DNA of 64,000 nt. Source: an uncultured Lentisphaerota bacterium (GTDB taxonomy: Bacteria; Verrucomicrobiota; Kiritimatiellia; CAIQIC01). A model generated the notes under the pieces. That model was not told where the DNA came from and did no database searches. It was given only the letters and a program-made list of their open reading frames with translations. The DNA is taken from contig CAISWQ010000047.1 of assembly GCA_903889245.1 (NCBI GenBank), positions 51,546 to 115,545 on the forward strand, read 5' to 3'. Below, piece by piece: positions 1 to 64,000 of the stretch. Numbering within the stretch: position 1 is the stretch's first letter; each line of letters opens with the position of its first letter. A program made the translations under genes and the position numbers.

Positions 1-1028
1 TGCAACGTGCGAATGGCCACGTTGAACTGCGCGCGCTGGTTGGGCGCGAGGAAGCCGAGCGCGCCGGTGTAGATGCCGCGCGGCGCGGTTTCCAGTCCGG
101 CGATGATCTTCGCCGTCTGCACCTTGGGCGCGCCGGTGATCGAGGCGCAGGGGAATAGCGCGCGGAAAACCTCCGGCCAGCCGGCGCGCGTTTGCGCTGT
201 CACGGTCGAGGTCATCTGCCAGAGCGTGGCGTGCCGCTCGACGGCAAAAAGATTTTCGGTATGGACGCTGCCAGGCCGTGCAAGGCGGCCGAGATCGTTG
301 CGTACCATGTCCACGATCATGATGTTCTCGGCCCGGTTCTTGGCCGAGGTGCGCAGGTCTTCGGCGATGCGCTCATCCTCGGCCAGCATGAGGCCGCGTG
401 GGGCGGTGCCTTTCATCGGGCGGCAGACGATGCGCGTGCCATCGCGGCGGAAGAACAGCTCCGGCGAAAGCGAGCAGAGGGCGTGATCGCCAAGGTCGAG
501 GAAGGCACCGTAGCCCGTCTGACCATCGGCCAGCAACGTTGCGGCCAGCGCGCCGAAGTCACCGCGCCAGGGCGCGCGCAGGCGAAAGGAATAGTTCACC
601 TGATAGGTTTCGCCTGCGGCAATCTTGCGCCGGATCGCGGTGATGGCGCGGCGGAACGCTGTGGGCGTCACAGCGGCGCTCCAGGATTTTTCCAAGGCTT
701 GGAAAGCGGAGGGGGAGTTTTTTCCAAGGCTTGGAAAAGCTGGCCGCGCGCGCACGTGCCGGGCGCGATAAAGGCCGAACCACAGCAGCGGCAGCGGTCC
801 CGGCCGGCGCGTTTGCAAGGCGGGATCGAAGGCGGGCGCGGCCTCGTAGGCGAGGAAACCCGCGGCCCACCAACCGCGCTGCACGACGGCGGAAATCTCC
901 GCCAGTGCGGGGATGACTTCGGCAATGGCGCGCACGGCAATGATCCGGTCGGGTTGTTGAAATTCCAGCCAGCGCGATTTCCCGGAATCGGACTTCTCCT
1001 GAATCAAAACTTTAGGGACGAACGGCAT
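1..1028 (-). CDS. pabB: Aminodeoxychorismate synthase component I (chorismate-binding), 3' end runs off the window
   Basis: Not in the ORF track because it has no stop in the window. Manual translation from ATG 1028 gives MPFVPKVLIQ...GFLAYEAAPAFD...AGETYQVN...FRALFPCASITGAPK...RGIYTGALGF...QFNVAIRT, typical PabB/TrpE motifs. Confidence 0.9.
   Translation of the reverse strand, partial: MPFVPKVLIQEKSDSGKSRWLEFQQPDRIIAVRAIAEVIPALAEISAVVQRGWWAAGFLAYEAAPAFDPALQTRRPGPLPLLWFGLYRARHVRARPAFPSLGKNSPSAFQALEKSWSAAVTPTAFRRAITAIRRKIAAGETYQVNYSFRLRAPWRGDFGALAATLLADGQTGYGAFLDLGDHALCSLSPELFFRRDGTRIVCRPMKGTAPRGLMLAEDERIAEDLRTSAKNRAENIMIVDMVRNDLGRLARPGSVHTENLFAVERHATLWQMTSTVTAQTRAGWPEVFRALFPCASITGAPKVQTAKIIAGLETAPRGIYTGALGFLAPNQRAQFNVAIRTL
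687..738. repeat. Two copies of the TTTTCCAAGGCTTGGAAAA palindrome, 32 bp apart, inside pabB
   Basis: Read directly; translated in-frame as PAFPSLGKNSPSAFQALEKS. Confidence 0.9.
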
Positions 1029-1051
1029 GACAGGAGGGATTAGGATTACGA

Positions 1052-2815
<1,764 letters not shown>

Positions 2816-2874
2816 AAATGACAGGCGAAAACTACTCTTTTGCCCGGCGGAGTCAAGGCCCAGCGCGACGGGAG

Positions 2875-2929
2875 TTTCCAAGGATTGGAAAAGCAAACGC
2901 CGCCTTTTCCAAGGTTTGGAAAAGGCGGC
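2875..2929. repeat. Two palindrome copies; the second is extended into a 14-bp hairpin, probable terminator of the thioredoxin gene
   Basis: GCCGCC-TTTTCCAA-GGT-TTGGAAAA-GGCGGC at 2899-2929; copies are 31 bp apart. Confidence 0.8.
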
Positions 2930-2947
2930 ACGAGAGAGAAGCAGACG

Positions 2948-3469
2948 TTACTTCTTTTGGGCGGGTTTGGTGGTGGTGGCGGGTTTCTTCACGTCGGTGG
3001 CCGAGGCCGCTTCGCCAGCGGGTTTACCCTTGCCGAGCATGGCTTTCAGGTGCTCGACATATTTCTCGGGTCCTCCGGGCTGATAACCTGTCTTCCCCAC
3101 CAGTTCACCCTCGGGCGAAAGGAGGATGACCGAGGGGTAACCTTTGATTTCGTATTTCTGCGCCAGCTCCTTGTTCTGTTCCTTGAGTTTCTTGCTTTGC
3201 GGCTTTGAACGCGGGAAATCCAGCAGGACCAGCACGAGGTGCTGCTTGGCGTAGTCCTTGAACTCGCTCTTTTTGAAGACCTCCTTCTCCAACTTGACGC
3301 ACCAGCCGCACCAGTCCGAGCCGCTGAAGTCGAGTAGCATGTGCTTGCCTTCCTTTTTTGCAAGTTCCGAGGCCTTGGCAAAATCGGTTTCCCATTCACC
3401 AGCGCTCCCGCGCAGGCTACCCAGCACTCCCATAGCCAATCCCAGCATGACCAACAGATTTTTTTTCAT
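2948..3469 (-). CDS. Exported thioredoxin-family protein (thioredoxin_7/DsbD-like)
   Basis: Signal peptide; DFSGSDWCGWCVKL CxxC motif; GYPSVILL cis-Pro motif. Confidence 0.85.
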   Translation of the reverse strand: MKKNLLVMLGLAMGVLGSLRGSAGEWETDFAKASELAKKEGKHMLLDFSGSDWCGWCVKLEKEVFKKSEFKDYAKQHLVLVLLDFPRSKPQSKKLKEQNKELAQKYEIKGYPSVILLSPEGELVGKTGYQPGGPEKYVEHLKAMLGKGKPAGEAASATDVKKPATTTKPAQKK

Positions 3470-3569
3470 GGTTGTTCCTTCGGTTGGTGCGCAACGTATG
3501 CTTGCCTTTTATCTCTGTCAAGCGTGCTGGCGGCTTGACGCTGGCCGTGCTGGCGGCTAGTTGTTGCTC

Positions 3570-4811
3570 ATGAAGACAAACCTAGGCTTGCAAATGGGGA
3601 TGGCGTGGGCATGTGTGGCGTTCGCGCAGGGGGCTGGAACATTTGGCGAGGATGTGGATTTTCTGCGCGCGCATACCGGGTTGCATGTGCTCAAGGATGG
3701 CGCTGGCCGCGCACAAATCGCGGTTGCACCCGCGTGGCAAGGCCGCGTCATGACCTCGACCGCAGGCGGCCTCACCGGAGCGTCCTACGGATGGATTAAC
3801 TATGAGCTCGTCAAGAAGGGCGTCGCACCCGCTGCCGAGCGGAGCGGCTTGGAGAGGCACATTCATGTTTTTGGTGGCGAGGAACGTTTGTGGCTTGGCC
3901 CTGAAGGTGGCCAGTTTGCCATCTTCTTCACGCCCGGCGAGAAGAGCTACACCTTCGACAACTGGCAGACACCAGCGCTGATTGACACCGAACCGTTCGA
4001 GACCACCGCCCATTCGGCCAACGCGATCTCGCTGGCCAAGTCCGGCGTACTGCGCAACAACTCCGGAATGGAGTTCAAGCTGCGACTGGAGCGTACGGTG
4101 CGCCTGCTGGACCGTCCGGCGTTGGCCAAGCTGCTTGGTGTCGCCCTGCCGACGCAGGTGGCGGTGGTCGGCTACCAGACCGAAAACACGCTCATCAACA
4201 CCGGCGCACAGCCGTGGCGCGCGGAGACCGGCACGCTCTCCATCTGGCTGCTTGGCATGCTCAAGCACGGCGCGCGTACCGTCGTCGCGATCCCGGTGCG
4301 CCGCGGCGACGAGCAACAACTCGGCCCGGCGGTGAACACCGACTACTTCGGCGCTGTCGGTCCCGACCGCTTGAAAATCACGCCCACCGCGCTCTTCTTC
4401 AAAGCCGATGGCAATTATCGTTCCAAGATCGGCATTCCACCCAGACGCTGCCTGCCTGTCTGCGGCAGCTACGACCCCGACCGCCGCACGTTGACCATCG
4501 TCCAGTTCAGCCTGCCCGACGACGCTGCGAAATTGCCTTACGTCAAATCGCAGTGGAAGGTCCACGAGCAGCCCTACGCCGGCGACGTGATCAATGCCTA
4601 CAACGACGGCGCACCCGAACCCGGCGCGAAACCGCTCGGCCCGTTCTACGAAATTGAGTCCTCCTCGCCTGCGCTGCCGCTGGCTGCCGGTGCCAGCCTC
4701 ACGCATGTCCAACGCACGATTCACATCGAGGGAGCGCGCACGCTGCTGGCGCCTCTCGCCAAACAAGTGCTGGGCATCGAGCTTGACGACATCGAGAACG
4801 CCTTCCGCTGA
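3570..4811 (+). CDS. Secreted conserved hypothetical protein (DUF6786-like, possible aldose-epimerase-type beta-sandwich)
   Basis: Signal-like N-terminus; GEERLWLGPEGGQF and FYEIESSSPA motifs recalled from this family; ATG 3570 preferred over TTG 3561. Confidence 0.55.
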   Translation: MKTNLGLQMGMAWACVAFAQGAGTFGEDVDFLRAHTGLHVLKDGAGRAQIAVAPAWQGRVMTSTAGGLTGASYGWINYELVKKGVAPAAERSGLERHIHVFGGEERLWLGPEGGQFAIFFTPGEKSYTFDNWQTPALIDTEPFETTAHSANAISLAKSGVLRNNSGMEFKLRLERTVRLLDRPALAKLLGVALPTQVAVVGYQTENTLINTGAQPWRAETGTLSIWLLGMLKHGARTVVAIPVRRGDEQQLGPAVNTDYFGAVGPDRLKITPTALFFKADGNYRSKIGIPPRRCLPVCGSYDPDRRTLTIVQFSLPDDAAKLPYVKSQWKVHEQPYAGDVINAYNDGAPEPGAKPLGPFYEIESSSPALPLAAGASLTHVQRTIHIEGARTLLAPLAKQVLGIELDDIENAFR

Positions 4812-4993
4812 TGGACTGCGTCGGCGTTTTTTTATCTCACGGTGTCAGGGCGACCGCGAAGAACGCGATCAGTTTATTGCGGCAGGGGGCGTGAGGATTG
4901 AGGGAGGCTATGGTGCGTCTGCCGACCTAAATCAGCCGTAGTTTTCTGGCGTCGCTACCGCCGCGAAACGAGCCTTGTCGTGGTACACAGGGC

Positions 4994-6580
4994 TCACGCC
5001 TTCTTTTTCGCCGGCTTCTCGGCCTGAAGCAACTTGTACTCGACGCCATCCACGAGCGCTTCCCACGAGGCTTCGATGATGTTCGGTGAGACGCCGACGG
5101 TGCCCCAGGTCTTCGTGCCGTCGCTGGACTCGATAACGACGCGGGTTTTGGCCGCGGTCGCCTCGGTGGGGTCGAGGATGCGGACACGGTAGTCGGTCAG
5201 GCTGACGTCCTTGATCTGCGGATAGAAGTGCAGCAGCGCCTTGCGCAGCGCATGGTCGAGCGCGTCCACCGGACCGTTGCCCTCGCCGACGGTCAGCGCG
5301 GTCTCGCCGCCGACCTTGACCTTGACCGTGGCCTCGGAGAGGCACGGTTCGTCCTTGTGCCGCTTCTCGACGATGACGCGGAACCCCTGCAACTCGAAGA
5401 AGGGCTTGTGTTTCTTGAGTACCTTCTGGATGAGCAGTTGGAACGAACCCTCGGCCGCCTCGAAGGCATAGCCGTGTTGCTCCAGCCGCTCCAGCTCGCG
5501 AAGAATCTCTTTGATCTCCGGCGCATTCTTGTCGAGGTTCAGGCCCATCTCGACGGCCTTGAAAAAGACGTTGCTCGCGCCGGAGAGTTCGCTCACGAGA
5601 ATCCGCCGCTGATTGCCGACGTCCTCCGGCACGACGTGTTCAAAGGTCGTCGGGTTTTTGCGGACGGCGTCCACGTGCATGCCGGCCTTGTGCGCGAACG
5701 CGCTCTCGCCCACGTAGGGCTGCTTGCGGTTCGGCCGCAGGTTGGCCATCTCGTCCACGAACAGCGCGGCCTCGCGGAGGCGCTTGAGGCTGCCCTCGTG
5801 CAGTGCGTCGTAGCCCAGCTTGAGCACGAGGCCGGGAACGATCGAGCAGAGGTTCGCGTTGCCGCAACGTTCGCCGTAGCCATTCATTGTGCCCTGCACC
5901 TGGGTGGCCCCGGCGCGCACGGCTTCAAGCGAGTTGGCGACGGCGCAATCGCCATCGTTGTGGACATGGATGCCGATGCGCGCGGGGAAGGCGCGGACGA
6001 CCTCGGCGGTGATCGCGGCCACCTCGTGGGGCAGGGTGCCGCCATTGGTGTCGCACAGGCAGAGGCAATCGGCGCCGGCGTTCAGCGCGGCGGTGAGCGC
6101 CGCACGGGCGAAGTCCGGGCTATCCTTGTAGCCATCGAAGAAATGCTCGGCATCGAAGACGACCTCCTTGCCGTGCTCCTTGAGCACGCGCACGGTGTCG
6201 GCGATCATCGCGAGCGCCTCCTTCTCGGAGACCTTCAGCACGTCGGTGACGTGCAAACGCCAGCTCTTGCCGAAGAAGGTGCAGACGGGCGTCTTCGCCT
6301 CGAGCAGCGCGCACACGCCGGCGTCCTCGCCGACGGGCACATGGGCGCGGCGCGTGGAGCCGAACGCCGCGATTTTCGCATGCGTCAGCTTTTCCTTTTT
6401 GATGGCGTGGAAGAAAGCCATGTCACGCGGGTTGGAGGCCGCGAAGCCGCCCTCGATATAATCCACGCCCAGCAGGTCGAGCTGCTTCGCGATGCGGAGC
6501 TTGCCGGCATCGGAAAACGAGACGCCCTCGCCCTGCGCGCCATCGCGCAGGGTCGTGTCATAGATGAAAACCTTTTTCAT
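4994..6580 (-). CDS. cimA: Citramalate synthase (LeuA/CimA family)
   Basis: YDTTLRDGAQGEG, FDAEHFFDGY, LCDTNGG, GIHVHND, GYGERCGNANL, HKAGMH; C-terminal regulatory domain with GNGPVDALD. Confidence 0.9.
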   Translation of the reverse strand: MKKVFIYDTTLRDGAQGEGVSFSDAGKLRIAKQLDLLGVDYIEGGFAASNPRDMAFFHAIKKEKLTHAKIAAFGSTRRAHVPVGEDAGVCALLEAKTPVCTFFGKSWRLHVTDVLKVSEKEALAMIADTVRVLKEHGKEVVFDAEHFFDGYKDSPDFARAALTAALNAGADCLCLCDTNGGTLPHEVAAITAEVVRAFPARIGIHVHNDGDCAVANSLEAVRAGATQVQGTMNGYGERCGNANLCSIVPGLVLKLGYDALHEGSLKRLREAALFVDEMANLRPNRKQPYVGESAFAHKAGMHVDAVRKNPTTFEHVVPEDVGNQRRILVSELSGASNVFFKAVEMGLNLDKNAPEIKEILRELERLEQHGYAFEAAEGSFQLLIQKVLKKHKPFFELQGFRVIVEKRHKDEPCLSEATVKVKVGGETALTVGEGNGPVDALDHALRKALLHFYPQIKDVSLTDYRVRILDPTEATAAKTRVVIESSDGTKTWGTVGVSPNIIEASWEALVDGVEYKLLQAEKPAKKKA

Positions 6581-7953
6581 GATGACTCCTGGGCGCCGTG
6601 CGTCGGGGCAAAGAACGCATGATAGAGCGCGCGGACCGCCTTCTTGCGGTCGGCTTCCTTCACCCCGAACATGATGCTGATCTCCGAGGCGCCCTGGTTG
6701 AGCATCTCGATGTTGACCCCGGCCTCGGCCAGCGCGCGGGTCGCCTTGGAGGCCAGTCCGACCGCGTAACGCATGCCTTCGCCGACGATCATGATCAGTG
6801 CGAGGCCATGCTCGATCTCGACATCGTCGGGATTGAGTTCCTCGGTGATGCGGGTGATGACGTGCGCCTCCTTCGCCGGCGTCAGTTCCTTGCTGCGCAG
6901 GATCACGCTCATGTTGTCAATGCCGGTGGGCGCGTGCTCGTAGGAGATTTTTTCGGCCTCCAGGATCTGGAGCAGCTTGCGGCCAAAGCCGACCTCGCGG
7001 TTCATCAGGTATTTGCTGACGAAGATGGTGCTGAAGCCATCGGCGCTGGCGACGCCGACGACCCCGCCGCCCGCCGCCGTGCGCTGGGGTACGATCTTGG
7101 TACCCGGCGCGGCCGGCCGGTTGGTGTTCTTGATGCAGATCGGCACGTTCGCCTGTACGGCGGGCACGATCGCCTCGTCGTGGAAGACGCCGAAGCCGGC
7201 GTAGGCCAATTCGCGCATCTCGCGGTAGGTCAGCAACGCGATAGCCGGCGCCTCCGGCTCGATGCGCGGGTCGCAGGCATAGACGGAATCCACGTCGGTG
7301 AAATTCTCATAGACCTCGGCCTGCACGGCCGCGGCGAGGATCGCGCCGGTGATGTCGGAGCCGCCGCGCGGGAACGTGGCGACCTCGCCGGCCTCGGTGT
7401 AGCCGAAGAAGCCGGGAAAGATCGTGACGCCCGGCCGCTGCGCCAGCGCGGCGAGTGCGGCGTAGGATTTTTCCAGCACCTGCGCGTTGCCGAACTCGGC
7501 GCTCAACAGCAGACCGGCCTCGCGCGGACTGACGTAATGCGCGTCCATGCCGCGCTGCTTGAACGCGGCGGCGACAAGCTTCGCGCAGTTGTCCTCGCCC
7601 GCGGCCTTCAGACTGTCCATGAACTTCCCGTGATGCTTGCGGTCGCCCGCGAGCCGCTGGCGCAGGTCGCTCTCGATTTCGCGCGTGATGCTCTCCGGCG
7701 CGCCCAGTTCCTTTTGAATACAGGCGAAACGCTCGACGATGACGGCCAATTCGATATCGGCCTGGCCATGCTTGAGCATGGCCTCGGCGCAGGCGATCAG
7801 CAGATCCGTCACCTTCGTGTCGGTCTTGCTGCGCTTGCCCGGCGCCGAGACGACGATGATGCGCCGGCCGGGGTCGGCCTTGACGATGTCGAAGATTTTC
7901 AGGATCTGCCCGGCATCCGCCACCGAGGTCCCGCCAAATTTTGCCACTTTCAT
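6577..7953 (-). CDS. lysC: Aspartate kinase with C-terminal ACT domains
   Basis: KVAKFGGTSVA, VVSAPGK, RGGSDITG, FTDVDSVYACDPR; stop/start overlap with cimA. Confidence 0.92.
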   Translation of the reverse strand: MKVAKFGGTSVADAGQILKIFDIVKADPGRRIIVVSAPGKRSKTDTKVTDLLIACAEAMLKHGQADIELAVIVERFACIQKELGAPESITREIESDLRQRLAGDRKHHGKFMDSLKAAGEDNCAKLVAAAFKQRGMDAHYVSPREAGLLLSAEFGNAQVLEKSYAALAALAQRPGVTIFPGFFGYTEAGEVATFPRGGSDITGAILAAAVQAEVYENFTDVDSVYACDPRIEPEAPAIALLTYREMRELAYAGFGVFHDEAIVPAVQANVPICIKNTNRPAAPGTKIVPQRTAAGGGVVGVASADGFSTIFVSKYLMNREVGFGRKLLQILEAEKISYEHAPTGIDNMSVILRSKELTPAKEAHVITRITEELNPDDVEIEHGLALIMIVGEGMRYAVGLASKATRALAEAGVNIEMLNQGASEISIMFGVKEADRKKAVRALYHAFFAPTHGAQESS

Positions 7954-7971
7954 AGGTCACTCGCTCTCTGG

Positions 7972-8115
7972 TTTCCAGGGATTGGAACGGCGAACCGCCG
8001 GTTTTTCCGGGGATTGGAAAAAGTCGCGGGAAAATTTCCAAGCCTTGGAAAAACCCAGCCGGACTTCTTCCAAGCCTTGGAAAAAACCGGCGCAACTTTT
8101 CCAAGCCTTGGAAAA
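7972..8115. repeat. Array of 5 palindrome copies, period 31-32 bp
   Basis: TTGGAA half-sites start at 7982, 8014, 8045, 8077 and 8108; spacers are non-identical. Confidence 0.92.
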
Positions 8116-8169
8116 CGGCGGGGAATATAGCGGGTTGCCCCACGTCCCGCCAGTCAAAGCTGTGCCCGG

Positions 8170-9474
8170 TCAGGCAAAGTCTTCGATCCGCAGCCGGACG
8201 GTCGGCGCTCCGACGATGTCGAGTTGGTCAATCGCCGCCAGCGCCTGTTGGAAGGCTTGCTCCGGAGCCTCGTGTGTGACAATCACGACGGGGACGTGGT
8301 TGCCAATGGAGGATTCCTTCTGCATGACGGAGGCGATGCTGATTTGATGGGCGCCAAGTAGCTGGGCGACGCGGGCTAGCATGCCGGGCTTGTCGAGCAG
8401 GGCGAGGCGCAGGTAACAGCGCACCAACTCCGCGCCGGTCGCCTGCGCATGCAGGCCGGCCGAAGCCTGGCCTGGTAGTGCGAGCGGGTGGCTCGCGCCG
8501 GCGGCGCGGTCGCGGGCGACATCGGCGAGGTCGCTCAAGACCGCGCTGGCCGTCGCCTGGCGACCGGCCCCGCGGCCGAAGTACAGGGTCTGGCCGACAA
8601 GATCGCCCTCGATCAAGATGGCATTGAAGACGCCATCCACGGCAGCGAGCATGTGCTGCAACGGCACGAGGGTGGGGTGGACACGGACGGAAACGCCGCT
8701 GGCGCCGCGCTTGACGATGCCGAGCAGCTTGATGCGGTACCCCATTTCGAGCGCGTCGGTGATGTCCTCGGCGGCGAGGCCGCGGATGCCTTCGATATGC
8801 GCGGCTGCCAGCGGAACGGTGCTGCCGTAAGCCAGGCTCGCCAGGACGATGGCTTTATGCGCGGTGTCGTGCCCGTCAATGTCGAGACTCGGTTCGGCCT
8901 CGGCATAGCCGGCGGCCTGGGCGGCTTTCAGCACGGCGTCGAAGGGCAACTTCTCGCGTTCCATGCGGGTGAGGATGTAGTTGCAGGTGCCGTTGAGAAT
9001 GCCGTAGATGCTCTTGATGTGGTTGGCGACGAGCCCTTCGCGCAGGGCCTTGATGACCGGGATGCCGCCGCCGACGCTGGCCTCGAAATGGATCGGCGCA
9101 CCGGCCGCGGCCGAGGCGGAAAAAATCTCCGTTCCGTACTCGGCCAGCAGTTTCTTATTGGCGGTGACAACCGGTTTGCCGAGTTTCAACGCTTCCAGCA
9201 CAAACTTCTTCGCCATCCCCGTACCGCCAATGAGTTCAACGACCACATCCACGTTGGGGTCACGTACCACAGCCTCGGCATCGCGGGTCAATAAGGCCCG
9301 TTCCACCGTCACACCACGGTCGGTGTCCAGGTCGAGGTCGGCAATCTTGCGGAGCACCAGTTTGACGCCGAGACGTTCGGCCAGCAGGGCCCCGTTGCGT
9401 TGCAGTCCTTCCACCACGCCTGCGCCCGCCGTGCCGAAGCCGAGCAAACCGATACCGAGTTCTTTCGTTTTCAT
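8170..9474 (-). CDS. hom: Homoserine dehydrogenase with ACT domain
   Basis: GLLGFGTAG Rossmann motif, VVTANK, FEASVGGGIP, GILNGTCNYIL, DIDGHDTAHK; ATG 9474 (MKTKELG) chosen as start. Confidence 0.93.
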   Translation of the reverse strand: MKTKELGIGLLGFGTAGAGVVEGLQRNGALLAERLGVKLVLRKIADLDLDTDRGVTVERALLTRDAEAVVRDPNVDVVVELIGGTGMAKKFVLEALKLGKPVVTANKKLLAEYGTEIFSASAAAGAPIHFEASVGGGIPVIKALREGLVANHIKSIYGILNGTCNYILTRMEREKLPFDAVLKAAQAAGYAEAEPSLDIDGHDTAHKAIVLASLAYGSTVPLAAAHIEGIRGLAAEDITDALEMGYRIKLLGIVKRGASGVSVRVHPTLVPLQHMLAAVDGVFNAILIEGDLVGQTLYFGRGAGRQATASAVLSDLADVARDRAAGASHPLALPGQASAGLHAQATGAELVRCYLRLALLDKPGMLARVAQLLGAHQISIASVMQKESSIGNHVPVVIVTHEAPEQAFQQALAAIDQLDIVGAPTVRLRIEDFA

Positions 9475-9697
9475 GGTTCGATGTGGCGCAAAGATAGAAC
9501 AATGCTTCGGAGTTACAAGCCAAATGGATGTCCACCATATTTTGTGGGCCATTGCCGGAGCACCACAAGACACGCATTCCAAGGATTGAGATGCGCAAAC
9601 AGAAATGAGAACAGCAGGGTGCCCTTGGGGATGGCACTAATAAATTGTCTTGGTTGTTTTAATAATTTTCCTTGGAAAACCGGCGGACTGGTACGGC

Positions 9698-9713
9698 TGG
9701 CATATGTCCTGCT
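9698..9713 (+). promoter_or_regulatory. Putative sigma-54 promoter (-24/-12)
   Basis: TGGCATATGTCCTGCT has GG-N10-GC spacing, 24 bp upstream of ATG 9738. Confidence 0.55.
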
Positions 9714-9737
9714 AAGTGAAAACCAGCGGGGAAACAT

Positions 9738-9992
9738 ATGAATATCGCACAGACAGTGGAGCAGTTGGCGGCGGCCCAGAAACCGGTGCAAGCTTGGTCG
9801 CCGCAACAGGGCGTGTTGGTGCCGCCTCCCAAGCTGCGACGCGATCCGAGTTCGGCTGCCTCGGTGGTGGTGGCGCTATGTTTCATGTGTCTGTTTATCG
9901 GGGTAATCATCTTCACGTCCTACGCGGATCGTACGGCCAAGAGCAAGCCGCGGGAGCCGGCGCGTAATATGCCGATGGTTCATCTGCGTTGA
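9738..9992 (+). CDS. Small single-pass membrane protein of unknown function
   Basis: RBS-like GGGGAA, one hydrophobic helix (VVVALCFMCLFIGVIIF), own promoter and terminator. Confidence 0.6.
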   Translation: MNIAQTVEQLAAAQKPVQAWSPQQGVLVPPPKLRRDPSSAASVVVALCFMCLFIGVIIFTSYADRTAKSKPREPARNMPMVHLR

Positions 9993-10021
9993 TTTCTATG
10001 CGACTGTACACGTGTCGCGAC

Positions 10022-10051
10022 GAAGGCCGGAAGTTCCGGCCTTCGTTTGTT
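10022..10051 (+). terminator. Intrinsic terminator
   Basis: GAAGGCCGGAA-G-TTCCGGCCTTC followed by GTTTGTT. Confidence 0.7.
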
Positions 10052-10134
10052 GTTAAGCCTGCCCCAGTATGCCTGCCTGTCGTGTTGGGAAAAGCAGGCG
10101 TGTTATTTCAACGGATTCGTGCTCTCTTACCCGC

Positions 10135-10971
10135 GTGATTGATCTGCATACCCATTCGACCTGCTCCGACGGCTCGCTGACTCCCGGCGAGCTGGCGACT
10201 ATGGCTGCCGCGCAAAAATTGGACGCTGTGGCGTTGACCGATCACGACACGACAGCTGGGGTGGAGCTTTTTCTGGATGCCGCGCAGGCGGCGGGGATGC
10301 GCGGCATCGCCGGCATCGAGATCAGTGCCGAGCATCATCCAGGTGCGATGCACATGCTCGGTTACTTCCTCGACCCCACGCATACCGGTTTGCAGAAGGA
10401 CCTGGCCCGCCTGCGGCAGGGACGCACCGAACGCAACCGCCTGATCTTGGACAAACTCCGCACCTTGGGGCTGGAATTGACCTGGGATGAAGTACACGCG
10501 CTGGCGGGTGGCGATGTGGTCGGTCGTCCACACTTTGCGCAAGCCTTGATCAAGCGCGGCCATGTCAAGGACAAGAACGAAGCCTTCGCTAGGTTTCTGG
10601 CGCGCGGTCGCCCTGCCTACGCCGAACGCCTGCGACTCTTGCCTGCTGATTCCATACGCATGATTCGCGACGCTGGTGGCGTGCCCGTCCTCGCGCACCC
10701 CTGCTCGCTCAAGCTCGGTCAGAAACACCTGCGCGCCTTGCTGCTGGACTTGCGTGCGGCCGGGTTGGAGGGGCTTGAGGTCTATCACAGCGAACATAAT
10801 CCCAGCCAGACGCGGCTCTATCAGCGCCTCGCCACCGAGCTGGGGCTGGCCTTGACGGGCGGCTCGGATTTTCATGGCGCGCTGATGCCGGACATCCAGC
10901 TCGGCCGCGGTTTTGGCGGCTTGTGTGTCCCGGCCGACCTGCTGCCTAAGCTCGAAGCTCGCCGGCCCTGA
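10135..10971 (+). CDS. PHP-domain phosphoesterase (TrpH/YciV-like)
   Basis: IDLHTHSTCSDG, ALTDHDT, GIEIS, VLAHP, TGGSDFHG; GTG 10135 is the likely start. Confidence 0.88.
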   Translation: MIDLHTHSTCSDGSLTPGELATMAAAQKLDAVALTDHDTTAGVELFLDAAQAAGMRGIAGIEISAEHHPGAMHMLGYFLDPTHTGLQKDLARLRQGRTERNRLILDKLRTLGLELTWDEVHALAGGDVVGRPHFAQALIKRGHVKDKNEAFARFLARGRPAYAERLRLLPADSIRMIRDAGGVPVLAHPCSLKLGQKHLRALLLDLRAAGLEGLEVYHSEHNPSQTRLYQRLATELGLALTGGSDFHGALMPDIQLGRGFGGLCVPADLLPKLEARRP

Positions 10972-11084
10972 CTGATTTCCAACTGTTCCAAGAGCAAGGG
11001 TCGCGGCGGTTTTTTTGTCTTGTTGCACGGCGTTAATTTTCCTATGGAGGAATGTGTTTTGACCGTCTGCGTGGCGAGAGCAAC

Positions 11085-12095
11085 ATGAAGGCGACGATGA
11101 ATCATGTGGAGCGGTTTAACGCGGTGATGAATTTCCAGCCGGTCGACCGGCTGCCGCGCTGGGAGTGGGCCATGTGGTGGGACGAGACCATCGCGCGCTG
11201 GCACGGCGAGGGCCTGCCGGCGTCATTCAAATTCAGCCAGGTTTTCGAGATCGCGCAGTACTTCGGCCTCGATCCCTATCAGCAGTTCTGGTTCAGCACC
11301 ACCGAGGCGACGATCGAGGCGACGCAGCACCACACCGAGGGCTCCGTCGCCACGATGGATGATTATCTCCGCCTCAAACCCCATCTGTTCCCGGACCACT
11401 CCGCGTCCATCGCCACGATGCAGCCGTGGGCGGCTCGGCAGGCGCGCGGCGACGCGGTCGTCTGGGCGACGCTCGAGGGGTTCTTCTGGTTCCCGCGCAC
11501 GCTGATGGACATTGAGAAGTTGAGCTACGCCTATTTCGATCAGCCGGAACTCGTCCACGCGATGAACACCGACCTGCTGGCGTTCAATCTGCGGTTGATC
11601 GAGCAGATGCTCAAGGTCTGCAAGCCCACGTTCATGACGCTGGCCGAGGACATGAGCTATAACCTCGGCCCGATGATCTCGCAGGCGACGTTCGATGAAT
11701 TCCTCGCGCCTTACTACCGCAAGCTGATGGCGGTGCTCGATGAGAACAACATCCGGCTGATCGTGGACACCGATGGCGATGTGACGCTGTTGGTGCCGTG
11801 GCTCGCGAGCGTCGGCGTCCACGGCGTGCTGCCGCTGGAACGGCAGGCCGGCGTGGATGGCCTCAAGCTGCGGCAGCAGTTCCCGGAGCTGCGGATGGTG
11901 GGCCACTTCAACAAGCTCGTAATGCACCGCGGCGAGGCCGCAATGCGCGCCGAGTTTGAGCGTATCGCGCCGCTGATGAAGGGCGGCGGCTTCATCCCGA
12001 GCGTGGATCACCAGACGCCGCCGGGCGTCAGTGTCGAGCAATACCGCCTCTTCCTGAAACTGCTGAACGAGTACACCACGGAGATTCATCCATGA
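11085..12095 (+). CDS. Uroporphyrinogen decarboxylase-family (UroD/MtaA-like) protein
   Basis: LAEDMSYNLGPMISQATFDEFLAPYY, VDTDGD, GGGFIPSVDHQTPP. Confidence 0.8.
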   Translation: MKATMNHVERFNAVMNFQPVDRLPRWEWAMWWDETIARWHGEGLPASFKFSQVFEIAQYFGLDPYQQFWFSTTEATIEATQHHTEGSVATMDDYLRLKPHLFPDHSASIATMQPWAARQARGDAVVWATLEGFFWFPRTLMDIEKLSYAYFDQPELVHAMNTDLLAFNLRLIEQMLKVCKPTFMTLAEDMSYNLGPMISQATFDEFLAPYYRKLMAVLDENNIRLIVDTDGDVTLLVPWLASVGVHGVLPLERQAGVDGLKLRQQFPELRMVGHFNKLVMHRGEAAMRAEFERIAPLMKGGGFIPSVDHQTPPGVSVEQYRLFLKLLNEYTTEIHP

Positions 12096-12937
12096 AAAAT
12101 ACCCTTGCCGTCCTGCTCGCCTCTGTCGCGCCACTCGTCTGCGCCGCCGCGAATCCATTCTTCGCGATGGACACGGGCACGCGCGACGCCACGCACAAGA
12201 CCCCAGCCGAACAGGTCGCGCTGGTCAAGGAACTCGGCTTCGCCGGCGTCGGCCCGATCTACCACGGGCCAGACGACCTGCAACAGTGGTACGCCGCGCT
12301 CGACCAGCGCGAGCTGAAGATGTTCGCGCTCTATCTCAACCTCAATCTCGACACCGGCGTGACGCCGGAGCTCAAGGCGGCCGTCGCCGCGCTCAAGGGC
12401 CACGACACGTTCGCGTGGGTGTTCATCACAACGAAGAAGTTCAAGCCCTCGGCGACCGATGGCGATGATGTCGCCATCGCGGCGCTGCGGGAATTGGCCG
12501 ATTGCGCCGCGGCCAGCGGCGTGAAGATCGCGCTCTACCCGCATACGAATCAATATGCGCAACGCGTCGAGGATTGCGTGCGGCTGATCGAGAAGGTGGG
12601 CCGCAAAAATCTTGGGGTGACTTTCAACCTCTGTCACTGGCTCAAGGTGGATGGCAAGGACTTGGCGGCGACACTCAAGTGCGCCGCGCCGCATCTGTTC
12701 TGCGTCACGGTCAGCGGCGCGGACTCCGACGGCACGGATTGGAAAAAGCTGATCCAGCCGCTGGACGCCGGCACCTATGATGTGCTGCCGTTGCTACGCA
12801 TCCTCAAGGAGCAAAAATATGCCGGGCCGGTCGGGCTGCAACATTTCGGCATCAAGGGCGAGGTCGCGGTGAATCTGAAGCACTCGATGGATGGCTGGAA
12901 GAAGCTGCAGGAGCGGCTCGCCGCGGAGAAAAACTGA
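12092..12937 (+). CDS. Exported sugar phosphate isomerase/epimerase (xylose-isomerase-like TIM barrel)
   Basis: Signal peptide; ALYPH, GVTFNLCHWLK, LDAGTYD, VGLQ motifs. Confidence 0.75.
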   Translation: MKNTLAVLLASVAPLVCAAANPFFAMDTGTRDATHKTPAEQVALVKELGFAGVGPIYHGPDDLQQWYAALDQRELKMFALYLNLNLDTGVTPELKAAVAALKGHDTFAWVFITTKKFKPSATDGDDVAIAALRELADCAAASGVKIALYPHTNQYAQRVEDCVRLIEKVGRKNLGVTFNLCHWLKVDGKDLAATLKCAAPHLFCVTVSGADSDGTDWKKLIQPLDAGTYDVLPLLRILKEQKYAGPVGLQHFGIKGEVAVNLKHSMDGWKKLQERLAAEKN

Positions 12938-12940
12938 ATC

Positions 12941-14227
12941 ATGGATGCTAGCTCCTTCTCTCGTCGTTCCTTCCTCAAGCGCGCCGGTGTATTGGCCGCG
13001 CCGCTGATCGTGCCGGCGAGCGTCTTTGGCGGCTGGCGCGCTGCGCCCAACAATCGCGTGACCATCGGCATGATCGGCGTTGGCGATCACGGTGTCGCGC
13101 GCAACCTCAACGGATTTCTCGCGCAGCCCGATGCGCAGGTCGTCGCCGTCTGCGACGTGGATGCCGGCCGCATGCGCCAGGCGCAGGAGCTGACGAACAA
13201 GCGCTATGGCAACAAGGATTGCGCCGCCTACCGCGACTTCCGCGACATCCTCGCGCGGCCGGATATCGATGCCGTCATGATCTCGACGCCCGACCACTGG
13301 CACGTGCCGATCTCGCTGATGGCGATGCGTGCCGGCAAAGATGTGCAATGCGAGAAGCCGACGCTGACGATCCAGGAGGGCCGCATCCAGTGCGACGTGG
13401 CGCGGCAGACGGGCGCGATCTTCCAGACCTCGACGGAGGACCGCTCGCTCATCGTCTATCACCGCATGGCGGAGCTGGTGCGCAACGGGCGCATCGGCAA
13501 GCTGCACACGATCCGCGTCGGCCTGCCCGCCGGTCAGCATCCGGTTTTCCCGGTGGCGGCGGAGCCCGTACCGCCGGATTTCGATTACGAAATGTGGCTC
13601 GGCCCGGCGCCGCTCGCGCCCTACTGCGCGGCGCGCTGCCATTATCATTTCCGCTGGATTTCCGACTATTCCGGCGGCGCGCTCTCGGATTGGGGCATGC
13701 ACCTGTTCGACACCGCGCAGTGGGCCAACGACACCGAGCGTACCGGTCCCATCACCGTCGAGGGCCGCGGTGAATATCCGGCCGAGGGCCTCTACAACAC
13801 CGCTTACGCCTTTGCCTTGGAGTACACCTACGCCAACGGCGTGAAGATGCTGGCCGATGGCCAGGGCGTGGGCCTGCGGTTCGAGGGCTCCGAGGGCTGG
13901 GTCGGTAACACCGGCTGGATCGGCAAGGTGGAGGCCAGCTCGCCGGAGATTCTGAGGAGCGTCATCGGACCGGACGAAATCCAGCTCGCGACCTGCTTCG
14001 GCGGCGAACACCGCAACTTCCTCGACTGCGTCAAGAGCCGCCGCCCGTGCTATTTCCCGCCGGAGATCGGCCACCGCTGCGCCTCGATCTGCCACATCGG
14101 CAACATCGCGATGCAGCTCGGCCGCAAGCTGCGCTGGGATCCGGCCAAGGAAGAATTCCCCGGCGACGATGCCGCCAACCGCCTGCGCTCGCGCGCCATG
14201 CGCGCGCCGTGGAAACTGGATGCTTGA
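12941..14227 (+). CDS. Tat-exported Gfo/Idh/MocA oxidoreductase
   Basis: SRRSFLK Tat motif; IGMIGVG, DIDAVMISTPDHWH, CEKP, DWGMHLFD. Confidence 0.9.
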   Translation: MDASSFSRRSFLKRAGVLAAPLIVPASVFGGWRAAPNNRVTIGMIGVGDHGVARNLNGFLAQPDAQVVAVCDVDAGRMRQAQELTNKRYGNKDCAAYRDFRDILARPDIDAVMISTPDHWHVPISLMAMRAGKDVQCEKPTLTIQEGRIQCDVARQTGAIFQTSTEDRSLIVYHRMAELVRNGRIGKLHTIRVGLPAGQHPVFPVAAEPVPPDFDYEMWLGPAPLAPYCAARCHYHFRWISDYSGGALSDWGMHLFDTAQWANDTERTGPITVEGRGEYPAEGLYNTAYAFALEYTYANGVKMLADGQGVGLRFEGSEGWVGNTGWIGKVEASSPEILRSVIGPDEIQLATCFGGEHRNFLDCVKSRRPCYFPPEIGHRCASICHIGNIAMQLGRKLRWDPAKEEFPGDDAANRLRSRAMRAPWKLDA

Positions 14228-14239
14228 AGGAGTGACCCC

Positions 14240-15406
14240 ATGAAAAAAGAAACCATGACCTCCCGCGAACGTGTGCTCAAGGCGCTCAACCACGAGCAGC
14301 CCGACCGCGTACCGATCGACCTCGGCGGTAACCAGACCGGCATCCACAAGAATGCCTACCGCAACCTGGTCAAGCATCTCGGCCTGGCCGAGGAACTGCA
14401 GATCATGGACGCCGTCCAGCAACTCGCGAAGCCGTCGGAGAAAGTTCTCCAGCGCTTCCACGTAGACACGCGCTACATCGCGGCCGGCGCGGCCTCCACC
14501 TGGAAGGGCGGCATCGTGCAGGCGACGCGCGACGGCCGGCTGTGGCACGACCTCACCGACGAATTCGGCGTGCGCTGGTCGATGCCCGACAGCCATCCGC
14601 TCTACATGGACATCACGCACCACCCGCTCGCGAATGCGACGCTCAAGGACATCGCCGGCTATCCGTGGCCCAAGGGCGATGACCCCGGCCGCTTCGCCGG
14701 CCTGCGCGACCGCGCGCTGCAGTTGCGCAAGGAGACGCCCTACGCCGTCATCAGCGGCATCTCCGGCGTCGTCTACGAAATCTGCTGGTACATGCGCGGA
14801 CTTGAGCAGTGGTTCTGCGACCTGATGACCGAGCCGGAATTCTGCGAGGCCGTCATCGACCAGACGGCGAAGTTCTGGATGGACTGGTTCCGCGCGTTCC
14901 TCGACGAGGTCGGCGATGTCGTGGATGTCATCATGATCGGCGACGACCTCGCCGGACAGGACGGCCCGCTGTTCAATCCAGAGGTTTATCGCCGCATCGT
15001 CAAGCCGCGGCACAAGCGGCTCGTCCAGTACATCCGGTCGCGGACCAAGGCGAAGATCTGGTACCACACCTGCGGCAACTGCAACGAGTACATCCCCGAG
15101 CTGATGGACAACGGCATCCATATTCTCAACCCCGTGCAGACTAGCGCGCGCAATATGGACCCGGCGACGCTCAAGCAGAAGTTCGGCGCGAACCTCGTCT
15201 TCTGGGGTGGCGGCTGCGACTCGCAGCATGTGCTGCCCACCGGCACGCCCGAGCAGGTCGCCGCCGACGTCCGCCGCCACATGGCCGCGCTCAAGCCCGG
15301 CGGCGGCTACATCTTCAACAACATCCACAACATCCAGGGCGAAGTTCCGCCGCAGAACATCATCGCCATGTACGACACCGCCTACGAGTGCGGCTTCTAC
15401 ACCTGA
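14240..15406 (+). CDS. Uroporphyrinogen decarboxylase-family (MtaA/CmuA-like) protein
   Basis: [57 protein letters not shown]. Confidence 0.85.
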
Positions 15407-15417
15407 AAGGAACAGCC

Positions 15418-15732
15418 ATGATCCGCAAAGCGTTTGTCATGACCGTCAACGCCGGCAGCGAGCCCGAGTACGAGCGCCGGCACAATCCCATCTGGCCGGA
15501 GCTGGAGGCCACGCTCAAGCAGCACGGCGTCCACAACTACTCCATCTTCCTGCTGCCCGAAACGCGCCAGCTCTTCGGCTACGTCGAGATCGAGGATGAG
15601 GCGCGCTGGGCCGCCATCGCCAAGACCGCGTCCTGCCAGAAATGGTGGGCCCACATGCGCGACGTCATGACCTATAACCCCGACGGCACGCCGCACGCCG
15701 ACGCGCTCCGCGAAGTTTTCCACCTGGCTTGA
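15418..15732 (+). CDS. rhaM: L-rhamnose mutarotase
   Basis: [37 protein letters not shown]. Confidence 0.88.
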
Positions 15733-15844
15733 TTTCAGGGCTTGGAAGGGGGAGGGGGCTCATTGTCCAAGCATTGGAAGACCTCATCCGCAGATGATCC
15801 AAGGCTTGGAACGAGCGGTTAAATTTTTTCCAAGTCTCGGAAAA
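15733..15844. repeat. Array of 4 degenerate palindrome copies
   Basis: Right half-sites at 15742, 15774, 15806 and 15837 (period 32, 32, 31). Confidence 0.8.
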
Positions 15845-15915
15845 CACGACCGGGTTGCGAAAATGTTTTTGTTTCATATATTCCCTCAACCAGAGGGCGA
15901 GACGGGAGCGGGGGC

Positions 15916-17463
15916 ATGAGAAGCAGTTATGACGTCTGTGTGATTGGCGGCGGGCCGTCGGGTTATGCGGCGGCGATGCGTGCCGCGGATTTTGGCAAGT
16001 CGGTGCTGCTGGTGGAGCGCCGGAGGCTCGGTGGCACGGGCATCTTCGATGGCGCGTTGTCATCGAAGACGATGTGGGAGCTTTCCAACAAGGTCAAAAC
16101 CATCCGCGAGGAACTGGGCGTCAGTGCCGCCAGCGAGATGCCCTTCTCCCAGGTGCGCTCGGCCATCGCCGCCGCGATTGAGGAAAACACGACACTGATG
16201 CAGCGGCAACTGCGGTTGATCCAGGAGCAGTCGCAGCAGATGGATTTCGTCCAGGGTGTGGCCAGTTTCATTTCGCCGACGCAGCTCAAGCTGACGCTGC
16301 CGGAGGGCAGCACCCAGACGGTTGCCGCGGCGCATACGATCATCGCGGCGGGCAGCCGGCCGCGGCTGCTCCCGGAGATCAAGGTGGATGAGAAGGTCGT
16401 CGTCACCAGTAATGGCATTCTGCATTTCGATCAGTTCCCCAAAAGCATCGTGATCGTCGGCGGCGGCATCATCGGCTGTGAATTCGCGAGCATGTTCGCG
16501 AACTTCGGTCAGACGCGCGTGTTCATGATCGAGCGTGAGAGCCGGCTGCTGCCTTTCGAGGATGAGGATGTCTCGCGCGTTGTCACGCAGAACCTGGTGC
16601 AGAATGGCGTGACGGTCCACGAGCGGGCGCGATTGCTGCGGCTGGAGCAGCGCGCCGGCGGCGTGGAATATGAGATTGCCGATCGTCAGGGTGATCGCCA
16701 GGTGTTTTTTGTGGAAAAAGCGCTGGTTTCCGTGGGCCGTGTGCCGAACATCGAAGACCTGCAACTGGCCCATGCCAATGTGCGCACCAACGAGCGCGGC
16801 ATTGAGATCCCCGACAACGACACGCAGACCAACGTGTCCAACATCCATGCCGTGGGCGACATCTCCGGTCACGTCGCGCTGGTCAGCGTGGGCGAGCGCG
16901 AGGCGCGGCACGCGGTGGTCAGCTTGTTTGCCAATTTCAAAGCGGCGCCGATCCGCTACAAGATCATGTCCTCGATCATGTTTCTGGCCCCGGAGGTGGC
17001 GCTGGTCGGCGCGAACGAGCAGACGCTGCGGCAGCAAAACATCCCCTACCGCGTGGCGAAGGTGGACTTCTCGGTGCTCTCGCGCGCCATCGCGATGCGC
17101 AAGACACGTGGTTTCTTCAAGCTGCTCGTCAGCGACGATGACGAGATGAAGGTGCTCGGCATGCGCGCGGTGGGAGAACACGCCTCGAGTGCGATACAGG
17201 TGGTGGCCTTGGTGATTTATCTTGGCAAGGGTATTGCGGAGCTGGCGGACATGGTCTTTCCCTATCCCTCGATTGTGGAAGGCATCCAGACCTGCACGCG
17301 CCTGCTGATGGGCAAGGCCATTCTCAAGCCGGATATCCTGCCTGACAAGGTGCAGTGCTATCGTTATGCGAACGGCCAGCAGATCCCCATTCACAACCAA
17401 GCCGCCCGCCAGCCACCGCGGGCCGCGGTGCCGCTAAAAAATCTTCCCCGCAAAAAGAAATAG
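15916..17463 (+). CDS. Pyridine nucleotide-disulfide oxidoreductase family flavoprotein lacking the redox disulfide (soluble transhydrogenase SthA-like)
   Basis: GGGPSG FAD motif, GGGIIG NAD motif, AVGD; GGTGIFDGALSSK in place of CxxxxC; YPSIVE in place of HPTxxE. Confidence 0.7.
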   Translation: MRSSYDVCVIGGGPSGYAAAMRAADFGKSVLLVERRRLGGTGIFDGALSSKTMWELSNKVKTIREELGVSAASEMPFSQVRSAIAAAIEENTTLMQRQLRLIQEQSQQMDFVQGVASFISPTQLKLTLPEGSTQTVAAAHTIIAAGSRPRLLPEIKVDEKVVVTSNGILHFDQFPKSIVIVGGGIIGCEFASMFANFGQTRVFMIERESRLLPFEDEDVSRVVTQNLVQNGVTVHERARLLRLEQRAGGVEYEIADRQGDRQVFFVEKALVSVGRVPNIEDLQLAHANVRTNERGIEIPDNDTQTNVSNIHAVGDISGHVALVSVGEREARHAVVSLFANFKAAPIRYKIMSSIMFLAPEVALVGANEQTLRQQNIPYRVAKVDFSVLSRAIAMRKTRGFFKLLVSDDDEMKVLGMRAVGEHASSAIQVVALVIYLGKGIAELADMVFPYPSIVEGIQTCTRLLMGKAILKPDILPDKVQCYRYANGQQIPIHNQAARQPPRAAVPLKNLPRKKK

Positions 17464-17479
17464 GCTATAGTCCCGCCCC

Positions 17480-19480
17480 ATGTTTTCGCCGTTCCGCTGG
17501 TCCTTGGGCTTGGTGTTGATGGTGGTGGCCGGTGGTGGCGCCGCCCGCGCGATGAATTATTCCGTCCCCTATGCCCGCGAGGGCCTGCCCTTTATGTTGG
17601 ACACGTGGGGCTTTGGCTCCACCATCGGCGTGATCGAAGTGAACAACGGCGACAATGCCATCCTGACCTATTCCAACGCCCCGGAACGGGGCTTGCAGAG
17701 CTTCTACTCGGTACAGGACTTTTCCGGTTATGCGCCGGTAACGAACGACAGCGCCCACGGGACTCTCGTGGCGCATATCCTCGACAATCTGTTCACCTAT
17801 AACAACCAGACGAACATCCCTTATGCCTCGCTAAATCTGGCCACGGATTACATCTCCACCTGGAGCCTTGGGATGGCGCCCCGGGCCAACTACTATGGCG
17901 CGTTATTCGGTGGCACCAACACCAAGGCGGAATTTCTCTCCCTCCACTCCTCGCTGGCTTATCTCATCAACTCCAACCAGGTACAGGCGATCAACAACAG
18001 CTGGGGCGGGAGCGTGACCAACGCCATGAACCTCAACGGGCAGGACGATTATGCCCTGTTGATGGATGAGTACACGGGTTATTTCGGGAAAACCAATGGC
18101 ACCACCGGCGCCTATCGCGATGTCTTGATGGTAATGGCGGCGGGTAATTCCAGTAACCTGCTCGGCGTACCGGCCGATGCTTTCAATGTGTTGAGCGTGG
18201 GTGCGCTGGATGTCGGTAATCACACCACGACCTACATTGATGACCCCTCTCGCCAGCCGCTTCCGGTGGTCGCCCCGTTCAGTTCCAAGTTGCCGCTGGC
18301 GGATGGCCGCTGCGGAGTCCATGTGGTGGCGCCGGGCTCGTGGATCGCCATCATCGAGAATTTCACCGTCGGGACGGATACCAACGGTGCGCTCGAACTC
18401 AAGCAATTGGAGGGCGTGTTGGGGGATGGCACGAGCTTTGCCGCGCCCCACGTCACCGGCGAGGCTGCCATGCTCTATGGCGCCCCGAACCATCCGCTGG
18501 ATAATACCGAGGGCCTGATCAGCGTCAGTCCCGGCACCCTGAAGGGTTCGGCTTGGAATACCGATCACAAGCTGATCAAGGCGCTGATCATCAACAGTGC
18601 CGACAAGATCGTTGGGATGGACTCCAACGGCGTGGCGCAGACCGCCTGGCAACCGGGTCTGATTACCGTGGACCTGGACAGCGTCACCAACTCCTTGCAC
18701 CCGCTCAACTATGCCGTCGGGGCAGGGGAGGCGAACGCGCAGGAGGCCTATTTCAGCTATTACGAAGTCAGCAATCGTTTTTGGGATGTGAACACGCTCG
18801 CCGCCGCCGGGCAGACCAACTACTACGTCTACGGTCAGGGCAAGTTCACCAACGTCAACCCCTATCAACCCGGCCTGCGCCTGACGGCTACCCTGGTCTG
18901 GGACCGTCATGTGGACTATGTGGTGGATACGGACACCAATAACGGCGTGCTGGGCGCGCTGCTCGACACGAACCTGCTAAGCAACCTCGACCTCATCCTG
19001 CAGCAGGAAACCACGCCCGGCCTGTGGGTGGACCTCTATCGCTCCATCAGTACGGTGGACAATATCGAGCACATCTTCTTGAGCGAGTTGGTGGCGACCA
19101 ATAACTACCGCCTCGATGTCATCGCCAACAGCCTGGTGGATTCCATCGGCGGCGAGCAGTACGCCTTGGTGGTCAGCTTCCTGCCGGTGCCGGAGCCCTC
19201 AACCATCGCGCTGACCGGCGCCTTTGCGCTCGCCGCGCTCGCACGCCGCCGCTGGCTGCGCCGGCAGGGCGGCGGGCCGGTGATTCCGGTCAGCCCCGCG
19301 AGGCGTGCGCGCCCGGTGACGCGGGTGGTGGATGCGTGGCGACAGCCCGAAGACTACGCCTTGCCGGCGCCTCACAAGAAACGACCGGTGGCTGCGCGGG
19401 TGTTGGAGACGGCGCGCGATGTCAATACCGCCGCACCGCGTCCGCCTGCCACCTGGCGGTCCGGTCGCCGTCGTGAGTAG
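17480..19480 (+). CDS. S8 (subtilisin-like) peptidase with PEP-CTERM sorting signal and long basic tail
   Basis: Signal peptide; HGTLVA, AAGN, GTSFAAPHVTG; VPEPSTIALTGAFALAALARRR. Confidence 0.85.
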   Translation: MFSPFRWSLGLVLMVVAGGGAARAMNYSVPYAREGLPFMLDTWGFGSTIGVIEVNNGDNAILTYSNAPERGLQSFYSVQDFSGYAPVTNDSAHGTLVAHILDNLFTYNNQTNIPYASLNLATDYISTWSLGMAPRANYYGALFGGTNTKAEFLSLHSSLAYLINSNQVQAINNSWGGSVTNAMNLNGQDDYALLMDEYTGYFGKTNGTTGAYRDVLMVMAAGNSSNLLGVPADAFNVLSVGALDVGNHTTTYIDDPSRQPLPVVAPFSSKLPLADGRCGVHVVAPGSWIAIIENFTVGTDTNGALELKQLEGVLGDGTSFAAPHVTGEAAMLYGAPNHPLDNTEGLISVSPGTLKGSAWNTDHKLIKALIINSADKIVGMDSNGVAQTAWQPGLITVDLDSVTNSLHPLNYAVGAGEANAQEAYFSYYEVSNRFWDVNTLAAAGQTNYYVYGQGKFTNVNPYQPGLRLTATLVWDRHVDYVVDTDTNNGVLGALLDTNLLSNLDLILQQETTPGLWVDLYRSISTVDNIEHIFLSELVATNNYRLDVIANSLVDSIGGEQYALVVSFLPVPEPSTIALTGAFALAALARRRWLRRQGGGPVIPVSPARRARPVTRVVDAWRQPEDYALPAPHKKRPVAARVLETARDVNTAAPRPPATWRSGRRRE

Positions 19481-19543
19481 TGGAGGCGCTGGCCATGGGC
19501 TGGCGGAACCCGGTCAGGCGCTGCGCAACACGGACTTCCAGTT

Positions 19544-19561
19544 TCTTGAGGCACCTCAAGA
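19544..19561. promoter_or_regulatory. Perfect palindrome resembling a Crp/Fnr-family operator
   Basis: TCTTGAG-GCAC-CTCAAGA, 65 bp upstream of the ferredoxin gene; resembles TTGAT-N4-ATCAA. Confidence 0.45.
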
Positions 19562-19626
19562 TTTCCCAGGGCTGCGGAGGTACATTCAGCGCGGAAATCA
19601 TGGGCCTGCGGGCCGGCGGAGAAAAT

Positions 19627-20010
19627 ATGAAACGTAAAATCATCATCATTGACGAGACCAAATGCAACGGCTGCGGCGAGTGCATTGTGGCCTGCTCCGA
19701 GAATGCCATCCAGATCATTGAGGGCAAGGCGCGGCTCATCAAGGCGCAATATTGCGACGGCTTGGGCGATTGCCTCGGCGAATGCCCGACCGGCGCGATC
19801 ACCATCGAGGAGCGCGAGGTCGCGCGTTACGACGCCGCTGCCACCCGCGCGCACGTGGCCCAGACCGGCGGCGCTGCTGCGGTGAAGCGTTTCGACGAAA
19901 CGGCGCTCCGCCACAATCATGTTGCGGAGGCCTGCCCCGGCAGCCAGATGCAAAGCCTGCGTCCCCGCCCGCCGGCTGTCCCGTCAACTTCAACAGAGGT
20001 GATCCCATGA
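19627..20010 (+). CDS. 2x[4Fe-4S] ferredoxin-like protein
   Basis: CNGCGECIVAC and CDGLGDCLGECP motifs. Confidence 0.85.
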   Translation: MKRKIIIIDETKCNGCGECIVACSENAIQIIEGKARLIKAQYCDGLGDCLGECPTGAITIEEREVARYDAAATRAHVAQTGGAAAVKRFDETALRHNHVAEACPGSQMQSLRPRPPAVPSTSTEVIP

Positions 20011-20363
20011 CAGACCAACCCAAAAAATCCGAGCGCAAAGGCGTTGTCGCGCCCATCGCCACCGCCATCCCGCTCGCCGGCCACGTCAACTACGGCGACG
20101 ACGCCGTCGTCAGCCGGACGCTGATTGATAAAAACGCCGGCACGCTCACGCTCTTCGCCTTCGACAAAGGCCAGGGTTTGAGCGAGCACACCGCGCCATT
20201 CGATGCCACCGTGCAGGTACTCGAAGGCGAGGGCGAATTCATCATCGGCGGACAGTCCGTACTCGCCAAACCCGGCGAACTCGTCATCATGCCCGCCGGT
20301 ATTCCGCACAGTGTTCGCGCCAACCAGCGCTTCAAGATGTTGCTGATCATGATCCGGCAATAA
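20007..20363 (+). CDS. Cupin-2 domain protein
   Basis: LFAFDKGQGLSEHTAPFDA, IMPAGIPHSV; start overlaps the ferredoxin stop. Confidence 0.85.
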   Translation: MTDQPKKSERKGVVAPIATAIPLAGHVNYGDDAVVSRTLIDKNAGTLTLFAFDKGQGLSEHTAPFDATVQVLEGEGEFIIGGQSVLAKPGELVIMPAGIPHSVRANQRFKMLLIMIRQ

Positions 20364-20416
20364 GGCTGTGGGACCAGGTGGTCGCCAGCCATGCCCCTGC
20401 GCGGGAAGCGCCCGCC

Positions 20417-21331
20417 TTACTTTGTCTGGAGTTGGCCCTTGCCGGTTTCCACCACGGCGGTCGTGCCATCCTTGGCGACCGACTTGATGGTGAAGGCATA
20501 GCCGCCATCGGGCTTGAGCGTGAAGATGCCGATATGTTGCGTGCCGCCGTGGAAGCAGGCCGAGCCCGGGCCTGTGGCGTCATCCTTCTGATCCTTGGTC
20601 GGCGTCGCGCCGCCGGGGCCGATGACAAATTCTGTCACGCCCTGCGCGGTGTCGGCCGGCTGGCCCTCGGCAGTGAGCGCGGGAAAGCGCTCATAGACGT
20701 GGTTGTGCCCGCAGAACACCAATGCCGGGCCGTGTGCCTCCAGCGCCTGCCAGAGCGGCTTCATCTTCGGGTCGCCACAGTGCTTGGCGCGCGAGAAGAA
20801 CGGATAGTGCCAGTAGGCGATCACCGGTTTCTTCTTGTGCGCGGCGAGATCGCTCTTGAGCCACGCGAGTTGCTTGTTGCCGTTCTTTGCGTCGTGGAAG
20901 TTCACGCTATCGAGGCTGACGATGTGCCAGCCGCCGAGGTCGAAGCTGTAGTACATCTCCGGCGCGTGCGCGCGCTCGCCCCAGTAGGTTTGGTAGGCGC
21001 TGAACGCCGGCTTGGAGTAGCCATCGTGATTGCCGGGGCAGGGGAAGATCAGCTTCAGGAAGCGGTCATAGGTTCCGCCGAGGACTTCCTTGTATTTTTC
21101 CAGCGGCGTGGTCTTGCCGTTGCAGGTATCGCCGACGAGGAGCACGGCGTCGAGCGGCTGCTGCGCGAGGATGGCATCGGAGACGACCTTGGCGTCGGGC
21201 GTGTAGATGTCGCCGGTAACGGCGATGGTGACACCCTCGGCCGCGACGAGCCGCAGCGAGAGCGCCAACGAGGCGAGCACCAGCAGCGCCGCGCGCCGCG
21301 TCATTTGAAACGGAGACAGAGATGTTTTCAT
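20417..21331 (-). CDS. Exported calcineurin-like metallophosphoesterase
   Basis: TGD, LVGD, PGNHD, HYPFFS, FCGHNHVYER; start at 21331 or 21304. Confidence 0.85.
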   Translation of the reverse strand: MKTSLSPFQMTRRAALLVLASLALSLRLVAAEGVTIAVTGDIYTPDAKVVSDAILAQQPLDAVLLVGDTCNGKTTPLEKYKEVLGGTYDRFLKLIFPCPGNHDGYSKPAFSAYQTYWGERAHAPEMYYSFDLGGWHIVSLDSVNFHDAKNGNKQLAWLKSDLAAHKKKPVIAYWHYPFFSRAKHCGDPKMKPLWQALEAHGPALVFCGHNHVYERFPALTAEGQPADTAQGVTEFVIGPGGATPTKDQKDDATGPGSACFHGGTQHIGIFTLKPDGGYAFTIKSVAKDGTTAVVETGKGQLQTK

Positions 21332-21368
21332 GCGCGGCATTGTCCCGCTGCCCCGCTGTCCGTCAAGC

Positions 21369-21481
21369 TTTTCCAAGGATTGGAAACGGGAACCGCTGGT
21401 TTTTCCAGGGATTGGAGAATCTCACCGATAACTTTCCAGGGTCTGGAAAATTTCATCAGAATTTTTCCAAGGCTTGGAAAA
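21369..21481. repeat. Array of 4 palindrome copies
   Basis: Right half-sites at 21380, 21412, 21443 and 21474. Confidence 0.9.
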
Positions 21482-21490
21482 CGCTGTGCG

Positions 21491-22996
21491 TCACAGCACG
21501 CGGCCGGCGCGGATGACCTGCTGGTACCAGCGGAAGCTCTGCTTCGGGATGCGCTGCTGGGTTTTGTAGTCCACGTAGGTGATGCCGAAGCGCGTGTTAT
21601 AGCCGTAGCTCCACTCGAAGTTGTCCATCAGGCTCCAGAGGAAGTAGCCGATCAGCGGGTAGCCTTCCGCGATGGCGCGCGAAGCGTTGCGCAGGTAGCT
21701 GCGCAGGTACATCACGCGGTCGAGGTCGAACACCTCGCCGTTCTTGGTCACCACGTCCTCGGAGGCGCAGCCGTTCTCGCTGATGTAGATGGGCAGCTCC
21801 TTCTTGCCGAGCGCGTCGGTGACGAGGCGGACGCCCCAGTAGAGCGCCTCGGGCACGCAACTCAACCAGTCGGTGTGCATGTGCGGGTAGCCCTTGGGCA
21901 GCGGCAGGGTTTCGTAGCCGCGCGCGTTCTGCGCCGCGCGGACGTAGGAACCGCAATAGTTGTTGAAGCCGAGCGCGTCGAGCGGCTGGCCGATGGTCGC
22001 CATGTCGCCGGGTTGCACGTCGGCGGCGTCGGGGCCGAGCTTCTCGATGGCCTGCGGGTTGTAGGCGCCGGTCAGGATCGGCACGAGCACGGTGCCGTTG
22101 TGCTCCTCGGCGACGAACGCCTTCTTGGCCGCCTCGATGTTCTCCGGCGTCTCGACCACGGGAATATAGGAGTCGAAATTGACGACGGTGGAGACGTGCG
22201 CGTCCTTCGACGCGGCGCGGATCGCCTGGCAGCTCATGCCGTGCGCGAGCAGCGCGTGGTGGACCGTCTGCAACACCTCCTTGCGCTTCTGGACGATCGT
22301 GCCGGGCGCGTGCTTGGGCACCTTGCCGACGCCGTAGCCCATGAAGGTGAAGCAGAAGATTTCGTTGATGGTCATCCAGTGCTTGAGCTTGTCGCCAAGG
22401 CGCGAGACGACGGCGGTGGTGTAGTCGGCGAAGTCCCTGGCGATTTCGCGGCTGCGCCACGAGCCGTATTTGTCCTCGAGCGCCTGCGGGCTGTCCCAGT
22501 GGAAGAGCGTCGCGTGCGGCGTGATGCCGTGGTCGAGCAGTTCATCCACGAGCCGCTTGTAGAAATCCATGCCCTTCTCGTTGACCGCGCCGCGGCCTTC
22601 CGGCACGACGCGCGGCCAGGAGATGCTGAAGCGGTAGTGCTTGATGCCGAGCTCGACCATCAGCTTCACATCCTCCTTGTAGAGGTGATAGTGATCATTG
22701 GCGACGTCGCCGGTATCGCCGTTCTGGACGCGGCCGGGGGTGCGGCAGAAGGTATCCCACACGCTCGGCTTGCGGCCGTCCGCGTTGGCCGCGCCTTCGA
22801 CCTGATAGGAGGCGGTTGCCGCGCCCCACCAGAAGTTCTTGGGAAAGCTGCCGGCATCCACCAATACGCGCGGGAGGGCCTGGCTGGTGCGCGGCGCGCC
22901 GGCGAGGCCGCCCGCGGCCAGCGCCGCCAGCGTGCCGGAGGAGGCGCCAAAGAAAGCGCGGCGGTTCAACGGTCCAAGCTGTCCGATCTTTTTCAT
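21491..22996 (-). CDS. GH1 beta-glucosidase with Tat signal peptide
   Basis: FWWGAATASYQVEGA, YRFSISWPR, TINE acid/base, ISENG nucleophile, WSLMDNFEW; NRRAFFG Tat motif; ATG 22996 follows an AAGGAG RBS. Confidence 0.92.
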   Translation of the reverse strand: MKKIGQLGPLNRRAFFGASSGTLAALAAGGLAGAPRTSQALPRVLVDAGSFPKNFWWGAATASYQVEGAANADGRKPSVWDTFCRTPGRVQNGDTGDVANDHYHLYKEDVKLMVELGIKHYRFSISWPRVVPEGRGAVNEKGMDFYKRLVDELLDHGITPHATLFHWDSPQALEDKYGSWRSREIARDFADYTTAVVSRLGDKLKHWMTINEIFCFTFMGYGVGKVPKHAPGTIVQKRKEVLQTVHHALLAHGMSCQAIRAASKDAHVSTVVNFDSYIPVVETPENIEAAKKAFVAEEHNGTVLVPILTGAYNPQAIEKLGPDAADVQPGDMATIGQPLDALGFNNYCGSYVRAAQNARGYETLPLPKGYPHMHTDWLSCVPEALYWGVRLVTDALGKKELPIYISENGCASEDVVTKNGEVFDLDRVMYLRSYLRNASRAIAEGYPLIGYFLWSLMDNFEWSYGYNTRFGITYVDYKTQQRIPKQSFRWYQQVIRAGRVL

Positions 22997-23138
22997 GGTG
23001 AACTCCTTCACAGGTGGTCGGGCCGGAGCTTAGCCAGCGCCTCCGCCGTGGGCAAGCCCGCAGCAAAAGGCTGGCGGGGGTGGGGCGCGGCGGCTAGAGT
23101 CACGGCGCGTGGCCGGCGTGGCTGCGCGGAGGTGGAGC

Positions 23139-23408
23139 ATGAGCGAAGTGCTGCAGGATATCGGGTGGGCGATCGTGTTCGCGTTCGTCGGTGGACTCGT
23201 TGGCCTCGTCTTGGTAATGCTCGCGGCGGCGCTGCTGCCGCGGTTGATCGGGCGGTTCACGCCGCAGCTTGACGAGGAGAAGGAGATCGCGCGCGGCAAC
23301 GTGGCGGTCGGCCAGTACTTCGGCCGCGTCGTGGGCGCGAGCATCCTCGGCGTCAGCCTCATCATTGCCGCTGCCGTGCTCGGCGGCATCCTCGCGGCGC
23401 TGCACTGA
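23139..23408 (+). CDS. Small two-TM membrane protein, DUF350 (YjfL-like)
   Basis: Two hydrophobic helices flanking TPQLDEEKEIARGNVAVG; GGAG RBS; ends 2 bp before the Hint-Tim44 gene. Confidence 0.7.
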   Translation: MSEVLQDIGWAIVFAFVGGLVGLVLVMLAAALLPRLIGRFTPQLDEEKEIARGNVAVGQYFGRVVGASILGVSLIIAAAVLGGILAALH

Positions 23409-23410
23409 CC

Positions 23411-25975
23411 ATGAAAAGGGTTTTCGCGCTCGCGCTGCTGGGCTGGCTCGGCCTGGCGGCGGAAGCCCGCGCCCGCGGCGGCGGGGGCTGCCTCGAAGCC
23501 GGCACCGGCATCTTGACACCGGCCGGGGAAATGCCTGTCGAGCAACTCCGACGCGGCGACGCCGTCATCGGCCTGCGCGACGGGCAGAGATTCCGCACGA
23601 CAGTCGCCGATGTCTTCGTCATTCATCCTGCGGAGTTCATCGAGATCACCGCCCACGGTCGGCTGCTCCGGTTGACACCGGAACATCCGGTCGCCATCGG
23701 TGAGGGTGAATTCCTCGCGGCGGAAAAGTTGCCCGGTGCCCACCGGGTTGCCGCGACGAAACCCGCTTTCAACCTGCTCGTCACCGAGGGCGGCGTCTTC
23801 TTTGCCAACGGCGTGCTGGTACACAACAAGGGCTGCTTTCTACCGGATACCGCCATCCTGCGGGCCGATGGCAACCGCGTGCTCATCAGCGCGGTGCAAC
23901 CCGGCGAACGCCTGCTGGCGTTCGACTCCGCTAATCGCCTGGTCACGGCGACGGTGGCCGAGGTCATTACGCACGCGGCGACGGAATTTGTCGTGCTCGC
24001 CACCGAGCGGGCGCAGGTACGCGTGACGGCGGAACATCCTTTTTTCATTGGTGATGGCCGCTTCAAGACCGTCGAGGCTCTGCGCCTTGGCGATGAAGTC
24101 TTCCTCTGCGATGAGCAGGGACTGCAACCGCAGCGCATCACGAGCATCGAGCGGGTGCAATCACCCGTCCGCGTTTTCAATCTGCGCACCGATGCGCCCC
24201 ACACCTTCTTCGCCAATGCGTTTGCCGTGCACAACAAGGGTGGCGGTTGTTTTCCGGCTGGGACGCGCATCGCGACGCCATCGGCTGATCGCGTCATTGA
24301 GCAGTTGGAACCGGGCGCGGCGGTGCTGGCGGTGGAGGAGTCCGGGTTGTGCGTGACCTCGGCCGTGCGCCGGATTTTCCGGCAGCGCGACGCCATCCTC
24401 ACCTTGCATACCGATCGCGGCGATCTGGGCACCACGGCCGAGCATCCGCTGCGCTTGTTTGCCGGCGGTTTCCGGCCGGCGGGCGAACTCGGCGCTGGCG
24501 CAAAGCTGACGGTGGTTCAGCACGGCCGGCTGGTCTCCGCGACGGTGCTCGGCGCGCAGCAGGGTGCTGCTGCGGTCGAGGTGTTCAACCTGGAGGTGGG
24601 GGCGCCGCATACCTTCATCGCCGATGGCTTCGTGGCGCACAACAAGGGCGGTGGCGGCAGCCGGGGCGGCGGCTTTCGGAGCAGCAGTCGCAACCATTCC
24701 GGCGGCGGCAAAGGTTCGGATAATCCGGTGCCGGGGCTGATCGCCTTTGGCTTCTTTATCCTGGTCTGCATCCTCATCATCCGCGCGGGGAAGCAGAAGC
24801 GCGAGGAGGAGAATCTCGATTTCGTCTATGCTCCCGGCAAGACCGCCGCGAAGGTGGCGCAGACGCGCAAGCTGCTGGAGTTCCTCGCGCGGCAGGATGA
24901 GGCGATGCAACCGGCGAAACTCGAGGCGGTGGTACGCGCGACCTTCCTCAAGTTGCAGGAGTGCTGGCAGGCGCGCGAGTATGCCCCGATGCAGCCGCTG
25001 CTGATGCGCGACCTCTTCCTGGACCACAACCGCCAGCTCGCCGGCCTGCAGCGCAACCACGAGATCAACATGATCGCCGATCTGAAGGTGGAGCGACTGG
25101 AGGTGGTACTCGTGCGCTATCCGCAGAAGCCCGACCAGCGCGAGTTCACCGCGCTCATCACGGCCAGCGCCAGGGATTTCTACGTGGACGACCGCAGCCT
25201 GAAGTTCCTGCGTGGCGATCAATCTCCGGCCGAGTTCCAGGAATTCTGGACTTTCCACCGTCAGGGTGACGCGTGGCTGCTGCGCGAGATCGAGCAGTCG
25301 CGCGAGTCCGGCGCGCTCAAGCAGGAGAACTTCGTCGAGCAGTTCACCGACGCGCAACTGCGCCAGATCTACGGCGGGGACGAACCTGCGCTGGGGCCAG
25401 CCGGGCCGTGGCTGGACAAGCCCGTGGAGAGCAAGGCGACCAAGATCGAACGGATGCTGAACTTCCTGGCGCAGACCGACAAGCTGTGGGAACAGCGCGC
25501 GATGGAGCAGCGCGTCCGGCAGGTCTTCACCGCGGTCAAGCTGGCCGAGGAAACCGGCGACGCGGCCGCCGTGCGCGGCGACCTGTTCCCCGATGCTGCC
25601 GCGCATCTGGCAGAGCAGCTCACGGCGCAGCGGCAACAGGGACTCACCCCCGAATATCGCAACCTCTGCGTGCGCAAGGTGGAGTTGATTCTGGTGCGCA
25701 ACCGCGCCGGCGCGGCCGCGGACGAGTTCACCGCGCGCATCAGCGCGCACGCGCAGCAGCTTGTCCGGCGCGCCGATGGCTCTGCAATCGCGCGCGACGA
25801 CTATGTCAAACCCTTCGTCGAGTTCTGGACCTTCGGCCGGCTCGACCAGGTCTGGAAACTCAAGGAAGTCCTGCCTGCGGCCAGTGGGGAAAGTGCGCTG
25901 GCCGCGGAGAATGTGGACGAGGACAGCAACGCGGCACAACTCCGTTGGTATTACACGAAGAAGCGCGCCACCTGA
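23411..25975 (+). CDS. Exported membrane protein: signal peptide, 3 tandem Hint (bacterial intein-like) domains, Gly-rich linker, TM helix, 2 Tim44-like domains
   Basis: Hints at 23489-23827, 23834-24235 and 24248-24643; each starts with Cys (CLEAG, CFLPD, CFPAG), has TxEHP block B and ends VHN/AHN. The C-terminal repeats end EFWTFHR..WLL and EFWTFGR..WKL. Confidence 0.88.
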   Translation: MKRVFALALLGWLGLAAEARARGGGGCLEAGTGILTPAGEMPVEQLRRGDAVIGLRDGQRFRTTVADVFVIHPAEFIEITAHGRLLRLTPEHPVAIGEGEFLAAEKLPGAHRVAATKPAFNLLVTEGGVFFANGVLVHNKGCFLPDTAILRADGNRVLISAVQPGERLLAFDSANRLVTATVAEVITHAATEFVVLATERAQVRVTAEHPFFIGDGRFKTVEALRLGDEVFLCDEQGLQPQRITSIERVQSPVRVFNLRTDAPHTFFANAFAVHNKGGGCFPAGTRIATPSADRVIEQLEPGAAVLAVEESGLCVTSAVRRIFRQRDAILTLHTDRGDLGTTAEHPLRLFAGGFRPAGELGAGAKLTVVQHGRLVSATVLGAQQGAAAVEVFNLEVGAPHTFIADGFVAHNKGGGGSRGGGFRSSSRNHSGGGKGSDNPVPGLIAFGFFILVCILIIRAGKQKREEENLDFVYAPGKTAAKVAQTRKLLEFLARQDEAMQPAKLEAVVRATFLKLQECWQAREYAPMQPLLMRDLFLDHNRQLAGLQRNHEINMIADLKVERLEVVLVRYPQKPDQREFTALITASARDFYVDDRSLKFLRGDQSPAEFQEFWTFHRQGDAWLLREIEQSRESGALKQENFVEQFTDAQLRQIYGGDEPALGPAGPWLDKPVESKATKIERMLNFLAQTDKLWEQRAMEQRVRQVFTAVKLAEETGDAAAVRGDLFPDAAAHLAEQLTAQRQQGLTPEYRNLCVRKVELILVRNRAGAAADEFTARISAHAQQLVRRADGSAIARDDYVKPFVEFWTFGRLDQVWKLKEVLPAASGESALAAENVDEDSNAAQLRWYYTKKRAT

Positions 25976-26159
25976 CAGGTGTTGCGCGGTGAAACTGTCA
26001 TCGGGCTTGACACGTACCAGTCCCTCATAAGAATGAGCGCCATGTTTCACGGCCGTCATGTCAGGGCAGGCTTATGCAGGCCGATACCCGTCCCGGTCCT
26101 GGCAAGGGATCTGGATTGGACGATAGACAGGTGGCCCATAGTGAAAACAAGAGGGCGAA

Positions 26160-27689
26160 ATGAACGGAGACCAACAGACCCGCTGTTTTGATAACGAAAA
26201 ATATCTGGCCGAGCAAACCAAGGCGATTCTGAACCGCGTCAGCCGGTTCGATAATAAACTCTATCTGGAGTTTGGCGGGAAAATCGTCTTTGACTTGCAC
26301 GCCGCGCGCGTGCTGCCCGGTTTCGACCCCAACGTCAAGATGCGGCTGCTCCACCAGTTGCGCGACAAGGTGGAGATCGTGCTCTGCATCTATGCCGGCG
26401 ACATTGAGAGCCGGAAGATGCGGGCGGACTTTGGCATCTCCTATGATGCCGATGCCTTCAAATTGATTGATGATTTGCGCGAGTGGGGGCTGGAGGTTTC
26501 GGCGGTGGTGATCACGCGTTTCACGGGGCAACCCGGCGCCGCCGGTTTCAAAACCAAGCTCGAACGGAGAGGCGTCCGGGTCTATACCCACGGTCCGATT
26601 GCCGGTTACCCGACGGATGTGGAGCGCATTGTCAGCGAGCAGGGTTTTGGGGGTAATCCTTACATTGAGACCACCCGCCCGTTGGTGGTCGTCACGGCAC
26701 CTGGGCCGAACAGCGGCAAGCTCGCCACCTGTCTCTCACAGGTGTATCACGAGCACTGCCGCGGCACCCATGCCGGCTATGCCAAGTTCGAGACGTTCCC
26801 CATCTGGAGCCTGCCGTTGCGCCACCCGGTCAATGCGGCCTACGAGGCGGCGACGGCGGAACTCAAGGATGTGAACATGATTGATCCGTTTCACCTGGAG
26901 GCCTACGGTGAGCGGGCGATCAATTATAACCGCGATGTCGAGGCTTTTCCCGTGCTGCGCCGTATCCTTAGCCGCATCACCGGTACGGCGGACCTCTATC
27001 AGTCGCCGACCGACATGGGGGTCAACCGGGCCGGCTTTGCCATTATTGATGATGCGCAGGCGGTCAGGGCGGGCCAACAGGAAATCATCCGCCGTTATTT
27101 CCGTTACCAGTGTGAGTATGCAGTGGGCACACTTGATCAAGAGCCTGTCCACCGCATCACCCGGTTGCTGGAGGAGTTCAGCATCCGGCCCGAAGACCGG
27201 CCCGTCGTGGAACCGGCCCGACATGCGGCCGCCGCGGCGGAGCAGCGGACGGAGAAGGGCAGCTTCGGCGTGTATTGCGGAGCAGCCCTCCAGTTGCGTG
27301 ACGGAGCCATCCTGACCGGCAGCAATTCGCCGCTGATGCACGCCGCGCCCAGTATGGTGCTCAATGCCATCAAGCACCTGGCCGGCATTCCTCATCATCT
27401 GCCCTTGCTGAGCCCCAACATCGTCGAGGCGGTCGCCAACCTGAAGAAGGACATCTTCCGCCGCAAGGCCATCAGTCTGGACTTGGAGGAGACCTTCATC
27501 GCCTTGAGCATTAGCTCTACTTCCAATCCAGCCGCCCGCGCCGCCATGGATCATCTCGTGGACCTGCATGGTTGCGAAGTCCACCTCACCCATTTGCCCA
27601 CACCGGGCGATGAGGCGGGCTTGCGGCGGTTGGGGGTCAACCTGACCTGCGATCCGCACTTCGCCACGAATAAGCTATTCGTGAGTTGA
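26160..27689 (+). CDS. DUF1846 family protein
   Basis: KLYLEFGGK, HAARVLPGFDPNVK, APGPNSGKLATCLSQ, YAKFETFP, SPTDMGVN. Confidence 0.85.
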   Translation: MNGDQQTRCFDNEKYLAEQTKAILNRVSRFDNKLYLEFGGKIVFDLHAARVLPGFDPNVKMRLLHQLRDKVEIVLCIYAGDIESRKMRADFGISYDADAFKLIDDLREWGLEVSAVVITRFTGQPGAAGFKTKLERRGVRVYTHGPIAGYPTDVERIVSEQGFGGNPYIETTRPLVVVTAPGPNSGKLATCLSQVYHEHCRGTHAGYAKFETFPIWSLPLRHPVNAAYEAATAELKDVNMIDPFHLEAYGERAINYNRDVEAFPVLRRILSRITGTADLYQSPTDMGVNRAGFAIIDDAQAVRAGQQEIIRRYFRYQCEYAVGTLDQEPVHRITRLLEEFSIRPEDRPVVEPARHAAAAAEQRTEKGSFGVYCGAALQLRDGAILTGSNSPLMHAAPSMVLNAIKHLAGIPHHLPLLSPNIVEAVANLKKDIFRRKAISLDLEETFIALSISSTSNPAARAAMDHLVDLHGCEVHLTHLPTPGDEAGLRRLGVNLTCDPHFATNKLFVS

Positions 27690-27710
27690 GGAACCGGACA
27701 CGCCGCCGGA

Positions 27711-27726
27711 TGGCAGCAGGCTTGCT
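27711..27726 (+). promoter_or_regulatory. Putative sigma-54 promoter (-24/-12)
   Basis: TGGCAGCAGGCTTGCT matches TGGCA-N6-TTGC, 43 bp upstream of ATG 27770. Confidence 0.65.
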
Positions 27727-27769
27727 TTCCAGAGGGGAATTGGGGATTGTTGCGCCACGGTGACTTGTT

Positions 27770-28903
27770 ATGCCACGTAGCGATCATGGAAAAACGGTCC
27801 GTATTGACTTGCTGGTGGATGCGGAGACTGGGCTGCCGCTGCGCCGCGATATGGTCGCGCGCCCATCGGATGCCGCACAACCCACGCGCTCAAATCTGCC
27901 CATCTGCTGCCGCGCGCTACTTCAGAGCTTTTACGATGGCGTGATCATCACCGACATCAATGGCCGCATCGTCGAGTTCAACAATCGCGCGCTGCATTTC
28001 CTGCGGTACGGTTATGAGGAGTTGTGCCAGTTAAACATCTTCGACGTGGTGTCCGGCGCTGATGCCGGTTTGTTGGCCACGGTGCAGGAAAATCTGCAGA
28101 AGCTGCAATTCACCTTGCTCAAGGCCTATTGCCACCGCAAGGACGGCAGTTTTTTCCCCGCAGAGATTGTGATCAGCCAGAGCACGCTGGAGGGGGCGTA
28201 TCTGACCTTTTTCATCCGGGATATCTCCATCCGGCGGCAGGCCGAGGAGCAACTGCTCACCGAACATGCCGCGTTGCAGAATGCCGCCAACGGCATTGCC
28301 ATCACTGACCAGACAGGCCATATCATCTATGTCAATCCCGCGATGGCCCAGATGTGGGATTATCGCAGCTCCGAGAAAATGTGTGGGCGCGCGCTCACCG
28401 AGTTGTTCGCCGAGCCGGCCGTTGCCGGCCAGACCATTAGCGCCAACCTTTCCAGCAATGAAACCTGGATCGGCGAATTGCGCGCGCGCCGCCGCAGCGG
28501 CGAGGAGTTCAGCGTCCAAATCTCCGCGGCGCTCAACCGCAATCCCAATGACGAGTTGATGGGGCTGGTCTTCTCGTTTATTGATGTGAGTGACCGGCTG
28601 CGTGCCAATGCCACCCAGCAGGAGGCCGAGCGCCAGCGTGTGATGATTGAAAGCTTCGGTACCGCCTGCCATCACCTGGGCCAGCCGGCCACGGTTTTGA
28701 TGGCGAACCTGGAACTGTTGAATAAGCAGGCGGCCACCCTGCCTGAAGAACTGCGCAAGCAACTGTCCGATGCCGTACAGGCCGCGGAGACCATCCGCGA
28801 TCTGCTCCAGAAGCTCAATGCCGCCGTACTCTACCGGCCCACGCCCTACAGCGCTCCCGCCAGCGAGGCGAGCGCAGCCGACAGCCATATCCTCGAGATC
28901 TGA
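27770..28903 (+). CDS. PAS-PAS sensor with HisKA-like helix but no ATPase domain
   Basis: Two PAS folds (DGVIITDINGRIVEFN; NGIAITDQTGHIIYVN); ACHHLGQPATVL H-box-like segment; stop follows about 70 aa later. Confidence 0.75.
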   Translation: MPRSDHGKTVRIDLLVDAETGLPLRRDMVARPSDAAQPTRSNLPICCRALLQSFYDGVIITDINGRIVEFNNRALHFLRYGYEELCQLNIFDVVSGADAGLLATVQENLQKLQFTLLKAYCHRKDGSFFPAEIVISQSTLEGAYLTFFIRDISIRRQAEEQLLTEHAALQNAANGIAITDQTGHIIYVNPAMAQMWDYRSSEKMCGRALTELFAEPAVAGQTISANLSSNETWIGELRARRRSGEEFSVQISAALNRNPNDELMGLVFSFIDVSDRLRANATQQEAERQRVMIESFGTACHHLGQPATVLMANLELLNKQAATLPEELRKQLSDAVQAAETIRDLLQKLNAAVLYRPTPYSAPASEASAADSHILEI

Positions 28904-28952
28904 TACGCGGCGTTGCCGGTTCATGCCCAAGCCATGAAGAATTCCCGCGGTC

Positions 28953-29000
28953 TTCCAAGGCTTGGAAAAAAGAGACTGCGATTTTCCAAGCCTTGGAAAA
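28953..29000. repeat. Two palindrome copies between convergent genes
   Basis: Right half-sites at 28962 and 28993. Confidence 0.85.
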
Positions 29001-29003
29001 TTT

Positions 29004-30200
29004 TCAGCATGTGTACTGCGGAATCTTCAGCAGTTCGCCACCCTTCAGCGCTGACTGGTGGGCGACAATGCCGGCGACGGTCATGTTCAACGCCCAGGCG
29101 ATGTTCACCAGCGGCTCGCGGTTTTCCAGGATCGCGGTGACGAACTCGTTCATCAGGTGGCCGTGCGAGCCGCCGTGGCCGCCGGACTCGACGCCGGGCG
29201 GCAGCGGCGGGCGGCGCACCTCGGGCGGCTTGCGCTGCAGGCCGACGAAGTCCTTGTAGTAGGAGCCCTTCTGTCCGCGCACGCGGCCCATCTCGCCGTC
29301 GTAGCCGGGCGAATCCCAGCTCACCGCCATCCGCGCGCTGCCGCCCTCGGTGGTGCGGAAGAGCGCGATCTCCGTGCCGAACGGATTCTTGTAGCGGTTG
29401 TTCTCCGGCTGGAAAAATTTCATCTCGCTCGGCATGCCGAGGCACGAGACGGAGGTGAAGCGGCCGCCGGTGACGCCGACGAAGTAGGCGTTCGAATGCG
29501 TCGGATACCACTGCGGCGGCAGGCCGGTGCGCCACTCCTTGAACGAGGGCAGGGGATCCTTGTGCCAATGGTAGTATTCGCCCTCGGCATAGACGATTTT
29601 GCCGAAGCCGCCCGCGCGATAAATTTGCCGCATCGCGGCGAGTTCGTCGCGGTAGCAGGAGGTCTCGAACATCATGTACTTGAGCCCGCTCTTTTTCACG
29701 GCGGCGAAGAGCGCGTCGGCGTCTTCCAGCGAGCCGAAGACCGCCGGGACGGCGGTGGCGACATGCTTGCCGTGCTTGAGCACCTCCATGCAGTGACGCG
29801 CGTGGCTCGGTGCGTCGGTGGCGACGAACACCGCCTCGATGCGATCATCCTTCACCAGTTCCTCGAGCGAGGGATAGGTCTTGGCGCACTTGCACGCTGC
29901 GGCCAACCCGGCGCAGCGCTCCGGGATCAGGTCGCTGACGGCGACAACCTCGACGTTCGGGTGATGCTGGAAGCCGAACGCCGCGCCGAAGCGGCAGTAG
30001 CCGTAGCCGACGATGCCGACGCGCAGCTTGCGGTCGGAGACCGGCTTCCAGCCCTTGGATGTATCCGGCGTGGTCGCCTGCTTCTCGAAGCCGGGAATCA
30101 CCGGCTCGGCCGCGCGAGCGGCTGCGGCTGTCGCGGTCGCCGCGCCCAGTCCGCGCAGAAACGCGCGGCGGGATAGATCGGTTTGCCTGTTCGTTTTCAT
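29004..30200 (-). CDS. Tat-exported Gfo/Idh/MocA oxidoreductase
   Basis: SRRAFL Tat motif; VGIVGYG, IEAVFVATDAPSHA, HGGSHGHL. Confidence 0.88.
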   Translation of the reverse strand: MKTNRQTDLSRRAFLRGLGAATATAAAARAAEPVIPGFEKQATTPDTSKGWKPVSDRKLRVGIVGYGYCRFGAAFGFQHHPNVEVVAVSDLIPERCAGLAAACKCAKTYPSLEELVKDDRIEAVFVATDAPSHARHCMEVLKHGKHVATAVPAVFGSLEDADALFAAVKKSGLKYMMFETSCYRDELAAMRQIYRAGGFGKIVYAEGEYYHWHKDPLPSFKEWRTGLPPQWYPTHSNAYFVGVTGGRFTSVSCLGMPSEMKFFQPENNRYKNPFGTEIALFRTTEGGSARMAVSWDSPGYDGEMGRVRGQKGSYYKDFVGLQRKPPEVRRPPLPPGVESGGHGGSHGHLMNEFVTAILENREPLVNIAWALNMTVAGIVAHQSALKGGELLKIPQYTC

Positions 30201-30231
30201 GTCGCCTGCCTTTCGGTTTCAGTTGTTGTGT

Positions 30232-30339
30232 GCCGCGTTCTCACGAACGCGGCTACATATTTCTCGCATCACTCCGTAGCCGCACTCGTCAGAGTGCGGC
30301 CAGCCCAAGCCAATGCCGCATTCTTACGAATGCAGCTAC
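30232..30339. repeat. Cluster of three GTAG-type REP elements
   Basis: GTAGCCGCACTCGTCAGAGTGCGGC (30276-30300) and two related copies on the minus strand (30232-30256, 30315-30339). Confidence 0.8.
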
Positions 30340-30366
30340 GAAAACAGCGTGCTCTTGCCGCCTCCA

Positions 30367-32646
30367 TCACTCCACGCGCACCCAGCGGCGGCTCATGGTC
30401 GCGTCCTGTGCGTCCTGGCCCCCGGCGCGGGCGACGGCCTTCACAACGCACTCGCCCGCCGCCGCCGCCGGCACCGGCAGCGCCACGGCCAGCGTCTGCG
30501 AGCCGAGTTCGGCCAGCGCGAACGGCTGCTGCGCCTGCGCCAGCACCTGGCCGGCCTTGGTCTCCAGTGTCAGCGTCACCTGCCCGTGCAGCGGCCGCGC
30601 CTCGTCGTTGACCAGCATCACGGTGAAGTCGCGCACCGCGCCGGCCTTCAGCGTCGGCTGGAAGAAGTTGAGGTAGACGCCCAGCGGCTTGAACGCCTCG
30701 CCCATGTAGTCGGCGAAGGCGGGGTCGAGCTTGAGCGCCGTCACGTCGGCGAAGTGGTCCGCCGTGTAAACGCCGGGATAGCTGCACGTGAGGTAGACGA
30801 AGTGGATGATGCCCGCATACTGGCGGTGCGCGCGCCAGAATTCCGTCTTCGCGCCGAGCAGGTACGCATACAGGTCGAGCCGCTGGCGCGCGGTGACATT
30901 CGTGCCCATGAGTTGTGCGTAGACGTTCGCGGTCAGTAGCGTCGGTGTGCCATCACGGTTGAGCCAGAGCCAGCCGTATTCGTTGATGAGCACGGGATTC
31001 GTGTCCGAGGGCAGCCGGCCCTTGGGCGGCTTGCCGTCCATCGTCTCCAGCTTGGTCATGTCGAACGTCAGCTTGCCGCGGTAGCCGCTGCTCATCAGGT
31101 AGGGATGATGCTCGACCGGGTCGTTCGGCCCGGCGGGCTTGTTATAGCTGTTCTCCCACGCGCGGCCGGAGAGGTCGAGCCCGCGCACGGCGGGGATGAT
31201 CTTCGCGCCGAAGATGTCGTCCTTCGTCTCGTTGTTCGCGTCCCAGACCACGACGCTCGGATGGTTCCAGTTGTCGCGCATCCAGTCCTTATACTGGCGG
31301 ATCATCTCGTCGGCGTCGTGCGTGCGCGCATAGCCCTTGTACCAGCCGGGCCCGCCGGTCCAGACGAAGAACTCGTTCTGGATCAGCAGCCCGACCTCGT
31401 CGCAGATGTCGAGCCACTTGTCCGGCACCGGCCCGATGCAAAACCGGAAATAATTCCAGTGCATCTGCTTCGGCAGGTCGCCGAGCAGGCGGCGCACCCA
31501 GCCCTCGTCCCACGGCAGGGCCTGGCACAGCGGGTCCTCGAAGAAACGGTGCAGCGTGATGTTCGAGCCGCGCAGATAATAGACCTTGCCGTTGAGCCAG
31601 GCGCGCCGCGTCGCGGCGTCGAACCGGAACTCGCGCATCCCGAAGCGCGTCGTCACCTCGTCGCCGCGCGTGCGCGCGGTCAGCGTGTAGAGGAACGGGT
31701 CCTCCGGCGACCAGAGCCGGCAGTTCTTGATGGGCACGAGCACGTCCAGTTCCTTCACGCCGGCCTCGGCGTGGACCTTGGTTTCGCCCGCGAGCTGGCC
31801 GGACTTGGCCTCGCGAACCTCCAGCGCGACGCCCGTCGCTTGCGTGCCATCGAGATAGACGCGCACCTTCGCCTGCTGCTTGGCGATCTCCGGCGCGACC
31901 TGCACGGCCGCGATCAGCGGGCTATCGCAGCAGATCACCGACACGCTGTCGTAGATGCCCGGCGACCACTTGATCTTCTCGAAGTCCGAGCCGGTCGGGA
32001 ACGTGTCCGGCAGCACGGCCGGGTGCGCGCCGATGCGGATGACGAGCGTGTTCTCCGCGTTCCAGCGGATGGCCTTGCCCAGCGGGAAGAGGCCCGCCGT
32101 GAAGCAGCCCGCGTACTCGCCCAGCTTCTCGCCGTTGAGCCAGACCGCGGTACCGAACTGCGCCTTGTTGATCTTCAGCAGCGCCACTGCGCGCGCCGCC
32201 GGCGCCCGGAACGTCTTCCGGTACCAGAAATAGTTGCGGTCCTGGTCCACCTTGCCCGTCCAGTATTTTTGCAGCCAGTCCTCCGGCGCGAGCTTCGAGC
32301 GGATGCGGTTGGCCATGTTCTCGCGGCTGGTGAATTTATCCACGTCGGCGAACGCCGGCTGGGCCAGGTTCGCCAAGCCCGGCACCGGCACCGTGCGCGT
32401 GAACTCTGCCGGCGCTTGGTCGAGCTTGCCCTCGGCAATCTGCCACGGCCCGTCGAGCGCCATCACCTGCCGCGCCGCCTGCGTTTCCAGGGATTGGAAA
32501 AGCAGAACCGCGAAAATTCCAGCCGAGCTTGCGAGACGGGCAGCCTTGCTGCCAACCATTGGAAAAGTCAGACGCGAAATTTTCCAAGGCTTGGAACTTT
32601 TGTCGCGGTTTTTTCCAAGGCCTGGAAACCAGTACTTCGTTTTCAT
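30367..32646 (-). CDS. Secreted GH2-family glycoside hydrolase with repeat-derived N-terminus
   Basis: Sugar-binding domain, TRFGMREF, YLRGSN, DICDEVGLLIQNE, NHPSVVVWDANNE, INEYG; N-terminus FPGLGK..SKPWK..FPMVG..FQSLE. Confidence 0.8.
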   Translation of the reverse strand: MKTKYWFPGLGKNRDKSSKPWKISRLTFPMVGSKAARLASSAGIFAVLLFQSLETQAARQVMALDGPWQIAEGKLDQAPAEFTRTVPVPGLANLAQPAFADVDKFTSRENMANRIRSKLAPEDWLQKYWTGKVDQDRNYFWYRKTFRAPAARAVALLKINKAQFGTAVWLNGEKLGEYAGCFTAGLFPLGKAIRWNAENTLVIRIGAHPAVLPDTFPTGSDFEKIKWSPGIYDSVSVICCDSPLIAAVQVAPEIAKQQAKVRVYLDGTQATGVALEVREAKSGQLAGETKVHAEAGVKELDVLVPIKNCRLWSPEDPFLYTLTARTRGDEVTTRFGMREFRFDAATRRAWLNGKVYYLRGSNITLHRFFEDPLCQALPWDEGWVRRLLGDLPKQMHWNYFRFCIGPVPDKWLDICDEVGLLIQNEFFVWTGGPGWYKGYARTHDADEMIRQYKDWMRDNWNHPSVVVWDANNETKDDIFGAKIIPAVRGLDLSGRAWENSYNKPAGPNDPVEHHPYLMSSGYRGKLTFDMTKLETMDGKPPKGRLPSDTNPVLINEYGWLWLNRDGTPTLLTANVYAQLMGTNVTARQRLDLYAYLLGAKTEFWRAHRQYAGIIHFVYLTCSYPGVYTADHFADVTALKLDPAFADYMGEAFKPLGVYLNFFQPTLKAGAVRDFTVMLVNDEARPLHGQVTLTLETKAGQVLAQAQQPFALAELGSQTLAVALPVPAAAAGECVVKAVARAGGQDAQDATMSRRWVRVE
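32484..32628. repeat. Four palindrome copies within the GH2 signal-peptide coding region
   Basis: Right half-sites at 32494, 32559, 32591 and 32622 (spacing 65, 32, 31). Confidence 0.85.
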
Positions 32647-32679
32647 GTTGGCTCTCTTTCTCTTTTATCAAAGCCCACT

Positions 32680-32782
32680 GTAGGCCGGGTCTCCGACCCG
32701 GCGCTCTGTGCGCCCGGTGAAGTCACCGGGCCTACAACGCAAAGAAGACGGCCGTGTTGTAGGCCGCGTGACCTCACGCGGC
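32680..32782. repeat. GTAG-type REP/BIME-like cluster (3 units)
   Basis: GTAGGCCGGGTCTCCGACCCGGC; inverted GCCCGGTGAAGTCACCGGGCCTAC; GTAGGCCGCGTGACCTCACGCGGC. Confidence 0.85.
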
Positions 32783-32793
32783 GCATCGCTCAT

Positions 32794-34014
32794 CTATTTC
32801 GCAAGCCCAAGCCGGTGCTTTGCCCATAGCAGGTTGGCCAAGAGGCCGGGGCTGGATTTGATCCGGCCTTGGTTGGCGGCGATAAACACCGGCAACAGTT
32901 CCGGCTGAAATTCGCAGAGGTCAATCCAGCCGCCGCCGAGGCCGCCGGGCGGATGCTTGCCGGCGGTGCCATCCACACGGCCCAGGAATTTGTTCCCCGG
33001 CTGCAGTAGCACGCAACTGACGGTGTTGGCGAACGGGCGCATCTGGTCGGCGGTGAGGCCGTAGCGGCCGCTCACAAAGGCGCGCATCAGCCCGCCGATA
33101 TCATAGCCGCCATGGCCCGTGTCCTCGTAGTGCTTCGGCGGCTGCTCGAAGGCATAGGTCCACTTGTAGCACGGCTTGCCCTGCACCTCGTAGCGCTCCG
33201 CCGCCGCGAAGAACCAGTCCACCGACGCCTTCACGATGGCGTCGTAGCGTTGCACGCGCGCGTCGTCATCACCGAGCAGCCGGTGACATTCCGCGAGCCG
33301 TTGGAAGCCGTTATTGAGCATCGTCTGCTGGTTCCAAGGCACAGGCTGGTTGGCGGAACCGGGGCGGGAGGCAGCATCGTAGCGCGGCGAATCGGGCGTG
33401 TAGCAGCGCAGCGTGCCGGGCCGCACGTACCACTTGAGCAGGAAACCATCCAGCGTGCGCTCCAGCTCGTGCACATAGGTGACCGCGCGCTCGCGATAGG
33501 TCGTGCCGAAGCCATGCAGATTGCCGTCGGGAACTTTTTCCGCCCACAGTTTTTTGTTTTCCAGAATCAGCCGCGCCGCGTAGGCGATGTGGCCCACGAT
33601 GTCACCGTTCTCGGTGCCGGAGTAAGCCGCGTCCTTGGCATCGGCCGCCTTGTTCGGCCAGACCAGCTCGCGCGCGCCGGTCCAGATGAGCCGGCCGGTC
33701 TGCGGGTCGTTGCGCGCCGCCAGCATGCGGTCGGCGAATACGAGCATCCGGTCGAGCAGGGCCACGTCACCGCTGATCTCGTAGACGCGGCCGAGCGCCT
33801 CAGCCGCCTCGCCGCCCGCGCCATAGACGAACGCGTTGTGGAAATTGTTGGAAGGCGGCACGACCTCCGCCATGAAGTTCTTGAACGCCTGGATTTCGCG
33901 CGTCGTCACCGGCCCGGCGGAATTTTCCACGAGCATCGGCTCGACGGCTTCCACGGATTGGAAAAAGGCGAGAGTCAGAATTCCAAGGCGTGGAAGCCAG
34001 CGTCTTGTTTTCAT
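32794..34014 (-). CDS. Secreted hypothetical protein, possibly an alpha/alpha-toroid carbohydrate-active enzyme
   Basis: 406-aa ORF with typical codon usage; N-terminus MKTRRWLPRLGILTLAFFQSVEA contains two palindrome copies (33951-33996). Fold is a guess. Confidence 0.6.
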   Translation of the reverse strand: MKTRRWLPRLGILTLAFFQSVEAVEPMLVENSAGPVTTREIQAFKNFMAEVVPPSNNFHNAFVYGAGGEAAEALGRVYEISGDVALLDRMLVFADRMLAARNDPQTGRLIWTGARELVWPNKAADAKDAAYSGTENGDIVGHIAYAARLILENKKLWAEKVPDGNLHGFGTTYRERAVTYVHELERTLDGFLLKWYVRPGTLRCYTPDSPRYDAASRPGSANQPVPWNQQTMLNNGFQRLAECHRLLGDDDARVQRYDAIVKASVDWFFAAAERYEVQGKPCYKWTYAFEQPPKHYEDTGHGGYDIGGLMRAFVSGRYGLTADQMRPFANTVSCVLLQPGNKFLGRVDGTAGKHPPGGLGGGWIDLCEFQPELLPVFIAANQGRIKSSPGLLANLLWAKHRLGLAK

Positions 34015-34046
34015 GTTGGCTCTGTTTCTTCGCTGTTCAATTTGCT

Positions 34047-34191
34047 GTAGGCCGGGTCTCCGACCCGGCGCTCTGTTCGCCCGGTCAGAGACCGGGCCTA
34101 CAACCGGCGTCGCGTGAAACGCCCGGTGAGGTCACCGGGCCTACAACGAAAAGAAGATGGCCGTGTTGTAGGCCGCGTGACCTCACGCGGC
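34047..34191. repeat. GTAG-type REP/BIME-like cluster (4 units), near-direct repeat of 32680-32782
   Basis: Same units, order and linkers as the 32680 cluster, plus one extra unit. Confidence 0.85.
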
Positions 34192-34199
34192 GAGCATAA

Positions 34200-37127
34200 T
34201 CATCTTCCGGCTTGCGTGGCGACTTGCGGGCCGAGGCGCTGCTGGCGCGGGGTATAGTCGGGCCAGAGCGGGCAGTTCAGGTCGATCCAGCATTTCAGCG
34301 CGTGCATCTCGTCGCGCGTGAGCTGCACGCCGTGGTGGCCGGCGTCGAGCGTCTGCCAGAGCTTGCTCTTGAGCGTGCCAAACGTGAGCGGTTCGGCCTT
34401 CGCGTGGCGCAGGCGGTAGGTCATGTCGAAGTAGTGCACCCAGCCGCCGGCGATCAGCGTGCGGTAGGAGGCGGGGACCTTCTCGGCATCGAGCGTGCCG
34501 GCGAGGTTGAGCTTCTGCTTGTGGTTCGCGTCGTGGCAGCGCACACACCGCGCATCGAGCACCGGCTGCACGACGCGCTCGAAGCTGAACGGCACCGCGC
34601 CCCACGGCGGCGGCGCGAGCGTCGCTGGCGCGCACCGCGCAGCGAGGGTGGGGGCGACCGGCGCCGCGCCATGCCGGTGTTCGTGGCAGCCGATGCAGCT
34701 CCGCCGCTCGCCCGGCTGGAGCTGCACGACGCTGCGCATCCGCTGCAGCTCGTTCAGGTTTTCGTCGAGTGCCTCGAAGTAGAGGACCTTGCCGGCGGGC
34801 GCGGTGAAATTCGCCGAGCCATCGGCGGCGACTGGCGCGAGGCCGAGCGCCGCCTTCGCCACGTAGCTCGGCCAGCCGCCAGGCCCGCTGACCTTGTGGA
34901 TCGGCGTGGCATAAAAATCGGTGAACACCGGCCCGTGGTCGCGGCGAAACTCGCCGCTCGGCAGTTGCTCGAGGTTGGCGCGGACCTCCTCGCAGACGCG
35001 AATGAATTTCACGCGGCCGCGCGCAACGGCGGGCGCGAGGCCCTGATACACATCGGCCACGGTGAACTGCCCGAACTCCGTCGCCGCGGGTACGGCCGCG
35101 CCGAGCACCGGCGGACGCGGCACCTGGCGCAGCAGCGTCGGCGTCATACTGCCGATGTTCGGGTCGAGATAGAGCAACTCGCGGTTGCCCCAGCGGTCGG
35201 CGAGGAACAGGCCCCAGCGGTCGGCGGGCGCGTGGCTGGCGAGGAAGTAGTCGCGCGTGACCGGCACCGGATCGCGCCAGCATTCCTGCCGCGGCCAGCT
35301 CATGTTGTAGTGCGCCACGGTGTCCGGCGTGATGTTCAGCAGCGCGTTCGTGTCCGCCGGCGACTGCGCTCGCGCGAGGTCAATCAGGCCGAGCGGTCCG
35401 TTGTGGTCGCCGCCGTGCGAGAAGATGGTGCAGAGGATTTCGCGCGTGCCGGGCACCTCGCGGCCGTTGATGTAGCAGTTCGGCGTATCGTTGCCGAAGA
35501 CCAGCTCCGGGTGCGTGCCGTCGGGCCGGATCGCCCAGAGCGTGTGGCCGAAGTCCGCGCCCTTGTCGATGTATTCCGACCGCGTCCAGAGGATGCGCCC
35601 GTCGCGCATCACCGCCGGCGACCACTCGCTCAAGTTCGCGAACGAGAGCGGGCGGATGTCGCCGCTGGTCTCGCGGCGGAAGAGCACGAACGCCTGCGGC
35701 CGCCAGCACAGGAAGCGCGCGTGGCAGCGCGTGCTGATGAACGCAAGCGCGCCATCCGGAAGCGGGCACGGATAATAATCGTGGAACGGCCCCTCCGTGA
35801 GCTGGCGTGCGCGGCCGCCGCCGGAGTCCATTTCCATCAGGTGCCAGTAGGGCTCCTGCTCGCCGGGCCGTGGCGCGCTGGGGCGGAAGGCGAAGAAGAT
35901 TTTCTGCGCGTCGAAATCAGCCATCGCGTCGCGCGCGATGCCCGCGCTCGCGTCGAACAACGTCGCCAGCCGCGCGCCGGCCGGATCGAGCGCGCCCCCG
36001 CGCCGCGGCAGCTCCAGCACGCAGACGCCGCCGCCCGGCTTGAACTGCGAGTCCAGCACGTCGCTGTAGTTGTGCGACGAAAGGTAGGGATGCCGCTTCA
36101 CAAACAGGATGCGCTGCAACGACGCGAGGTCGGGGTCGGTGAAGAGCCACCGGCGCTTCGCCAGGCGCGCGTCGAGAAAGAGCGCCTCGCTGTCGCCCGC
36201 CGCCAGCCGCTGCTTCAGCCCCGCCAGTTCCGCACGACCGGCCGCGACCTCCACGCCCTTCTCCGCCAGCCGCGCGAGCAACTCGGCCAGTTGCGTCAGC
36301 GCGCGCTCTGTGGGCGTGAGGCGCGCGATGGCGCTCCAATAGGGGATCTCCTTCTTCAGCGGCGAGAGATGATCGGTCGCGTTCATCCGCTGCCACGTGG
36401 CGCGCTCGCACAGGAACGCGTAGCGCACGAGGCTCTCGTAGCTCGTCGGCTCCGGCAGCGGCACGATCGGCGGGCGCGGCACGGCGCGCGGCCCGCCCGC
36501 GAACCCTGCGTTCAGCGCCGCCACCTTGCGCCACGCCTTGCCATCGCCGGAGAGCTGCACCTCGATATTCATCGGCACGCGGTCGTGGAATTTCCCCTCG
36601 CGGTCACGCGAGAAGACGACCTTCGCGACCTGCGCCGGCTGCGGCAGCTCGATTTGCGCCCACTCATCGCCGGCCGACGCCGCAATCCAGCTATGCCCGT
36701 TCCCATACAGCCCATCGTTGAGGTGCGCCACCTGATGGATCGCGTAGCCCGCGAGGCATGAGGACGCCGAAGCCTTCGCGCCCGCACCCGCCAGCGCGAG
36801 GTTGCGCTTGCCATCGGCTCCGAAGATTTCCAGCTCATCAAGGCACGCCTGCCCCGCACTGCTTGCATGAATGACGAACCGCACGAACTTCGCCGGCTGC
36901 GCCGCAAAGCTAACCACATTCGCCGCCTCCGCCCGCACCACCACTTGCGTCGGTGCCGCGAAAGCTTCCAGAGCTTGGAAAACCAACAACCCCAAAATTC
37001 CAGCCGAGCTTGCGAGACAGGCCGTCTTGCTGCCAACCATTGGAAAAGTTAAGCATGAAATTTTCCAGGCCCTGGAAAATCCTGCCGGATTTTTCCCAAG
37101 CCTTGGAGCCTGGATACGTGCGTTCAT
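34200..37127 (-). CDS. Secreted discoidin (F5/8 type C) + beta-propeller + HzsA-like middle domain + di-heme cytochrome c protein
   Basis: HLNDGLYGNGHSW discoidin-like segment; YTRSEYIDK-type propeller motif (WTRSEYIDK); ADGSANFTAPAGKVLYFEALDEN..QRMRS..QPGERRSCIGCHE; second CVRCH motif. Confidence 0.7.
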   Translation of the reverse strand: MNARIQAPRLGKNPAGFSRAWKISCLTFPMVGSKTACLASSAGILGLLVFQALEAFAAPTQVVVRAEAANVVSFAAQPAKFVRFVIHASSAGQACLDELEIFGADGKRNLALAGAGAKASASSCLAGYAIHQVAHLNDGLYGNGHSWIAASAGDEWAQIELPQPAQVAKVVFSRDREGKFHDRVPMNIEVQLSGDGKAWRKVAALNAGFAGGPRAVPRPPIVPLPEPTSYESLVRYAFLCERATWQRMNATDHLSPLKKEIPYWSAIARLTPTERALTQLAELLARLAEKGVEVAAGRAELAGLKQRLAAGDSEALFLDARLAKRRWLFTDPDLASLQRILFVKRHPYLSSHNYSDVLDSQFKPGGGVCVLELPRRGGALDPAGARLATLFDASAGIARDAMADFDAQKIFFAFRPSAPRPGEQEPYWHLMEMDSGGGRARQLTEGPFHDYYPCPLPDGALAFISTRCHARFLCWRPQAFVLFRRETSGDIRPLSFANLSEWSPAVMRDGRILWTRSEYIDKGADFGHTLWAIRPDGTHPELVFGNDTPNCYINGREVPGTREILCTIFSHGGDHNGPLGLIDLARAQSPADTNALLNITPDTVAHYNMSWPRQECWRDPVPVTRDYFLASHAPADRWGLFLADRWGNRELLYLDPNIGSMTPTLLRQVPRPPVLGAAVPAATEFGQFTVADVYQGLAPAVARGRVKFIRVCEEVRANLEQLPSGEFRRDHGPVFTDFYATPIHKVSGPGGWPSYVAKAALGLAPVAADGSANFTAPAGKVLYFEALDENLNELQRMRSVVQLQPGERRSCIGCHEHRHGAAPVAPTLAARCAPATLAPPPWGAVPFSFERVVQPVLDARCVRCHDANHKQKLNLAGTLDAEKVPASYRTLIAGGWVHYFDMTYRLRHAKAEPLTFGTLKSKLWQTLDAGHHGVQLTRDEMHALKCWIDLNCPLWPDYTPRQQRLGPQVATQAGR
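36966..37107. repeat. Four palindrome copies within the signal-peptide coding region; cassette nearly identical to 32484-32628
   Basis: Right half-sites at 36975, 37040, 37072 and 37103; shared AAAATTCCAGCCGAGCTTGCGAGAC..CTTGCTGCCAACCATTGGAAAAGT. Confidence 0.85.
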
Positions 37128-37154
37128 GGCATGCACCTATTTTGTTCGCCGAGA

Positions 37155-38150
37155 CTAGCTGGACTTGGCATCGCGCCCGCGCGAGGCTCGGGTGCGAGAC
37201 AGTTTTGGGTCAGGCATATATTCTGCGGTCTTTTCCATCAGCATCATTTGACGCGATGGCTGCGTTTCCTCCGCACCATAGAGCGACTGAACGGTCTCCT
37301 CGAATTTTACCACCGCATTTTCATGGTGCTGGAGAAACCATTTCTTATGGTTCTCCAAATAGATCGTTCGCACGTCTGGTCGCCGCAAATCGAACGGCAC
37401 CCGTTCCATCCTTGGATCCACGCTGTCAAAACCGGAGAAATCCATCCCCAACCTGTCCTTGGTCCTGGCCACGTACGCGGGGTTGATCTCGATGCCGATG
37501 GCTTGCCGGTTGAGTTGTTGGCACACACGCAAGGTCGTTCCACTTCCTGAAAAAGGATCAACCACAAGATCGCCTTCGTCTGACGAAGCGAGAACCATCC
37601 GCTCAATCAAGCCTTCAGGTTTTTGCGTGGGATGGTCCTGCCGGTTTTCATTACAGTAATGTACATGGGAGAACTCCCAGACGTCGCCCGGATTGGCTCC
37701 GCGCATGTTGTTTCGGTCGCGGAAATACTTCTGTGGAACTCGGACGCTGTCCAGGTTGAACTTGAACTCCTCCGACCGGGTGAACATTAAAACGTCATCA
37801 TGTCGAGGGGAAAACCCTTTTGTCTTGCCCATGCCCTGCGTGTAGTGCCAGACAATCCAACTATTAAAAAACATTTGAAGATCACGATCGAGAATGTCGT
37901 ACAGATACGAAATGAACCTGAAACCCATGAACACATAGAGCGTCCCGGTTGGTTTGAGAATCCGATGAGTTTGACCCAGCCAGTTGCGCGAGAAGGCCAG
38001 ATACTCATCGAAACCTTGGACATCATGGTTATTCCCGTAGTCTTTTCCGAGATTGTATGGGGGATCGGCGACAACAAGATCAACCGATCCGGTCTTTAAC
38101 TTCGCAAGCTCCACCAGCGCGTCGCCGGCTATAATCTCAATGTTACTCAT
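37155..38150 (-). CDS. Beta-class N4C/N6A DNA methyltransferase (M.HpaI-like)
   Basis: ADPPYN (motif IV) precedes HPTQKP and DPFSGSGTT (motif I); lower GC than the flanks. Confidence 0.92.
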   Translation of the reverse strand: MSNIEIIAGDALVELAKLKTGSVDLVVADPPYNLGKDYGNNHDVQGFDEYLAFSRNWLGQTHRILKPTGTLYVFMGFRFISYLYDILDRDLQMFFNSWIVWHYTQGMGKTKGFSPRHDDVLMFTRSEEFKFNLDSVRVPQKYFRDRNNMRGANPGDVWEFSHVHYCNENRQDHPTQKPEGLIERMVLASSDEGDLVVDPFSGSGTTLRVCQQLNRQAIGIEINPAYVARTKDRLGMDFSGFDSVDPRMERVPFDLRRPDVRTIYLENHKKWFLQHHENAVVKFEETVQSLYGAEETQPSRQMMLMEKTAEYMPDPKLSRTRASRGRDAKSS

Positions 38151-38919
38151 CTACCTTGATCCATTCATTGGCCTGCGCCATTTCAAGCCATTCGCCAAAC
38201 CCCTTCTTTGAGCCGATGAACTTACGGTCAAGCAGTTGACAGAACTCCCATGTCGTCCTCTTGGTCAAGGTTACGTAGTGGATGTCCCGCACCTGAAGTT
38301 GGCCGCTGCCCAGCGCGGGGTTGTAGCTAAGATCGGCACTCGAGAGGTATTTCAAATCGTACGTGTTGTGCGCAACGACTTCCATGATGCCATCCATCAA
38401 GCCTGTCGTCGTATTCTTCGTGCAGTAGACTTTGTGCTTCAGAGACAGGATGATGAAGATGTAATCAGGATCATCGATATAGGCGGTACGAATCCGCTTG
38501 AAGGCTGTGATGTTTGGCGATTTTCCGCTCGACTCGATGTCTTCCGCTGTAGCTTTGACATCGACTTCTGCGGTCACGCCACTTTCGGTCTTCCGGGTCA
38601 TCTTGAATTGCAGAATGACATCGGCCATGTAAAGGCGTTCTTTAGCCTCGACGTTGATCAAAGCATATTTGTTGGTCTTGTCTTCTAGCACATCTTGGAA
38701 TGTCTCGACCGCCCACGCCTCCACAAATGGTCCTGCGATTTTGTTGATGTTTTCCATGGGCAAGCCAAGCTTCAGATTCGTGTTGATAATGATCTTGTTT
38801 TTACCCGCTCCAATAGCCGCCTTGATGATCGCTTCGATGGCTGTCGTGACGAAAGAAGAGCACGCGTCATAGTCGTCGCTTTGCTTGGGGACTTTGAATG
38901 TGAGGTTGTCGTATTTCAT
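38143..38919 (-). CDS. Type II restriction endonuclease, HpaI-like (predicted GTTAAC)
   Basis: IIINTNLKLGLPMENINKIAGP, VDVKAT, SGKSPNIT, YNPALGSGQ and KRTTW closely match my recollection of R.HpaI; overlaps the MTase start. Assignment is from memory, not a search. Confidence 0.7.
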   Translation of the reverse strand: MKYDNLTFKVPKQSDDYDACSSFVTTAIEAIIKAAIGAGKNKIIINTNLKLGLPMENINKIAGPFVEAWAVETFQDVLEDKTNKYALINVEAKERLYMADVILQFKMTRKTESGVTAEVDVKATAEDIESSGKSPNITAFKRIRTAYIDDPDYIFIILSLKHKVYCTKNTTTGLMDGIMEVVAHNTYDLKYLSSADLSYNPALGSGQLQVRDIHYVTLTKRTTWEFCQLLDRKFIGSKKGFGEWLEMAQANEWIKVDE

Positions 38920-39029
38920 GGACAATCACTCCGTGCCGTTTGCTCTTCATCTACGCATCTTGGGGCTCGCGCCCACGAGCGAAGGCAGTCTAGGGAGAAC
39001 GGTTTGTGTTGCAAGTGCAAAGCTGGTGT

Positions 39030-41594
39030 TCATGGTGTAGTTGCGGTGGATTCAAGTTCGATGTCCTGCTTGTTCCGCTGGTGCGGGTCGAGGGCGAGGG
39101 TGGCGGTCTGGTCGGCGCGGGCCCAGCCGGAGAGGTGGACGACGATTTTCTTGCACGAGGCGTCGGTGAGCGGCTCGATGTTCAGCTTGGCGGTCTGGCC
39201 AGCGGGCGCGATGCGCAGCTCGAGCGTGAGCTTGCCGAACGGTGTGCAGATGCCGTTCAGGCGGGTGGTCAGGCCGGGCTTGGCCCACGCGGCGGGCAGG
39301 CCCTCGAAGAGGTGGAGTTCGTCACCGCGGTCGAGCGCGAGCAGGTGGGTGACGAGCCGGATAAACTCGGCGCTGGCCCAGTTGTGGGGCATATCGCCGA
39401 CCTTCCTGAACTTCTCGCCGCGCAGCGACTGCTCCTCGCGCCAGTCGAGCACGGGCGCGGCGTGGTTGGCGTAGGCGTAGAGGCACTGCGCGGCCTTGCG
39501 GCCGTCGCCCTGCCAGAGCCAGGCGTGGGCGTAGAACGAGGCGAAGTAGGTCCAGATGCCCGTCGCGTCCCAGCCAGTGCCATAGACCATGCCTTCGCGC
39601 TCGGTCGCCGCGAGCATGGCGAGCGTGTTGGCGACAAGGGGATCGTCCTTGGCGAAGAGCTGGCCGGGATAGACCGCGTGGCAGAAGGTCCACTGCGCGC
39701 GCTGGGGCAGCTCGTGGCCGGCGTTGGCCATGAAGATCGGGACATAGGCGCTGCTATGGTCGTCCTTGCAGAGGTCGCGCGTGGCCGCCTTGCGGAAGGT
39801 GGCCGCGAAGTCGTCATATTCCTTTTGCCAGGCGGCGGCCTCGTTGGTCTTGCCGAGCCAGCGCGCGGCCTGGACGAAGGCGCGCAGGCCGAGCAGGTTC
39901 CAGTGGGCGTTCGAGAACTCCGGCTGCTGGAAGCCGGTGCGCGCGCCGGAGAGGCCGCCATCGATTTCGCCGGGCGGGTTCAGGCCGTCATCGAACGGCG
40001 TCGCGTTTTCGCGGCTGCGCTGGCGCAGGGTCTTGATGTAGCCGGCGGCGGCCTCCAGCTTGGGCCAGACGCTCTCCAGCCACGCCTTGTCCTGCGTGAG
40101 CTGCGCGTGGCGGGCGCAGGTCCAGAGGACGATGCCGTTCTCCTTGTAGAAGTTCTTCATCACCTCGATGCGGCCGTCTTCCTTCTGGTTCGTCAGCTCG
40201 TAGGCGACGCCGTTGCGCGCCTGGTCGCCCGCGCCGAGGATGGTCGCGGCCTCGAGCAGGAAGGCGCCATCCACAATCCACAGGCCGCGGTAGCACGTCG
40301 GGCCCACTTGGAACGCGGTCAGGCCCTTCTTGATTTCGCGCGCCTGCCAGATGTTGCGGATGGCGGAATCCACCAGCGCCTGGATGCCGGCGTCGGGGAC
40401 TTCGATGCGGCCGTAGGGCAGCGGGGCGTTCTCCCAATATTTGATCGCGCGCTCCCGCGCGGCGGCCGGCGGCTCCAGCGGCGGCTCGAAGACCAGCATG
40501 CCGCCCGCGTGATAGGTGACGAAGAAATCCACCGTGGCGCCGGGTGCCACCACCAGCGACGCGAGGCGGACGGCGTCCCGCTTCGACGTTAGCTCGTCCG
40601 CCTCCATCTTCAGCGAGGCGGTGACTGCCTCGTGCTCGTTCACAATCACGCGCTGGCCATCGCGACGGACGCCGAGGGTCGAGCCCACCAGCAGCCGCGG
40701 CTGGATTGTGCGTGGTTCTTTGCCGGTGTTGGTCACATGAACGAGGAGCATGTCGTTGCGCGCCGGGCCGGAGGCCGCGGCCGAGATCAGGCGCGCGAGC
40801 GCGGCGGAGTTCAGCTTGCCGGCGAGCAGCGCGGCCTCGTCGGCCTTGAAGCCGGCCGGGAAAACATAGAGGCCGTTGAGGATGGTGTGCTTGTCGCTGC
40901 CGCGGTCGGCGGCCTCGATGGTGATCTCGATCTGTCCATCGCCGTTGGTGTCACGGCCATCGAACCAGAACGCCGCCGCCTTGTTCTTGCCGATCTCGGC
41001 GACGAGGTCCACAGTCATTGGCTCCGTGCCCTCGACGCGCAGCACTTGGACGCGCTTGCCCGGCTCGCCCCACCAGCCCTCGCACAGCGCGAGCGCGATG
41101 CGGCGCGCGCCGCCGCTGACCTCGAACTGCAGCGGGCCGTGGTTGTGGAGCGCGATGTCCTTGAGTTCCGGCGCGATACCCTCCGCCGGGTGCGCCCAGT
41201 TACGCTGCATTCCGCCGCCATCGAGCCTCCGCAGGATCACCTCCGGCTGCTTGGGCTGCGGCAGGTCGGTGACGGCGAACGCCTCCTCGACAATCTGCAA
41301 ATCGCCGGCCGTGCGGAATGTGCGGACGATCGGCACGAGTGGCGAGAGCAGTTCCTGCTTCTGCCAGACCGCGTTGCTGGCGACCTCCACCGCGACGCGC
41401 GTGGCAAATTCGCGTCCGCCCATGCCGAAGTGATAGAGCAGCTCGCCGGATTTATCGACGAGCGTCTTCTGCGGGTCGTCCGGGAAGCAGATCGCCGCCT
41501 GCCACTCCGGCGGCGCGTAGCGGAAATCAACCACGTCCTCCGCCGCCAGCGCCGCGCCCAGCAACACCGCAAAACCCGCGATCTGCTTTTTCAT
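39030..41594 (-). CDS. Secreted six-hairpin (alpha/alpha)6 glycosidase-like protein
   Basis: Signal peptide MKKQIAGFAVLLGAALAA; QVGPTCYRGLWIVDG, WREEQ, GDMPHNWASAE. Confidence 0.6.
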   Translation of the reverse strand: MKKQIAGFAVLLGAALAAEDVVDFRYAPPEWQAAICFPDDPQKTLVDKSGELLYHFGMGGREFATRVAVEVASNAVWQKQELLSPLVPIVRTFRTAGDLQIVEEAFAVTDLPQPKQPEVILRRLDGGGMQRNWAHPAEGIAPELKDIALHNHGPLQFEVSGGARRIALALCEGWWGEPGKRVQVLRVEGTEPMTVDLVAEIGKNKAAAFWFDGRDTNGDGQIEITIEAADRGSDKHTILNGLYVFPAGFKADEAALLAGKLNSAALARLISAAASGPARNDMLLVHVTNTGKEPRTIQPRLLVGSTLGVRRDGQRVIVNEHEAVTASLKMEADELTSKRDAVRLASLVVAPGATVDFFVTYHAGGMLVFEPPLEPPAAARERAIKYWENAPLPYGRIEVPDAGIQALVDSAIRNIWQAREIKKGLTAFQVGPTCYRGLWIVDGAFLLEAATILGAGDQARNGVAYELTNQKEDGRIEVMKNFYKENGIVLWTCARHAQLTQDKAWLESVWPKLEAAAGYIKTLRQRSRENATPFDDGLNPPGEIDGGLSGARTGFQQPEFSNAHWNLLGLRAFVQAARWLGKTNEAAAWQKEYDDFAATFRKAATRDLCKDDHSSAYVPIFMANAGHELPQRAQWTFCHAVYPGQLFAKDDPLVANTLAMLAATEREGMVYGTGWDATGIWTYFASFYAHAWLWQGDGRKAAQCLYAYANHAAPVLDWREEQSLRGEKFRKVGDMPHNWASAEFIRLVTHLLALDRGDELHLFEGLPAAWAKPGLTTRLNGICTPFGKLTLELRIAPAGQTAKLNIEPLTDASCKKIVVHLSGWARADQTATLALDPHQRNKQDIELESTATTP

Positions 41595-41607
41595 TTTTGT
41601 CCTCCGG

Positions 41608-41692
41608 TTTTTCCAAGGCTTGGAAATTATTTCCACATTTTTCCCAAGGCTTGGAAAAACATGAGGTTGCCGTTTTCAATCCTTGGAAAAAA
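41608..41692. repeat. Three palindrome copies upstream of the glycosidase
   Basis: Right half-sites at 41620, 41651 and 41683. Confidence 0.85.
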
Positions 41693-41798
41693 TTCTGTTT
41701 CAGATTTTGAATGAGGAAATCAGGAAGGCAGGAAAGGAATTTCTCCTGTTTTCTTCATTTCCCGTCCTGCCATCGGTGTAATCTGTGAAATCTGTGGA

Positions 41799-43202
41799 TT
41801 ACTTCTCGCGGTGCCAACTGCGCTCGATCTCCTCGAGCGTCCGGCCCTTGGTCTCCGGCACGAACCGCCACATGACGAAGAGCAGCACGACGCAGAAGGC
41901 GGCGTAGACGTAGAACGGGAAGGCGTGGTTGAAGTGCGTGACGAACCACGAGCCCGCCGCGTTCATCATCGGGAAGGTCTGCGTCACCACATAGTCGGCC
42001 AGCCAGAGGCAGAAGGTCGCCAGGCCGAGCGCGCGGCCGCGAACCGCCGTCGGGAAAATCTCGGAGAGGATCACCCAGATCACCGGGCCGACGGAGAGGC
42101 CGAAGCAGGCGATGTAGAGCAGGATGAAGCCGAGCATCAGCTTCGAGGCCGCCGCCGGGTCGGTCAGGGTCTGCGCCATCACGCCCATCGCGACGAGGCC
42201 GATGCCCATACCCAGCGTGCCGATGAGCATCAGCGGTTTGCGGCCCCACTTATCCACCGTGGCGATGGCGATCAGCGTGAACAGCATCCCCGCGCCGTTG
42301 ATGATGATCTGCTGGAGCAGCCCGGCATCCACGCCGGTGGACTGGCTCATGGTCTTGAAGATCGTCGCGCCGAAGTACATGAAGGCATTGATGCCGGTGA
42401 CCTGCTGGAGCACGGCGAGCGCGCAGCCGAGCAGCAGCGGGCGCAGGAGCGCGGGCGAGAACAGCTCGGCCCACGTGCCCTTCTCGCCGGCGAGCGCGTC
42501 GCGGATCGCCACCAACTCCGTCGCGGCAAAGCCGGCGCCGCCGACTTTGGTCAAAATGCGGCGCGCCTCATCCTCGCGTTTCCGCTCCACGAGCCAGCGT
42601 GGACTCTCTGGAATCAGGAACAGCAGCAGGCCGAAGACGAGGGCGGGCGCGATGCCGGCGGCGAACATCCAGCGCCAGCCGGTGGCGATATTCCACGCCT
42701 GGTCACCCTGGCCGGCGATGTAATAATTGACGAAGGCCGTCACCGCGATGCCGCCGGCAATCGCGATCTGGTTGACCGCGACCATGCGGCCGCGAATCCG
42801 CGCCGGGGTGATCTCGGCGATGTACATCGGCGTCGAAATCGAGGCGATGCCGATGCCGAAGCCGCCTAGGATGCGAAAGAGGATGAAGCTGGTGATGTCG
42901 TTCGGGAGCGCCGTGCCGATGGCGGAAACTAGGAACATCGCCGCCGCAAGGAACATCGCCAGCTTGCGGCCGTAGCGGTCGGAGAGCGGGCCAACCGCGA
43001 GCACGCCGACGGCGCAGCCGAGCAGGACGCAACTGGAGGCCCAGCCTTTCATCACCTCGCTCAACGCGAAGCGCGCGGTCAGCGCCTCGATCGCGCCGGA
43101 GATGACGCCGGTGTCGTAGCCGAACAACAGGCCGCCGAGCGTGGCGACGATGCAGACGAGGACGACGTAGCTGGACGCGCCGGATTGGTTTTCCGTGTTC
43201 AT
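41799..43202 (-). CDS. Sugar porter family MFS transporter (XylE/GalP-like)
   Basis: GGLLFGYDTGVISGA, SDRYGRK, PESPRWL, QQVTGINAF, VPETKGRTLEEI. Confidence 0.93.
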   Translation of the reverse strand: MNTENQSGASSYVVLVCIVATLGGLLFGYDTGVISGAIEALTARFALSEVMKGWASSCVLLGCAVGVLAVGPLSDRYGRKLAMFLAAAMFLVSAIGTALPNDITSFILFRILGGFGIGIASISTPMYIAEITPARIRGRMVAVNQIAIAGGIAVTAFVNYYIAGQGDQAWNIATGWRWMFAAGIAPALVFGLLLFLIPESPRWLVERKREDEARRILTKVGGAGFAATELVAIRDALAGEKGTWAELFSPALLRPLLLGCALAVLQQVTGINAFMYFGATIFKTMSQSTGVDAGLLQQIIINGAGMLFTLIAIATVDKWGRKPLMLIGTLGMGIGLVAMGVMAQTLTDPAAASKLMLGFILLYIACFGLSVGPVIWVILSEIFPTAVRGRALGLATFCLWLADYVVTQTFPMMNAAGSWFVTHFNHAFPFYVYAAFCVVLLFVMWRFVPETKGRTLEEIERSWHREK

Positions 43203-45136
43203 GGTTGGGTGCTCCCTTGCTGTTTTTTCGCCGCCGGTTTTTTCTTTTTGCCGCCGCCTTGGGCCTTCTGCTGGAAGATCGTGTTCTCCGCGCCGGTCAG
43301 GCCGCAGATGGCATTCTGCGTGCCCCAACGGGCAAACATGTTTTTGAGCTTCGGCAGCGCCGCCTGCAGGGCGGGCAGCGCGGGTCGCGCCTTCTCGCCG
43401 AGCATCTGGAGCGTGCGCGCGGCGTGGACCTGCGCGTTCTCGTCATCGCTCGCGAGCGCCGCCGTGAGCTGGTCGAGCGCGGCGCGGTCAGCGAACTGCG
43501 CGGCGAGGATGCCCGCGGCCTCGATGCGGACCGCGAGCGACTCATCGGCGAGCGCCTTTTGCAGCGCGTCCTGCGCCGCAACGGCCGCGTCGTGGCCGCC
43601 CACGCGCAGACCGACCGCCGACCAGTAGCGGACCGGCGGGCGGGACGTCGCCAGGCGCTTGATGAATTCGTCGGTCTGGCCCGGCAGTCCGACCCGCCAC
43701 GCGGTATCGAGCACGCGGTCGAGCGGATAGAGGCTGTCGTTGGCCGCGGCCTCGATGAGCGGCTTGCCGGATTGCCCGCAGAGCTGCGCGGCCTGCCACT
43801 CGTGGAGCATACCGAGGTCGCGCGTCTCGGTCTGCCAGTCGCGCAGCGCCTTGCGCAGGCGTTCGAGGTCCGACTTGTAGGCAGGCTCAGCCGCGACGTT
43901 GTTGAGCTGCCAGGGATCCTTGTCGGTGTCGTACAGCTCCTCGGCCGCCTTGCGCGGCGCGGCGTAGGTGAGCTGCGCGGCGTTCAGCTTGCCGGCGGCG
44001 GCGAGCTGCGTGATCTCGCGGCGCAGCTCGAGCTGGTCGGAGAACGTCTCCGGCTGGTTCCACGAAACGTCGGGCATGAAGTTGCGCGTGTAGCGGAAGC
44101 GCGCGTCGCGGACCGAGCGCGAAACCTCGTTGACCTCGTCCACGCGGTCGCGCGCGCCGAAGAGGTAGTCGCACGGCTTGGCGGCGGCCCCGAGGAACGC
44201 GCGGCCCTGCATGTGCGGCGGGACCGGCAGCCCGAGCACGCTCAACAGCGTCGGGCCCAGGTCCATCAGGCTGACCAGCCGGTCGCACGTGCCGCCCGGC
44301 GCGGCGGGTGCGAGGCTGCGATACTTCTCCGGGAACCAGACGACGAGCGGGATTTTGAGGCCCGTGTCCCAGAGCGTGCGCTTGCCGCGCGGAATACCCT
44401 GCCCGTGGTCGGGCCAGAAGAAGATGAGCGTGTTGTCGCGCAGTCCGGCCTCATCGAGTTCCTTGAGCAGCCGCCCGACGTGCTGGTCCATCGCTGTGAT
44501 GCAGTCGTGGACGCGCGCCAGCGTGCGGTGCGCCGTGGGCGTGTCGGGATAATACGGCGGAACCGGCGCGGCCGCGGGCTCGTGCCGCTCCTCCGGCTTG
44601 AGCTTCGGCGGCGTGCTCTCGAAGGCCATGCTCTGGTGCGTCTCGGTCAGATTGAACACCGCGAAGAACGGCTGCCCCGGCTTGCGATTGCGCCAGTGCG
44701 CCGCGCCGCTGCATGCGTCCCAGGACTCCGCGATGAGGCGCGGCTCGGCGCTGGTGTTGTAGTCGGTCTTGACGTTGTTGCAGCAGTAGTAGCCGGCCTG
44801 CCGCAGATAGGAGGGGAAGCCCTTGATCGAGTCCGGCACGGGGAACTGCGAGCGCAGGCGCTGCGTGCCGTAGCTGGTCGCGTAGCAGCCGGTGATGATC
44901 GCGAAGCGGCTCGGCGCGCAGACCGGCGCGGTGGAGAAAGCGTTGCGGAAATAGACGCCGCCGCGCGCGAGCGCGTCGAGGTTCGGCGTCGTCGCATATT
45001 TCTCGCCGCAGAAGCCGAGCCACGGCGAAGTGTCCTCGATGGAAATCCACAGGATGTTCGGTCGGTCCGCCGCGGCGGCGGCCAATCCGGCGGCGCCCAG
45101 CGCCGCCAGCAACAGAATCAGGCCGGTCTTTTTCAT
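43199..45136 (-). CDS. Secreted sulfatase with C-terminal HEAT repeats
   Basis: PNILWISIED, CAPSR formylglycine motif, DHG, RDRVDE; HEAT-like repeats. Confidence 0.9.
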   Translation of the reverse strand: MKKTGLILLLAALGAAGLAAAAADRPNILWISIEDTSPWLGFCGEKYATTPNLDALARGGVYFRNAFSTAPVCAPSRFAIITGCYATSYGTQRLRSQFPVPDSIKGFPSYLRQAGYYCCNNVKTDYNTSAEPRLIAESWDACSGAAHWRNRKPGQPFFAVFNLTETHQSMAFESTPPKLKPEERHEPAAAPVPPYYPDTPTAHRTLARVHDCITAMDQHVGRLLKELDEAGLRDNTLIFFWPDHGQGIPRGKRTLWDTGLKIPLVVWFPEKYRSLAPAAPGGTCDRLVSLMDLGPTLLSVLGLPVPPHMQGRAFLGAAAKPCDYLFGARDRVDEVNEVSRSVRDARFRYTRNFMPDVSWNQPETFSDQLELRREITQLAAAGKLNAAQLTYAAPRKAAEELYDTDKDPWQLNNVAAEPAYKSDLERLRKALRDWQTETRDLGMLHEWQAAQLCGQSGKPLIEAAANDSLYPLDRVLDTAWRVGLPGQTDEFIKRLATSRPPVRYWSAVGLRVGGHDAAVAAQDALQKALADESLAVRIEAAGILAAQFADRAALDQLTAALASDDENAQVHAARTLQMLGEKARPALPALQAALPKLKNMFARWGTQNAICGLTGAENTIFQQKAQGGGKKKKPAAKKQQGSTQP

Positions 45137-45246
45137 GGTTTGTCCTTCCTGGTGTCCAAGGTTAGGGGAAGTGCTGCCGTGTCGTGCCGCAGCACAGTTG
45201 TGCGGCGGGCGGCTGGCCTGTTGCTGGAGATGCGCCGGTGCATGGT

Positions 45247-45786
45247 TCACGGTAGCTGGCGGCCGCCCAGCTTGCGGTAGCTCTCCAGCGGATACACGGC
45301 GTAGACGTGGCAGCGCAGTTTCGTCCGCGCGTCCTCGCCGACCCGCAGGATGGCGGAGGGCGCGAGGCTACCGGTGGTGCTGTGGAAATAGAAATGCGTC
45401 TTCCAGTCGCGCGGCAGGCGGTAGCCGGGGATGCGGATGACCGTGCCATCCTTGAAGGTCATGGCGATGTCGTAGACGGCGTCGAGGTCCACCTCGAAAT
45501 CCGCCGTGAAAAACACCTGCCCGCCACCCTTGCCGGCCTTGGAAAACGCCGCCGTCTTTTTCTCGCTCGGCGCACCACCGCGCGCGGTCACCTTCACAAC
45601 GGCGTGCTCGGCGACCGCGAGATCCCGGGAATAATTTTCAGGGTCCTCGTTCAGGCGCATTCCGGTCACGACGATGACGGCGTGGTTGCTCTGATAGGCG
45701 GCGTCCTTCGACTTTCCGGCCGCCCCGGCGTGGGGCGCCAGCCAGAGCAGCAGGAGCGCGGCCAGGCAACTGATGAGCGTTTTCAT
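45247..45786 (-). CDS. Secreted hypothetical protein
   Basis: Signal peptide; translationally coupled to both neighbours (overlap at 45783-45786). Confidence 0.6.
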   Translation of the reverse strand: MKTLISCLAALLLLWLAPHAGAAGKSKDAAYQSNHAVIVVTGMRLNEDPENYSRDLAVAEHAVVKVTARGGAPSEKKTAAFSKAGKGGGQVFFTADFEVDLDAVYDIAMTFKDGTVIRIPGYRLPRDWKTHFYFHSTTGSLAPSAILRVGEDARTKLRCHVYAVYPLESYRKLGGRQLP

Positions 45787-47366
45787 TCGAACACGATCTC
45801 CTTCCCGCTGGTCACGCCCGGCTGGAGGTCGAAATAGTCGCCGGAGTTCCGGGCCGTGACCTTCTGCCCGTTCACCACCAGGTTCCGGAACACCACTTTC
45901 CCGGCGCGCACGCCGCCGGCGCCCTGCCCACCGAACAGCGACTTGCGCGCGATGTGCGGCGTGTTCACCGTGATGTTCTCGAAGAGGACGTTCTCATAGA
46001 CCGGCCCGCCGCCTTCCGCACCGACCGGCATCAGGAACAGCAGGGGCACGAATGGCGCCTCGACCGTAATGTTCCTGAACACGGAATTCTTGACGGTGCC
46101 GCGGGAAATATTGACCGTCTGCCGCGCCGGCCATGCGTTGAAGGCGATGACGCGCAGCCCATCCACGACGCAGCCGTCCGGGTTGCGGATCCACAGCGGC
46201 TCGGCGTTGGCGAGCTGCCAGATGGTGTAGTCGCGCACGCGGGCGGGGCCGCCCACCTTGAGGTTCGTATCGGCCGCCATGACGAAGCAGTCGTCAAGGT
46301 GCCAGCCCCGATAGGGCTCCGCCGCCGGGATCTCGCGCGTGAAGCCATCCGTGTTGCCGTGCCACGCGCCGACCACGGCCACATCGCGCACGGGCGCGGT
46401 GGAATGGCTGATGTGGTTGTTGGCGTCGGTGATCTGGATGCCGTCCAGCCGTACGCCTTTCTCCAGTGTCGTGAAATACGGCACGTCCGTCCAGCGCTGC
46501 TTCGCGCCCGACATGGTCCCGCGTCCGCGCAGCAGGGCCATGTTGCCGATGGCGGGATGACGCTGGTCCGCGCCGAAGACGCCATAGACGTAGGCGCCGC
46601 CCGCCAGATAGGCGGTCTGCCCGGCGTGCAGCGTGATGTAGTGGTTCGGATCGGCCGCGTTGAACTGCGAATAGTCGTGGAGACCCGGCTCGAAGTAGAT
46701 GACTTTCGCCCCGGCCAATTCCTCGACGCTGCCGGCGCGCCCGGGCTTGAGGACCAGCGTGCCCGGCGCGTTCTTGCCGGGGACCTCGGTCTCGGGCGCC
46801 CGCGCAAAAAGGAAGAGCGGATTGCGGTAGCCCTCGAACGCCTGCTTGGATTCGGCGGCGTTGAGCTGCTCCAGCGCCTGGACCGGATTGGCCACGACTG
46901 CGACCTTCACCGGCTTGGTCAACTGAAAGTGGATGGTGTTCCCGCTGGTGACCTGGCCCTTGATCCCGAGCGTGGACGGGAAAATTCCGCAGCTTTTCAA
47001 CGGCAAGGTCAGGCCATCCAGCGGCCGCTTGATCCGCACCTCGACCTCGACGGGGCCGCCCGCAAAATCAAAACTCGTCCACGAATGGGCGTAGGTGTCC
47101 TTGTTCTCCGCGGGCCGCTTAAATTCGTTCGAGTGCAGGGCGAGGAAAGAGAGCTTGATGTATTTCCCCTCCGCGTCGAGCAGCTTGTCCACCGCCCGGG
47201 CGTAGGAATAGTAGGTGAACGGCTGCCACGACTGGCTGCCGCTGCGCACCGTCACCTCGTAATCGGGCGAGGCCGGGACCTCGCCGCCCGGTCCCGGCCA
47301 CACGGTCACCTGGACCGCGGCGGCGGGCAGCACCGCCAGCAGCAGGAGCGTGCTGATCTGTTTCAT
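45783..47366 (-). CDS. Secreted right-handed beta-helix glycoside hydrolase (GH28/GH49-like)
   Basis: VIYFEPGLH, YLAGGAYVYG, LRGRGTMSG, WHGNTDG; true start MKQISTLL at 47366. Confidence 0.6.
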   Translation of the reverse strand: MKQISTLLLLAVLPAAAVQVTVWPGPGGEVPASPDYEVTVRSGSQSWQPFTYYSYARAVDKLLDAEGKYIKLSFLALHSNEFKRPAENKDTYAHSWTSFDFAGGPVEVEVRIKRPLDGLTLPLKSCGIFPSTLGIKGQVTSGNTIHFQLTKPVKVAVVANPVQALEQLNAAESKQAFEGYRNPLFLFARAPETEVPGKNAPGTLVLKPGRAGSVEELAGAKVIYFEPGLHDYSQFNAADPNHYITLHAGQTAYLAGGAYVYGVFGADQRHPAIGNMALLRGRGTMSGAKQRWTDVPYFTTLEKGVRLDGIQITDANNHISHSTAPVRDVAVVGAWHGNTDGFTREIPAAEPYRGWHLDDCFVMAADTNLKVGGPARVRDYTIWQLANAEPLWIRNPDGCVVDGLRVIAFNAWPARQTVNISRGTVKNSVFRNITVEAPFVPLLFLMPVGAEGGGPVYENVLFENITVNTPHIARKSLFGGQGAGGVRAGKVVFRNLVVNGQKVTARNSGDYFDLQPGVTSGKEIVFE

Positions 47367-47412
47367 GTGTTGCTTCCCTTCATTGCTCCAACCTGCGCAT
47401 TGGACACTTTGC

Positions 47413-47492
47413 TTTTGGGGGCGGGAGCTCCAGCTCCCGCGAAAGAAAACCAACGCCAACGGACGCGGGAGCTGGAGCTCCCGCCCACAAAA
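47413..47492. repeat. Inverted REP doublet (REPIN-like), GTGG-type
   Basis: TTTTGGGGGCGGGAGCTCCAGCTCCCGC ... GCGGGAGCTGGAGCTCCCGCCCACAAAA. Confidence 0.75.
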
Positions 47493-47510
47493 CCAGCGGA
47501 GTGCGCGTGG

Positions 47511-47621
47511 TTTCCATGGATTGGAATGCCATGCCCCCGGATTTTCCAAGCCTTGGAAAAAATCAGCCGCCGTTTTCCGGGGCTTGGAAAAATTCCTGCG
47601 TCATTTTCCAAGGCTTGGAAA
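47511..47621. repeat. Array of 4 palindrome copies
   Basis: Right half-sites at 47521, 47553, 47584 and 47615. Confidence 0.9.
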
Positions 47622-47628
47622 CGTGGGC

Positions 47629-49500
47629 TCATTCGTTGCCCGCCTCCCGGCGGCCGGACTCAATCCAGGCCGGCAGATAGCCGACCATGCGGCCGACGTA
47701 GCCGGCGACCGGGCCGCCTTTTTTCATCGCAGCGCCGCGGATCGCCGGCAGCGCGGGCTTCGCGCGCGCGCCGAAGCGGTCGAGCACGTTCAGCGCGGCC
47801 AGCCGCACAAATTCACTCTCGTCCTTCAGGGCCGCGGTCAGCACCGCCAGCGCCGCGGCGTCGTCGCCCAAGTTACCGATGGCCTCGGCGGCGGCGATGC
47901 GGACCTCCGGCGAGGGATCGGCCAGCGCCTTGCGCAGCGCGGGCTCCGCCGGCTTCGCCTCGGCGCCGAGCGCGACAAGGCCGAGCGCGCCCCACCAGCG
48001 CAGGGCGGGGTCCTCATGCCCCAGTAATTTTTCCAGCGCCGGAAGGTTGGCGGTCTGCCGCGCATTGGCGAGGTCGGCGGCGGCGAGCAAGTTGTCGAGC
48101 GGGTTCAGCCGCGCGTCGGTGGCAATGGCCCACGGCGTGCGGCCAGCGGCGCGCAGCACCATCTCGCGTTCGGGCAGCAGGCCAAGGTCGCCGGTCGCCC
48201 GCATCCAGCGCAAGCATTCGGCGCGCAGCCGCTCCAGCGTCGCGCGGTGCTGCGGGTCGGCGGCGAGATTCTTCACCTGATCCGGATCGGCCTCGTTGTC
48301 ATAAAGCTCCTCGACCGGTTTGCCGGGTTCGAAGTAGCGCGCGGCGGGGCCGGTGAGCTTGCCGGCGGCGGCCAGCGCGCGCCACGCCTGCATCGTCGGC
48401 ATGGCCTCGGTGTAGCTGACGAACTGTGACCACGGCAGGTGCGGCAGGAAGTTGCGGTGATACTGGTAGCGCCGGTCGCGCACGACGCGGACGCAGTCGG
48501 CCCGCTCGGCCATGCGGTCGCGGATGCCGTGGATGTAGAGGCGCTGGACGGTGCCGGGGCCAAGAAAGGGCACGCCCTGCAGGTGCGGCGGCGGCTTGAC
48601 GCCGCAGAGGGCGAGCACCGTCGGCGCGAAGTCCACGAAGCTGACCAGTTGGTCGGTGACCGCGGCGTTGGGCACGGGCGCGAGGTGCTGCCATTTTTTC
48701 GGGAAGTGGATCAGCAGCGGCACGTGCAAGCCGCCCTCCCAGATCCATTTCTTCATCCCCGGCAGCCCGGTGCCATTATCGCCGAAGAAAAAGACGATGG
48801 TGTCCTCGGCGAGGCCGGCGGCCTCCAGTTCCTTGAGCTTGTCGCCGATCTGGTAGTCCATCGCGGTGATGTTGTCGTAGTAGCGCGCCCAGTCGCGCCG
48901 CACCTCGGGCGTGTCGGGATGGAACGGCGGCACGGGTGCGCGCGCGGGATCGTGGCGCTGCGCGGCCGTGAGCCGGGCGGTGTTCTGCTGGTAGCGTTTT
49001 TCCGGCACGCGAATCTGGCCCTCGTGGCAGACCTCGTGGTTGAAGACGGCGAAGAACGGCTGGCCGGGCTGGCGTTTCTTATAGTGGGCCTTGTTGCTGC
49101 ACTCGTCCCACGCGGTCTTGGGTACGGCGAAGTTGTAGTCGGTCTTGGCGTTGTTGGAGCAATAGTAGCCCGCCGCGCGCAGGTATTCGCTGAAGCACTG
49201 CACCTGCTCCGGTAGCGTCGTGGCCGAGCGCATCCCGTGGCTGCCGAGCCGCGACGGAAACACGCCGGTGATGAGGCACGAACGGTTCGGCGCGCAGACG
49301 CCGGTGATGCCGAACGCCTGCGTGTAGCGCACCGCCTGCTGCGCGAACCGGTCGAGGTTGGGCGTGATGGCGTACTGGTCGCCGTAGCAGCCGAGGTGCG
49401 GGCAGATGTCCTCCGCCGTGAGCCACAGGATGTTCGGGCGCTCCGCCGCGTGGAGGGTCGCGGCGGCGAGCGCGGTGGCCAACAACAGCTCACGCTTCAT
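47629..49500 (-). CDS. Secreted sulfatase with C-terminal HEAT repeats (paralog of 43199-45136)
   Basis: PNILWLTAED, CAPNR motif, GDNG, RDRMAE; HEAT repeats. Confidence 0.9.
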   Translation of the reverse strand: MKRELLLATALAAATLHAAERPNILWLTAEDICPHLGCYGDQYAITPNLDRFAQQAVRYTQAFGITGVCAPNRSCLITGVFPSRLGSHGMRSATTLPEQVQCFSEYLRAAGYYCSNNAKTDYNFAVPKTAWDECSNKAHYKKRQPGQPFFAVFNHEVCHEGQIRVPEKRYQQNTARLTAAQRHDPARAPVPPFHPDTPEVRRDWARYYDNITAMDYQIGDKLKELEAAGLAEDTIVFFFGDNGTGLPGMKKWIWEGGLHVPLLIHFPKKWQHLAPVPNAAVTDQLVSFVDFAPTVLALCGVKPPPHLQGVPFLGPGTVQRLYIHGIRDRMAERADCVRVVRDRRYQYHRNFLPHLPWSQFVSYTEAMPTMQAWRALAAAGKLTGPAARYFEPGKPVEELYDNEADPDQVKNLAADPQHRATLERLRAECLRWMRATGDLGLLPEREMVLRAAGRTPWAIATDARLNPLDNLLAAADLANARQTANLPALEKLLGHEDPALRWWGALGLVALGAEAKPAEPALRKALADPSPEVRIAAAEAIGNLGDDAAALAVLTAALKDESEFVRLAALNVLDRFGARAKPALPAIRGAAMKKGGPVAGYVGRMVGYLPAWIESGRREAGNE

Positions 49501-49585
49501 GTGTGTTCATCCTTTCTATGCGACCACATCGCATATTTTGCAGGGACGCTTACGACCCGGCCGTGGTGATGGGCAGGTTGCCGTT

Positions 49586-50536
49586 TCATGTTCGCTCGCG
49601 CCAGCGGCGGCAGAGGTCGCGCGCGGCCCCGGCCCACGTTGGAAATTGAAAGGTGAAGCCCGCCTGCAGCAGCCGGCCGGGCGTCACACGGCGGCTCTTG
49701 AGGATCAGCTCGGTCTCCGTCCGCAGGAAGAACGCGCCGAGTTCCAGCATCCAGCGCGCGGCGGGCAGCCCGACCGGCTGCCCCCACGCCGCGCGCAACT
49801 CCCGCATGAACTCCGCGTGTGGCAGCGGCTCCGGCGCGGCGAGGATGACCGGGCCTTCCAGGTCCTCGTGCGCGAGCAGCCAGTGGATGGCGTTGATGTA
49901 ATCCACGTCGTGCATCCACGAGACATACTGGCGGCCGTCGCCCGCTCGCCCGCCCAGCCCGAAGCGCACGAGCCGCAACAGCACGTCGAAGACACCGCCG
50001 GGCGCGGGGCTCATCATCAGCGACGTGCGCAGCTTGACCTTGCGGGTGTGCGGAGTGACGGCCTCATCGAGCGCCTTTTCCCAGGCGAGTCCCACGCCGA
50101 CGCTGAAGCGCCACGTGTCCGGCGCGTCCGATTCCGTGCGGTCGAGGAGCCCGGTGGCCTCGTCGTTGAACGCGTCAAAGCGGTGCGTATAGACGGTCGC
50201 CGTGCTGGCCTGCAGCCAGACGCGCGGCGGCCGGCCGGCCCGCGCGATCGCTACGCCGACGACCCGCGTCGAGTCCACGCGGGAGGCGGTGATGGCCTGC
50301 CGGTTGGCCGGCGTGTAGCGGCAGTTCACGCTGCGCCCGGTCAGGTTGATGACCACGTCCGCGCCATCCACCTCGCCGGCCCACGTGCCCAGCGTCCGGC
50401 CGTCCCACATCACCACGCGCCACGGCACGGCTTGCGGTGCGCGGCTCAAGACCACCACCTCGTGCCCGGCCGCATAGAAGGAACGCGCCAACGCCTGACC
50501 GATTTGACCACTGCCACCCGGAATGACGATTTTCAT
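49586..50536 (-). CDS. TIGR01777-family NAD-dependent epimerase/oxidoreductase (YfcH-like)
   Basis: IPGGSGQIG, INLTGRSV, SRVDST, QYVSWMH, RLLQAGFTFQFP. Confidence 0.85.
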   Translation of the reverse strand: MKIVIPGGSGQIGQALARSFYAAGHEVVVLSRAPQAVPWRVVMWDGRTLGTWAGEVDGADVVINLTGRSVNCRYTPANRQAITASRVDSTRVVGVAIARAGRPPRVWLQASTATVYTHRFDAFNDEATGLLDRTESDAPDTWRFSVGVGLAWEKALDEAVTPHTRKVKLRTSLMMSPAPGGVFDVLLRLVRFGLGGRAGDGRQYVSWMHDVDYINAIHWLLAHEDLEGPVILAAPEPLPHAEFMRELRAAWGQPVGLPAARWMLELGAFFLRTETELILKSRRVTPGRLLQAGFTFQFPTWAGAARDLCRRWRERT

Positions 50537-50549
50537 AGTTCGTTGTCGC

Positions 50550-52859
50550 TCACCAGACCTTGAGCTTCAGACCGCCGCTGCCCGGCTGCTCGAACGGGCC
50601 GGGCGTCGGGTGCGAGGTATCCCGCTTTTTCCCGAAATAATCAGCCTCAATCTTCACCGGCGAGCCGTCGGCGTTTTCGTAGGCGACGCCCGGCACGTGC
50701 GCCCGGCCCAGCAGTGTGCCGGTCACGGGTTGGGTCGGCGCTCCCAGCGCCGCGGCGGGCAGGTTGAGGCGGAGATAGGTGCATGGTTCTTCTTCTACGA
50801 GCTGCACCTGCGGATGGGCGTCGGCCAGCACGACGGGCTGCGCCTCCTTGCCGTAGGGCCGCGCGCCATGGAGGTGGACGTTGCCGCCCGCCTGGGAGGG
50901 CAGATCGCGCGCGTCATAGACCCAAGGCCCGTAGCCGGCCACGCGGCGATGCCGGTCACCAGCCTTGGCCGGCTCGACCGCGGCGGCGGTGCCCGCGCCG
51001 ACGAAGAGGTTGTTGTAATAGCGGTTGTCGCCGCCCTTGATGGTGCGCAGGCCGGCGACGGCGGTAGCGTGCGCGGGATGGAAGGGCGTTTCGCGGCGCA
51101 ACTCCTCGGTGCTAATGATTTTCCCGGTCATCAGGTTGTGGAGATAGGCCCCGCCCTCCGACATATCCAGCAGCGCGACCGGCGAAAGGAAGAGGTTGTT
51201 ATCCACCACGAACGGGCCGTGATTCACCTCGACGAACAAATCCTCGGAGAGGTTGTCGTGGAAAAGATTCTGCGCCACGCGCGTGCCCTGCGCCATCCAG
51301 TCGAGCCAGAGCCCGCGGCAGGTCCGGTAGATGTGGTTGCTGCGGATCTCGGTATCAATCGCGCCGTGGAACTTGATGCCCGCCATCTCCGCACCGGTGA
51401 ACAGGCGGCGGATATGGATATCGTGAATCACGTTGCCGGTGACGGTGCTGAACGCGCAACCCAGGCTGCCGACGATGCCGGTCTGCTCGCAGTGCGAGAT
51501 GTGGTTGTTGCGCACCACGTGGTGCCCGATGTTCGCGCGCGTCCACGCGATCGGGTGCGCGTGTGCGCGCTCGATGGTCTTCACGTAGCCCTCGGCGGAA
51601 TTCGCCGACGTGTTGTCGAACTGGTCGCCGTGCTTGCCGAGCGCGACGCCGGAGCAGGTCGAGTGGCTGATGATGTTGCTCTCGATAATCCAGCCGCGGC
51701 TCCAATGCGTACCGATCAGCCCCGGCTGCTCGGCGGTCGGCGGCGCCCACGGCGTTGCCGCGTGGCGCATGACGAAGCCGCGCACGGTGATGAAATTCCG
51801 CCCCGGCTGGTCGGGATAGAAAACCGCCTGGCGCGCGTTGACCTCGACCAGTTGCTCGTTCGGGTTGACGCCCTTGAACTGCGCCCAGATCGTTGTGGTG
51901 CCGTTCGTCACCTGCGCGAACCAGAGCGGCGCGGCGGGCGCAGTCGGCCCGCCGCGCTGGAAGACGAAGCAAAGTTTTTGCACGCCGGAGAGCGGCTTGG
52001 TCCGCACCTTACAGGTGACCCACGTCTGCCAGCCACCGGTGTTCGCGACCGACGAGCTGCCGAGCAGCTCGCCCTCGGCGGAGTCGCGGCGCACCTCGAT
52101 GTTGGCGCCGGCCGCAGCACAGGAGACGCGCAGTTCAAGCTGGTCGGTCGGCTGCTTGAACTTCACGCGCTCGCAGCGCAGCCAGTCGCCGGGCTCGAGC
52201 CAGCCGACGCACTCGCCGCCTTCCGAGCACGGCGCTTTCTTCAGCTCGTGGTTGCCCGTCATGCCGGTGAAGGAAATCTGCTCCGCGCCCGAGCCGGGCC
52301 GCAGCCACGTCAGGTTGATGATGTACTCCTTGTGCGCGGATTTCGCCGGCGGTTTGCTGACGGCCTGGCCCAGCACCGCGTCGAGCGCAGCGGCCTCGAC
52401 CAGCCAGTCGCCGTTGAGATAGACCGCGCCGGTGTGGTGCACGCGGCCCTTCGGGCTGAACCAGTCGCCGCGGATCAGGTCGCTAAACGGATTGAACGCG
52501 CCGAAGATCGCGTCCGGCAGCGTCACCTTCCAGACATCATCCTGCACCCGCGTCCAGCCGGTGACGACTTCCGAGCCCTTGATCTCGACTTTCTCGCCCG
52601 GCGCGGCCTGATACACGATGCGCTTCGCGTCGCTCTCGCCGCCGCGCGGCGGATTGACGCGCTCGCGGTAAACGCCGGCGTGGACGGTGATCTCGTCGCC
52701 CGGCTGCGCGACCTCCGCCGCATGCTGGATCGTGCGGAACGGCTCCGGCCCGCACCCCACGCCCTTGTCGTTGCCGTTGGTTGCCACATGCCACTCGGTG
52801 GCGTGGCTGCCGGCCGCGAGCGCCACGGCGCCGGCCAGGATGAGCATGGATGTTTTCAT
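50550..52859 (-). CDS. Secreted GH120-like beta-xylosidase (beta-helix) with inserted CBM6-like module
   Basis: WHVATNGND..PFRTIQHAA..VHAGVYRE, WAPPTAEQPGLIG, GIKFHGAID, LWLDW; insert NTGGWQTW..GVQKLCFVF. Confidence 0.75.
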   Translation of the reverse strand: MKTSMLILAGAVALAAGSHATEWHVATNGNDKGVGCGPEPFRTIQHAAEVAQPGDEITVHAGVYRERVNPPRGGESDAKRIVYQAAPGEKVEIKGSEVVTGWTRVQDDVWKVTLPDAIFGAFNPFSDLIRGDWFSPKGRVHHTGAVYLNGDWLVEAAALDAVLGQAVSKPPAKSAHKEYIINLTWLRPGSGAEQISFTGMTGNHELKKAPCSEGGECVGWLEPGDWLRCERVKFKQPTDQLELRVSCAAAGANIEVRRDSAEGELLGSSSVANTGGWQTWVTCKVRTKPLSGVQKLCFVFQRGGPTAPAAPLWFAQVTNGTTTIWAQFKGVNPNEQLVEVNARQAVFYPDQPGRNFITVRGFVMRHAATPWAPPTAEQPGLIGTHWSRGWIIESNIISHSTCSGVALGKHGDQFDNTSANSAEGYVKTIERAHAHPIAWTRANIGHHVVRNNHISHCEQTGIVGSLGCAFSTVTGNVIHDIHIRRLFTGAEMAGIKFHGAIDTEIRSNHIYRTCRGLWLDWMAQGTRVAQNLFHDNLSEDLFVEVNHGPFVVDNNLFLSPVALLDMSEGGAYLHNLMTGKIISTEELRRETPFHPAHATAVAGLRTIKGGDNRYYNNLFVGAGTAAAVEPAKAGDRHRRVAGYGPWVYDARDLPSQAGGNVHLHGARPYGKEAQPVVLADAHPQVQLVEEEPCTYLRLNLPAAALGAPTQPVTGTLLGRAHVPGVAYENADGSPVKIEADYFGKKRDTSHPTPGPFEQPGSGGLKLKVW

Positions 52860-52861
52860 GG

Positions 52862-53899
52862 TTATTTCCTCCCGAGTTTCATGGGTACGACCACGGGCGC
52901 GGCGACGTCGCCGGCAAGCGCAAGCAGCAGGCGCGACGCGGTCTGCAAGGTCAGGTCGCCGCTCTTCACGCGCCCGATGGCGGCGGCGGTGAAGTCCTTC
53001 ACCTGCTCCGGCGTGCCGCAGCGCCGTGCGGCGAGCAGCCACAGGTCGGGCGTGATGCGCGGCGCGGTCCCGAACTGGCGGCGCAGGTTGTCCCACAGCT
53101 TCGGCGGCGGCGGATCGATCGTGAGCGCGAGATAAATGTTGGCGACGCCGTCGGGGTAGGGCTTCTCGAACGTCCGCACTTTCGGCGACTGGCCTTGCGC
53201 CCATGCGAAATGGCCCTGCTCGGGCAGCCAGAATTTCGCGATGGCAGTGCTGATGCGCGCCACCAGCGCGCGGCAGCGTTCCGCCTGCTCGCGCGCGCCG
53301 AGCGCCTCGAACAGCCGCGCGCCATCGAGCAGGCCAATGCAGACATCCACGTTGTCCATCGGATACTTGTAGAGGTGCGGCGTGGAGGACCACGTCAGGT
53401 CATCGGCGGGATCGAGCGCGGACTCGATGGCGTGCAGCGCCTGCCCGGCGCGCTTGAGCAGTTCGGCGGCGGGCAGACCCTCGGGCTGTGCCTCGCGATA
53501 GATCCGCAGCGCGCTCAAGTATGTCGGCGGATAGACGTCGATTGCCTTGCGCTTGGGCGAAGGTTTGTAATCCCGCCGCGTGCCGAGGAAGTCGGGAATG
53601 TTGCCATCGGCGCGCTGGTGGGCGGCGTACCAGTCGAGCCAGCGCTTCACGCGCACCAGGTCCTCCGGTTGCGGCTCGAGCCGGTGCGCAACGATCAGCG
53701 CGCCTGCCGCCACATTCCCGAAGTAGGGCCAGATACGCACCACGTCGCCGGTGCAGCTGACGCGGAACGCGCCGTCGGGCAGTTGCGTCTGGCGGATGAA
53801 GTCGCGGCACTGCCGGATCGCCTCCAGCGACGCGGCATCGGGCGCGGCCTGGCCGCTGACCGACAAAAGCAGAAGAATCATCAGAATGAATCGGCTCAT
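52862..53899 (-). CDS. Secreted hypothetical protein (possible alpha/alpha toroid)
   Basis: Signal peptide MSRFILMILLLLSVSGQA; coupled to both neighbours. Confidence 0.6.
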   Translation of the reverse strand: MSRFILMILLLLSVSGQAAPDAASLEAIRQCRDFIRQTQLPDGAFRVSCTGDVVRIWPYFGNVAAGALIVAHRLEPQPEDLVRVKRWLDWYAAHQRADGNIPDFLGTRRDYKPSPKRKAIDVYPPTYLSALRIYREAQPEGLPAAELLKRAGQALHAIESALDPADDLTWSSTPHLYKYPMDNVDVCIGLLDGARLFEALGAREQAERCRALVARISTAIAKFWLPEQGHFAWAQGQSPKVRTFEKPYPDGVANIYLALTIDPPPPKLWDNLRRQFGTAPRITPDLWLLAARRCGTPEQVKDFTAAAIGRVKSGDLTLQTASRLLLALAGDVAAPVVVPMKLGRK

Positions 53900-56154
53900 G
53901 GTTTTCCATCCGGCTTGTTGTTGCCGGCCGCATCCTGCGCACGGATGGCGGCGACCCAAATCTGGCTATCGCCGCCGCCAAAACCGATGTGTTGCAGAGC
54001 GCGACTGTGGTCGAGGGACTCCGGCGGGATACGGAAGCGCAGCGTGTCCCACTGCGGTTTGCGCGAGAGCGGCTGCTCCGGGCGCACGGGAATCCAGACC
54101 TTCTGCCGCGTGTTGATGGAGATGGTTTGCAACTGCGACTCGCCCCAGACATCCATCTCGAGCAACAGCGGCTTGGTGCGGTCGGCGGCCATGACGTGGA
54201 AGGTCGCCCAGCCATTGGCCTTGTCGCCCGGCCCGGTCTCGTCGGAATTCCAGCAGCGCCGGCCGCCCTTCATTTCCGCTTCGCCAAAACTGCTGTTAGC
54301 CACGCCCAGTTGCGCGCCTGTCTTCCAGCTCTTCACATAGTCGGCCGCTTCGCGCACGTTGCAGAAGGTGAGCGCCTTTTGGCCGGCCGCCTGCGCGGCC
54401 TCCCGGCAGGCCGGATCGCCGGTAGCCGCGAACCGGGCTTCCTGCTCGAAGCCTTCGATCATCCAGTAGCCATAGCGGAAGGTCTGCGCCACGCCGGCCA
54501 CGTGCTGCGCGGCGGTCGCGTCGCCGCCGGCCAGTTGCCGGGCGCGCTCCAGCGCGGCCAACGCGCGGTCGAGGCTCGCCTTCTCAAAGAGGCCGGCCGC
54601 CTGCGTGCGCGGATTGTCGCTATAGGCCCGGCCGGTCCGGCGCACGGCCGTCTCGATGGCGTCATAGAATTCCGTCATGGCCGGCGCCGCCGCTCCGAAC
54701 ATCCCCGCGATCCATTCGCGCGCGCACGCCTCCGGGTCGGCGGCCGGGTCCCACAGCAGCTTCGCGATGACGTAGTAAAGCGGGCCATCGAGCGGCCAGT
54801 CGTTGAGCGAGCTCTGGCAGTAGTAGCGCCGCACGCCGAGCGCGTGCAGGTATTTGATGTCGGCGGCGAACGTGTGCAGCACCGGGCGCGGCAGGCGCCA
54901 CCACATGGATTTGCTGACGTAGCTATAGATCATCAAGTCCGGCGTCAATCGCGTCCAGCGCTTGAGCAACTGGTTGAACTGCGCGTTGGCCGCCGAGGCG
55001 GGATCGTTGATCGCGCGGCTGTAGTCCGCCGGCGCGTAGTGGCAGAGGAACGGCACGACGTTCGGCCCGGGCCGGACCGTGTCGGGCGGCTCCGCATAAT
55101 TGATGTAGGCCAGCACCAGCAACTTTTTGTCGGGACATGTCTGCGCCACGCGGCCGGCCACCTCGTTGGCAAACCAGAACACGCGGTCGCCCATGAACGG
55201 CTTCTCCTTCGCGAGCCCCTGGCTGGTCGCGCGCGCGCCGCAGAGTTTTTTGTCGAGCGCCAGACACGCCTCGCACTCGCACCACCCGCCATCATCGTTG
55301 GGGCTGATGGAAAGCATGGGCGCGCCGGGATCCTCGGCAAAGGCCCGGACGACGTTCGCGGCGAACTCGTCGGCCAGGCCCGGCGCGGTCACGCAGAGCT
55401 GGTTGTGGGACTCGGTGGACGGCATCCGTTTGCCATCGAGGAGCGGATACCAGGCGGGGTGCGCCGCGAAGTAGCGCTTGGCCGGGATGATTTGGTGATA
55501 GGCGTGGACGCCATGAATGCTCCGCGGCCAGAAGGCGCACGCGCCGTTCGAGGCGGCGGACTCCGCCGCGTAGAAACCGTTCAGCCCGAGCTTCTGGCCC
55601 CAGCGCTCGTTGCCCGTCTTGTGCGTCGAAAACAAACGCCACGCGAACGCCGGCTGCGTATCGACGTGGAACGGCTCCACGTTGATGGTCTCCCGCTGCG
55701 GGACGAGTTCGTCCTCCGGCGTCAGCCAGCGGCAGCCGAGCGTTTCCAAAAACCGGTAGACGCCGAACAGACTTCCCCGCTCGCCGCCGCCGCAGATCGT
55801 TACGCCGTCCGGCCCGGCCGCGAGCCACACGCGCTCGTCGCCGCCGAAGTCCGTGGGTAGTTGCCGGCGCGCGGCCTGCGTCAAGCCCACGTCGATGCGC
55901 GCTCCATTGATGGGCATGCCTTCCTGAACGATGGGCAGCCTGGCGTGCGACATCCGCTCCAGATACGCGCCCAATTCCTGCGCTGCCACGCGCACCGTCG
56001 CCGAGGCCTCCGCCGGCACCACGATGGTGGCGCGCGCCTCGCTGTTTTCCACGAGGGTCACCGCCTGCGCGCCCACGGCCAGCGCGCAAACCAGCGCCAG
56101 CGTTTCCAAGCCTTGGAAAAAACTGCGCGGTTGGATGATGACAAAGAGTTTCAT
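53896..56154 (-). CDS. Secreted DUF4838-domain protein (GH20/GH67-like N-terminus)
   Basis: GSLFGVYRFLETLGCRW, SISPNDDGGWCEC, LAYINYAEPP; signal peptide contains FFQGLET from a palindrome copy at 56103-56122. Confidence 0.65.
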   Translation of the reverse strand: MKLFVIIQPRSFFQGLETLALVCALAVGAQAVTLVENSEARATIVVPAEASATVRVAAQELGAYLERMSHARLPIVQEGMPINGARIDVGLTQAARRQLPTDFGGDERVWLAAGPDGVTICGGGERGSLFGVYRFLETLGCRWLTPEDELVPQRETINVEPFHVDTQPAFAWRLFSTHKTGNERWGQKLGLNGFYAAESAASNGACAFWPRSIHGVHAYHQIIPAKRYFAAHPAWYPLLDGKRMPSTESHNQLCVTAPGLADEFAANVVRAFAEDPGAPMLSISPNDDGGWCECEACLALDKKLCGARATSQGLAKEKPFMGDRVFWFANEVAGRVAQTCPDKKLLVLAYINYAEPPDTVRPGPNVVPFLCHYAPADYSRAINDPASAANAQFNQLLKRWTRLTPDLMIYSYVSKSMWWRLPRPVLHTFAADIKYLHALGVRRYYCQSSLNDWPLDGPLYYVIAKLLWDPAADPEACAREWIAGMFGAAAPAMTEFYDAIETAVRRTGRAYSDNPRTQAAGLFEKASLDRALAALERARQLAGGDATAAQHVAGVAQTFRYGYWMIEGFEQEARFAATGDPACREAAQAAGQKALTFCNVREAADYVKSWKTGAQLGVANSSFGEAEMKGGRRCWNSDETGPGDKANGWATFHVMAADRTKPLLLEMDVWGESQLQTISINTRQKVWIPVRPEQPLSRKPQWDTLRFRIPPESLDHSRALQHIGFGGGDSQIWVAAIRAQDAAGNNKPDGKP

Positions 56155-56222
56155 CCGGCCTCGCGGCGGCGGCCGGGGGCGCAGCGTTGCTCGCGGAGTT
56201 TGTTCAGGCGCGCGACCAGCTT

Positions 56223-59200
56223 TCATTTTCCAGCCTTGACCGGTGTCATGGGTTCGCCTCGCAACGTCACCGGGCCGAGCAGGCCGGAGGGGAGCAGGGG
56301 CGTGTCCCGGGTGTAATACTTCCACGTGGTGAAGGTGAGGCGGCGCGGCTCGGGGCGCGGCTGGCCCTTACGGAACCACTCCGGCCACGCGGGCAGCGGG
56401 CCGGTCAGCCATTTGCCGTCGGCGGTGCAGTCGTCGGGATAGCGCTCGTCGCCGATCAGCCGGTTGGCCCAGAGGTTGGTGACCTTCACCTCCAGTTTGT
56501 TCGGCCCCGGCTGCAACGCGCCGGTCACATCGAGCTCGAACGGCGGTTTCCAGAGCGTGCCGAGCGGCTTCCCGTTGAGCGCGACCTCGGCAAGCACCTC
56601 GACGCGGCCGAGGTCGAGGATGAAATGGTTGATGGTTGATGGTTGATGCTGACCGGACAGTGCTGCGCTTGTGTTCCCATCAGCCATCCACCATGAGCCA
56701 TCAGCCATAAATTCTTTTGTATAGGTGGCGGTCCCGGAGAAATGGCGGATGCCGTCATCCTGGTGCGCGGTCCAATCCACCAGCGCGGGAAATTCCGCCG
56801 CGTCCGGTGCGCCGCGGCCCGGCGGGAAGCGCACCTGCCACGGACCGGCCAGCGGCGCGGTCGTGCCACTGGCGATGTTCACGGTCTGGCTGTGGCCATC
56901 GGCGAAGGTCAACTCGTAGCGGCCCGCGAGTGCCGACCGCAGTTGCACGCCGCCATTGCCGCACCACAGTTCGGGCATGGGCGTTGGCTTCGCGGCGCCC
57001 GCGCCGAACAGGCTGACGCCGTCGCGCTGGAGCGCGACCACCTGCCGCGCCGGTTCGGTCCGCTGACGGAATACGACGAACACGGAACCGGCGGGCGTGA
57101 AATGCAGCGGGACCAAGGTCGTCGTGTCCCGGCCGATGAAGGCGGCCGGCTGGAGCATCGCACCGGTTTCCGGGTTCCAGATTTCCGGACGCCGGCCTGC
57201 GATGCGGAATGTGCAGAGCGCATCCACCGCGCGGTGCTGCGGATTGGCGACGAAGTAGAGATCGGTCTCTCCGGCCTTACGGTGAATCCAGTTGAGCCCG
57301 TGAGTCGGCATCGTCACAGCGTCGTCATCGTCCGCTGTTTTCTTGCGGCGCAGTGGCACGGTCGAGAGCGACTCCGGCGTCGGCGCCGGGTTCACGGCGA
57401 AGGCGAGATCGGGCGCGCCGATCTCTGCACGCAGGGCGGCCTCCAGAGGTTGGCCCCAGATAATCCGGCCCGCGCCGAGCGCGTGCTCCGTGACGCCCTT
57501 GCCGTCGCAGTCGCCCCACAGTTCGGCGGCGAGCGCGCGCACTTCGTCATCGCAGCGTGGAAAATTTTGCAGGCTGGGCGAGCGCTGCGGGCGCGGGCCG
57601 AGCACGGTGGCGCCGGCGGCGACGAGGTCGCGGATACGGCGCAGCAGCTCCGGCGTCAGCGCAACATCGTCGGGCAGTTGCATGACGCGGTAGCTCATGC
57701 CGCCGGGCAGGACGATACGGTGCTGCTCCACGGTGACGTTCGTCAGCAGCAGCTTGTCGGAGAGGAAATCAAAGTTGTAGCCGCGGGGCAGGGCGGGGTA
57801 GCGCGCCGAGAGGCGCTCCATCTGCGGACGCGAACCGTAGTTCTCGCCATCGGGCACCAGCCGGCAGACGTCGGCGACGCAGCGGCCCTCGCGCAGGAGC
57901 GTCTGGCAGCGCGCGAGGTAGGCCATGAACGCGGCGCCCGGCCCCCACCAGGTCTGGTTGCGGTCGAGGTGCGTGCCGAAGGGGCCGAACGTCATGCCCG
58001 GCTCGAAGCCCGCCCACGGCTGGTGCACCATGCGATGGATGACGAGCTGATTGATGCCTTCGGAAAACGCCCAGTCGCCGAGGGCCTTGAGCGTGTAGGG
58101 ATGCTCGTTCCAGTTGCCGGTCTGCGGTGCAGCGGTGAAGCTTTCCGCACCGACGACCGGCTTGCCCGTGGCGTGCGCGGCCGAGGCCAGCAGGCGCGGC
58201 GAGAGCAGATGCCAGGCGTTCCAACGCCGCGTCCAGAACTCGGCCATCGGCACATCGGCCTCGGCGCCGTAGTCGAGCGGATTGAGGAAGCCGCCGTTGG
58301 GTCCGTAGGCCTCGATCGAAAGCCGGAGGCCGCGGCTGTGCGCAAGCGCGCGCGCGGCGGCCGCATACTTTTCGCAGAGCAGCTCGGACTGCGTGCGCCT
58401 GAAATCACGGCGGAAGCGCGCGGTGACCTCCGCGTTCTCCAGCGCCGGGCCGGCGGTCAGCGTCACCAGCCACGGCGTCAGGTCATAGCCGCGACGCCGG
58501 CGGAATTCCTCCAGCATGCGCGCGGTCCAGTCCTGTTCGCCGACTTCCCAGCTATCAATATGCGTCAGGGCGAGCGCCTTGCCGGCGGCGGGGCCGGCCT
58601 CCGTCGCCAGCTTGCCGATGAAGCCCTCGAAATGCCGGCGCATGGCCTCCGCGCTGAACTTGTCGCACTCGAGCCCCAGCCCGGCCTCGGGCGCCGGGTG
58701 ATTCATGTGCCCGTTCGAGGTGTGGCCGATCCGCCGGATTTCCCAGCGGCCGGCGGGCGCCTCCCACACAAGCTGGCCGGCGGCGGTGACGTTCGTCGTC
58801 AGATCGAGCACGCGCTCCAGCGCCACCGGCGCCGCGGGTGGCGCGGCAGCCGCTGCGGCCGCCGCAGCCGCCGCGGCCGCAGCCTGCGCCCGGCGCGCCT
58901 TGCCCTTCAACGGCGCTGCCGGTGCCGCCGCCGGCGCGGCGCCCGCGGCCGGGAAGGCCAGCACCTTGATGTCGCGATAGAAATCCTGCTTGGTCTTGGA
59001 CTGGGGCAGTTGTTCATCAACATGCCGCGGACCTTCGATGATCGTGCTGCTCCACACCAGCTTCTGCATGGAGTATTCCGGCTGGTTCCACGGCCCGCCG
59101 CTGCCGCACCAGCCGGCGTCGTTGTTCATGTTGATCTCGAGCCCGAGCCGGCCCGCCTCGGCCAGCACGTGCGCGAACAGCTCGCGCCACTGCGCGCTGC

Positions 59201-59471
59201 CGAAATCAACCTCGCCCGCGGGTGCCATCCGGCCTTGCTGGTGCTTCGACTGGCCCACCTCCATGATCAGCGCGCCGCCGATCCCGGCGCGCTGCATCGC
59301 CTCGAGGTCGGCGGTGAGTCCCGCGTGCGTGAGGTTGCCGTTCATCCAGAACCAATAGACCCACGGACGCGCGGCGGCCGGCGGCTGCGCGAAATCTTTC
59401 TCCAACCCATCGCCCGCGCCCGCAGCCAGCGCCAGCAGCGTGACGGCCAGAATCTTTTGAGCGAACTTCAT
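56223..59471 (-). CDS. Secreted GH106-like alpha-L-rhamnosidase
   Basis: RPWVYWFWMNGN, GWCGSGGPW, HIDSWEVG, DVPMAEFW, GAESFT, LDLGRV, LPSGLLGPV. Confidence 0.85.
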   Translation of the reverse strand: MKFAQKILAVTLLALAAGAGDGLEKDFAQPPAAARPWVYWFWMNGNLTHAGLTADLEAMQRAGIGGALIMEVGQSKHQQGRMAPAGEVDFGSAQWRELFAHVLAEAGRLGLEINMNNDAGWCGSGGPWNQPEYSMQKLVWSSTIIEGPRHVDEQLPQSKTKQDFYRDIKVLAFPAAGAAPAAAPAAPLKGKARRAQAAAAAAAAAAAAAAPPAAPVALERVLDLTTNVTAAGQLVWEAPAGRWEIRRIGHTSNGHMNHPAPEAGLGLECDKFSAEAMRRHFEGFIGKLATEAGPAAGKALALTHIDSWEVGEQDWTARMLEEFRRRRGYDLTPWLVTLTAGPALENAEVTARFRRDFRRTQSELLCEKYAAAARALAHSRGLRLSIEAYGPNGGFLNPLDYGAEADVPMAEFWTRRWNAWHLLSPRLLASAAHATGKPVVGAESFTAAPQTGNWNEHPYTLKALGDWAFSEGINQLVIHRMVHQPWAGFEPGMTFGPFGTHLDRNQTWWGPGAAFMAYLARCQTLLREGRCVADVCRLVPDGENYGSRPQMERLSARYPALPRGYNFDFLSDKLLLTNVTVEQHRIVLPGGMSYRVMQLPDDVALTPELLRRIRDLVAAGATVLGPRPQRSPSLQNFPRCDDEVRALAAELWGDCDGKGVTEHALGAGRIIWGQPLEAALRAEIGAPDLAFAVNPAPTPESLSTVPLRRKKTADDDDAVTMPTHGLNWIHRKAGETDLYFVANPQHRAVDALCTFRIAGRRPEIWNPETGAMLQPAAFIGRDTTTLVPLHFTPAGSVFVVFRQRTEPARQVVALQRDGVSLFGAGAAKPTPMPELWCGNGGVQLRSALAGRYELTFADGHSQTVNIASGTTAPLAGPWQVRFPPGRGAPDAAEFPALVDWTAHQDDGIRHFSGTATYTKEFMADGSWWMADGNTSAALSGQHQPSTINHFILDLGRVEVLAEVALNGKPLGTLWKPPFELDVTGALQPGPNKLEVKVTNLWANRLIGDERYPDDCTADGKWLTGPLPAWPEWFRKGQPRPEPRRLTFTTWKYYTRDTPLLPSGLLGPVTLRGEPMTPVKAGK
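56625..56708. repeat. Inverted pair of heptamer tandem repeats, in-frame in the GH106 gene
   Basis: (ATGGTTG)x3 ... (CAGCCAT-like)x4; translated MADGSWWMADG...HQPSTINH. Confidence 0.8.
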
Positions 59472-59507
59472 GGTTGTTCCGTCTCTGTGTTTCCAAGGTC
59501 AGGAAAA

Positions 59508-60764
59508 TCAGCCCTGGCTATCCCGCAGCGCCATGAACATCGCGAGCAGGTTCGCCGTCGACGTCGTGGCCTGCACGTTGTGGACGGCGTCGAAAACGAA
59601 GCCGCCGCCCGCGCCGAAGATCTCGATGCGCTCGCGGCACTCGCGGTAGACCTCGTCGGCCGTGCCGAACTGGAGCGTCTGCTGCGTGTTCGCGCCGCCG
59701 CCCCAGAAGACGAGGTGCCGGCCGAACTCGCGCTTGAGCTCGCGCGCGTCCATGCCGACCGCCGAGCATTGCACCGGGTTGAGGATGTCGAAGCCCGCCT
59801 CGATGAACTCCGGCAGCAGTTCGCGCACGGAGCCGCACGTGTGGATGAACGTCTTCCACTGGCAGCGCTGGTGGATCAGCTTGTTCACACGCTGGTGATA
59901 GGGCTTATACATCTCGCGGTAGGCGGCGGGGCTGATGAACAGCCCGCGCTGCGTGCCAAAATCCGTGCCCGTCAGGAATACCGCCTGCACGCGGTCGCCG
60001 AGCAGGCCGATCAGCGTCTCCAGGTTCTTCAGCCCGATCTCGCACTGCTTCTCGAATATCTCCAGCACATAGTCCTTGCGTGCGACGGTCGAGACATACC
60101 ACTCCTCGATGTCGCGGATGCCCTTCGGATATTTCATCCACGGTGCGGGCACGAGGGCGATATCGCCGAACGCGGTGCCGGGCATCGTCAGGATGATGCC
60201 GCGCTGGCCATCGTCCAACTCGGTGATGCGGCGCTTATACCACGCCAAATCTTCGGCGGAGAGCAGGCCGAACTCCTCGGTATTGTCAGCCACATTCAGG
60301 TGGTCATCGTCCACTGGCGGCTGGCGGACGATGGTGTCGAAGAAGTAGTAGCCCTGCGGCATCCGCCCGCTCGGCGGCGCGCTTTGATCGCCTTCGGGAT
60401 AGATCAGCAGGTCGCCATTCGCGTCGGTGGTGGTCTTGAAATTTTCCGGCACGAGTACCGGCGTGCCGTCGAACAGCGTGAACGGTTTCCAGCCGGCGTT
60501 CTCGAAGCCGAACATCGTCTTGCGCGTGATCAGCCCGGCCACGTCAATGCCGAGCGCGGCGGCGAGCTCGGCATCCACCTCGCCGAGCATCTGGTAGGGC
60601 TCGATCACTTTGACGCGCCACGCGGTATCGCCCAGCACCGCCTGCCGCAGCCGGTGGACCGCCGCCACGTGGATGCCTGTCACCGCCGTCCCGCCGAAAT
60701 CCACCGGTACGCGGTCCGGCTGCCGGTGTTCCAACGCCGCCTGCAAACGTTCTTTGCCCGTCAT
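59508..60764 (-). CDS. Uroporphyrinogen decarboxylase-family (MtaA-like) protein
   Basis: ERLQAALEHRQPDRVPVDFGG, GTDFGTQ, IHTCG, ILNPVQ, FWGGG, VHNVQ. Confidence 0.85.
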   Translation of the reverse strand: MTGKERLQAALEHRQPDRVPVDFGGTAVTGIHVAAVHRLRQAVLGDTAWRVKVIEPYQMLGEVDAELAAALGIDVAGLITRKTMFGFENAGWKPFTLFDGTPVLVPENFKTTTDANGDLLIYPEGDQSAPPSGRMPQGYYFFDTIVRQPPVDDDHLNVADNTEEFGLLSAEDLAWYKRRITELDDGQRGIILTMPGTAFGDIALVPAPWMKYPKGIRDIEEWYVSTVARKDYVLEIFEKQCEIGLKNLETLIGLLGDRVQAVFLTGTDFGTQRGLFISPAAYREMYKPYHQRVNKLIHQRCQWKTFIHTCGSVRELLPEFIEAGFDILNPVQCSAVGMDARELKREFGRHLVFWGGGANTQQTLQFGTADEVYRECRERIEIFGAGGGFVFDAVHNVQATTSTANLLAMFMALRDSQG

Positions 60765-60914
60765 GCACCTTCTCCTTCAAATACCCGCCATCACAGCGAC
60801 ACCATGCATTTATGCCTGTGCCAGCGCGCCGTGTGAATGCCCGGCCTCACAAAATTCATACCTTTCCTCACAATGGCGCTTGCGCCGCCTTGGGCCGCTT
60901 GGCAGACTCCGGCC

Positions 60915-61751
60915 ATGGCCAAGGCGGTGACCAACTATGACGGCGTGCGCATTGCGTGGGATCACCGCAGCGTGCGTTCGCCGCGCGTCGTGTTCGGGCA
61001 GGTGCGCTACCAGCCCGGCGGCTACTGCGGCCCGCGCATCCAACGCGACTACCAACTCGTCCTGCTCCACTCCGGCTCGTGTGCGGTGCGTGTGGACCGC
61101 GCGCAGCACGAGCTGCGGCCGGGCACGGTCGCGCTGTTTCTGCCCGGGCACCACGAGCGGTTCACCTTCGATCCGCAGACCGAGACCCATCACACGTGGT
61201 GCTCGGTCCAGCCGGCATTCCTGCCCGCTACGCTGCGGCGGGAACTGCAGCGCGCGCCGGCGGGCGGGCTGCCCTGCTCGGAGACTTTCCAGCGCATCCT
61301 CTCCGCCGCGTACCTGCTGCGTGCCGTGCAGTCGCCGGTCGCGGCGCGCGTGGTGGACTCGCTCGCGCTGGCGTTGTTTGCCGAGTTTCTGGATATGGCG
61401 CGGCACGCCACGGTATCGGTCGAGCGGCGCGACGAAGCCGTCGCCCGCGCGCTGCGGCACATGGAGGATCATCTCGACACGGAGGAGTGCCTGCACGGTG
61501 CCCAGCGCGCCGCCGGCTGCTCGGTGAACGCGCTGCTTTATAAATTCCGCTCCGCGCTCGGCACGACGCCCGCGCGCCACCTCTGGCGGCTGCGGACGGA
61601 GAAGGGGCTGGCGCTGCTCGCGGAAACCGGTTGGACGGTGGCGGAGATTGCCGAGCGTTGCGGCTTCAAGAACCCGTTCCACTTCTCACGCAGCATCCGC
61701 AAGCACCACGGCCACGCCCCGCGCGAACTGCGCCGCCGCGCTTGGGCGTGA
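60915..61751 (+). CDS. AraC-family transcriptional regulator
   Basis: N-terminal cupin; C-terminal double HTH VAEIAERCGFKNPFHFSR; divergent from the glycan operon. Confidence 0.9.
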   Translation: MAKAVTNYDGVRIAWDHRSVRSPRVVFGQVRYQPGGYCGPRIQRDYQLVLLHSGSCAVRVDRAQHELRPGTVALFLPGHHERFTFDPQTETHHTWCSVQPAFLPATLRRELQRAPAGGLPCSETFQRILSAAYLLRAVQSPVAARVVDSLALALFAEFLDMARHATVSVERRDEAVARALRHMEDHLDTEECLHGAQRAAGCSVNALLYKFRSALGTTPARHLWRLRTEKGLALLAETGWTVAEIAERCGFKNPFHFSRSIRKHHGHAPRELRRRAWA

Positions 61752-61760
61752 GGGGGGCGT

Positions 61761-61838
61761 TCCCGGGGCAGGGGAAATACTGCGTAGAATTTTTCCAGAC
61801 TTGGGAAAACCGGCCGGCCCGGTTTCCAATCCTTGGAT
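61761..61838. repeat. Three degenerate palindrome copies between convergent genes
   Basis: Half-sites at about 61770, 61801 and 61833. Confidence 0.65.
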
Positions 61839-61851
61839 AAGAGGACGGACT

Positions 61852-62253
61852 TCAGAGCAGGATATTCTTCGTTGACGGCTCGGGCACGGGCGCGGGTTTT
61901 TCCGGCGGGCGGGGTGCAAAGTCGGCGCAGGTGTCGGTGGCTTCGACGTCGCGCCGGTGCCGCGCGCACCACTGGCGGAAGGGATTGATGGTGTAGTGGA
62001 GGCAGTGGCCGCAGAGCTTCTCGGCCTCGCCGGAGAGAAACAGCTCGACCTTCTTGGAGTGATCGTGGGCGAAGATGTCCGGTTGCTTTGGCGCGGCGGC
62101 GGGCACGTCGGCTGCGGCGAAGACGTGGCCGCAGGCGGCGCAGGTGGTTTCCTCACCGACCTTGGTGAAGCCCTCGTACCTGGGCTTGCGCAGCAACAGG
62201 CTGACGCGCCCGCAGGCGGGGCAGGGGGCCTCGGCTGATCTGGCGTCGCTCAT
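61852..62253 (-). CDS. Small Cys-rich putative metal-binding protein
   Basis: CPAC, CAAC, CGHC..WC..C motifs; ATG 62253. Confidence 0.65.
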   Translation of the reverse strand: MSDARSAEAPCPACGRVSLLLRKPRYEGFTKVGEETTCAACGHVFAAADVPAAAPKQPDIFAHDHSKKVELFLSGEAEKLCGHCLHYTINPFRQWCARHRRDVEATDTCADFAPRPPEKPAPVPEPSTKNILL

Positions 62254-62348
62254 GCGGTCACTACAGCGCAGCAGGGGTGGTTCGTCAAGGCGGAGATTTC
62301 CCCGCTTGCTTTTTCGGGGTGGACGGCTACTCTCTGCCGCGACGAAGC

Positions 62349-62504
62349 GTGTCTTCGGGGCAAGGTGAGGGCCGGCGGTCACTAGCGCCGGCGCAATTCC
62401 TGACCGGCGGTTTAGCCCGCGAGTCCCGCCCGAGCGGCAGGACTGACACGGCGCTCCCGAAAGGGATCCGTGGCCGACAGTAAAGTCTGGATGGAAGAAG
62501 GCAC
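62349..62504 (+). promoter_or_regulatory. FMN riboswitch with hairpin insertions
   Basis: GTGTCTTCGGGGCAAGGTGA..AATTCCTGACCGGCGGT..AGCCCGCGAG..GCCGACAGTAAAGTCTGGATGGAAGAAGGCAC, upstream of ribBA. Confidence 0.92.
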
Positions 62505-62528
62505 ACTCCGCCGGATGTCCGGCTGTGC

Positions 62529-62562
62529 GGCCCCGAAGGTTTTTCTTCGGGGCCTTTTATTT
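62529..62562 (+). terminator. Intrinsic terminator of the FMN riboswitch
   Basis: GGCCCCGAAG-GTTTTT-CTTCGGGGCC-TTTTATTT; the left arm is also complementary to aptamer 5' CTTCGGGGC, consistent with an antiterminator. Confidence 0.85.
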
Positions 62563-63792
62563 GTGAACACACGCAAGCACAAGACGGATTCCAAAACGGC
62601 CGCCTTCCGCGCGGTCGCGGAGGCGATCAAGGCCTACCGCCGCGGCGGGCTGGTCGTAGTGGCCGATGACGCGAAGCGCGAGAACGAGGGCGATATCATC
62701 TGCGCCGCGGCCAAGATCACGCCGGAAAAAATCAACTTCATGGCGCGCCACGGGCGCGGCCTGATCTGCGTGGCGCTGGAGGCCGAGCAGCTCGCGCGGC
62801 TGAACATCAAGCGCGCCACGTCGCGCGGCGGCGGCAAGTTCTGCACGGCGTTCACCGAGTCAGTGGACGCGGCGCACGGCATCACCACGGGCATCAGCGC
62901 CTATGACCGCGCGCACACCATCCGCCTGCTGGTCTCGGAAAGCTCCACGCCGGCCGATTTCGTTTCGCCGGGCCACCTGTTCCCGCTGGAGGCGGTCGCC
63001 GGCGGCGTGCTGCGGCGCGCGGGCCACACGGAGACCGCGGTGGACCTCGCCCGGCTCGCGGGGGTGAAGCCCGGCGGCGTCATCTGCGAGATCATGCGCG
63101 CCGATGGCCACATGGCGCGCTGGCCGGAGCTGCGCGCATTTGCCACGCGCCACAAGCTGCCGCTGATCACCGTGGCCGACCTGATCGCCTACCGCCGCCA
63201 GACCGAACGGCTGGTGGAGTGCGAGCGCGTGGTGCAACTGCCGACGGAGTTCGGCGAGTTCGAGCTGCACCTCTACCGCGAGCTGCTCACGAACCAGCAC
63301 CATCTCGCGCTCGTGCGCGGCGCGCCCGCGCAGCAGCCGGCGGCGCTGGTGCGCGTCCACAGCGAGTGCCTGACCGGCGACGTGCTCGGCTCGCAGCGGT
63401 GCGATTGCGGCCGGCAATTGCACGCGGCGCTGCGCGCGCTCGCGCGGGAGGGCCACGGCGTGCTGCTGTATATGCGGCAGGAGGGCCGCGGCATCGGGCT
63501 GGCCAACAAGATTCACGCCTACGCGTTGCAGGAGCGCGGGCTCGACACGGTCGAGGCGAACCAGCAGCTCGGCTTCGAGGCCGACCTGCGCGACTACGGC
63601 ATCGGCGCGCAGATTCTCGGCGATCTTGGTCTAAAAAAAATCCGGCTGATGACGAACAATCCGCGGAAGATCATCGGCTTGAGCGGCTACGGCCTGACCG
63701 TGACCGAGCGTGTGCCGCTGGTGCTGCCGCAGACCGAGCACAACCGGCGCTACCTGGAAACGAAGAAGAAAAAGCTGGGTCACTTGCTGTAA
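62563..63792 (+). CDS. ribBA: Bifunctional DHBP synthase / GTP cyclohydrolase II
   Basis: [53 protein letters not shown]. Confidence 0.95.
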
Positions 63793-63797
63793 AAAAT

Positions 63798-63856
63798 TCG
63801 GTATCGCTATCGCCATCGGTTTCGGAAATCGATGGCGACGGCGATAGCGATAGCGA
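63798..63856. repeat. Inverted pair of hexamer tandem repeats
   Basis: TATCGCTATCGCCATCG ... CGATGGCGACGGCGATAGCGATAGCGA, between ribBA and ribH. Confidence 0.7.
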
Positions 63857-63869
63857 AAGGAAGGGAAAG

Positions 63870-64000
63870 ATGAGCTACAAGGAAATCGGCGGAACGCTGG
63901 AGGCCAAGGGCCTGAAGTTCGGCATCGTCGTGGCGCGCTTCAACGACTTTCTGACGCGCCAGTTGCTGGCCGGCGCGGTGGATTGTTTCAAGCGCCACGG
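63870..64000 (+). CDS. ribH: 6,7-dimethyl-8-ribityllumazine synthase, 5' part
   Basis: [36 protein letters not shown]; follows ribBA. Confidence 0.92.

Follow-up and report, generated by a model that had tools for sequence, protein, structure and literature searches.

A family of 19-bp palindromes phased at 31-32-bp intervals in an uncultured PVC clade, with a possible role as chromosome-wide DNA sites

Dispersed repeats of bacterial chromosomes are as a rule classed as selfish REP or MITE DNA; the family described here shows constraint on the single site and on the helical phase. Several systems resemble it in part. BIME-2 arrays are binding sites of a protein, gyrase. In Neisseria (DUS) and in the Pasteurellaceae (USS), DNA fragments bearing the uptake signal are preferentially taken up and recombined. 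Palindromes placed three helical turns apart are a classic geometry, found for Lrp at pap and ilvIH and for the NrdR boxes. CRISPR loci combine repeats of some 23-55 bp with spacers of some 21-72 bp, in few long arrays by cas genes. REP-like families without a tag have been acknowledged and await study, and the survey that covers PVC bacteria describes tagged ones only (PMC3733652). A literature search on the motif sequence and on REPs of Verrucomicrobia or Kiritimatiellae returned no description of the repeat.

Motif, spacing and position of the arrays

We analysed a window of 64 kb (the whole stretch of DNA studied here, 64.9% G+C). It is part of a 160-kb metagenome scaffold, and its nearest proteins come from MAGs labelled Kiritimatiellaeota or Verrucomicrobia. 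The repeated unit is a 19-bp palindrome, TTTTCCAAG[G/C]CTTGGAAAA. A pattern scan of the window with TTTTCCAAGSCTTGGAAAA gave 27 matches at up to 3 mismatches, while 0.01 were expected. We also scanned the window for units disregarding the centre base, and took the expectation from block shuffles. There were 28 units at up to 3 mismatches, 35 at up to 4 and 43 at up to 5, compared with 0, 0.1 and 0.5, respectively, in the shuffles. The units form arrays of 1-5 at 14 loci of the 64 kb, which gives a density of about 0.5 units per kb, and neighbouring sites, single or arrayed, are about 4-5 kb apart. The initial annotation had reported about 40 copies at 14 or more loci. The 43 units agree with this count and all 14 named loci are present, but two of the start points, 15731 and 61759, proved weak, as the units there carry 6 and 7 mismatches.

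The array flagged initially (7971..8115) consists of five units starting at 7971, 8003, 8034, 8066 and 8097 (intervals 32, 31, 32, 31). It fills the gap between the stop codon of hom (8170) and the start codon of lysC (7953) and ends 17 nt ahead of the latter. Its gene-proximal unit is the variant GTTTCCAGGGATTGGAACG. Four units with intervals of 32, 31 and 31 bp were found both at 21369..21481, between the stop codon of a GH1 gene (21491) and the start of a metallophosphatase gene, and at 47510..47622, between the stop codon of a sulfatase gene (47629) and the start of a gene for a 527-aa protein (47366). An array of three units (31, 32) at 41609..41690 begins 13 nt upstream of the start codon of an 854-aa gene, and a GGAGG ribosome-binding site sits between the two. 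Three further units and one degenerate unit (15731) occupy 15731..15844, upstream of a pyridine-nucleotide oxidoreductase gene (plus strand, start 15916).

Doublets were present at three loci. One, with 32-bp spacing, lies within a pabB-like gene on the minus strand (688..738). Another (2874..2923) directly follows the stop codon of a thioredoxin-family gene, 57-106 nt upstream of a TPP riboswitch and thiC. The third (28951..29000) separates convergent genes for a PAS protein (plus strand, ends 28903) and a GFO_IDH oxidoreductase (minus strand, ends 29004). A single unit at 56102..56120 is located just within the called N-terminus of a DUF4838 gene (called start 56154), and a single degenerate unit with 4 mismatches (59489..59507) fills the gap between the stop codon of a URO-D gene (59508) and the start of a 1082-aa gene (59471). 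Two degenerate units lie downstream of the plus-strand gene 60837-61751 (61790..61840). Two more, at 33947..33997, lie at the 5' end of the gene for a 406-aa secreted protein, where they encode a part of the signal peptide, FFQSVEA. Several start codons in the window were called upstream of arrays and are probably misplaced; the arrays mislead gene callers.

We measured the intervals in arrays of at least 3 units, in the window and in 6 public genomes. There were 36 intervals of 31 bp, 34 of 32 bp and one of 29 bp, so the distribution is peaked at the strict 31-32-bp period noted initially. Tandem Repeats Finder gave periods of 31 and 32 at the flagged locus, at 21400 and at 47541. Alternation of 31 and 32 was not significant (24 alternating vs 18 repeated). 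Half-site spacings of 65 bp had been explained by the loss of a unit, and this needed correction. The two regions concerned are paralogous 5' modules of two secreted proteins and do not simply contain a decayed unit. The module of a GH2 gene (32483..32629) is composed of a variant unit that encodes FQSLET, a signal-peptide stretch, a degenerate unit containing the probable ATG, and 2 good units; its paralogue (36964..37110) lies at the 5' end of the gene for a 946-aa protein. The 46-bp stretch between units hardly differs from one module to the other and, read on the minus strand, codes for the signal peptides MVGSKAARLASSAGIFAVLLFQSLET and MVGSKTACLASSAGILGLLVFQALEA.

The spacers are 12-13 bp long and almost free of positional information, apart from a tendency to A at the start and T at the end and a GC-rich middle. 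As the initial annotation stated for the window, their sequence varies and their length is fixed: they diverge between species at constant length. Growth of arrays by recent tandem duplication was rejected, as adjacent spacers are no more similar than distant ones. We observed a small excess of similar spacer pairs in SCQF (at least 9 identical bases in 23 pairs, 7.8 expected), a hint that whole 31-32-bp units are in part of common origin. SCQF01 mostly has doublets of the form unit-N13-unit. Longer elements with half-sites at their ends were also considered. Of the TTTCCAA/TTGGAAA heptamers, about 85% belong to full units, and the orphans occur near the background level, without enrichment. 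The GTAG signature of REPs is absent, as had been noted: both ends of the unit are T/A runs, and the outer flanks have no conserved motif. REPs of the GTAG type do coexist in the window and were located at 32680, 34047 and 34079.

Recognition signature and genomic context

The centre base was G in 124 units, C in 108 and A/T in 5. Neighbouring centres combine randomly; therefore the units are without orientation, and the reading of doublets as inverted REPIN-like pairs was discarded on the same combinations. When the direction of transcription was assigned, arm mismatches compatible with G:U pairing were found 39 times on the sense and 47 times on the antisense strand. The flanks of the units are not complementary (2.84 vs 2.78 pairs of 10) and the hairpins do not extend; the sole exception is unit 2905, which forms a terminator-like hairpin with its flanks. 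The sequence of the arms is conserved, beyond their mere pairing. Searches of Rfam, at the gathering threshold and at permissive E-values, gave only sub-threshold, miRNA-like noise. For the flagged region, the fold of the transcript was better than that of its shuffles (z = -4.3), which is expected of any palindrome array. Strand-neutral mismatches, non-complementary flanks, conserved arms and the lack of an Rfam match thus point to a sharply bounded, symmetric site in double-stranded DNA and not to a hairpin RNA.

Approximately 7.6% of the window is intergenic, and arrays occur in 10 of its 29 intergenic regions. In the window and the listed loci (at least 53), the intergenic regions holding arrays were tandem in 36 cases, convergent in 15 and divergent in 14. 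Background regions were 148 tandem, 37 convergent and 34 divergent. Since these proportions are close, the arrays are neither promoter- nor terminator-specific. Promoter and terminator consensus scans of the arrays gave nothing consistent, and a thiC promoter read by hand (TTGACT-N16-TAGTTT) failed the promoter scan. The arrays were spaced more evenly than randomly chosen intergenic regions (CV 0.47 vs 0.78, P = 0.016, for the 14 arrays of this one window). We looked for candidate binding proteins adjoining the largest arrays and found none there; the neighbours are unrelated housekeeping genes, and the small ORF beside hom encodes a membrane protein and is not such a candidate.

About 94% of the arrays are intergenic and about 6% lie inside real ORFs. 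Many of the in-ORF matches of a crude gene caller were dismissed, as they fall in antisense frames or in 5' leaders (IlvC, DapA, a lipoprotein), and about 7 are real. The unit is free of stop codons in every frame and reads FSKAWK, FPRLGK or FQGLEK. In the thiC-pabB-thiDE operon, which has almost no intergenic DNA, an array still occurs every ~2 kb.

The doublets inside genes did not all arise in the same way. The doublet in pabB (688..738) reads in frame FPSLGK-NSPSA-FQALEK. Most clade orthologues (67-76% identity), including that of SCQF, have it in the form FPSLGK-x5-FQALEK, and it is degraded in three (P0006, P0010, P0011). The outgroup pabB is without the doublet and 17-20 residues shorter at this site, and the doublet is, judged from these lengths, an old insertion. 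For ThiD, the doublet FPELGKLLGRNFQGLEE aligns without gaps with LPEAEVLLGRPIRTEEE in ThiD proteins of solved structure. Among 54 aligned homologues, the 19 ThiD of the clade (at least 66% identity) all carry [FVIL]PELGKLLGxDFQGLEx, while the sister lineage (63-64%) and all outgroup proteins have LPEAEALLGR... at equal length. The departure of the ThiD unit from the consensus, GAG for AGG, keeps a conserved Glu. In length, the CinA doublet (L023) is within 4 residues of the Thermus protein, which natively has PRLG there. Compared with the 17-20 extra residues in pabB, the change in length is 0 in ThiD and at most 4 residues in CinA; therefore these two doublets arose in place. Such substitution in conserved coding DNA cannot be explained by simple insertion of a mobile element and implies selection, or a drive, for the motif as such.

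Distribution and conservation among relatives

At least 9 related uncultured PVC genomes, which bear the names Verrucomicrobia, Lentisphaerae or Kiritimatiellaeota, contain the family, and it is restricted to this one clade. Motif-bearing MAGs include SCQF01, CALGXT01, CAIWHP01, CALLML01, CAZAAF01, CAYLTB01 and the BUCK21/GROS21 bins, and GCA_026398385.1 is a relative without the motif. A scan with one genome per species revealed perfect doublets at at least 53 loci in at least 6 MAG species. The window's own genome contributed none of these listed loci; genes in common with the window have a DNA identity of 71-82%. Further members were obtained by orthologue look-up (L140, L141, L143) and by anchoring on lysC (L060-L062, L065, L068, L069, L071); pabB was not found in the lysC-anchored metagenome loci. 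The central triplet depends on the lineage, being GSC in the window, CCC/GGG in L065 and TCA in L071, and the outer TTCCAA...TTGGAA is retained. A low density in the L065 genome was not significant (1 array in 17 kb, ~3.6 expected). No units were detected in the sister Kiritimatiellaeota contig L142 (15 kb) or in L064 (17 kb), and L144 has three decayed single units only, which fits dependence on a trans-acting factor. Viral contigs gave five isolated single units and no arrays, in unrelated low-GC phages and at chance level. No polymorphism of arrays was observed among nine contigs of the same population, which have identical proteins and are 99.96-100% identical to the window.

We compared the window contig with L140, a species syntenic with it (75-93% amino-acid identity over six shared genes). 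Identity at four-fold degenerate sites was 0.615 (n = 1491). Orthologous units were 88.3% identical (151/171, p = 5e-15) and spacers 73% identical (38/52, p = 0.055), the difference between units and spacers being significant (Fisher p = 0.014). The hom-lysC array has 4 units in L140 and 5 in the window contig; the arrays upstream of thiC, inside pabB and inside thiD have 2 units in both. In the doublet upstream of thiC the spacer is conserved as well. Derived variants are common to both contigs (AAACC upstream of thiC, AGAGC in thiD), which indicates vertical descent and not re-copying.

Orthologous hom-lysC arrays of 2-4 units are present in L060, L061, L062, L065, L069, L071 and L140, so that the number of units at this locus ranges from 2 to 5 across species. 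The lysC spacers can still be recognised as orthologous in the window, L060, L061, L062 and L140, yet they have diverged and kept their length. Units and spacer length are constrained between species, while spacer sequence is not, and this constraint holds over a divergence at which ~40% of synonymous sites have changed. Arrays have also been gained and lost. Locus L004 of SCQF carries a doublet and is ~64 nt longer than its empty orthologue L048 (CAIWHP), and one SCQF array follows a stop codon at a site where the window orthologue has no array.

Explanations of the family and comparison with known systems

Our preferred reading, which we put forward tentatively, is that the units are selected, helically phased sites in double-stranded DNA for a putative symmetric protein whose molecules oligomerise along the helix. 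This protein, probably a dimer, would contact the half-site TTTTCCAA, and the central three base pairs, which differ between lineages, would be looser. Adjacent dimers would touch along one face of the helix, and sites would so be kept 31-32 bp apart, at three helical turns. Along the chromosome, arrays of 1-5 sites would recur at intervals of about 4-5 kb, each site being kept by purifying selection or by a drive acting through the same recognition. In a tight operon without intergenic room the motif would be written into coding DNA. The likely role would be architecture or genome-wide marking (nucleoid organisation, loop anchoring, topology) and not the control of a single regulon.

A nucleoid or organising protein bound to phased sites had already been proposed in the initial annotation. 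The constraint on units and on spacer length favours this proposal, the protein being putative, as do the bounded symmetric palindrome, the lack of an RNA-strand signature, the presence in all intergenic types and the in-place origin in ThiD and CinA. The other proposal made there, of mini-arrays propagated by a dedicated nuclease or transposase and possibly processed into small RNAs, found no support. We found no transposase, RAYT or cas gene among the called genes, half-site orphans are not enriched, the spacers are inherited vertically, and two of the in-gene doublets are not insertions.

Several points speak against our preferred reading. No candidate binding protein turned up, the neighbours of the largest arrays being unrelated housekeeping genes. 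Thousands of near-perfect 19-mers would be unusual for the sites of nucleoid proteins or regulators, which are usually degenerate; near-perfect copies are more typical of copy-paste elements or of uptake-signal drive. Some arrays arrived with added length, as in L004 compared with L048 (~64 nt) and in pabB (17-20 residues). The small excess of similar spacer pairs in SCQF counts on the same side, and the even spacing comes from 14 arrays of one window.

A drive like that of uptake signals is unlikely, although much of the above would agree with it. By analogy with DUS and USS, the palindrome would be preferred by machinery linked to DNA uptake or recombination and would so accumulate and stay intact. 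The density of ~0.5 units per kb, the motif made by substitution in conserved coding DNA at compatible peptides, positions conserved between species, lineage-specific centre variants, loss or decay of the motif in whole lineages, arrays more even than random and a symmetric unit without orientation bias are all consistent with such a drive. Known signals are, however, asymmetric 9-12-mers and mostly single, and a receptor for single sites fails to explain the 31-32-bp interval in arrays of up to 5. The share of arrays in real ORFs (~6%) is far below that of Haemophilus USS, and this clade is not known to be naturally competent, which we also count against this drive. Either an architectural role or an uptake-signal-like drive may explain why the sites persist. 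Strict phasing and arrays of up to five units favour cooperative binding of an oligomer, and the near-perfect consensus and the rewriting inside genes are reminiscent of an uptake signal.

We consider it distinctly unlikely that the units are untagged, selfish, non-autonomous palindromes of the REP/REPIN/BIME kind, moved by a dedicated transposase (RAYT-like or other) and used in some copies by the host. They are indeed short palindromes in many copies, most of them outside genes, and they come as singles, as doublets (the dominant form in SCQF) and in clusters; presence or absence between species, with filled sites longer, and the old insertion in pabB would also fit. On the other hand, the GTAG or CGTC tag is absent. 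No Y1/RAYT or other transposase was found in ~110 kb of annotated sequence (positions 1-60.5 kb of the window, L140, L143 and L144); the initial annotation had suggested a search for a RAYT or transposase next to the arrays, and positions 1-60.5 kb of the window yielded none among the called genes. Copies are conserved far beyond the neutral level, and shared derived variants oppose re-copying. The ThiD and CinA doublets are not insertions, doublet spacers are not common to different doublets as in copies of one master, and the nine contigs of one population (99.96-100% identical) show no polymorphism. A classical REP/RAYT family is disfavoured.

It is quite improbable that the arrays are operators of one oligomeric transcription factor, Lrp/AsnC-like or NrdR-like, with a large regulon including the aspartate-family genes hom-lysC and the thiamine/folate genes thiC-pabB-thiDE. 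Such operators would share the three-turn geometry of Lrp and NrdR sites, the lysC-proximal array is kept in relatives with 72-95% lysC identity, and several arrays lie 13-40 nt upstream of start codons. Yet arrays are equally frequent between convergent genes and occur also in ORFs and beside functionally unrelated genes. They occupy about 1/3 of the intergenic regions of the window, which is too many for a specific regulon, and no Lrp/AsnC-type gene was seen among the called genes.

An RNA-level element seems very improbable. The unit would then act as an 8-bp hairpin in leaders and intercistronic regions, for mRNA stability, processing or protein binding, or would give small RNAs. Many arrays do lie in 5' leaders or between co-transcribed genes, such as hom-lysC, unit 2905 has a terminator-like hairpin, and the fold of the flagged transcript (z = -4.3) would fit, as it would for any palindrome array. 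Against this, G:U and A:C mismatches show no strand bias (39 vs 47), the sequence of the arms is conserved and not merely their pairing, and the stems stop at the edges of the unit. In addition, arrays are equally frequent in convergent and divergent intergenic regions, one array lies upstream of the riboswitch leader of thiC, and Rfam gives only chance, miRNA-like noise.

Micro-arrays of the CRISPR type, in which an integrase inserts 12-13-bp spacers and the palindromic repeat is duplicated, would match the fixed length and near-random sequence of the spacers and the palindromic repeat, but this reading is close to refuted by lengths (19 bp and 12-13 bp) far outside the CRISPR range, very many tiny arrays in place of few long ones, no cas, Cas1 or casposase gene among the called genes, vertical spacers that are orthologous between species, and doublets made in place inside genes.

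The reading as phased sites for an oligomerising protein can be carried further. It is possible, although we regard it as doubtful, that the family is an undescribed genome-wide DNA code of a PVC (Kiritimatiellae-like) clade, in which a symmetric protein reads the palindrome and polymerises at three-turn intervals, with selection or drive for a site every ~4-5 kb so strong that ~1,000 arrays per genome are kept and ThiD and CinA have been rewritten to carry it. If so, it would be a new kind of system for organising the chromosome, or else the first uptake or self-marker signal that is palindromic and forms arrays. For the PVC superphylum an architectural protein acting genome-wide would be new, and so would a system of uptake or self-recognition. 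The combination of properties would imply chromosome-wide, sequence-reading machinery in poorly known uncultured polysaccharide degraders, and the 19-mer, the 31.5-bp phase and the motif-free sister lineage provide a handle on it.

Compared with proteobacterial REP, BIME and REPIN sequences, the family is alike in being made of short, high-copy palindromes that are mostly extragenic and single, paired or clustered. It differs in having no GTAG/CGTC tag and no RAYT in the called genes, in its perfect 19-bp palindrome without orientation, in 31-32-bp phasing with free spacers, and in copies that are individually conserved and in some cases coding and made in place. With DUS and USS it shares over-representation, orthologous positions, lineage dialects, in-gene substitution at compatible peptides and fairly even spacing, whereas the 19-bp palindrome, the helically phased arrays and the location (~94% intergenic) are different. 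Lrp/AsnC sites (pap, ilvIH) and tandem NrdR boxes 31-32 bp apart are likewise three-turn palindromic sites, implying cooperative binding on one face; the present sites are genome-wide (~1/3 of intergenic regions), near-perfect in consensus and not bound to promoters. Palindromes tolerated in frame in housekeeping genes, as in the pabB doublet, are known as Rickettsia palindromic elements (RPE). Those are insertions of 100-150 bp, whereas the present units measure 19 bp and those of ThiD and CinA were not inserted. Neisserial NIMEs, in which 20-bp dRS3 palindromes flank variable RS units, and mycobacterial MIRUs show a similar dispersed, intergenic alternation of repeat and variable sequence. 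Their period is 50-150 bp compared with the fixed 31-32 bp observed here, and our arrays have no link to phage integration and no polymorphism of unit number in the sampled population. Judged from these sequence features, the family appears to be kin to REP/BIME-like repeats, to USS-like signals and to phased operator arrays, with an unusual combination of their properties.

Riboswitches and the thiC doublet

We located two riboswitches in the window, a TPP riboswitch upstream of thiC (2728-2817, minus strand) and an FMN riboswitch upstream of a gene starting near 62470 (62347-62506, plus strand). The start of the transcript is fixed by the thiC leader. Therefore, the two-unit array of the 19-bp palindrome (doublet) at 2874-2923 lies outside the thiC transcript.

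Secreted-protein 5' ends and neighbouring repeats

The array-bearing 5' ends of three secreted-protein genes were found on the minus strand (32483-32646, 33947-34014 and 36964-37127). In each of them a variant unit is the coding source of the C-terminal part of the signal peptide, which reads FQSLET, FQSVEA or FQALEA. The starts of these genes are set upstream of the arrays by gene callers, and in two of the three proteins the start codon is probably located within a degenerate unit, CCAATGGTTGG.

Immediately upstream of these 5' modules, in two of the secreted-protein genes, we observed copies of a GTAG-tagged REP, GTAGGCCGGGTCTCCGACCCGGC, a family separate from the 19-bp units. Three copies are present in the window (32680-32702; 34047-34069, plus strand; 34079-34101, minus strand), an inverted pair among them. 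A GC-rich palindrome, GCGGGAGCTCCAGCTCCCGC, also forms an inverted pair (47421-47484), situated between the array at 47510 and the start of the downstream gene; a related sequence comes after an array in the genome of another uncultured relative (L046, approximately 250-290).

We also noted an unusual 854-aa protein with matches to Hint/intein-type and Tim44-like domains (23411-25975, plus strand), which has no relation to the repeats.

Insertions beside in-gene doublets

In the alignment of ThiDE homologues, many orthologues from the motif-bearing clade carried a further insertion of 10-40 residues directly after the second ThiD unit (P0122, P0124, P0126-P0128, P0132, P0133, P0138 and P0141; for example SPQ...GAAP..CG..E). 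This insertion resembles what another GC-rich repeat would encode when translated, which suggests that the edge of the ThiD doublet is an insertion hot spot. In pabB of some species an extra variable insertion (e.g. GAQSCCARTSGRHAQWAQQDCAP) was present immediately upstream of the doublet (P0003, P0004 and P0007; alignment A1, columns 105-126).

Reduced and degenerate units

In the MAG CALGXT01 (loci L024, L029, L039 and L044), many spacers consist of a mini-palindrome of the form ATTTCCGAAAAA or AATTTCGGAAAT, which resembles a unit with a deleted centre. At 9672-9690, upstream of hom, the window holds an intergenic unit without its central bases, TTTTCCTTGGAAAA. In L144 (GROS21 scaffold_970), from an in-clade genome of 68% G+C, only three units were identified in 16 kb, all of them degenerate singles, and the first unit of its ThiD is degraded and reads LPELGQ. 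The palindrome family appears to be decaying in the L144 lineage.

Follow-up and report, generated by a model that had tools for sequence, protein, structure and literature searches.

Why would a bacterial inner-membrane protein carry three intein-like Hint domains in tandem within the short glycine-rich segment behind its signal peptide, and what would become of them after export? The question is raised by two adjacent genes in a window of 64,000 nucleotides, the whole stretch of DNA analysed here, from an uncultured Lentisphaerota bacterium (Table 1). The second gene encodes an 854-aa protein to which the public protein P0001 is 100% identical. The layout and domain boundaries that the original prediction gave for both open reading frames match the sequence in every detail, including a TxEH block B, Cys1 and a terminal His-Asn followed by Lys in all three Hints. 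The profile searches it proposed recovered Hint (three stretches, E 1.3e-18), Hint_2, PT-HINT and Tim44 (two stretches, E 5e-21) on the whole protein and DUF350 on the small one; NCBIfam models for intein N- and C-terminal regions also matched the 854-aa protein. In the AlphaFold2 model (mean pLDDT 80.5), three beta-rich domains on disordered glycine linkers are followed by a transmembrane (TM) helix at residues 440-467 and two alpha+beta domains, and the domain assignment is far beyond chance. The model also places a helix at residues 2-14, within the signal peptide, and leaves residues 413-437 of the Gly/Ser/Arg-rich tail disordered (pLDDT <50). The interpretation given in the prediction was borne out wherever computation could test it, with a few corrections; one of them is that the description of the protein as secreted did not hold. 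The basic stretch behind the TM helix implies, by the positive-inside rule, that the C-terminal part is cytoplasmic, and we infer a type-I inner-membrane protein whose Hints lie in the periplasm and whose Tim44 domains lie in the cytoplasm. The signal peptide, its cleavage and the topology were judged by eye from the sequence only.

Table 1. Features of the two-gene locus, in window coordinates.
Feature	Residues	Position	Strand	Details and evidence
DUF350-family small membrane protein gene	89 aa	23139..23408	+	ATG start at 23139
Hint x3 / TM / Tim44 x2 protein gene	854 aa	23411..25975, stop codon included	+	ORF, Pfam, model
Putative Sec-type signal peptide, MKRVFALALLGWLGLAAEARA	1-21	23411..23473	+	MKR, hydrophobic core, A-R-A
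RGGGG, N-extein of Hint1	22-26	23474..23488	+	100% conserved, 79/79 aligned homologues
Hint1 (Cys27, T89xxH92, H138-N139)	27-139 (113 aa)	23489..23827	+	Pfam Hint_2, model
Lys140-Gly141, two-residue extein	140-141	23828..23833	+	K140 and G141 columns invariant
Hint2 (Cys142, T206xxH209, H274-N275)	142-275 (134 aa)	23834..24235	+	2LWY match, Pfam
Lys276-Gly-Gly-Gly279, four-residue extein	276-279	24236..24247	+	Sequence, alignment, census
Hint3 (Cys280, T342xxH345, H410-N411)	280-411 (132 aa)	24248..24643	+	Pfam Hint_2, 2IN0 match, model
Putative periplasmic Gly/Ser/Arg-rich tail, KGGGGSRGGGFRSSSRNHSGGGKGSDNPVPG, pI 11.7	412-440	24644..24730	+	
TM helix, then RAGKQKREEE	~441-462 (hydrophobic ~441-459)	24731..24796	+	Hydropathy; model helix 440-467
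Tim44-like domain 1	~493-629	24887..25297	+	Pfam Tim44 40.1 bits; model pLDDT ~90
Tim44-like domain 2	688-819	25472..25867	+	Pfam Tim44 47.0 bits; Foldseek
Conserved C-terminal tail, ...ENVDEDSxxxQLxWYYxxxRA	821-854	25871..25972	+	55% mean identity to homologues

On sequence and predicted fold together, we classify the three Hints as type-A bacterial intein-like (BIL) domains, the pattern that had been proposed for them. Scored alone, Hint1 reached 34.3 bits with Hint_2 (cutoff 28.4) and Hint2 reached 37.2 bits with PT-HINT and 35.7 bits with Hint; Hint3 gave 28.0 bits with Hint_2 (E 3e-6), 0.4 bits short of the cutoff. The closest solved sequence in a PDB search was the Clostridium thermocellum BIL 2LWY, which aligned across all of Hint2, the most conserved of the three (E 1.6e-8), and the Mtu RecA mini-intein 2IN0 aligned over residues 280-411, that is, Hint3. 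In the model the Hint domains are beta-rich (pLDDT ~80-96) and conform to the horseshoe beta (Hint) fold, for which Foldseek returned Tetrahymena BUBL BIL2 6TMM (E 1.5e-10) and 2LWY (TM 0.86) as best matches, followed by mini-inteins and Hedgehog. Between blocks B and F, Hint1 is about 19 residues shorter than most of its orthologues. Across the family, 268 proteins yielded 557 full-length Hint units in an HMM-based census; Cys1 is present in all but one, which has Ser, and a terminal His-Asn in every unit; block B retains Thr in 99% and His in 100% of the family Hints. No homing endonuclease is present in the Hints, and the +1 Cys, Ser or Thr is absent. Identity is 46-57% for the Hints against 59-65% for the Tim44 domains, and the Hints evolve under purifying selection at a rate near that of the Tim44 domains.

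Type-A BIL domains, reportedly the subject of papers by Amitai (2003) and Dassa (2004), are mini-Hints of ~130-140 residues that sit in exported parts of bacterial proteins and, as in 2LWY (C. thermocellum BIL4), share the catalytic residues and absences just described. They form an N-terminal thioester and are cleaved through Asn cyclisation; cleavage products dominate, with some splicing via the freed amino group (PMC4031507). Known BILs belong to proteins that are not conserved and are often secreted, where they occupy hypervariable regions (PMC7765530), and are usually single copies ahead of a variable C-terminal domain, whereas the Hints studied here form ordered arrays at a fixed site of a conserved family and are orthologous by position across phyla. 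They are thus not BILs of the hypervariable-site kind. To our knowledge, no system other than BUBL of Tetrahymena (BIL2, 6TMM/6Y75) has been described in which one polypeptide carries several BIL domains. The BUBL thioester, as inferred for our array, forms on a C-terminal Gly; the reported acceptor is a Lys amine, K(epsilon-NH2) to C-terminus, giving an isopeptide (PMC8616854). However, BUBL works in the cytosol of a eukaryote with whole ubiquitin-like domains as exteins and cargo, whereas here the exteins (RGGGG, KG, KGGG) carry no cargo and no Ubl domain, and the array is by inference periplasmic and is fused to a membrane protein, so that the resemblance to BUBL is confined to the BIL fold and the Gly/Lys logic of the junctions. 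Class 1 mini-inteins (Npu/Ssp DnaB, Mtu RecA) have the same fold and catalytic blocks A, B and G, but the tandem copies, the +1 Lys and a host site in a disordered Gly-rich tail, rather than in a conserved active-site region of an essential enzyme, exclude a canonical class 1 intein. The Hedgehog/Hog proteins offer a further parallel, a secretory-pathway Hint cutting between Gly and Cys-Phe; Hint2 and Hint3 begin with Cys-Phe after Gly, the Pfam Hedgehog-type Hint model matched three stretches, and 1AT0 and 6TYY were among the fold matches. In contrast to Hedgehog, the present units of 113-134 residues end in His-Asn (intein/BIL block G) and run directly into K-G(n) and the next Hint, with no sterol- or other adduct-recognition region, and the N-extein is a few glycines rather than a signalling domain; a Hedgehog/Hog assignment was rejected.

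The junctions set the family apart. Although the -1, +1 and +2 positions fall outside the census HMM, Gly occupies -1 in 555 of the 557 units, and Lys at +1 and Gly at +2 are found in all 557. BILs of the C. thermocellum type have Ala at +1 in 89 of 99 cases and Ser, Lys or Thr at -1, and the exteins here are two to four residues long, the shortest, KG, being exactly the two fixed residues. Essentially no unit departs from Lys at +1 or from Gly at -1 and +2, which indicates that selection acts on the junction chemistry itself. Most simply, the Lys would participate in the reaction, whether its amine attacks the Gly thioester or it catalyses Asn cyclisation. Its invariance is suggestive of Lys-dependent (isopeptide) splicing, and the fixed junction residues point to a new form of protein self-processing, the autoprocessing itself being inferred. 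A bolder proposal, which we advance only tentatively and hold to be doubtful, is that the junction Gly(-1)/Cys...His-Asn/Lys(+1)-Gly(+2) marks a new bacterial splicing chemistry in which the Lys+1 epsilon-amine replaces Cys, Ser or Thr, and the flanks are joined by a Gly-(epsilon)Lys isopeptide or the oligo-Gly thioester is passed to an external amine of the envelope. If true, bacteria would have in their periplasm an equivalent of the ATP-independent conjugation that BIL domains drive in Tetrahymena BUBL, and the array might serve the DUF350/Tim44 membrane module as a regulated, single-use device for maturation or ligation.

The distribution of the family bears on how the Hints came to lie where they do. 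No literature was found describing a Hint array with Tim44 and DUF350, in keeping with the original statement that no triple-Hint/Tim44/DUF350 system was known, but the locus is not a one-off. A survey of homologue architecture, copy number and neighbourhood, as the prediction had called for, placed the Hint/Tim44 architecture in at least 307 species-level genomes of many phyla, including the cultured Legionella massiliensis, with zero to six Hints. The architecture is a conserved and common family, a chromosomal two-gene module so far undescribed. Tandem amplification, also proposed, is supported by this range of copy number and by lineages whose units are 95-100% identical; it is not recent in the protein studied here, whose three Hints are mutually 27-30% identical but 41-54% identical to the same-position Hints of other phyla and appear to be old paralogues. 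Hint-less double-Tim44 relatives share the signal peptide, an 'ARGG' Gly-rich tail, the TM helix and both Tim44 domains. Their tails read ...YA followed by RGGGGGGTGGGGGGGFGGG in P0198, ...CARGG in P0201 and ...FARGGSYDGGGG in P0210, which bears out the expectation that ordinary relatives begin with a signal peptide and an ARGGG-like segment. One-Hint forms read ARAGGGGGGGG immediately before CFPAGT. Because the Hint-less relatives share this tail layout and one of them retains the same upstream DUF350 gene, the Hints are inserts in that tail.

We favour, as probable though by no means secure, a reading in which the Hint array serves as a periplasmic pro-region, excises itself and leaves behind a cationic oligo-Gly tail. 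The architecture, fold, conservation, synteny, copy-number variation and existence of Hint-less relatives are shown by the data; topology, autoprocessing, products and any physiological role are all inferred. The ancestral protein would have had a short periplasmic tail of signal peptide, basic residue and oligo-Gly, into which three type-A BIL mini-Hints were inserted. After Sec export each Hint would fold in the periplasm and act once on itself: the Thr and His of block B would help Cys1 through an N-to-S acyl shift that puts the preceding Gly in thioester linkage, and the terminal Asn would cyclise with the help of the penultimate His, cutting the chain before the invariant Lys. The Hints would be freed as domains of ~12-15 kDa, whether both ends are simply cut or the tiny exteins are joined into RGGGG-KG-KGGG-KGGGG.... 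A mature protein of ~50 kDa would remain, its N-terminus being the Gly/Ser/Arg-rich tail once Hint3 is released, and this short cationic oligo-Gly tail would resemble the native tail of the Hint-less relatives. It is the combination of self-cleaving Hints and such a mature tail that would make the array a self-removing pro-region. Nevertheless, there is no experiment on any member, and cleavage is inferred from conserved residues alone. The periplasm of aerobes is oxidising, and this could block Cys1; an uncleaved signal peptide would make the N-extein of Hint1 a membrane anchor and change the products; and Hint3 on its own falls just below the Pfam cutoff. A low-complexity tail should also tolerate the loss of Hints, yet position-specific paralogues have been kept across phyla, which suggests a further role, one that we cannot name, for the precursor or the released Hints.

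The same residues could serve a different end. The +1 Lys epsilon-amine might attack the Gly thioester to give a Gly-(epsilon)Lys splice, or the acyl group might be transferred, as in BUBL, to a Lys or other amine elsewhere (another tail, a lipid head group, peptidoglycan or a polyamine), in which case the array would be more than a pro-region, namely a device for stoichiometric ligation. We think this unlikely but can not dismiss it: the Lys is as invariant as the catalytic residues and is specific to this family, other type-A BILs having mostly Ala; the -1 Gly is the least hindered acyl donor; the alpha-amine route of type-A BILs demands no particular side chain; the KG extein consists of nothing else; the best structural match is the very domain reported to form an isopeptide; and DUF350 genes occur elsewhere in polyamine-related operons. 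On the other hand, the cargo is trivial, so that an intermolecular ligase looks wasteful, and the Lys may be fixed for tuning Asn cyclisation or for a basic N-terminus such as the Arg-Gly-Gly of Hint-less relatives; there are no experimental data, and it is an assumption that the Lys side chain can reach the thioester.

Slightly less probable is that the Hints are selfish or neutral passengers, BIL-type elements that settled in a Gly-rich tail able to tolerate them and are kept only because each must excise to spare its host, with no function in the module. Their chemistry would be that of the pro-region reading, and Hint-less relatives with the same partner gene, the variable copy number and the nearly identical new copies of some lineages all suit such an origin. 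However, they lack a homing endonuclease, no plasmid or phage copies were found, and the same-position Hints are orthologous across phyla and come close to the Tim44 domains in conservation. Imprecise deletion at a disordered, low-complexity site should moreover be harmless and useless inserts should decay, yet only the single Ser unit deviates at Cys1. Activity has been lost in some Hint-superfamily domains, and the model does show three well-folded beads on flexible Gly linkers, so the Hints could remain attached as a non-catalytic binding or spacer module, for example towards the cell wall or outer membrane; we consider this very improbable, as retention of the catalytic and junction residues in essentially every unit would be unexpected of a purely structural part. 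Finally, the Pfam PT-HINT match and the automatic NCBI name 'polymorphic toxin-type HINT domain-containing protein' on several homologues suggest a Hint that frees a C-terminal toxin. That assignment is contradicted and hardly credible: the C-terminal part is a conserved TM helix with two Tim44 domains and not a variable toxin, nothing resembling an immunity gene accompanies it, DUF350 and LemA being its only conserved neighbours, PADLOC gave no match, and the Legionella locus is flanked by housekeeping genes.

What the pro-region would be removed from is a duplicated Tim44 module. Each domain alone exceeded the Pfam Tim44 (PF04280) cutoff of 29.6 bits, and Foldseek matched this half of the model, which has the NTF2-like alpha+beta fold, to the human and yeast Tim44 C-terminal domains (2CW9, E 1.2e-6; 3QK9; 2FXT) and mL45. 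Tim44/mL45-like domains of this fold are membrane-proximal adaptor or lipid-binding domains. As in Tim44 and mitoribosomal mL45 (Mba1), and in the bacterial COG4395 'Tim44 family', the domains are membrane-anchored, here on the cytoplasmic (matrix-equivalent) side by the positive-inside rule. They differ in being duplicated, tethered by their own TM helix and partnered with DUF350, without a J-protein/Hsp70 or ribosome context. Beyond them, E833, N834, D836, W846, Y847, Y848 and R852 of the C-terminal tail are invariant or nearly so.

The partner gene proved as constant as the prediction of a two-gene module implied. In 73 of 80 related loci the gene immediately upstream, in the same orientation, encodes a DUF350 protein (orthologue identity 52-85%), itself preceded by LemA in about 30 of them. 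Its assignment was confirmed by a Pfam DUF350 (PF03994) match of 28.9 bits against a cutoff of 26, covering positions 77-133 of the 133 in the profile, or one half of it, and the product fits a small polytopic membrane protein, with two TM helices predicted from hydropathy and, in the alignment, a conserved charged loop, DEEKEIARGNxAVGxYFGR. The predicted tie of DUF350 to envelope-stress and polyamine contexts is likewise supported, as DUF350 genes are known from envelope-related, PspA-linked and polyamine-related operons (PMC11237479). Compared with the DUF350/YjfL proteins of those operons, the present one is a half-size version without PspA, CesT, spermidine-synthase or ATP-grasp neighbours, and its partner is a double-Tim44 protein, sometimes with LemA. 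The ATG of the 854-aa gene follows 2 nt past the DUF350 stop codon, and the two genes are translationally coupled. A GTG at 23109 is a possible alternative start for DUF350 but is less favoured, since the homologues, of 88-92 residues, begin at the ATG-equivalent position in the alignment.

The original prediction had placed a DUF350 gene before a gene encoding a signal peptide, three intein-like (Hint) domains, a transmembrane (TM) helix and two Tim44-like domains, and this layout was confirmed in full by ORF reading, Pfam, NCBIfam and AlphaFold2. Two hydrophobic helices are seen in the 89-aa protein, which aligns with the second half of the Pfam DUF350 model (28.9 bits against a cutoff of 26). 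In the 854-aa protein, Pfam matches Hint (three stretches), Hint_2, PT-HINT and Tim44 (two stretches), and NCBIfam matches intein N- and C-terminal splicing regions. All families proposed for an HMM check (Hint, PT-HINT, Tim44, DUF350) were therefore matched; scored singly, four of the five domains (Hint1, Hint2 and the two Tim44 domains) exceed the curated Pfam cutoffs, and only Hint3 falls short, by 0.4 bits (E 3e-6). An AlphaFold2 model based on 80 homologues (mean pLDDT 80.5) consists of three beta-rich domains, a TM helix at residues 440-467 and two alpha+beta domains, with the Gly linkers 276-279 and 413-437 disordered.

Features of the module and of its surroundings in the window (nucleotide positions for ORFs and RNA elements, residue positions for protein domains)
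Feature	Position	Strand	Remarks
DUF350 ORF	23139-23408	+	89 aa, start ATG; from ORF reading
Hint/TM/Tim44 ORF	23411-25975	+	854 aa; starts 2 nt after the DUF350 stop codon
N-terminus of the 854-aa protein			signal peptide (MKR, hydrophobic core, ARA), then RGGGG
Hint1	C27-N139		113 aa, then KG
Hint2	C142-N275		134 aa, then KGGG
Hint3	C280-N411		132 aa, then tail KGGGGSRGGGFRSSSRNHSGGGKGSDNPVPG
C-terminal part of the 854-aa protein			after KGGGGSRGGGFRSSSRNHSGGGKGSDNPVPG: hydrophobic helix, RAGKQKREEE, two Tim44-like domains, conserved C-terminal tail
DUF1846 (UPF0371) protein	26160-27689	+	directly downstream of the module; Pfam E 2e-162
TPP riboswitch	2728-2817	-	RF00059, 60.1 bits
541-aa ORF	1052-2677	-	downstream of the TPP riboswitch
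FMN riboswitch	62347-62506	+	RF00050, 81.4 bits
ORF at the FMN riboswitch	62470-63792	+	
Large ORF	34200-37136	-	Pfam HZS_alpha and a weak F5/8 type C domain

The protein had been called secreted; we correct this to a type-I membrane protein, a topology inferred from the signal peptide and the positive-inside rule, with periplasmic Hints and cytoplasmic Tim44 domains. A lipoprotein reading of ...GGGG-Cys27 was set aside by eye, as Gly at -3 misfits a lipobox and Cys27 is the conserved Hint Cys1. Very long shadow ORFs on the opposite strand or in another frame are typical of 65% GC DNA and are no evidence of genes. The ORFs at 20378-23272 (+, 964 aa) and 24161-26059 (-, 632 aa) were dismissed as such, because the real genes on both stretches match their families strongly. 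A promoter and terminator scan of 22900-26300 gave nothing convincing for an operon of the two genes.

Self-cleavage, protein splicing and the conjugation of lipids or proteins are all reactions of Hint domains, which protein engineers use widely as tools. The closest solved structure by sequence is the bacterial intein-like (BIL) domain of C. thermocellum, 2LWY (E 1.6e-8, across the whole of Hint2). The top fold matches of the Hints are BIL2 of the Tetrahymena BUBL loci, where BIL domains alternate with ubiquitin-like domains (E 1.5e-10), and 2LWY (TM 0.86), followed by mini-inteins (Npu/Ssp DnaB, Mtu RecA) and the Hedgehog autoprocessing domain. Cys1, block-B TxEH and terminal His-Asn are present, and a +1 Cys/Ser/Thr and an endonuclease are absent, which matches how type-A BILs are defined in the literature. 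Together with the fold matches, these residues bear out the A-type pattern that had been proposed: by their conserved chemistry and modelled fold, the Hints are predicted type-A BILs. Such domains form a thioester at the N-terminus, cleave at the C-terminus by Asn cyclisation and give mostly cleavage products, with some splicing via the freed amino group (PMC4031507). The Hints of this module fail one criterion for BILs, that of a hypervariable, non-conserved host.

The search of the PDB with phmmer returned Hint relatives only; it took Pfam and a fold search of its own to show the link to Tim44. The C-terminal half, modelled separately (pLDDT 82.7, pTM 0.71), matches the C-terminal domains of human and yeast Tim44, mitoribosomal mL45 and further NTF2-like domains associated with membranes. 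DUF350 and the double Tim44 region may, by analogy with Tim44 and mL45, form a membrane-proximal adaptor or a lipid-binding scaffold. We know of no function for bacterial Tim44-like or DUF350 proteins. DUF350 (YjfL) is known only through comparative genomics of PspA- and polyamine-linked operons (PMC11237479), in agreement with the polyamine link given in the original prediction.

What stands out most is the conservation of the Hint junctions. Hint units were located by HMM rather than by motifs, with positions -1, +1 and +2 outside the HMM, which yielded 557 full-length units in 268 proteins. Cys occupies position 1 in 556 units (one has Ser) and His-Asn the last two positions in all 557; Gly stands at -1 in 555, and Lys at +1 and Gly at +2 are found in every unit. 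RGGGG before Hint1 is identical in 79 of 79 aligned homologues. The control set, 120 relatives of the C. thermocellum BIL, also keeps Cys1 and His-Asn, but has Ser, Lys or Thr at -1, Ala at +1 in 89 of 99 and a variable +2; one published BIL has Tyr at +1 (PMC4031507). Because these relatives differ at -1, +1 and +2, the signature G/C...HN/K-G (slashes marking the junctions) is, on the aligned sequences, family-specific and constrained as tightly as the catalytic residues. Purifying selection acts on the Hints, which evolve at nearly the same rate as the Tim44 domains.

The architecture is that of a common family and is not unique to the window. The protein search gave 914 matches, and Hint and Tim44 are combined in all of the best 120; of these, 85 carry four Hints and 28 carry three, with one, two, five or six in a few. 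Among 81 loci (80 from the genome scan plus the window), arrays of three are the most frequent. Relatives occur in 307 genomes of that scan, which used one genome per species. Those closest to the window, at 65-71% identity, belong to Lentisphaerae and Kiritimatiellaeota, and others to Verrucomicrobiota, Planctomycetota, Syntrophales, Desulfarculales, Nitrospirota, Elusimicrobia, Terriglobia, Anaerolineales and Legionella, including the cultured L. massiliensis LegA. In the latter (NZ_CCVW01000002.1, locus L037, 7713-10589), a DUF350 gene and a gene for an 862-aa protein with three Hints and two Tim44 domains (8001-10589) lie amid housekeeping genes; by our reading of the N-termini of the neighbouring ORFs, they are placed between cca/orn/cation-efflux genes and hemXYDC-like genes.

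In 73 of 80 loci the gene directly upstream, on the same strand, is a DUF350 orthologue (52-85% identity), and most of the remaining seven are cut off where it would be. The survey of homologue architecture, Hint number and neighbourhood that had been proposed found a conserved family with one to six Hints and Hint-less relatives. Apart from DUF350, only a LemA-family gene (PF04011, E 1e-55) recurs among the neighbours, directly upstream of DUF350 in about 30 of the 80 loci, mostly from Syntrophales, Desulfarculales and other deltaproteobacterial MAGs (for example L011 6893-7480, L022 6828-7613 and L026 7026-7580); LemA, DUF350 and the Hint/Tim44 gene form a three-gene unit there. LemA is absent from the window, where the flanking genes encode a GH1 glycosidase, a metallophosphoesterase, DUF1846 and a PAS protein, none of them a conserved neighbour in the related loci. 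A polymorphic toxin or defence system was considered and rejected: there is no PADLOC match, the C-terminus is conserved and not toxin-like, and no neighbour resembles an immunity gene. Further against it, the plasmid and phage collections searched contain no full-length relative, only isolated Hint matches in toxin genes.

Searching residues 412-854 against 1.8 billion representative proteins gave 1061 relatives, among them double-Tim44 proteins without Hints. Their N-termini consist of a signal peptide ending in ...AR, GG with a Gly/Ser-rich stretch and a TM helix (P0198, ...YARGGGGGGTGGGGGGGFGGG; P0201, P0210, P0195), and one-Hint proteins read ARAGGGGGGGG/CFPAGT, in support of the proposal that the Hints were inserted in a Gly-rich segment. 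An 88-89-aa DUF350 gene lies upstream of Hint-less P0201 and of one-Hint P0212, so a specific tie of DUF350 to Hints was rejected; the more distant Hint-less P0198 and P0215 have no DUF350 gene upstream. Because Hint-less relatives share the tail, TM helix and both Tim44 domains, and P0201 also DUF350, the core module is, as far as homologues can tell, DUF350 plus this membrane protein, to which the Hints are a variable addition. Proteins P0230-P0261 form a separate family of about 300 aa, with a signal peptide, 'AQAGRYIP...', a Gly-rich stretch, a TM helix and a single Tim44 domain, and look like simpler cousins.

Hint paralogues within one protein are 29-41% identical at median, and same-position Hints across phyla 41-54%; by this measure the arrays are old. 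The tandem amplification in the original prediction is supported, but it is not recent in the window, where the three Hints are old paralogues (27-30% identical) and the only DNA repeat of the array is a 53-nt block F/G plus junction motif at 408-nt spacing (60-77% identity). Very recent duplications, with units 95-100% identical, are found in P0013, P0158, P0016 and P0105. Six-Hint P0013 (1286 aa) and five-Hint P0158 (1132 aa), with units 96-100% identical, show at the level of sequence that unit duplication is ongoing. P0002, P0013, P0016, P0054 and P0105 carry a block duplication of the Hint1-Hint2 pair.

Each Hint has all the residues required for an N-to-S acyl shift at Gly-Cys and for Asn cyclisation before Lys and, because nothing needed for either step is missing, single-turnover self-excision of each Hint would be expected. 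This would release the Hints as separate domains of 12.1, 14.8 and 13.7 kDa and leave a mature membrane protein (K412-T854) of about 50 kDa. The tail of the latter would start KGGGG..., or RGGGG-KG-KGGG-KGGGG... if the exteins were ligated, closely resembling the native Arg-oligoGly tail of Hint-less relatives.

The alpha-amine route known for type-A BILs does not account for the fixed Lys+1. It could itself be the nucleophile and give an isopeptide, for which BUBL BIL2, the best fold match of the Hints, offers a precedent (PMC8616854). It is also possible that Lys+1 assists Asn cyclisation, or that a basic residue is needed at the start of the mature tail. Position-specific Hints persist across phyla in a tail expected to tolerate deletions, which argues for a role of the array beyond that of a mere passenger; it could, for example, serve a timed or redox-gated maturation step.

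No described triple-Hint/Tim44/DUF350 system had been known to the original prediction, and our literature search likewise found none: no searchable paper connects bacterial Tim44 proteins with Hint, intein or BIL, or links DUF350 to Tim44 or LemA. Not described before are BIL-type Hints in ordered tandem arrays with exteins down to two residues, flanking positions (Gly before, Lys-Gly after the Hint) that vary as little as the catalytic ones, and Hints at a fixed place in the periplasmic tail of a conserved, widespread, uncharacterised inner-membrane module. If Lys+1 is the nucleophile, bacteria would have a natural relative of inteins that forms isopeptides, which would amount to a new mechanistic class and might yield a new ligation tool. 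Should the Hints do no more than excise themselves, the family still offers a clean natural system for side-chain-free BIL processing. The question is directly testable, because the cultured L. massiliensis LegA carries the module and is a practical experimental host. The family also offers a way to learn what bacterial Tim44-like and DUF350 proteins do.

Elsewhere in the window, a TPP riboswitch precedes a 541-aa ORF, presumably a thiamine biosynthesis or transport gene. An FMN riboswitch lies just before or overlaps the start of another ORF, whose true start codon is probably further downstream. The large ORF matching HZS_alpha, a hydrazine-synthase alpha-like beta-propeller, is unusual for a PVC-group heterotroph.

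Follow-up and report, generated by a model that had tools for sequence, protein, structure and literature searches.

Several unrelated secreted enzymes of one bacterial locus begin with residues that are written in the same short DNA palindrome, which raises two questions: whether arrays of this palindrome are translated as signal peptides, and whether protein export is what the arrays are for. The locus lies in a 64,000-nucleotide stretch (the window) from an uncultured Lentisphaerota bacterium, for which a sequence-only reading had proposed that the repeat is a portable export signal whose leaders are shuffled among enzyme genes. The explanation we consider probable is that the palindrome arrays are mainly non-coding and secondarily translated as signal peptides, leader pieces being shuffled by recombination.

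Palindrome arrays in the window and in other genomes

The repeat unit is a 19-bp palindrome, ttTTCCAAGSCTTGGAAaa, which has no stop codon in any frame and reads, in the sense direction and by frame, F-P-x-L-G-(K), S-K-P-W-K or F-Q-x-L-E, exactly as the sequence-only reading had described. Matches to TTCCANGNNNTGGAA with at most one mismatch numbered 68 in the window (0.97 expected) and were grouped in 13 arrays with 31/32-bp spacing. Neighbouring units were 31 or 32 bp apart in 143 of 151 cases, approximately three helical turns, while the arrays consisted of 1-5 units separated by spacers of 12-13 bp that were mutually unrelated. Most arrays of the window coincided with a gene start or lay shortly before it (one occupied a convergent gap and one was intragenic), and in 8 of 10 cases the TCC-type end unit faced the gene downstream.

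Arrays were found in at least nine MAGs, and the identical 15-bp core and spacing recurred in MAGs labelled Verrucomicrobia, Kiritimatiellae and Lentisphaerae; the arrays are common in several PVC-group genomes, where they stand ahead of genes of all kinds. Under a GC3-based classification of ORFs, 71 of 94 arrays (75 loci), i.e., about three quarters, were not read by any coding-like ORF. The non-coding and intragenic arrays of the window were the following:

690..736, minus strand: two-unit array, in frame within a pabB-like (aminodeoxychorismate synthase) gene
2876..2921, minus strand: two-unit array upstream of a promoter-like TTGACT-16-TAGTTT, followed by the thiC TPP riboswitch (2728-2817)
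7973..8113, minus strand: five-unit array, wholly non-coding, ending 20 nt upstream of the aspartokinase ATG (7953)
15733..15842, plus strand: four-unit array, degenerate, ahead of the gene for a cytoplasmic pyridine-nucleotide disulphide oxidoreductase (start 15916)
21371..21479, minus strand: four-unit array that occupies the whole interval from a GH1 gene to a metallophosphoesterase gene
28953..28998, no strand assigned: two-unit array in the gap where a GFO_IDH_MocA gene and a PAS-domain gene converge with their 3' ends
41611..41688, minus strand: three-unit non-coding array; its end lies 17 nt ahead of the ATG for a secreted protein of 854 aa
47512..47620, minus strand: four-unit non-coding array upstream of a 527-aa protein

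A stop codon separates the array at 7973..8113 from the aspartokinase ORF, and the array at 690..736 encodes FPSLGKNSPSAFQALEK, a linker ahead of the chorismate-binding domain. Three genes next to arrays have signal peptides of their own: the 854-aa protein (an ordinary one, MKKQIAGFAVLLGAALAA), the 527-aa protein (MKQISTLLLLAVLPAAA) and the metallophosphoesterase, whose signal peptide lies 3' of the array.

Position relative to promoters was variable (about -44 to -121), and units also occurred in UTRs and coding sequence. The promoters at thiC and at two other loci (L021 and L009), where arrays lie upstream of riboswitch and tRNA promoters, were read by eye from the sequence; so read, and counted from the inferred start of transcription, the centres of the two thiC units of the window lie at about -61 and -92. 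In two genomes the thiC riboswitch promoter has an array ahead of it, at differing offsets, and the downstream genes elsewhere are functionally unrelated. Scans with the sigma-70 consensus returned zero promoters around arrays, and in other genomes no fixed distance between ATG and unit was enriched upstream of units. The spacers flanking a unit showed no complementarity beyond the TT/AA flanks, i.e., no longer hairpin; the distal thiC unit, with a 16-bp stem, is an isolated case. A separate GTAG-REP family is present in the same intergenic regions.

Therefore the use of arrays as signal peptides appears secondary, since the arrays are mostly non-coding, stand ahead of cytoplasmic genes and occur within the pabB-like gene. 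The proposal of a portable export signal stands insofar as signal peptides appear from the sequence to be array-encoded (next section), but export is not the primary role of a repeat with this non-coding majority. As an export device as such the repeat fails at both kinds of site: ahead of thiC, aspartokinase, the oxidoreductase and a tRNA promoter or within the pabB-like gene, and ahead of secreted proteins whose ordinary signal peptide is encoded separately, beyond the array.

Leaders of four secreted-enzyme genes

Four genes of the window carry units in their leaders:

30367..32646, minus strand: GH2 glycoside hydrolase gene, 759 aa from the first ATG (Pfam Glyco_hydro_2 and Glyco_hydro_2_C)
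32476..32646, minus strand: GH2 leader, 57 codons, consisting of start codon, units, then TQA↓A (arrow, putative cleavage site)
32794..34014, minus strand: 406-aa secreted protein of no recognised family, 23-codon leader at 33946-34014
34200..37127, minus strand: 975-aa HZS_alpha / F5_F8_type_C protein, 57-codon leader at 36957-37127 ending AFA↓A
53896..56154, minus strand: DUF4838 protein, 31-codon leader at 56062-56154

The N-termini quoted earlier for the GH2 (MKTKYWFPGLGKNRDKSSKPWKISRLTFPMVGSKAARLASSAGIFAVLLFQSLETQA), the 975-aa (MNARIQAPRLGKNPAGFSRAWKISCLTFPMVGSKTACLASSAGILGLLVFQALEAFA) and the 406-aa protein (MKTRRWLPRLGILTLAFFQSVEA), as well as FFQGLET of the DUF4838 protein, are all present in the sequence; array-type leader peptides of these genes also include MKTKYWFPGLGK. 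The GH2 leader has two intact units (32613-32627 and 32582-32596), a split unit whose halves (32550-32564 and 32517-32531) are parted by a 33-nt piece, and a proximal unit (32485-32499, FQSLE). The 975-aa leader is built likewise: intact units at 37094-37108 and 37063-37077, a split unit at 37031-37045 and 36998-37012 with its 33-nt piece at 37004-37036, and a proximal unit at 36966-36980 (FQALE). In the 406-aa leader two units (33981-33995, LPRLG; 33949-33963, FQSVE) flank a spacer that reads ILTLAF, and the DUF4838 leader has a single unit (56104-56118, FQGLE) N-terminal to the hydrophobic core. The cassette said to be shared by the GH2 and 975-aa genes is real: 32513-32596 and 36994-37077 agree at 73 of 84 positions (87%), while other unit-anchored 84-mers of the window are 46% identical on average and 75% at most. 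Its second copy had been placed one base off, at 36993-37076, where only 30 of 84 positions agree.

Comparison with homologues places the arrays at the signal peptide. Homologues of the GH2, 975-aa and 406-aa proteins have signal peptides of 18-35 aa directly before the conserved mature N-terminus, and in all three families, which are those compared, the array occupies that position. The signal peptides of the homologues end where the array of the window ends: those of the 975-aa homologues are ordinary ones ahead of a conserved ..FPAxxARFVRxVIH, and all 406-aa homologues have one ending ..A↓AEPMxVE. As the only hydrophobic stretch at this position of the window proteins lies inside the array, the array itself would be the signal peptide. 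In 406-aa orthologues of 74-84% identity the leader protein MKTxxxLLPSLGLLALxxFQGxATARA↓AEPM is kept, while the DNA units have decayed and the 32-nt spacing is unchanged.

The leaders were scored by a simple heuristic of hydrophobicity, charge and residues at -3/-1. Their best 10-residue Kyte-Doolittle means were 1.9-2.7, as against 2.1-2.7 for the homologues' ordinary signal peptides under the same scoring, and net charge before the core was +1 to +9, varying with the leader and with the start codon chosen. By this heuristic the gene-proximal unit does precede the cleavage site, as had been noted, with small residues at -3/-1 in four leaders: TQA↓A (GH2), AFA↓A (975-aa), VEA↓V (406-aa) and AQA↓V (DUF4838). 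The predicted mature N-termini are thereby A58 for GH2 (ARQVMALDG..), A58 for the 975-aa protein (APTQVVVR..) and V24 for the 406-aa protein (VEPMLVEN..). The statement that the spacer supplies the hydrophobic core is partly right: spacers contribute, and so do degenerate units, but consensus units do not. A lipoprotein signal was ruled out (no lipobox), as was a Tat signal (none of the four leaders has a twin arginine ahead of the core). When the 58-aa leader was searched against proteins, in an index that demands three shared 5-mers, there was no match. The leaders represent only about four independent lineages, so the constancy of the FQxLE frame is weak as statistics. We infer that four secreted-enzyme genes read the array as a Sec-type signal peptide, which would direct export.

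Where translation begins bears directly on this assignment. Very improbably, the arrays are untranslated altogether, the true starts lying downstream and the long ORFs being accidental upstream extensions of the kind common in stop-poor, high-GC DNA. This does hold for other arrays of the window (the 39030, 45783 and 20417 genes and aspartokinase) and for most read-through cases of other genomes. Moreover, Met residues do follow the arrays of the GH2 gene (..RQVMALDG) and the 406-aa gene (..VEPMLVEN), contrary to the earlier statement that no in-frame ATG precedes the mature domains; both codons align within the conserved mature protein of the homologues and are therefore not alternative starts. 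With each homologue family examined being secreted, with a signal peptide exactly at the array position, with no other hydrophobic segment available and with the two-unit leader conserved as protein in the 406-aa orthologues, untranslated arrays fit poorly. In the L071 orthologue of the 406-aa gene, no in-frame ATG, GTG or TTG lies nearby before the array.

A more serious contender, which we nevertheless regard as unlikely, concerns only the GH2 and 975-aa genes, whose translation could begin at an internal ATG in the split unit (MVGSK..; 32557-32559 and 37038-37040, respectively). The two upstream units would then be 5' UTR, and the signal peptide, of 28 residues, would still be encoded by the split unit, a spacer and the proximal unit. 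Begun there, the leaders show a normal n-region (+1 or +2), a core of 13-16 residues and TQA↓A or AFA↓A, whereas from the first ATG the n-regions are unusually long (37-40 residues); one public gene model of the 975-aa gene has its start at this ATG (946 aa), and the arrays of most other genomes end just upstream of the true start codon. The start context speaks for the first ATGs: these have GAGAG or AGGTG 7-8 nt upstream, while no Shine-Dalgarno (SD)-like sequence precedes the internal ones. The GH2 leaders of L071 and L077, which lack the 33-nt piece, would retain no basic n-region if begun at the internal Met, and their first ATG is preceded by AAGGAG (in L077, 7-8 nt upstream) or AAGGTGA, the L071 start lying 14 nt after the preceding stop codon. 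In both window genes, furthermore, the two upstream units total exactly 63 nt and the frame is open from the first ATG.

Mosaic leaders

Judged by alignment, leader pieces have been exchanged between genes by recombination, as the sequence-only reading had supposed, the evidence being a chimeric GH2 gene, a 33-nt piece found in four leaders and duplicated upstream modules:

32365..32395, minus strand: approximate recombination breakpoint in the mature GH2 coding region, placed by sliding identity
32523..32555, minus strand: 33-nt (11-codon) in-frame piece within one unit, VGSKAARLASS, boundaries ambiguous by a base or two
32640..32785, minus strand: GH2 upstream module (GTAG-type REP hairpin cluster, 5' UTR, ATGAAAA), duplicated before the 406-aa gene
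34008..34192, minus strand: module ahead of the 406-aa gene that copies 32640-32785 in direct repeats

The GH2 mature part belongs to paralogue group A, its identity to the proteins of L070 and L073 being 79%. Along the gene, the sequence 5' of the breakpoint is group-B-like and that 3' of it group-A-like: the first ~100 nt past the array are 84-89% identical to L071 and L077 (group B), while beyond the breakpoint identity is 85-95% to L070 and L073 versus 60-65% to L071 and L077. By these identities the window GH2 is a chimera of a group-A body and a group-B GH2 leader, joined near 32380. The identical GH2 protein was found on nine contigs, which argues against an assembly artefact; an assembly chimera was rejected on this ground. 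Array motifs occurred in 0 of the 119 other GH2 homologues listed.

The 33-nt piece is missing from the otherwise homologous GH2 leaders of L071 and L077 but recurs in the 975-aa leader, in the 275-aa genes of L071 and L077 and, read in a different frame, in the esterase gene of L070; over the four leaders, from three genomes, it stands in one frame in three and in another frame in one. A metagenome scan with the piece returned a single locus, L071. The L071 orthologue of the 975-aa gene is truncated at its 5' end by the contig boundary. The GH2 and 406-aa upstream modules share direct repeats D1, D2 and D4, which are 95-98% identical, and in L075 a module of 5' UTR and leader is common to a 406-type gene and a group-B GH2 gene. 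Divergence between leaders was 8% in unit columns, 16-26% in spacers and 36% in the gene body, with differences spread evenly across the three codon positions. The array units themselves may have been the crossover points. No change observed between relatives broke the frame: one comprised 33 nt, another two units (63 nt together).

What the arrays may do

Palindromic repeats fused in frame to genes are already known, while for the phased 31-32-bp form there was no match in Rfam or in the searched literature, where neither a description of the array nor anything specific on the unit sequence was found. NrdR boxes, tandem operators in the comparative work of Rodionov and Gelfand, reportedly lie ~31-32 bp apart. 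They resemble the arrays as palindromic sites at about three helical turns near gene 5' ends, and the integral-turn phasing of operators is present in the 143 of 151 spacings; however, NrdR boxes serve one small regulon from fixed promoter positions, whereas the arrays have up to five units, unrelated genes, variable positions and a translatable sequence. The vlp/vsp lipoprotein genes of Mycoplasma carry conserved cassettes of 5' UTR plus signal peptide and, like the array leaders, join a near-identical upstream region, start and signal peptide to divergent mature parts, an arrangement that recombination maintains. Those genes encode paralogous surface antigens, whereas the array leaders belong to unrelated enzymes and their shared sequence rests on a genome-wide palindromic repeat. 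CRISPR arrays likewise combine short palindromic repeats, a constant period and unrelated spacers, but their repeats are 23-47 bp with spacers of similar length, as against 19-bp units, 12-13-bp spacers and arrays of 1-5 units that occur many times per 64 kb at gene starts; a CRISPR array was rejected on these sizes.

The closest likeness is to RPE, MITE and REP sequences fused in frame, which are likewise palindromic repeats, mostly intergenic but also read in frame within genes; they have several open frames and can supply a hydrophobic or signal-peptide segment. The Yersinia YPAL/RU-2 element, for example, has been reported in the predicted signal peptide of YPO1552 (review PMC2229807), and REPs occur at ORF N-termini (PMC3733652). 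In-frame fusion is found here in the four leaders and the pabB-like gene. A discrete element is not: RPE/MITE are 100-170-bp elements with terminal inverted repeats, whereas the arrays are 19-bp units phased at 31-32 bp with variable spacers, hosted by conserved enzymes whose homologues have ordinary signal peptides, and exchanged between genes as whole leader modules. REP/BIME carry a GTAG or CGTC tag on a 20-40-nt imperfect palindrome and lie mostly downstream of genes, between unidirectional or convergent ORFs; the array unit has neither tag, and the arrays (in the window) stand mostly at or before gene starts.

Our best guess for the primary, non-coding role is a set of phased binding sites for a conserved dimeric DNA-binding protein. 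Against any host function, the unit could be a selfish or neutral REP/MITE-like repeat, passively tolerated in permissive DNA such as intergenic regions, signal-peptide codons and enzyme linkers. We hold this doubtful but worth weighing: the contexts are mixed (5' of unrelated genes, in a convergent gap, in frame inside pabB), no coherent regulon is apparent, the promoter-relative position varies, and the RPE, YPAL and REP cases are precedents. Strict spacing with unrelated spacers, though, is unlike tandem duplication or independent insertion, and the same core and spacing across differently labelled MAGs, units more conserved than spacers, the polarity of the end unit and the missing tag all point away from a selfish repeat. 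Rather improbable is action as RNA, in which hairpins of the 5' UTR or early coding region would govern mRNA stability or translation and, in secreted-protein genes, link the rate of translation to export. In many cases an array stops 3-40 nt short of a start codon, end units are polar, and predicted folds are far more stable than shuffled controls (z = -2.9 and -5.5). Such folding, if transcribed, could hinder translation initiation and so also weighs against translated arrays. But the pairing shows neither compensatory variation nor extension past the fixed 19-bp palindrome, no Rfam family matches, and at thiC (two genomes) and a tRNA gene the -35 box lies downstream of the arrays, which are therefore probably not co-transcribed with the gene. 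Scarcely credible, finally, are phase-variation switches in which gain or loss of a single 31/32-bp unit shifts the frame and turns the enzymes on or off: a period that is no multiple of three and the recombinogenic nature of the arrays would suit such switches, but no length polymorphism was seen, the nine contigs encode one identical GH2 protein, and the changes between relatives keep the frame.

The preferred explanation, secondary translation of mainly non-coding arrays, would work as follows. With a start codon upstream of or within the array, as homologue comparison and SD sites suggest for the four genes, the array would be translated as a Sec-type signal peptide: i) Lys/Arg codons of unit flanks and spacers would give the basic n-region; ii) the 'LG' half-unit plus the next spacer, or a degenerate split unit, would give the hydrophobic core; iii) the gene-proximal unit (FQxLE) and the following x-x-A would give the cleavage region. 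Signal peptides tolerate nearly any sequence that keeps charge, hydrophobicity and small -3/-1 residues, so that DNA palindromes can persist intact in leaders. Homology shared by leaders and upstream modules, array units included, would let recombination move leader pieces, as discordant leader and body phylogenies, the shared 33-nt piece and the 96-98% identical upstream modules indicate, and in coding arrays only in-frame changes would survive.

More speculatively, all three properties may be joined, the arrays being a PVC-wide cis-element bound by a conserved protein, in this lineage also a code for Sec signal peptides and, because all arrays are mutually homologous, recombination joints through which whole 5' modules, with their upstream hairpins, UTR, start codon and signal peptide, pass from one carbohydrate-active enzyme gene to an unrelated one. 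Such a system would be to bacterial secretion what exon shuffling is elsewhere, and one stretch of sequence would hold both regulation and the export signal. Gene callers place the starts of these genes differently (759-aa versus 946-aa style calls), and secretome and CAZyme predictions for the abundant uncultured Verrucomicrobia will be inconsistent as a result. If the preferred explanation is true, the leaders would offer a clear example from nature of a short DNA subject to two constraints, palindrome array and working signal peptide, and of modular exchange of export leaders plus upstream regions among unrelated enzymes.

Phased palindrome arrays and where they lie

The window (G+C 64.9%) contains 68 matches to TTCCANGNNNTGGAA with at most one mismatch (both strands counted), against 0.97 expected from shuffles. 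These palindrome matches are held in 13 arrays of one to five units each at 31/32-bp spacing, the complete unit being ttTTCCAAGSCTTGGAAaa; the inter-unit spacers bear no relation to one another, and no extended pairing past the 19-bp palindrome was found around the units. The distal unit of the array upstream of thiC (window 2897-2931, minus strand) is lengthened into a 16-bp stem with a T-rich run behind it and is terminator-like; such stem extension was not seen at other units. No Rfam family matched the arrays, and a literature search found no paper describing them. The usual gene-proximal unit is a TTCCAATCCnTGGAA variant (arrays at window 2876, 7973, 21371, 32485, 33949 and 47512), which is rare among the other genomes sampled; within the window, 8 of 10 gene-proximal units of this type point toward the downstream gene.

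Many arrays lie outside signal peptides. Window arrays are entirely upstream of thiC, of a disulphide oxidoreductase gene and of aspartokinase (here with a stop codon between array and ORF), and three precede secreted proteins whose own ordinary signal peptides are encoded downstream of the array. The FPSLGKNSPSAFQALEK peptide listed below belongs to a cytoplasmic enzyme, where it lies in the linker leading to the chorismate-binding domain.

Arrays and riboswitches
Window 690-736: two-unit in-frame array encoding FPSLGKNSPSAFQALEK, inside the pabB-like aminodeoxychorismate synthase gene
Window 2728-2817, minus strand: TPP riboswitch ahead of thiC
Window 28953-28998: two-unit array in the convergent gap between the 3' ends of a GFO_IDH_MocA gene and a PAS-domain protein gene
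Window 62347-62506, plus strand: FMN riboswitch ahead of the DHBP synthase / GTP cyclohydrolase II gene
L021 (contig of another genome) 4745-4791: array before a TPP riboswitch

A cross-genome scan (one genome per species; two exact units 16-17 bp apart) matched at least 69 loci, from nine MAGs among the matches listed, labelled by their submitters as Verrucomicrobia, Lentisphaerae, Kiritimatiellae or uncultured bacterium. Of the 94 arrays in 75 loci and the window taken together, 71 were read by no coding-like ORF, 22 fell in the opening 100 codons of such an ORF (most of them with a clear start codon after the array), and one was deep in an ORF. With riboswitches and tRNAs as anchors, the arrays at thiC (window and L021) and at a tRNA gene in L009, a further comparison locus, fell upstream of a putative -35 box. 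Other arrays ended 3-25 nt ahead of a start codon. The sequence-only reading had proposed a portable export signal; the array does encode predicted signal peptides in the window, as set out below, but is not in itself a device for export.

Predicted signal peptides encoded by the arrays

Genes with array-derived leaders
Window 30367-32646, minus strand: GH2 gene
Window 32794-34014, minus strand: 406-aa protein gene
Window 34200-37127, minus strand: 975-aa HZS_alpha-type protein gene

The N-termini quoted for these proteins in the sequence-only reading match the sequence exactly. N-termini of homologues were compared to see if a signal peptide is required at the array position. GH2 homologues of 716-804 aa (the listed ones with N-termini inspected) carry an ordinary signal peptide whose end lies a few residues ahead of the conserved xSLDGxWQ; in homologues of the 975-aa protein signal peptides precede ..FPAxxARFVRxVIH, and in those of the 406-aa protein they end at ..A before AEPMxVE. 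In the window proteins the array holds the sole hydrophobic stretch upstream of these points, resembling ordinary signal peptides in hydrophobicity, charge and -3/-1 residues by a simple heuristic, and methionines after the array (RQVMALDG, VEPMLVEN) align with residues internal to mature homologues. Orthologues of the 406-aa protein, at 74-84% identity, preserve the two-unit layout in their amino-acid sequence (MKTxxxLLPSLGLLALxxFQGxATARA before AEPM), with units partly decayed at the DNA level and the 32-nt spacing unchanged. By homologue signal-peptide position, the lone hydrophobic stretch and the conserved 406-aa leader, the arrays encode the predicted signal peptides of these window genes.

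Both the GH2 and the 975-aa gene offer two start codons: the first ATG, 19 nt ahead of the first unit, and a later, internal one that falls within a split unit (MVGSK). Initiation at the internal ATG would yield a conventional 28-aa signal peptide, and a public gene call places the start of the 975-aa gene there. However, SD-like purine runs precede only the first ATG; the homologous GH2 leaders of L071 and L077 (related metagenome contigs) lack the MVGSK piece and require the upstream part for any basic n-region; L077 has AAGGAG 7-8 nt ahead of its first ATG, and the L071 GH2 start is 14 nt past the preceding stop codon. We regard the first ATG as the probable start and the internal one as a less likely candidate; whichever is used, the predicted signal peptide is array-encoded.

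Aligned GH2 leaders of the window, L071 and L077 show 8% difference in unit columns against 16-26% in spacer columns; the body of the window GH2 gene differs from the L071/L077 bodies by about 36%. Leader differences are even across codon positions (9/49, 10/49, 9/49), whereas the L071 and L077 bodies show the usual third-position excess (9%, 6%, 25%). This pattern indicates a constraint in the GH2 leader that acts at the DNA level.

The 975-aa gene ATG lies about 28 nt past the stop codon of a methyltransferase gene. That gene and its overlapping partner are missing from the list of high-GC3 ORFs and may be an inserted restriction-modification-like pair.

Other genes on the contig
Window 37155-38925: N6_N4 DNA methyltransferase gene and overlapping 258-260-aa gene, directly upstream of the 975-aa gene
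Window 23273-25975: protein of roughly 850-900 aa with Hint/intein-like and Tim44-like Pfam matches (public annotation)

Exchange of leader modules between genes

The near-identity of ~84 bp reported earlier for the GH2 and 975-aa leaders held, its register being off by one base: 32513-32596 and 36994-37077 are identical at 73 of 84 positions, against a mean of 46% and a maximum of 75% for unit-anchored segments elsewhere. Alignment of eight leaders defined a 33-nt (11-codon) piece, GTTGGCAGCAAGGCyGCCCGkCTCGCAAGCTCGG, which lies midway through one unit (TTCCAATG[33 nt]CTGGAA). It occurs in the same frame (VGSKAARLASS) in four leaders, namely those of the window GH2 and 975-aa genes and of a 275-aa protein in L071 and L077, and in a different frame at the esterase gene of L070, another comparison contig; the four-unit GH2 leaders of L071 and L077, though otherwise homologous, are without it. 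Relatives have the 275-aa gene between their 406-aa orthologue and GH2, whereas the window lacks it; the piece apparently comes from the leader of this gene. In this alignment the leader of the 975-aa gene has the look of a chimera: upstream it resembles the GH2 type, downstream the 275-aa type (xFAA).

Repeats and genes of the leader modules
L071 2936-3760 and L077 about 7385-8211: 275-aa protein gene (family without a Pfam match)
Window 32673-32785 and 34040-34192: GTAG-type REP clusters (96-98% identical) filling the gaps between the GH2, 406-aa and 975-aa genes
L070 1160-1300 and 2540-2640, and the L073 genes at 7415 and 8719: GTGGAGGGACGCGC-type repeat leaders

Window 30.8-36.9 kb and L071 are syntenic. 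GH2 paralogues fall into two groups. Group A comprises the window, L070 and L073 proteins, at 79% identity; the group B proteins, from L071, L077 and L075, are about 855 aa long and 47-55% identical to those of group A. The window GH2 body belongs to group A. Over the leader and the first ~100 nt of the mature region the gene is 84-89% identical to group B; from there on it matches group A instead, at 85-95%, so that the breakpoint is put near 32380. True group-A orthologues have a different leader, with a GTG start inside another palindromic repeat (MEGRAPSRPLRL..), though their cleavage region still contains a unit (FQSLE or CQGWE). Array motifs were found in none of the other 119 GH2 homologues among the matches listed.

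Upstream regions are shared as well: the 145-185 nt preceding the GH2 and 406-aa genes, comprising a GTAG-type REP cluster, the 5' UTR and ATGAAAA, are 95-98% identical, and in L075 a 5' UTR and leader module is common to a 406-type gene and a GH2-B gene. The proposal that leaders are shuffled among genes is supported by the chimeric window GH2, the shared 33-nt piece and the duplicated upstream modules. The GTAG-type REP hairpins are a second repeat family (CTGTAGGCCGGGTCTCCGACCCGGCG and CGCCCGGTGAxGTCACCGGGCCTACAAC, in inverted pairs). Shared leaders of repeat origin have a second instance on related contigs, where two neighbouring but unrelated secreted-enzyme genes (esterase and GH2) both take their GTG start and their n-region, MEGRAxSRPLRL, from a palindromic repeat of a different kind (GTGGAGGGACGCGC..GCGTCC).

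Nature of the array and comparison with known systems

Strict three-turn phasing, unrelated spacers, an exact core conserved across several MAGs and units more conserved than spacers favour a protein-binding element, while the heterogeneous contexts, the intragenic copy included, favour REP/MITE-like spreading; the signal-peptide conclusion does not depend on this choice. In-frame palindromic repeats are already known, as RPE in Rickettsia and as REPs at ORF N-termini, and the YPAL/RU-2 element is part of a predicted signal peptide (PMC2229807, PMC3733652). Unlike these, the window element consists of phased arrays of a 19-bp palindrome, is used in conserved secreted enzymes, and belongs to leader modules whose exchange between genes is documented in the window and its relatives.
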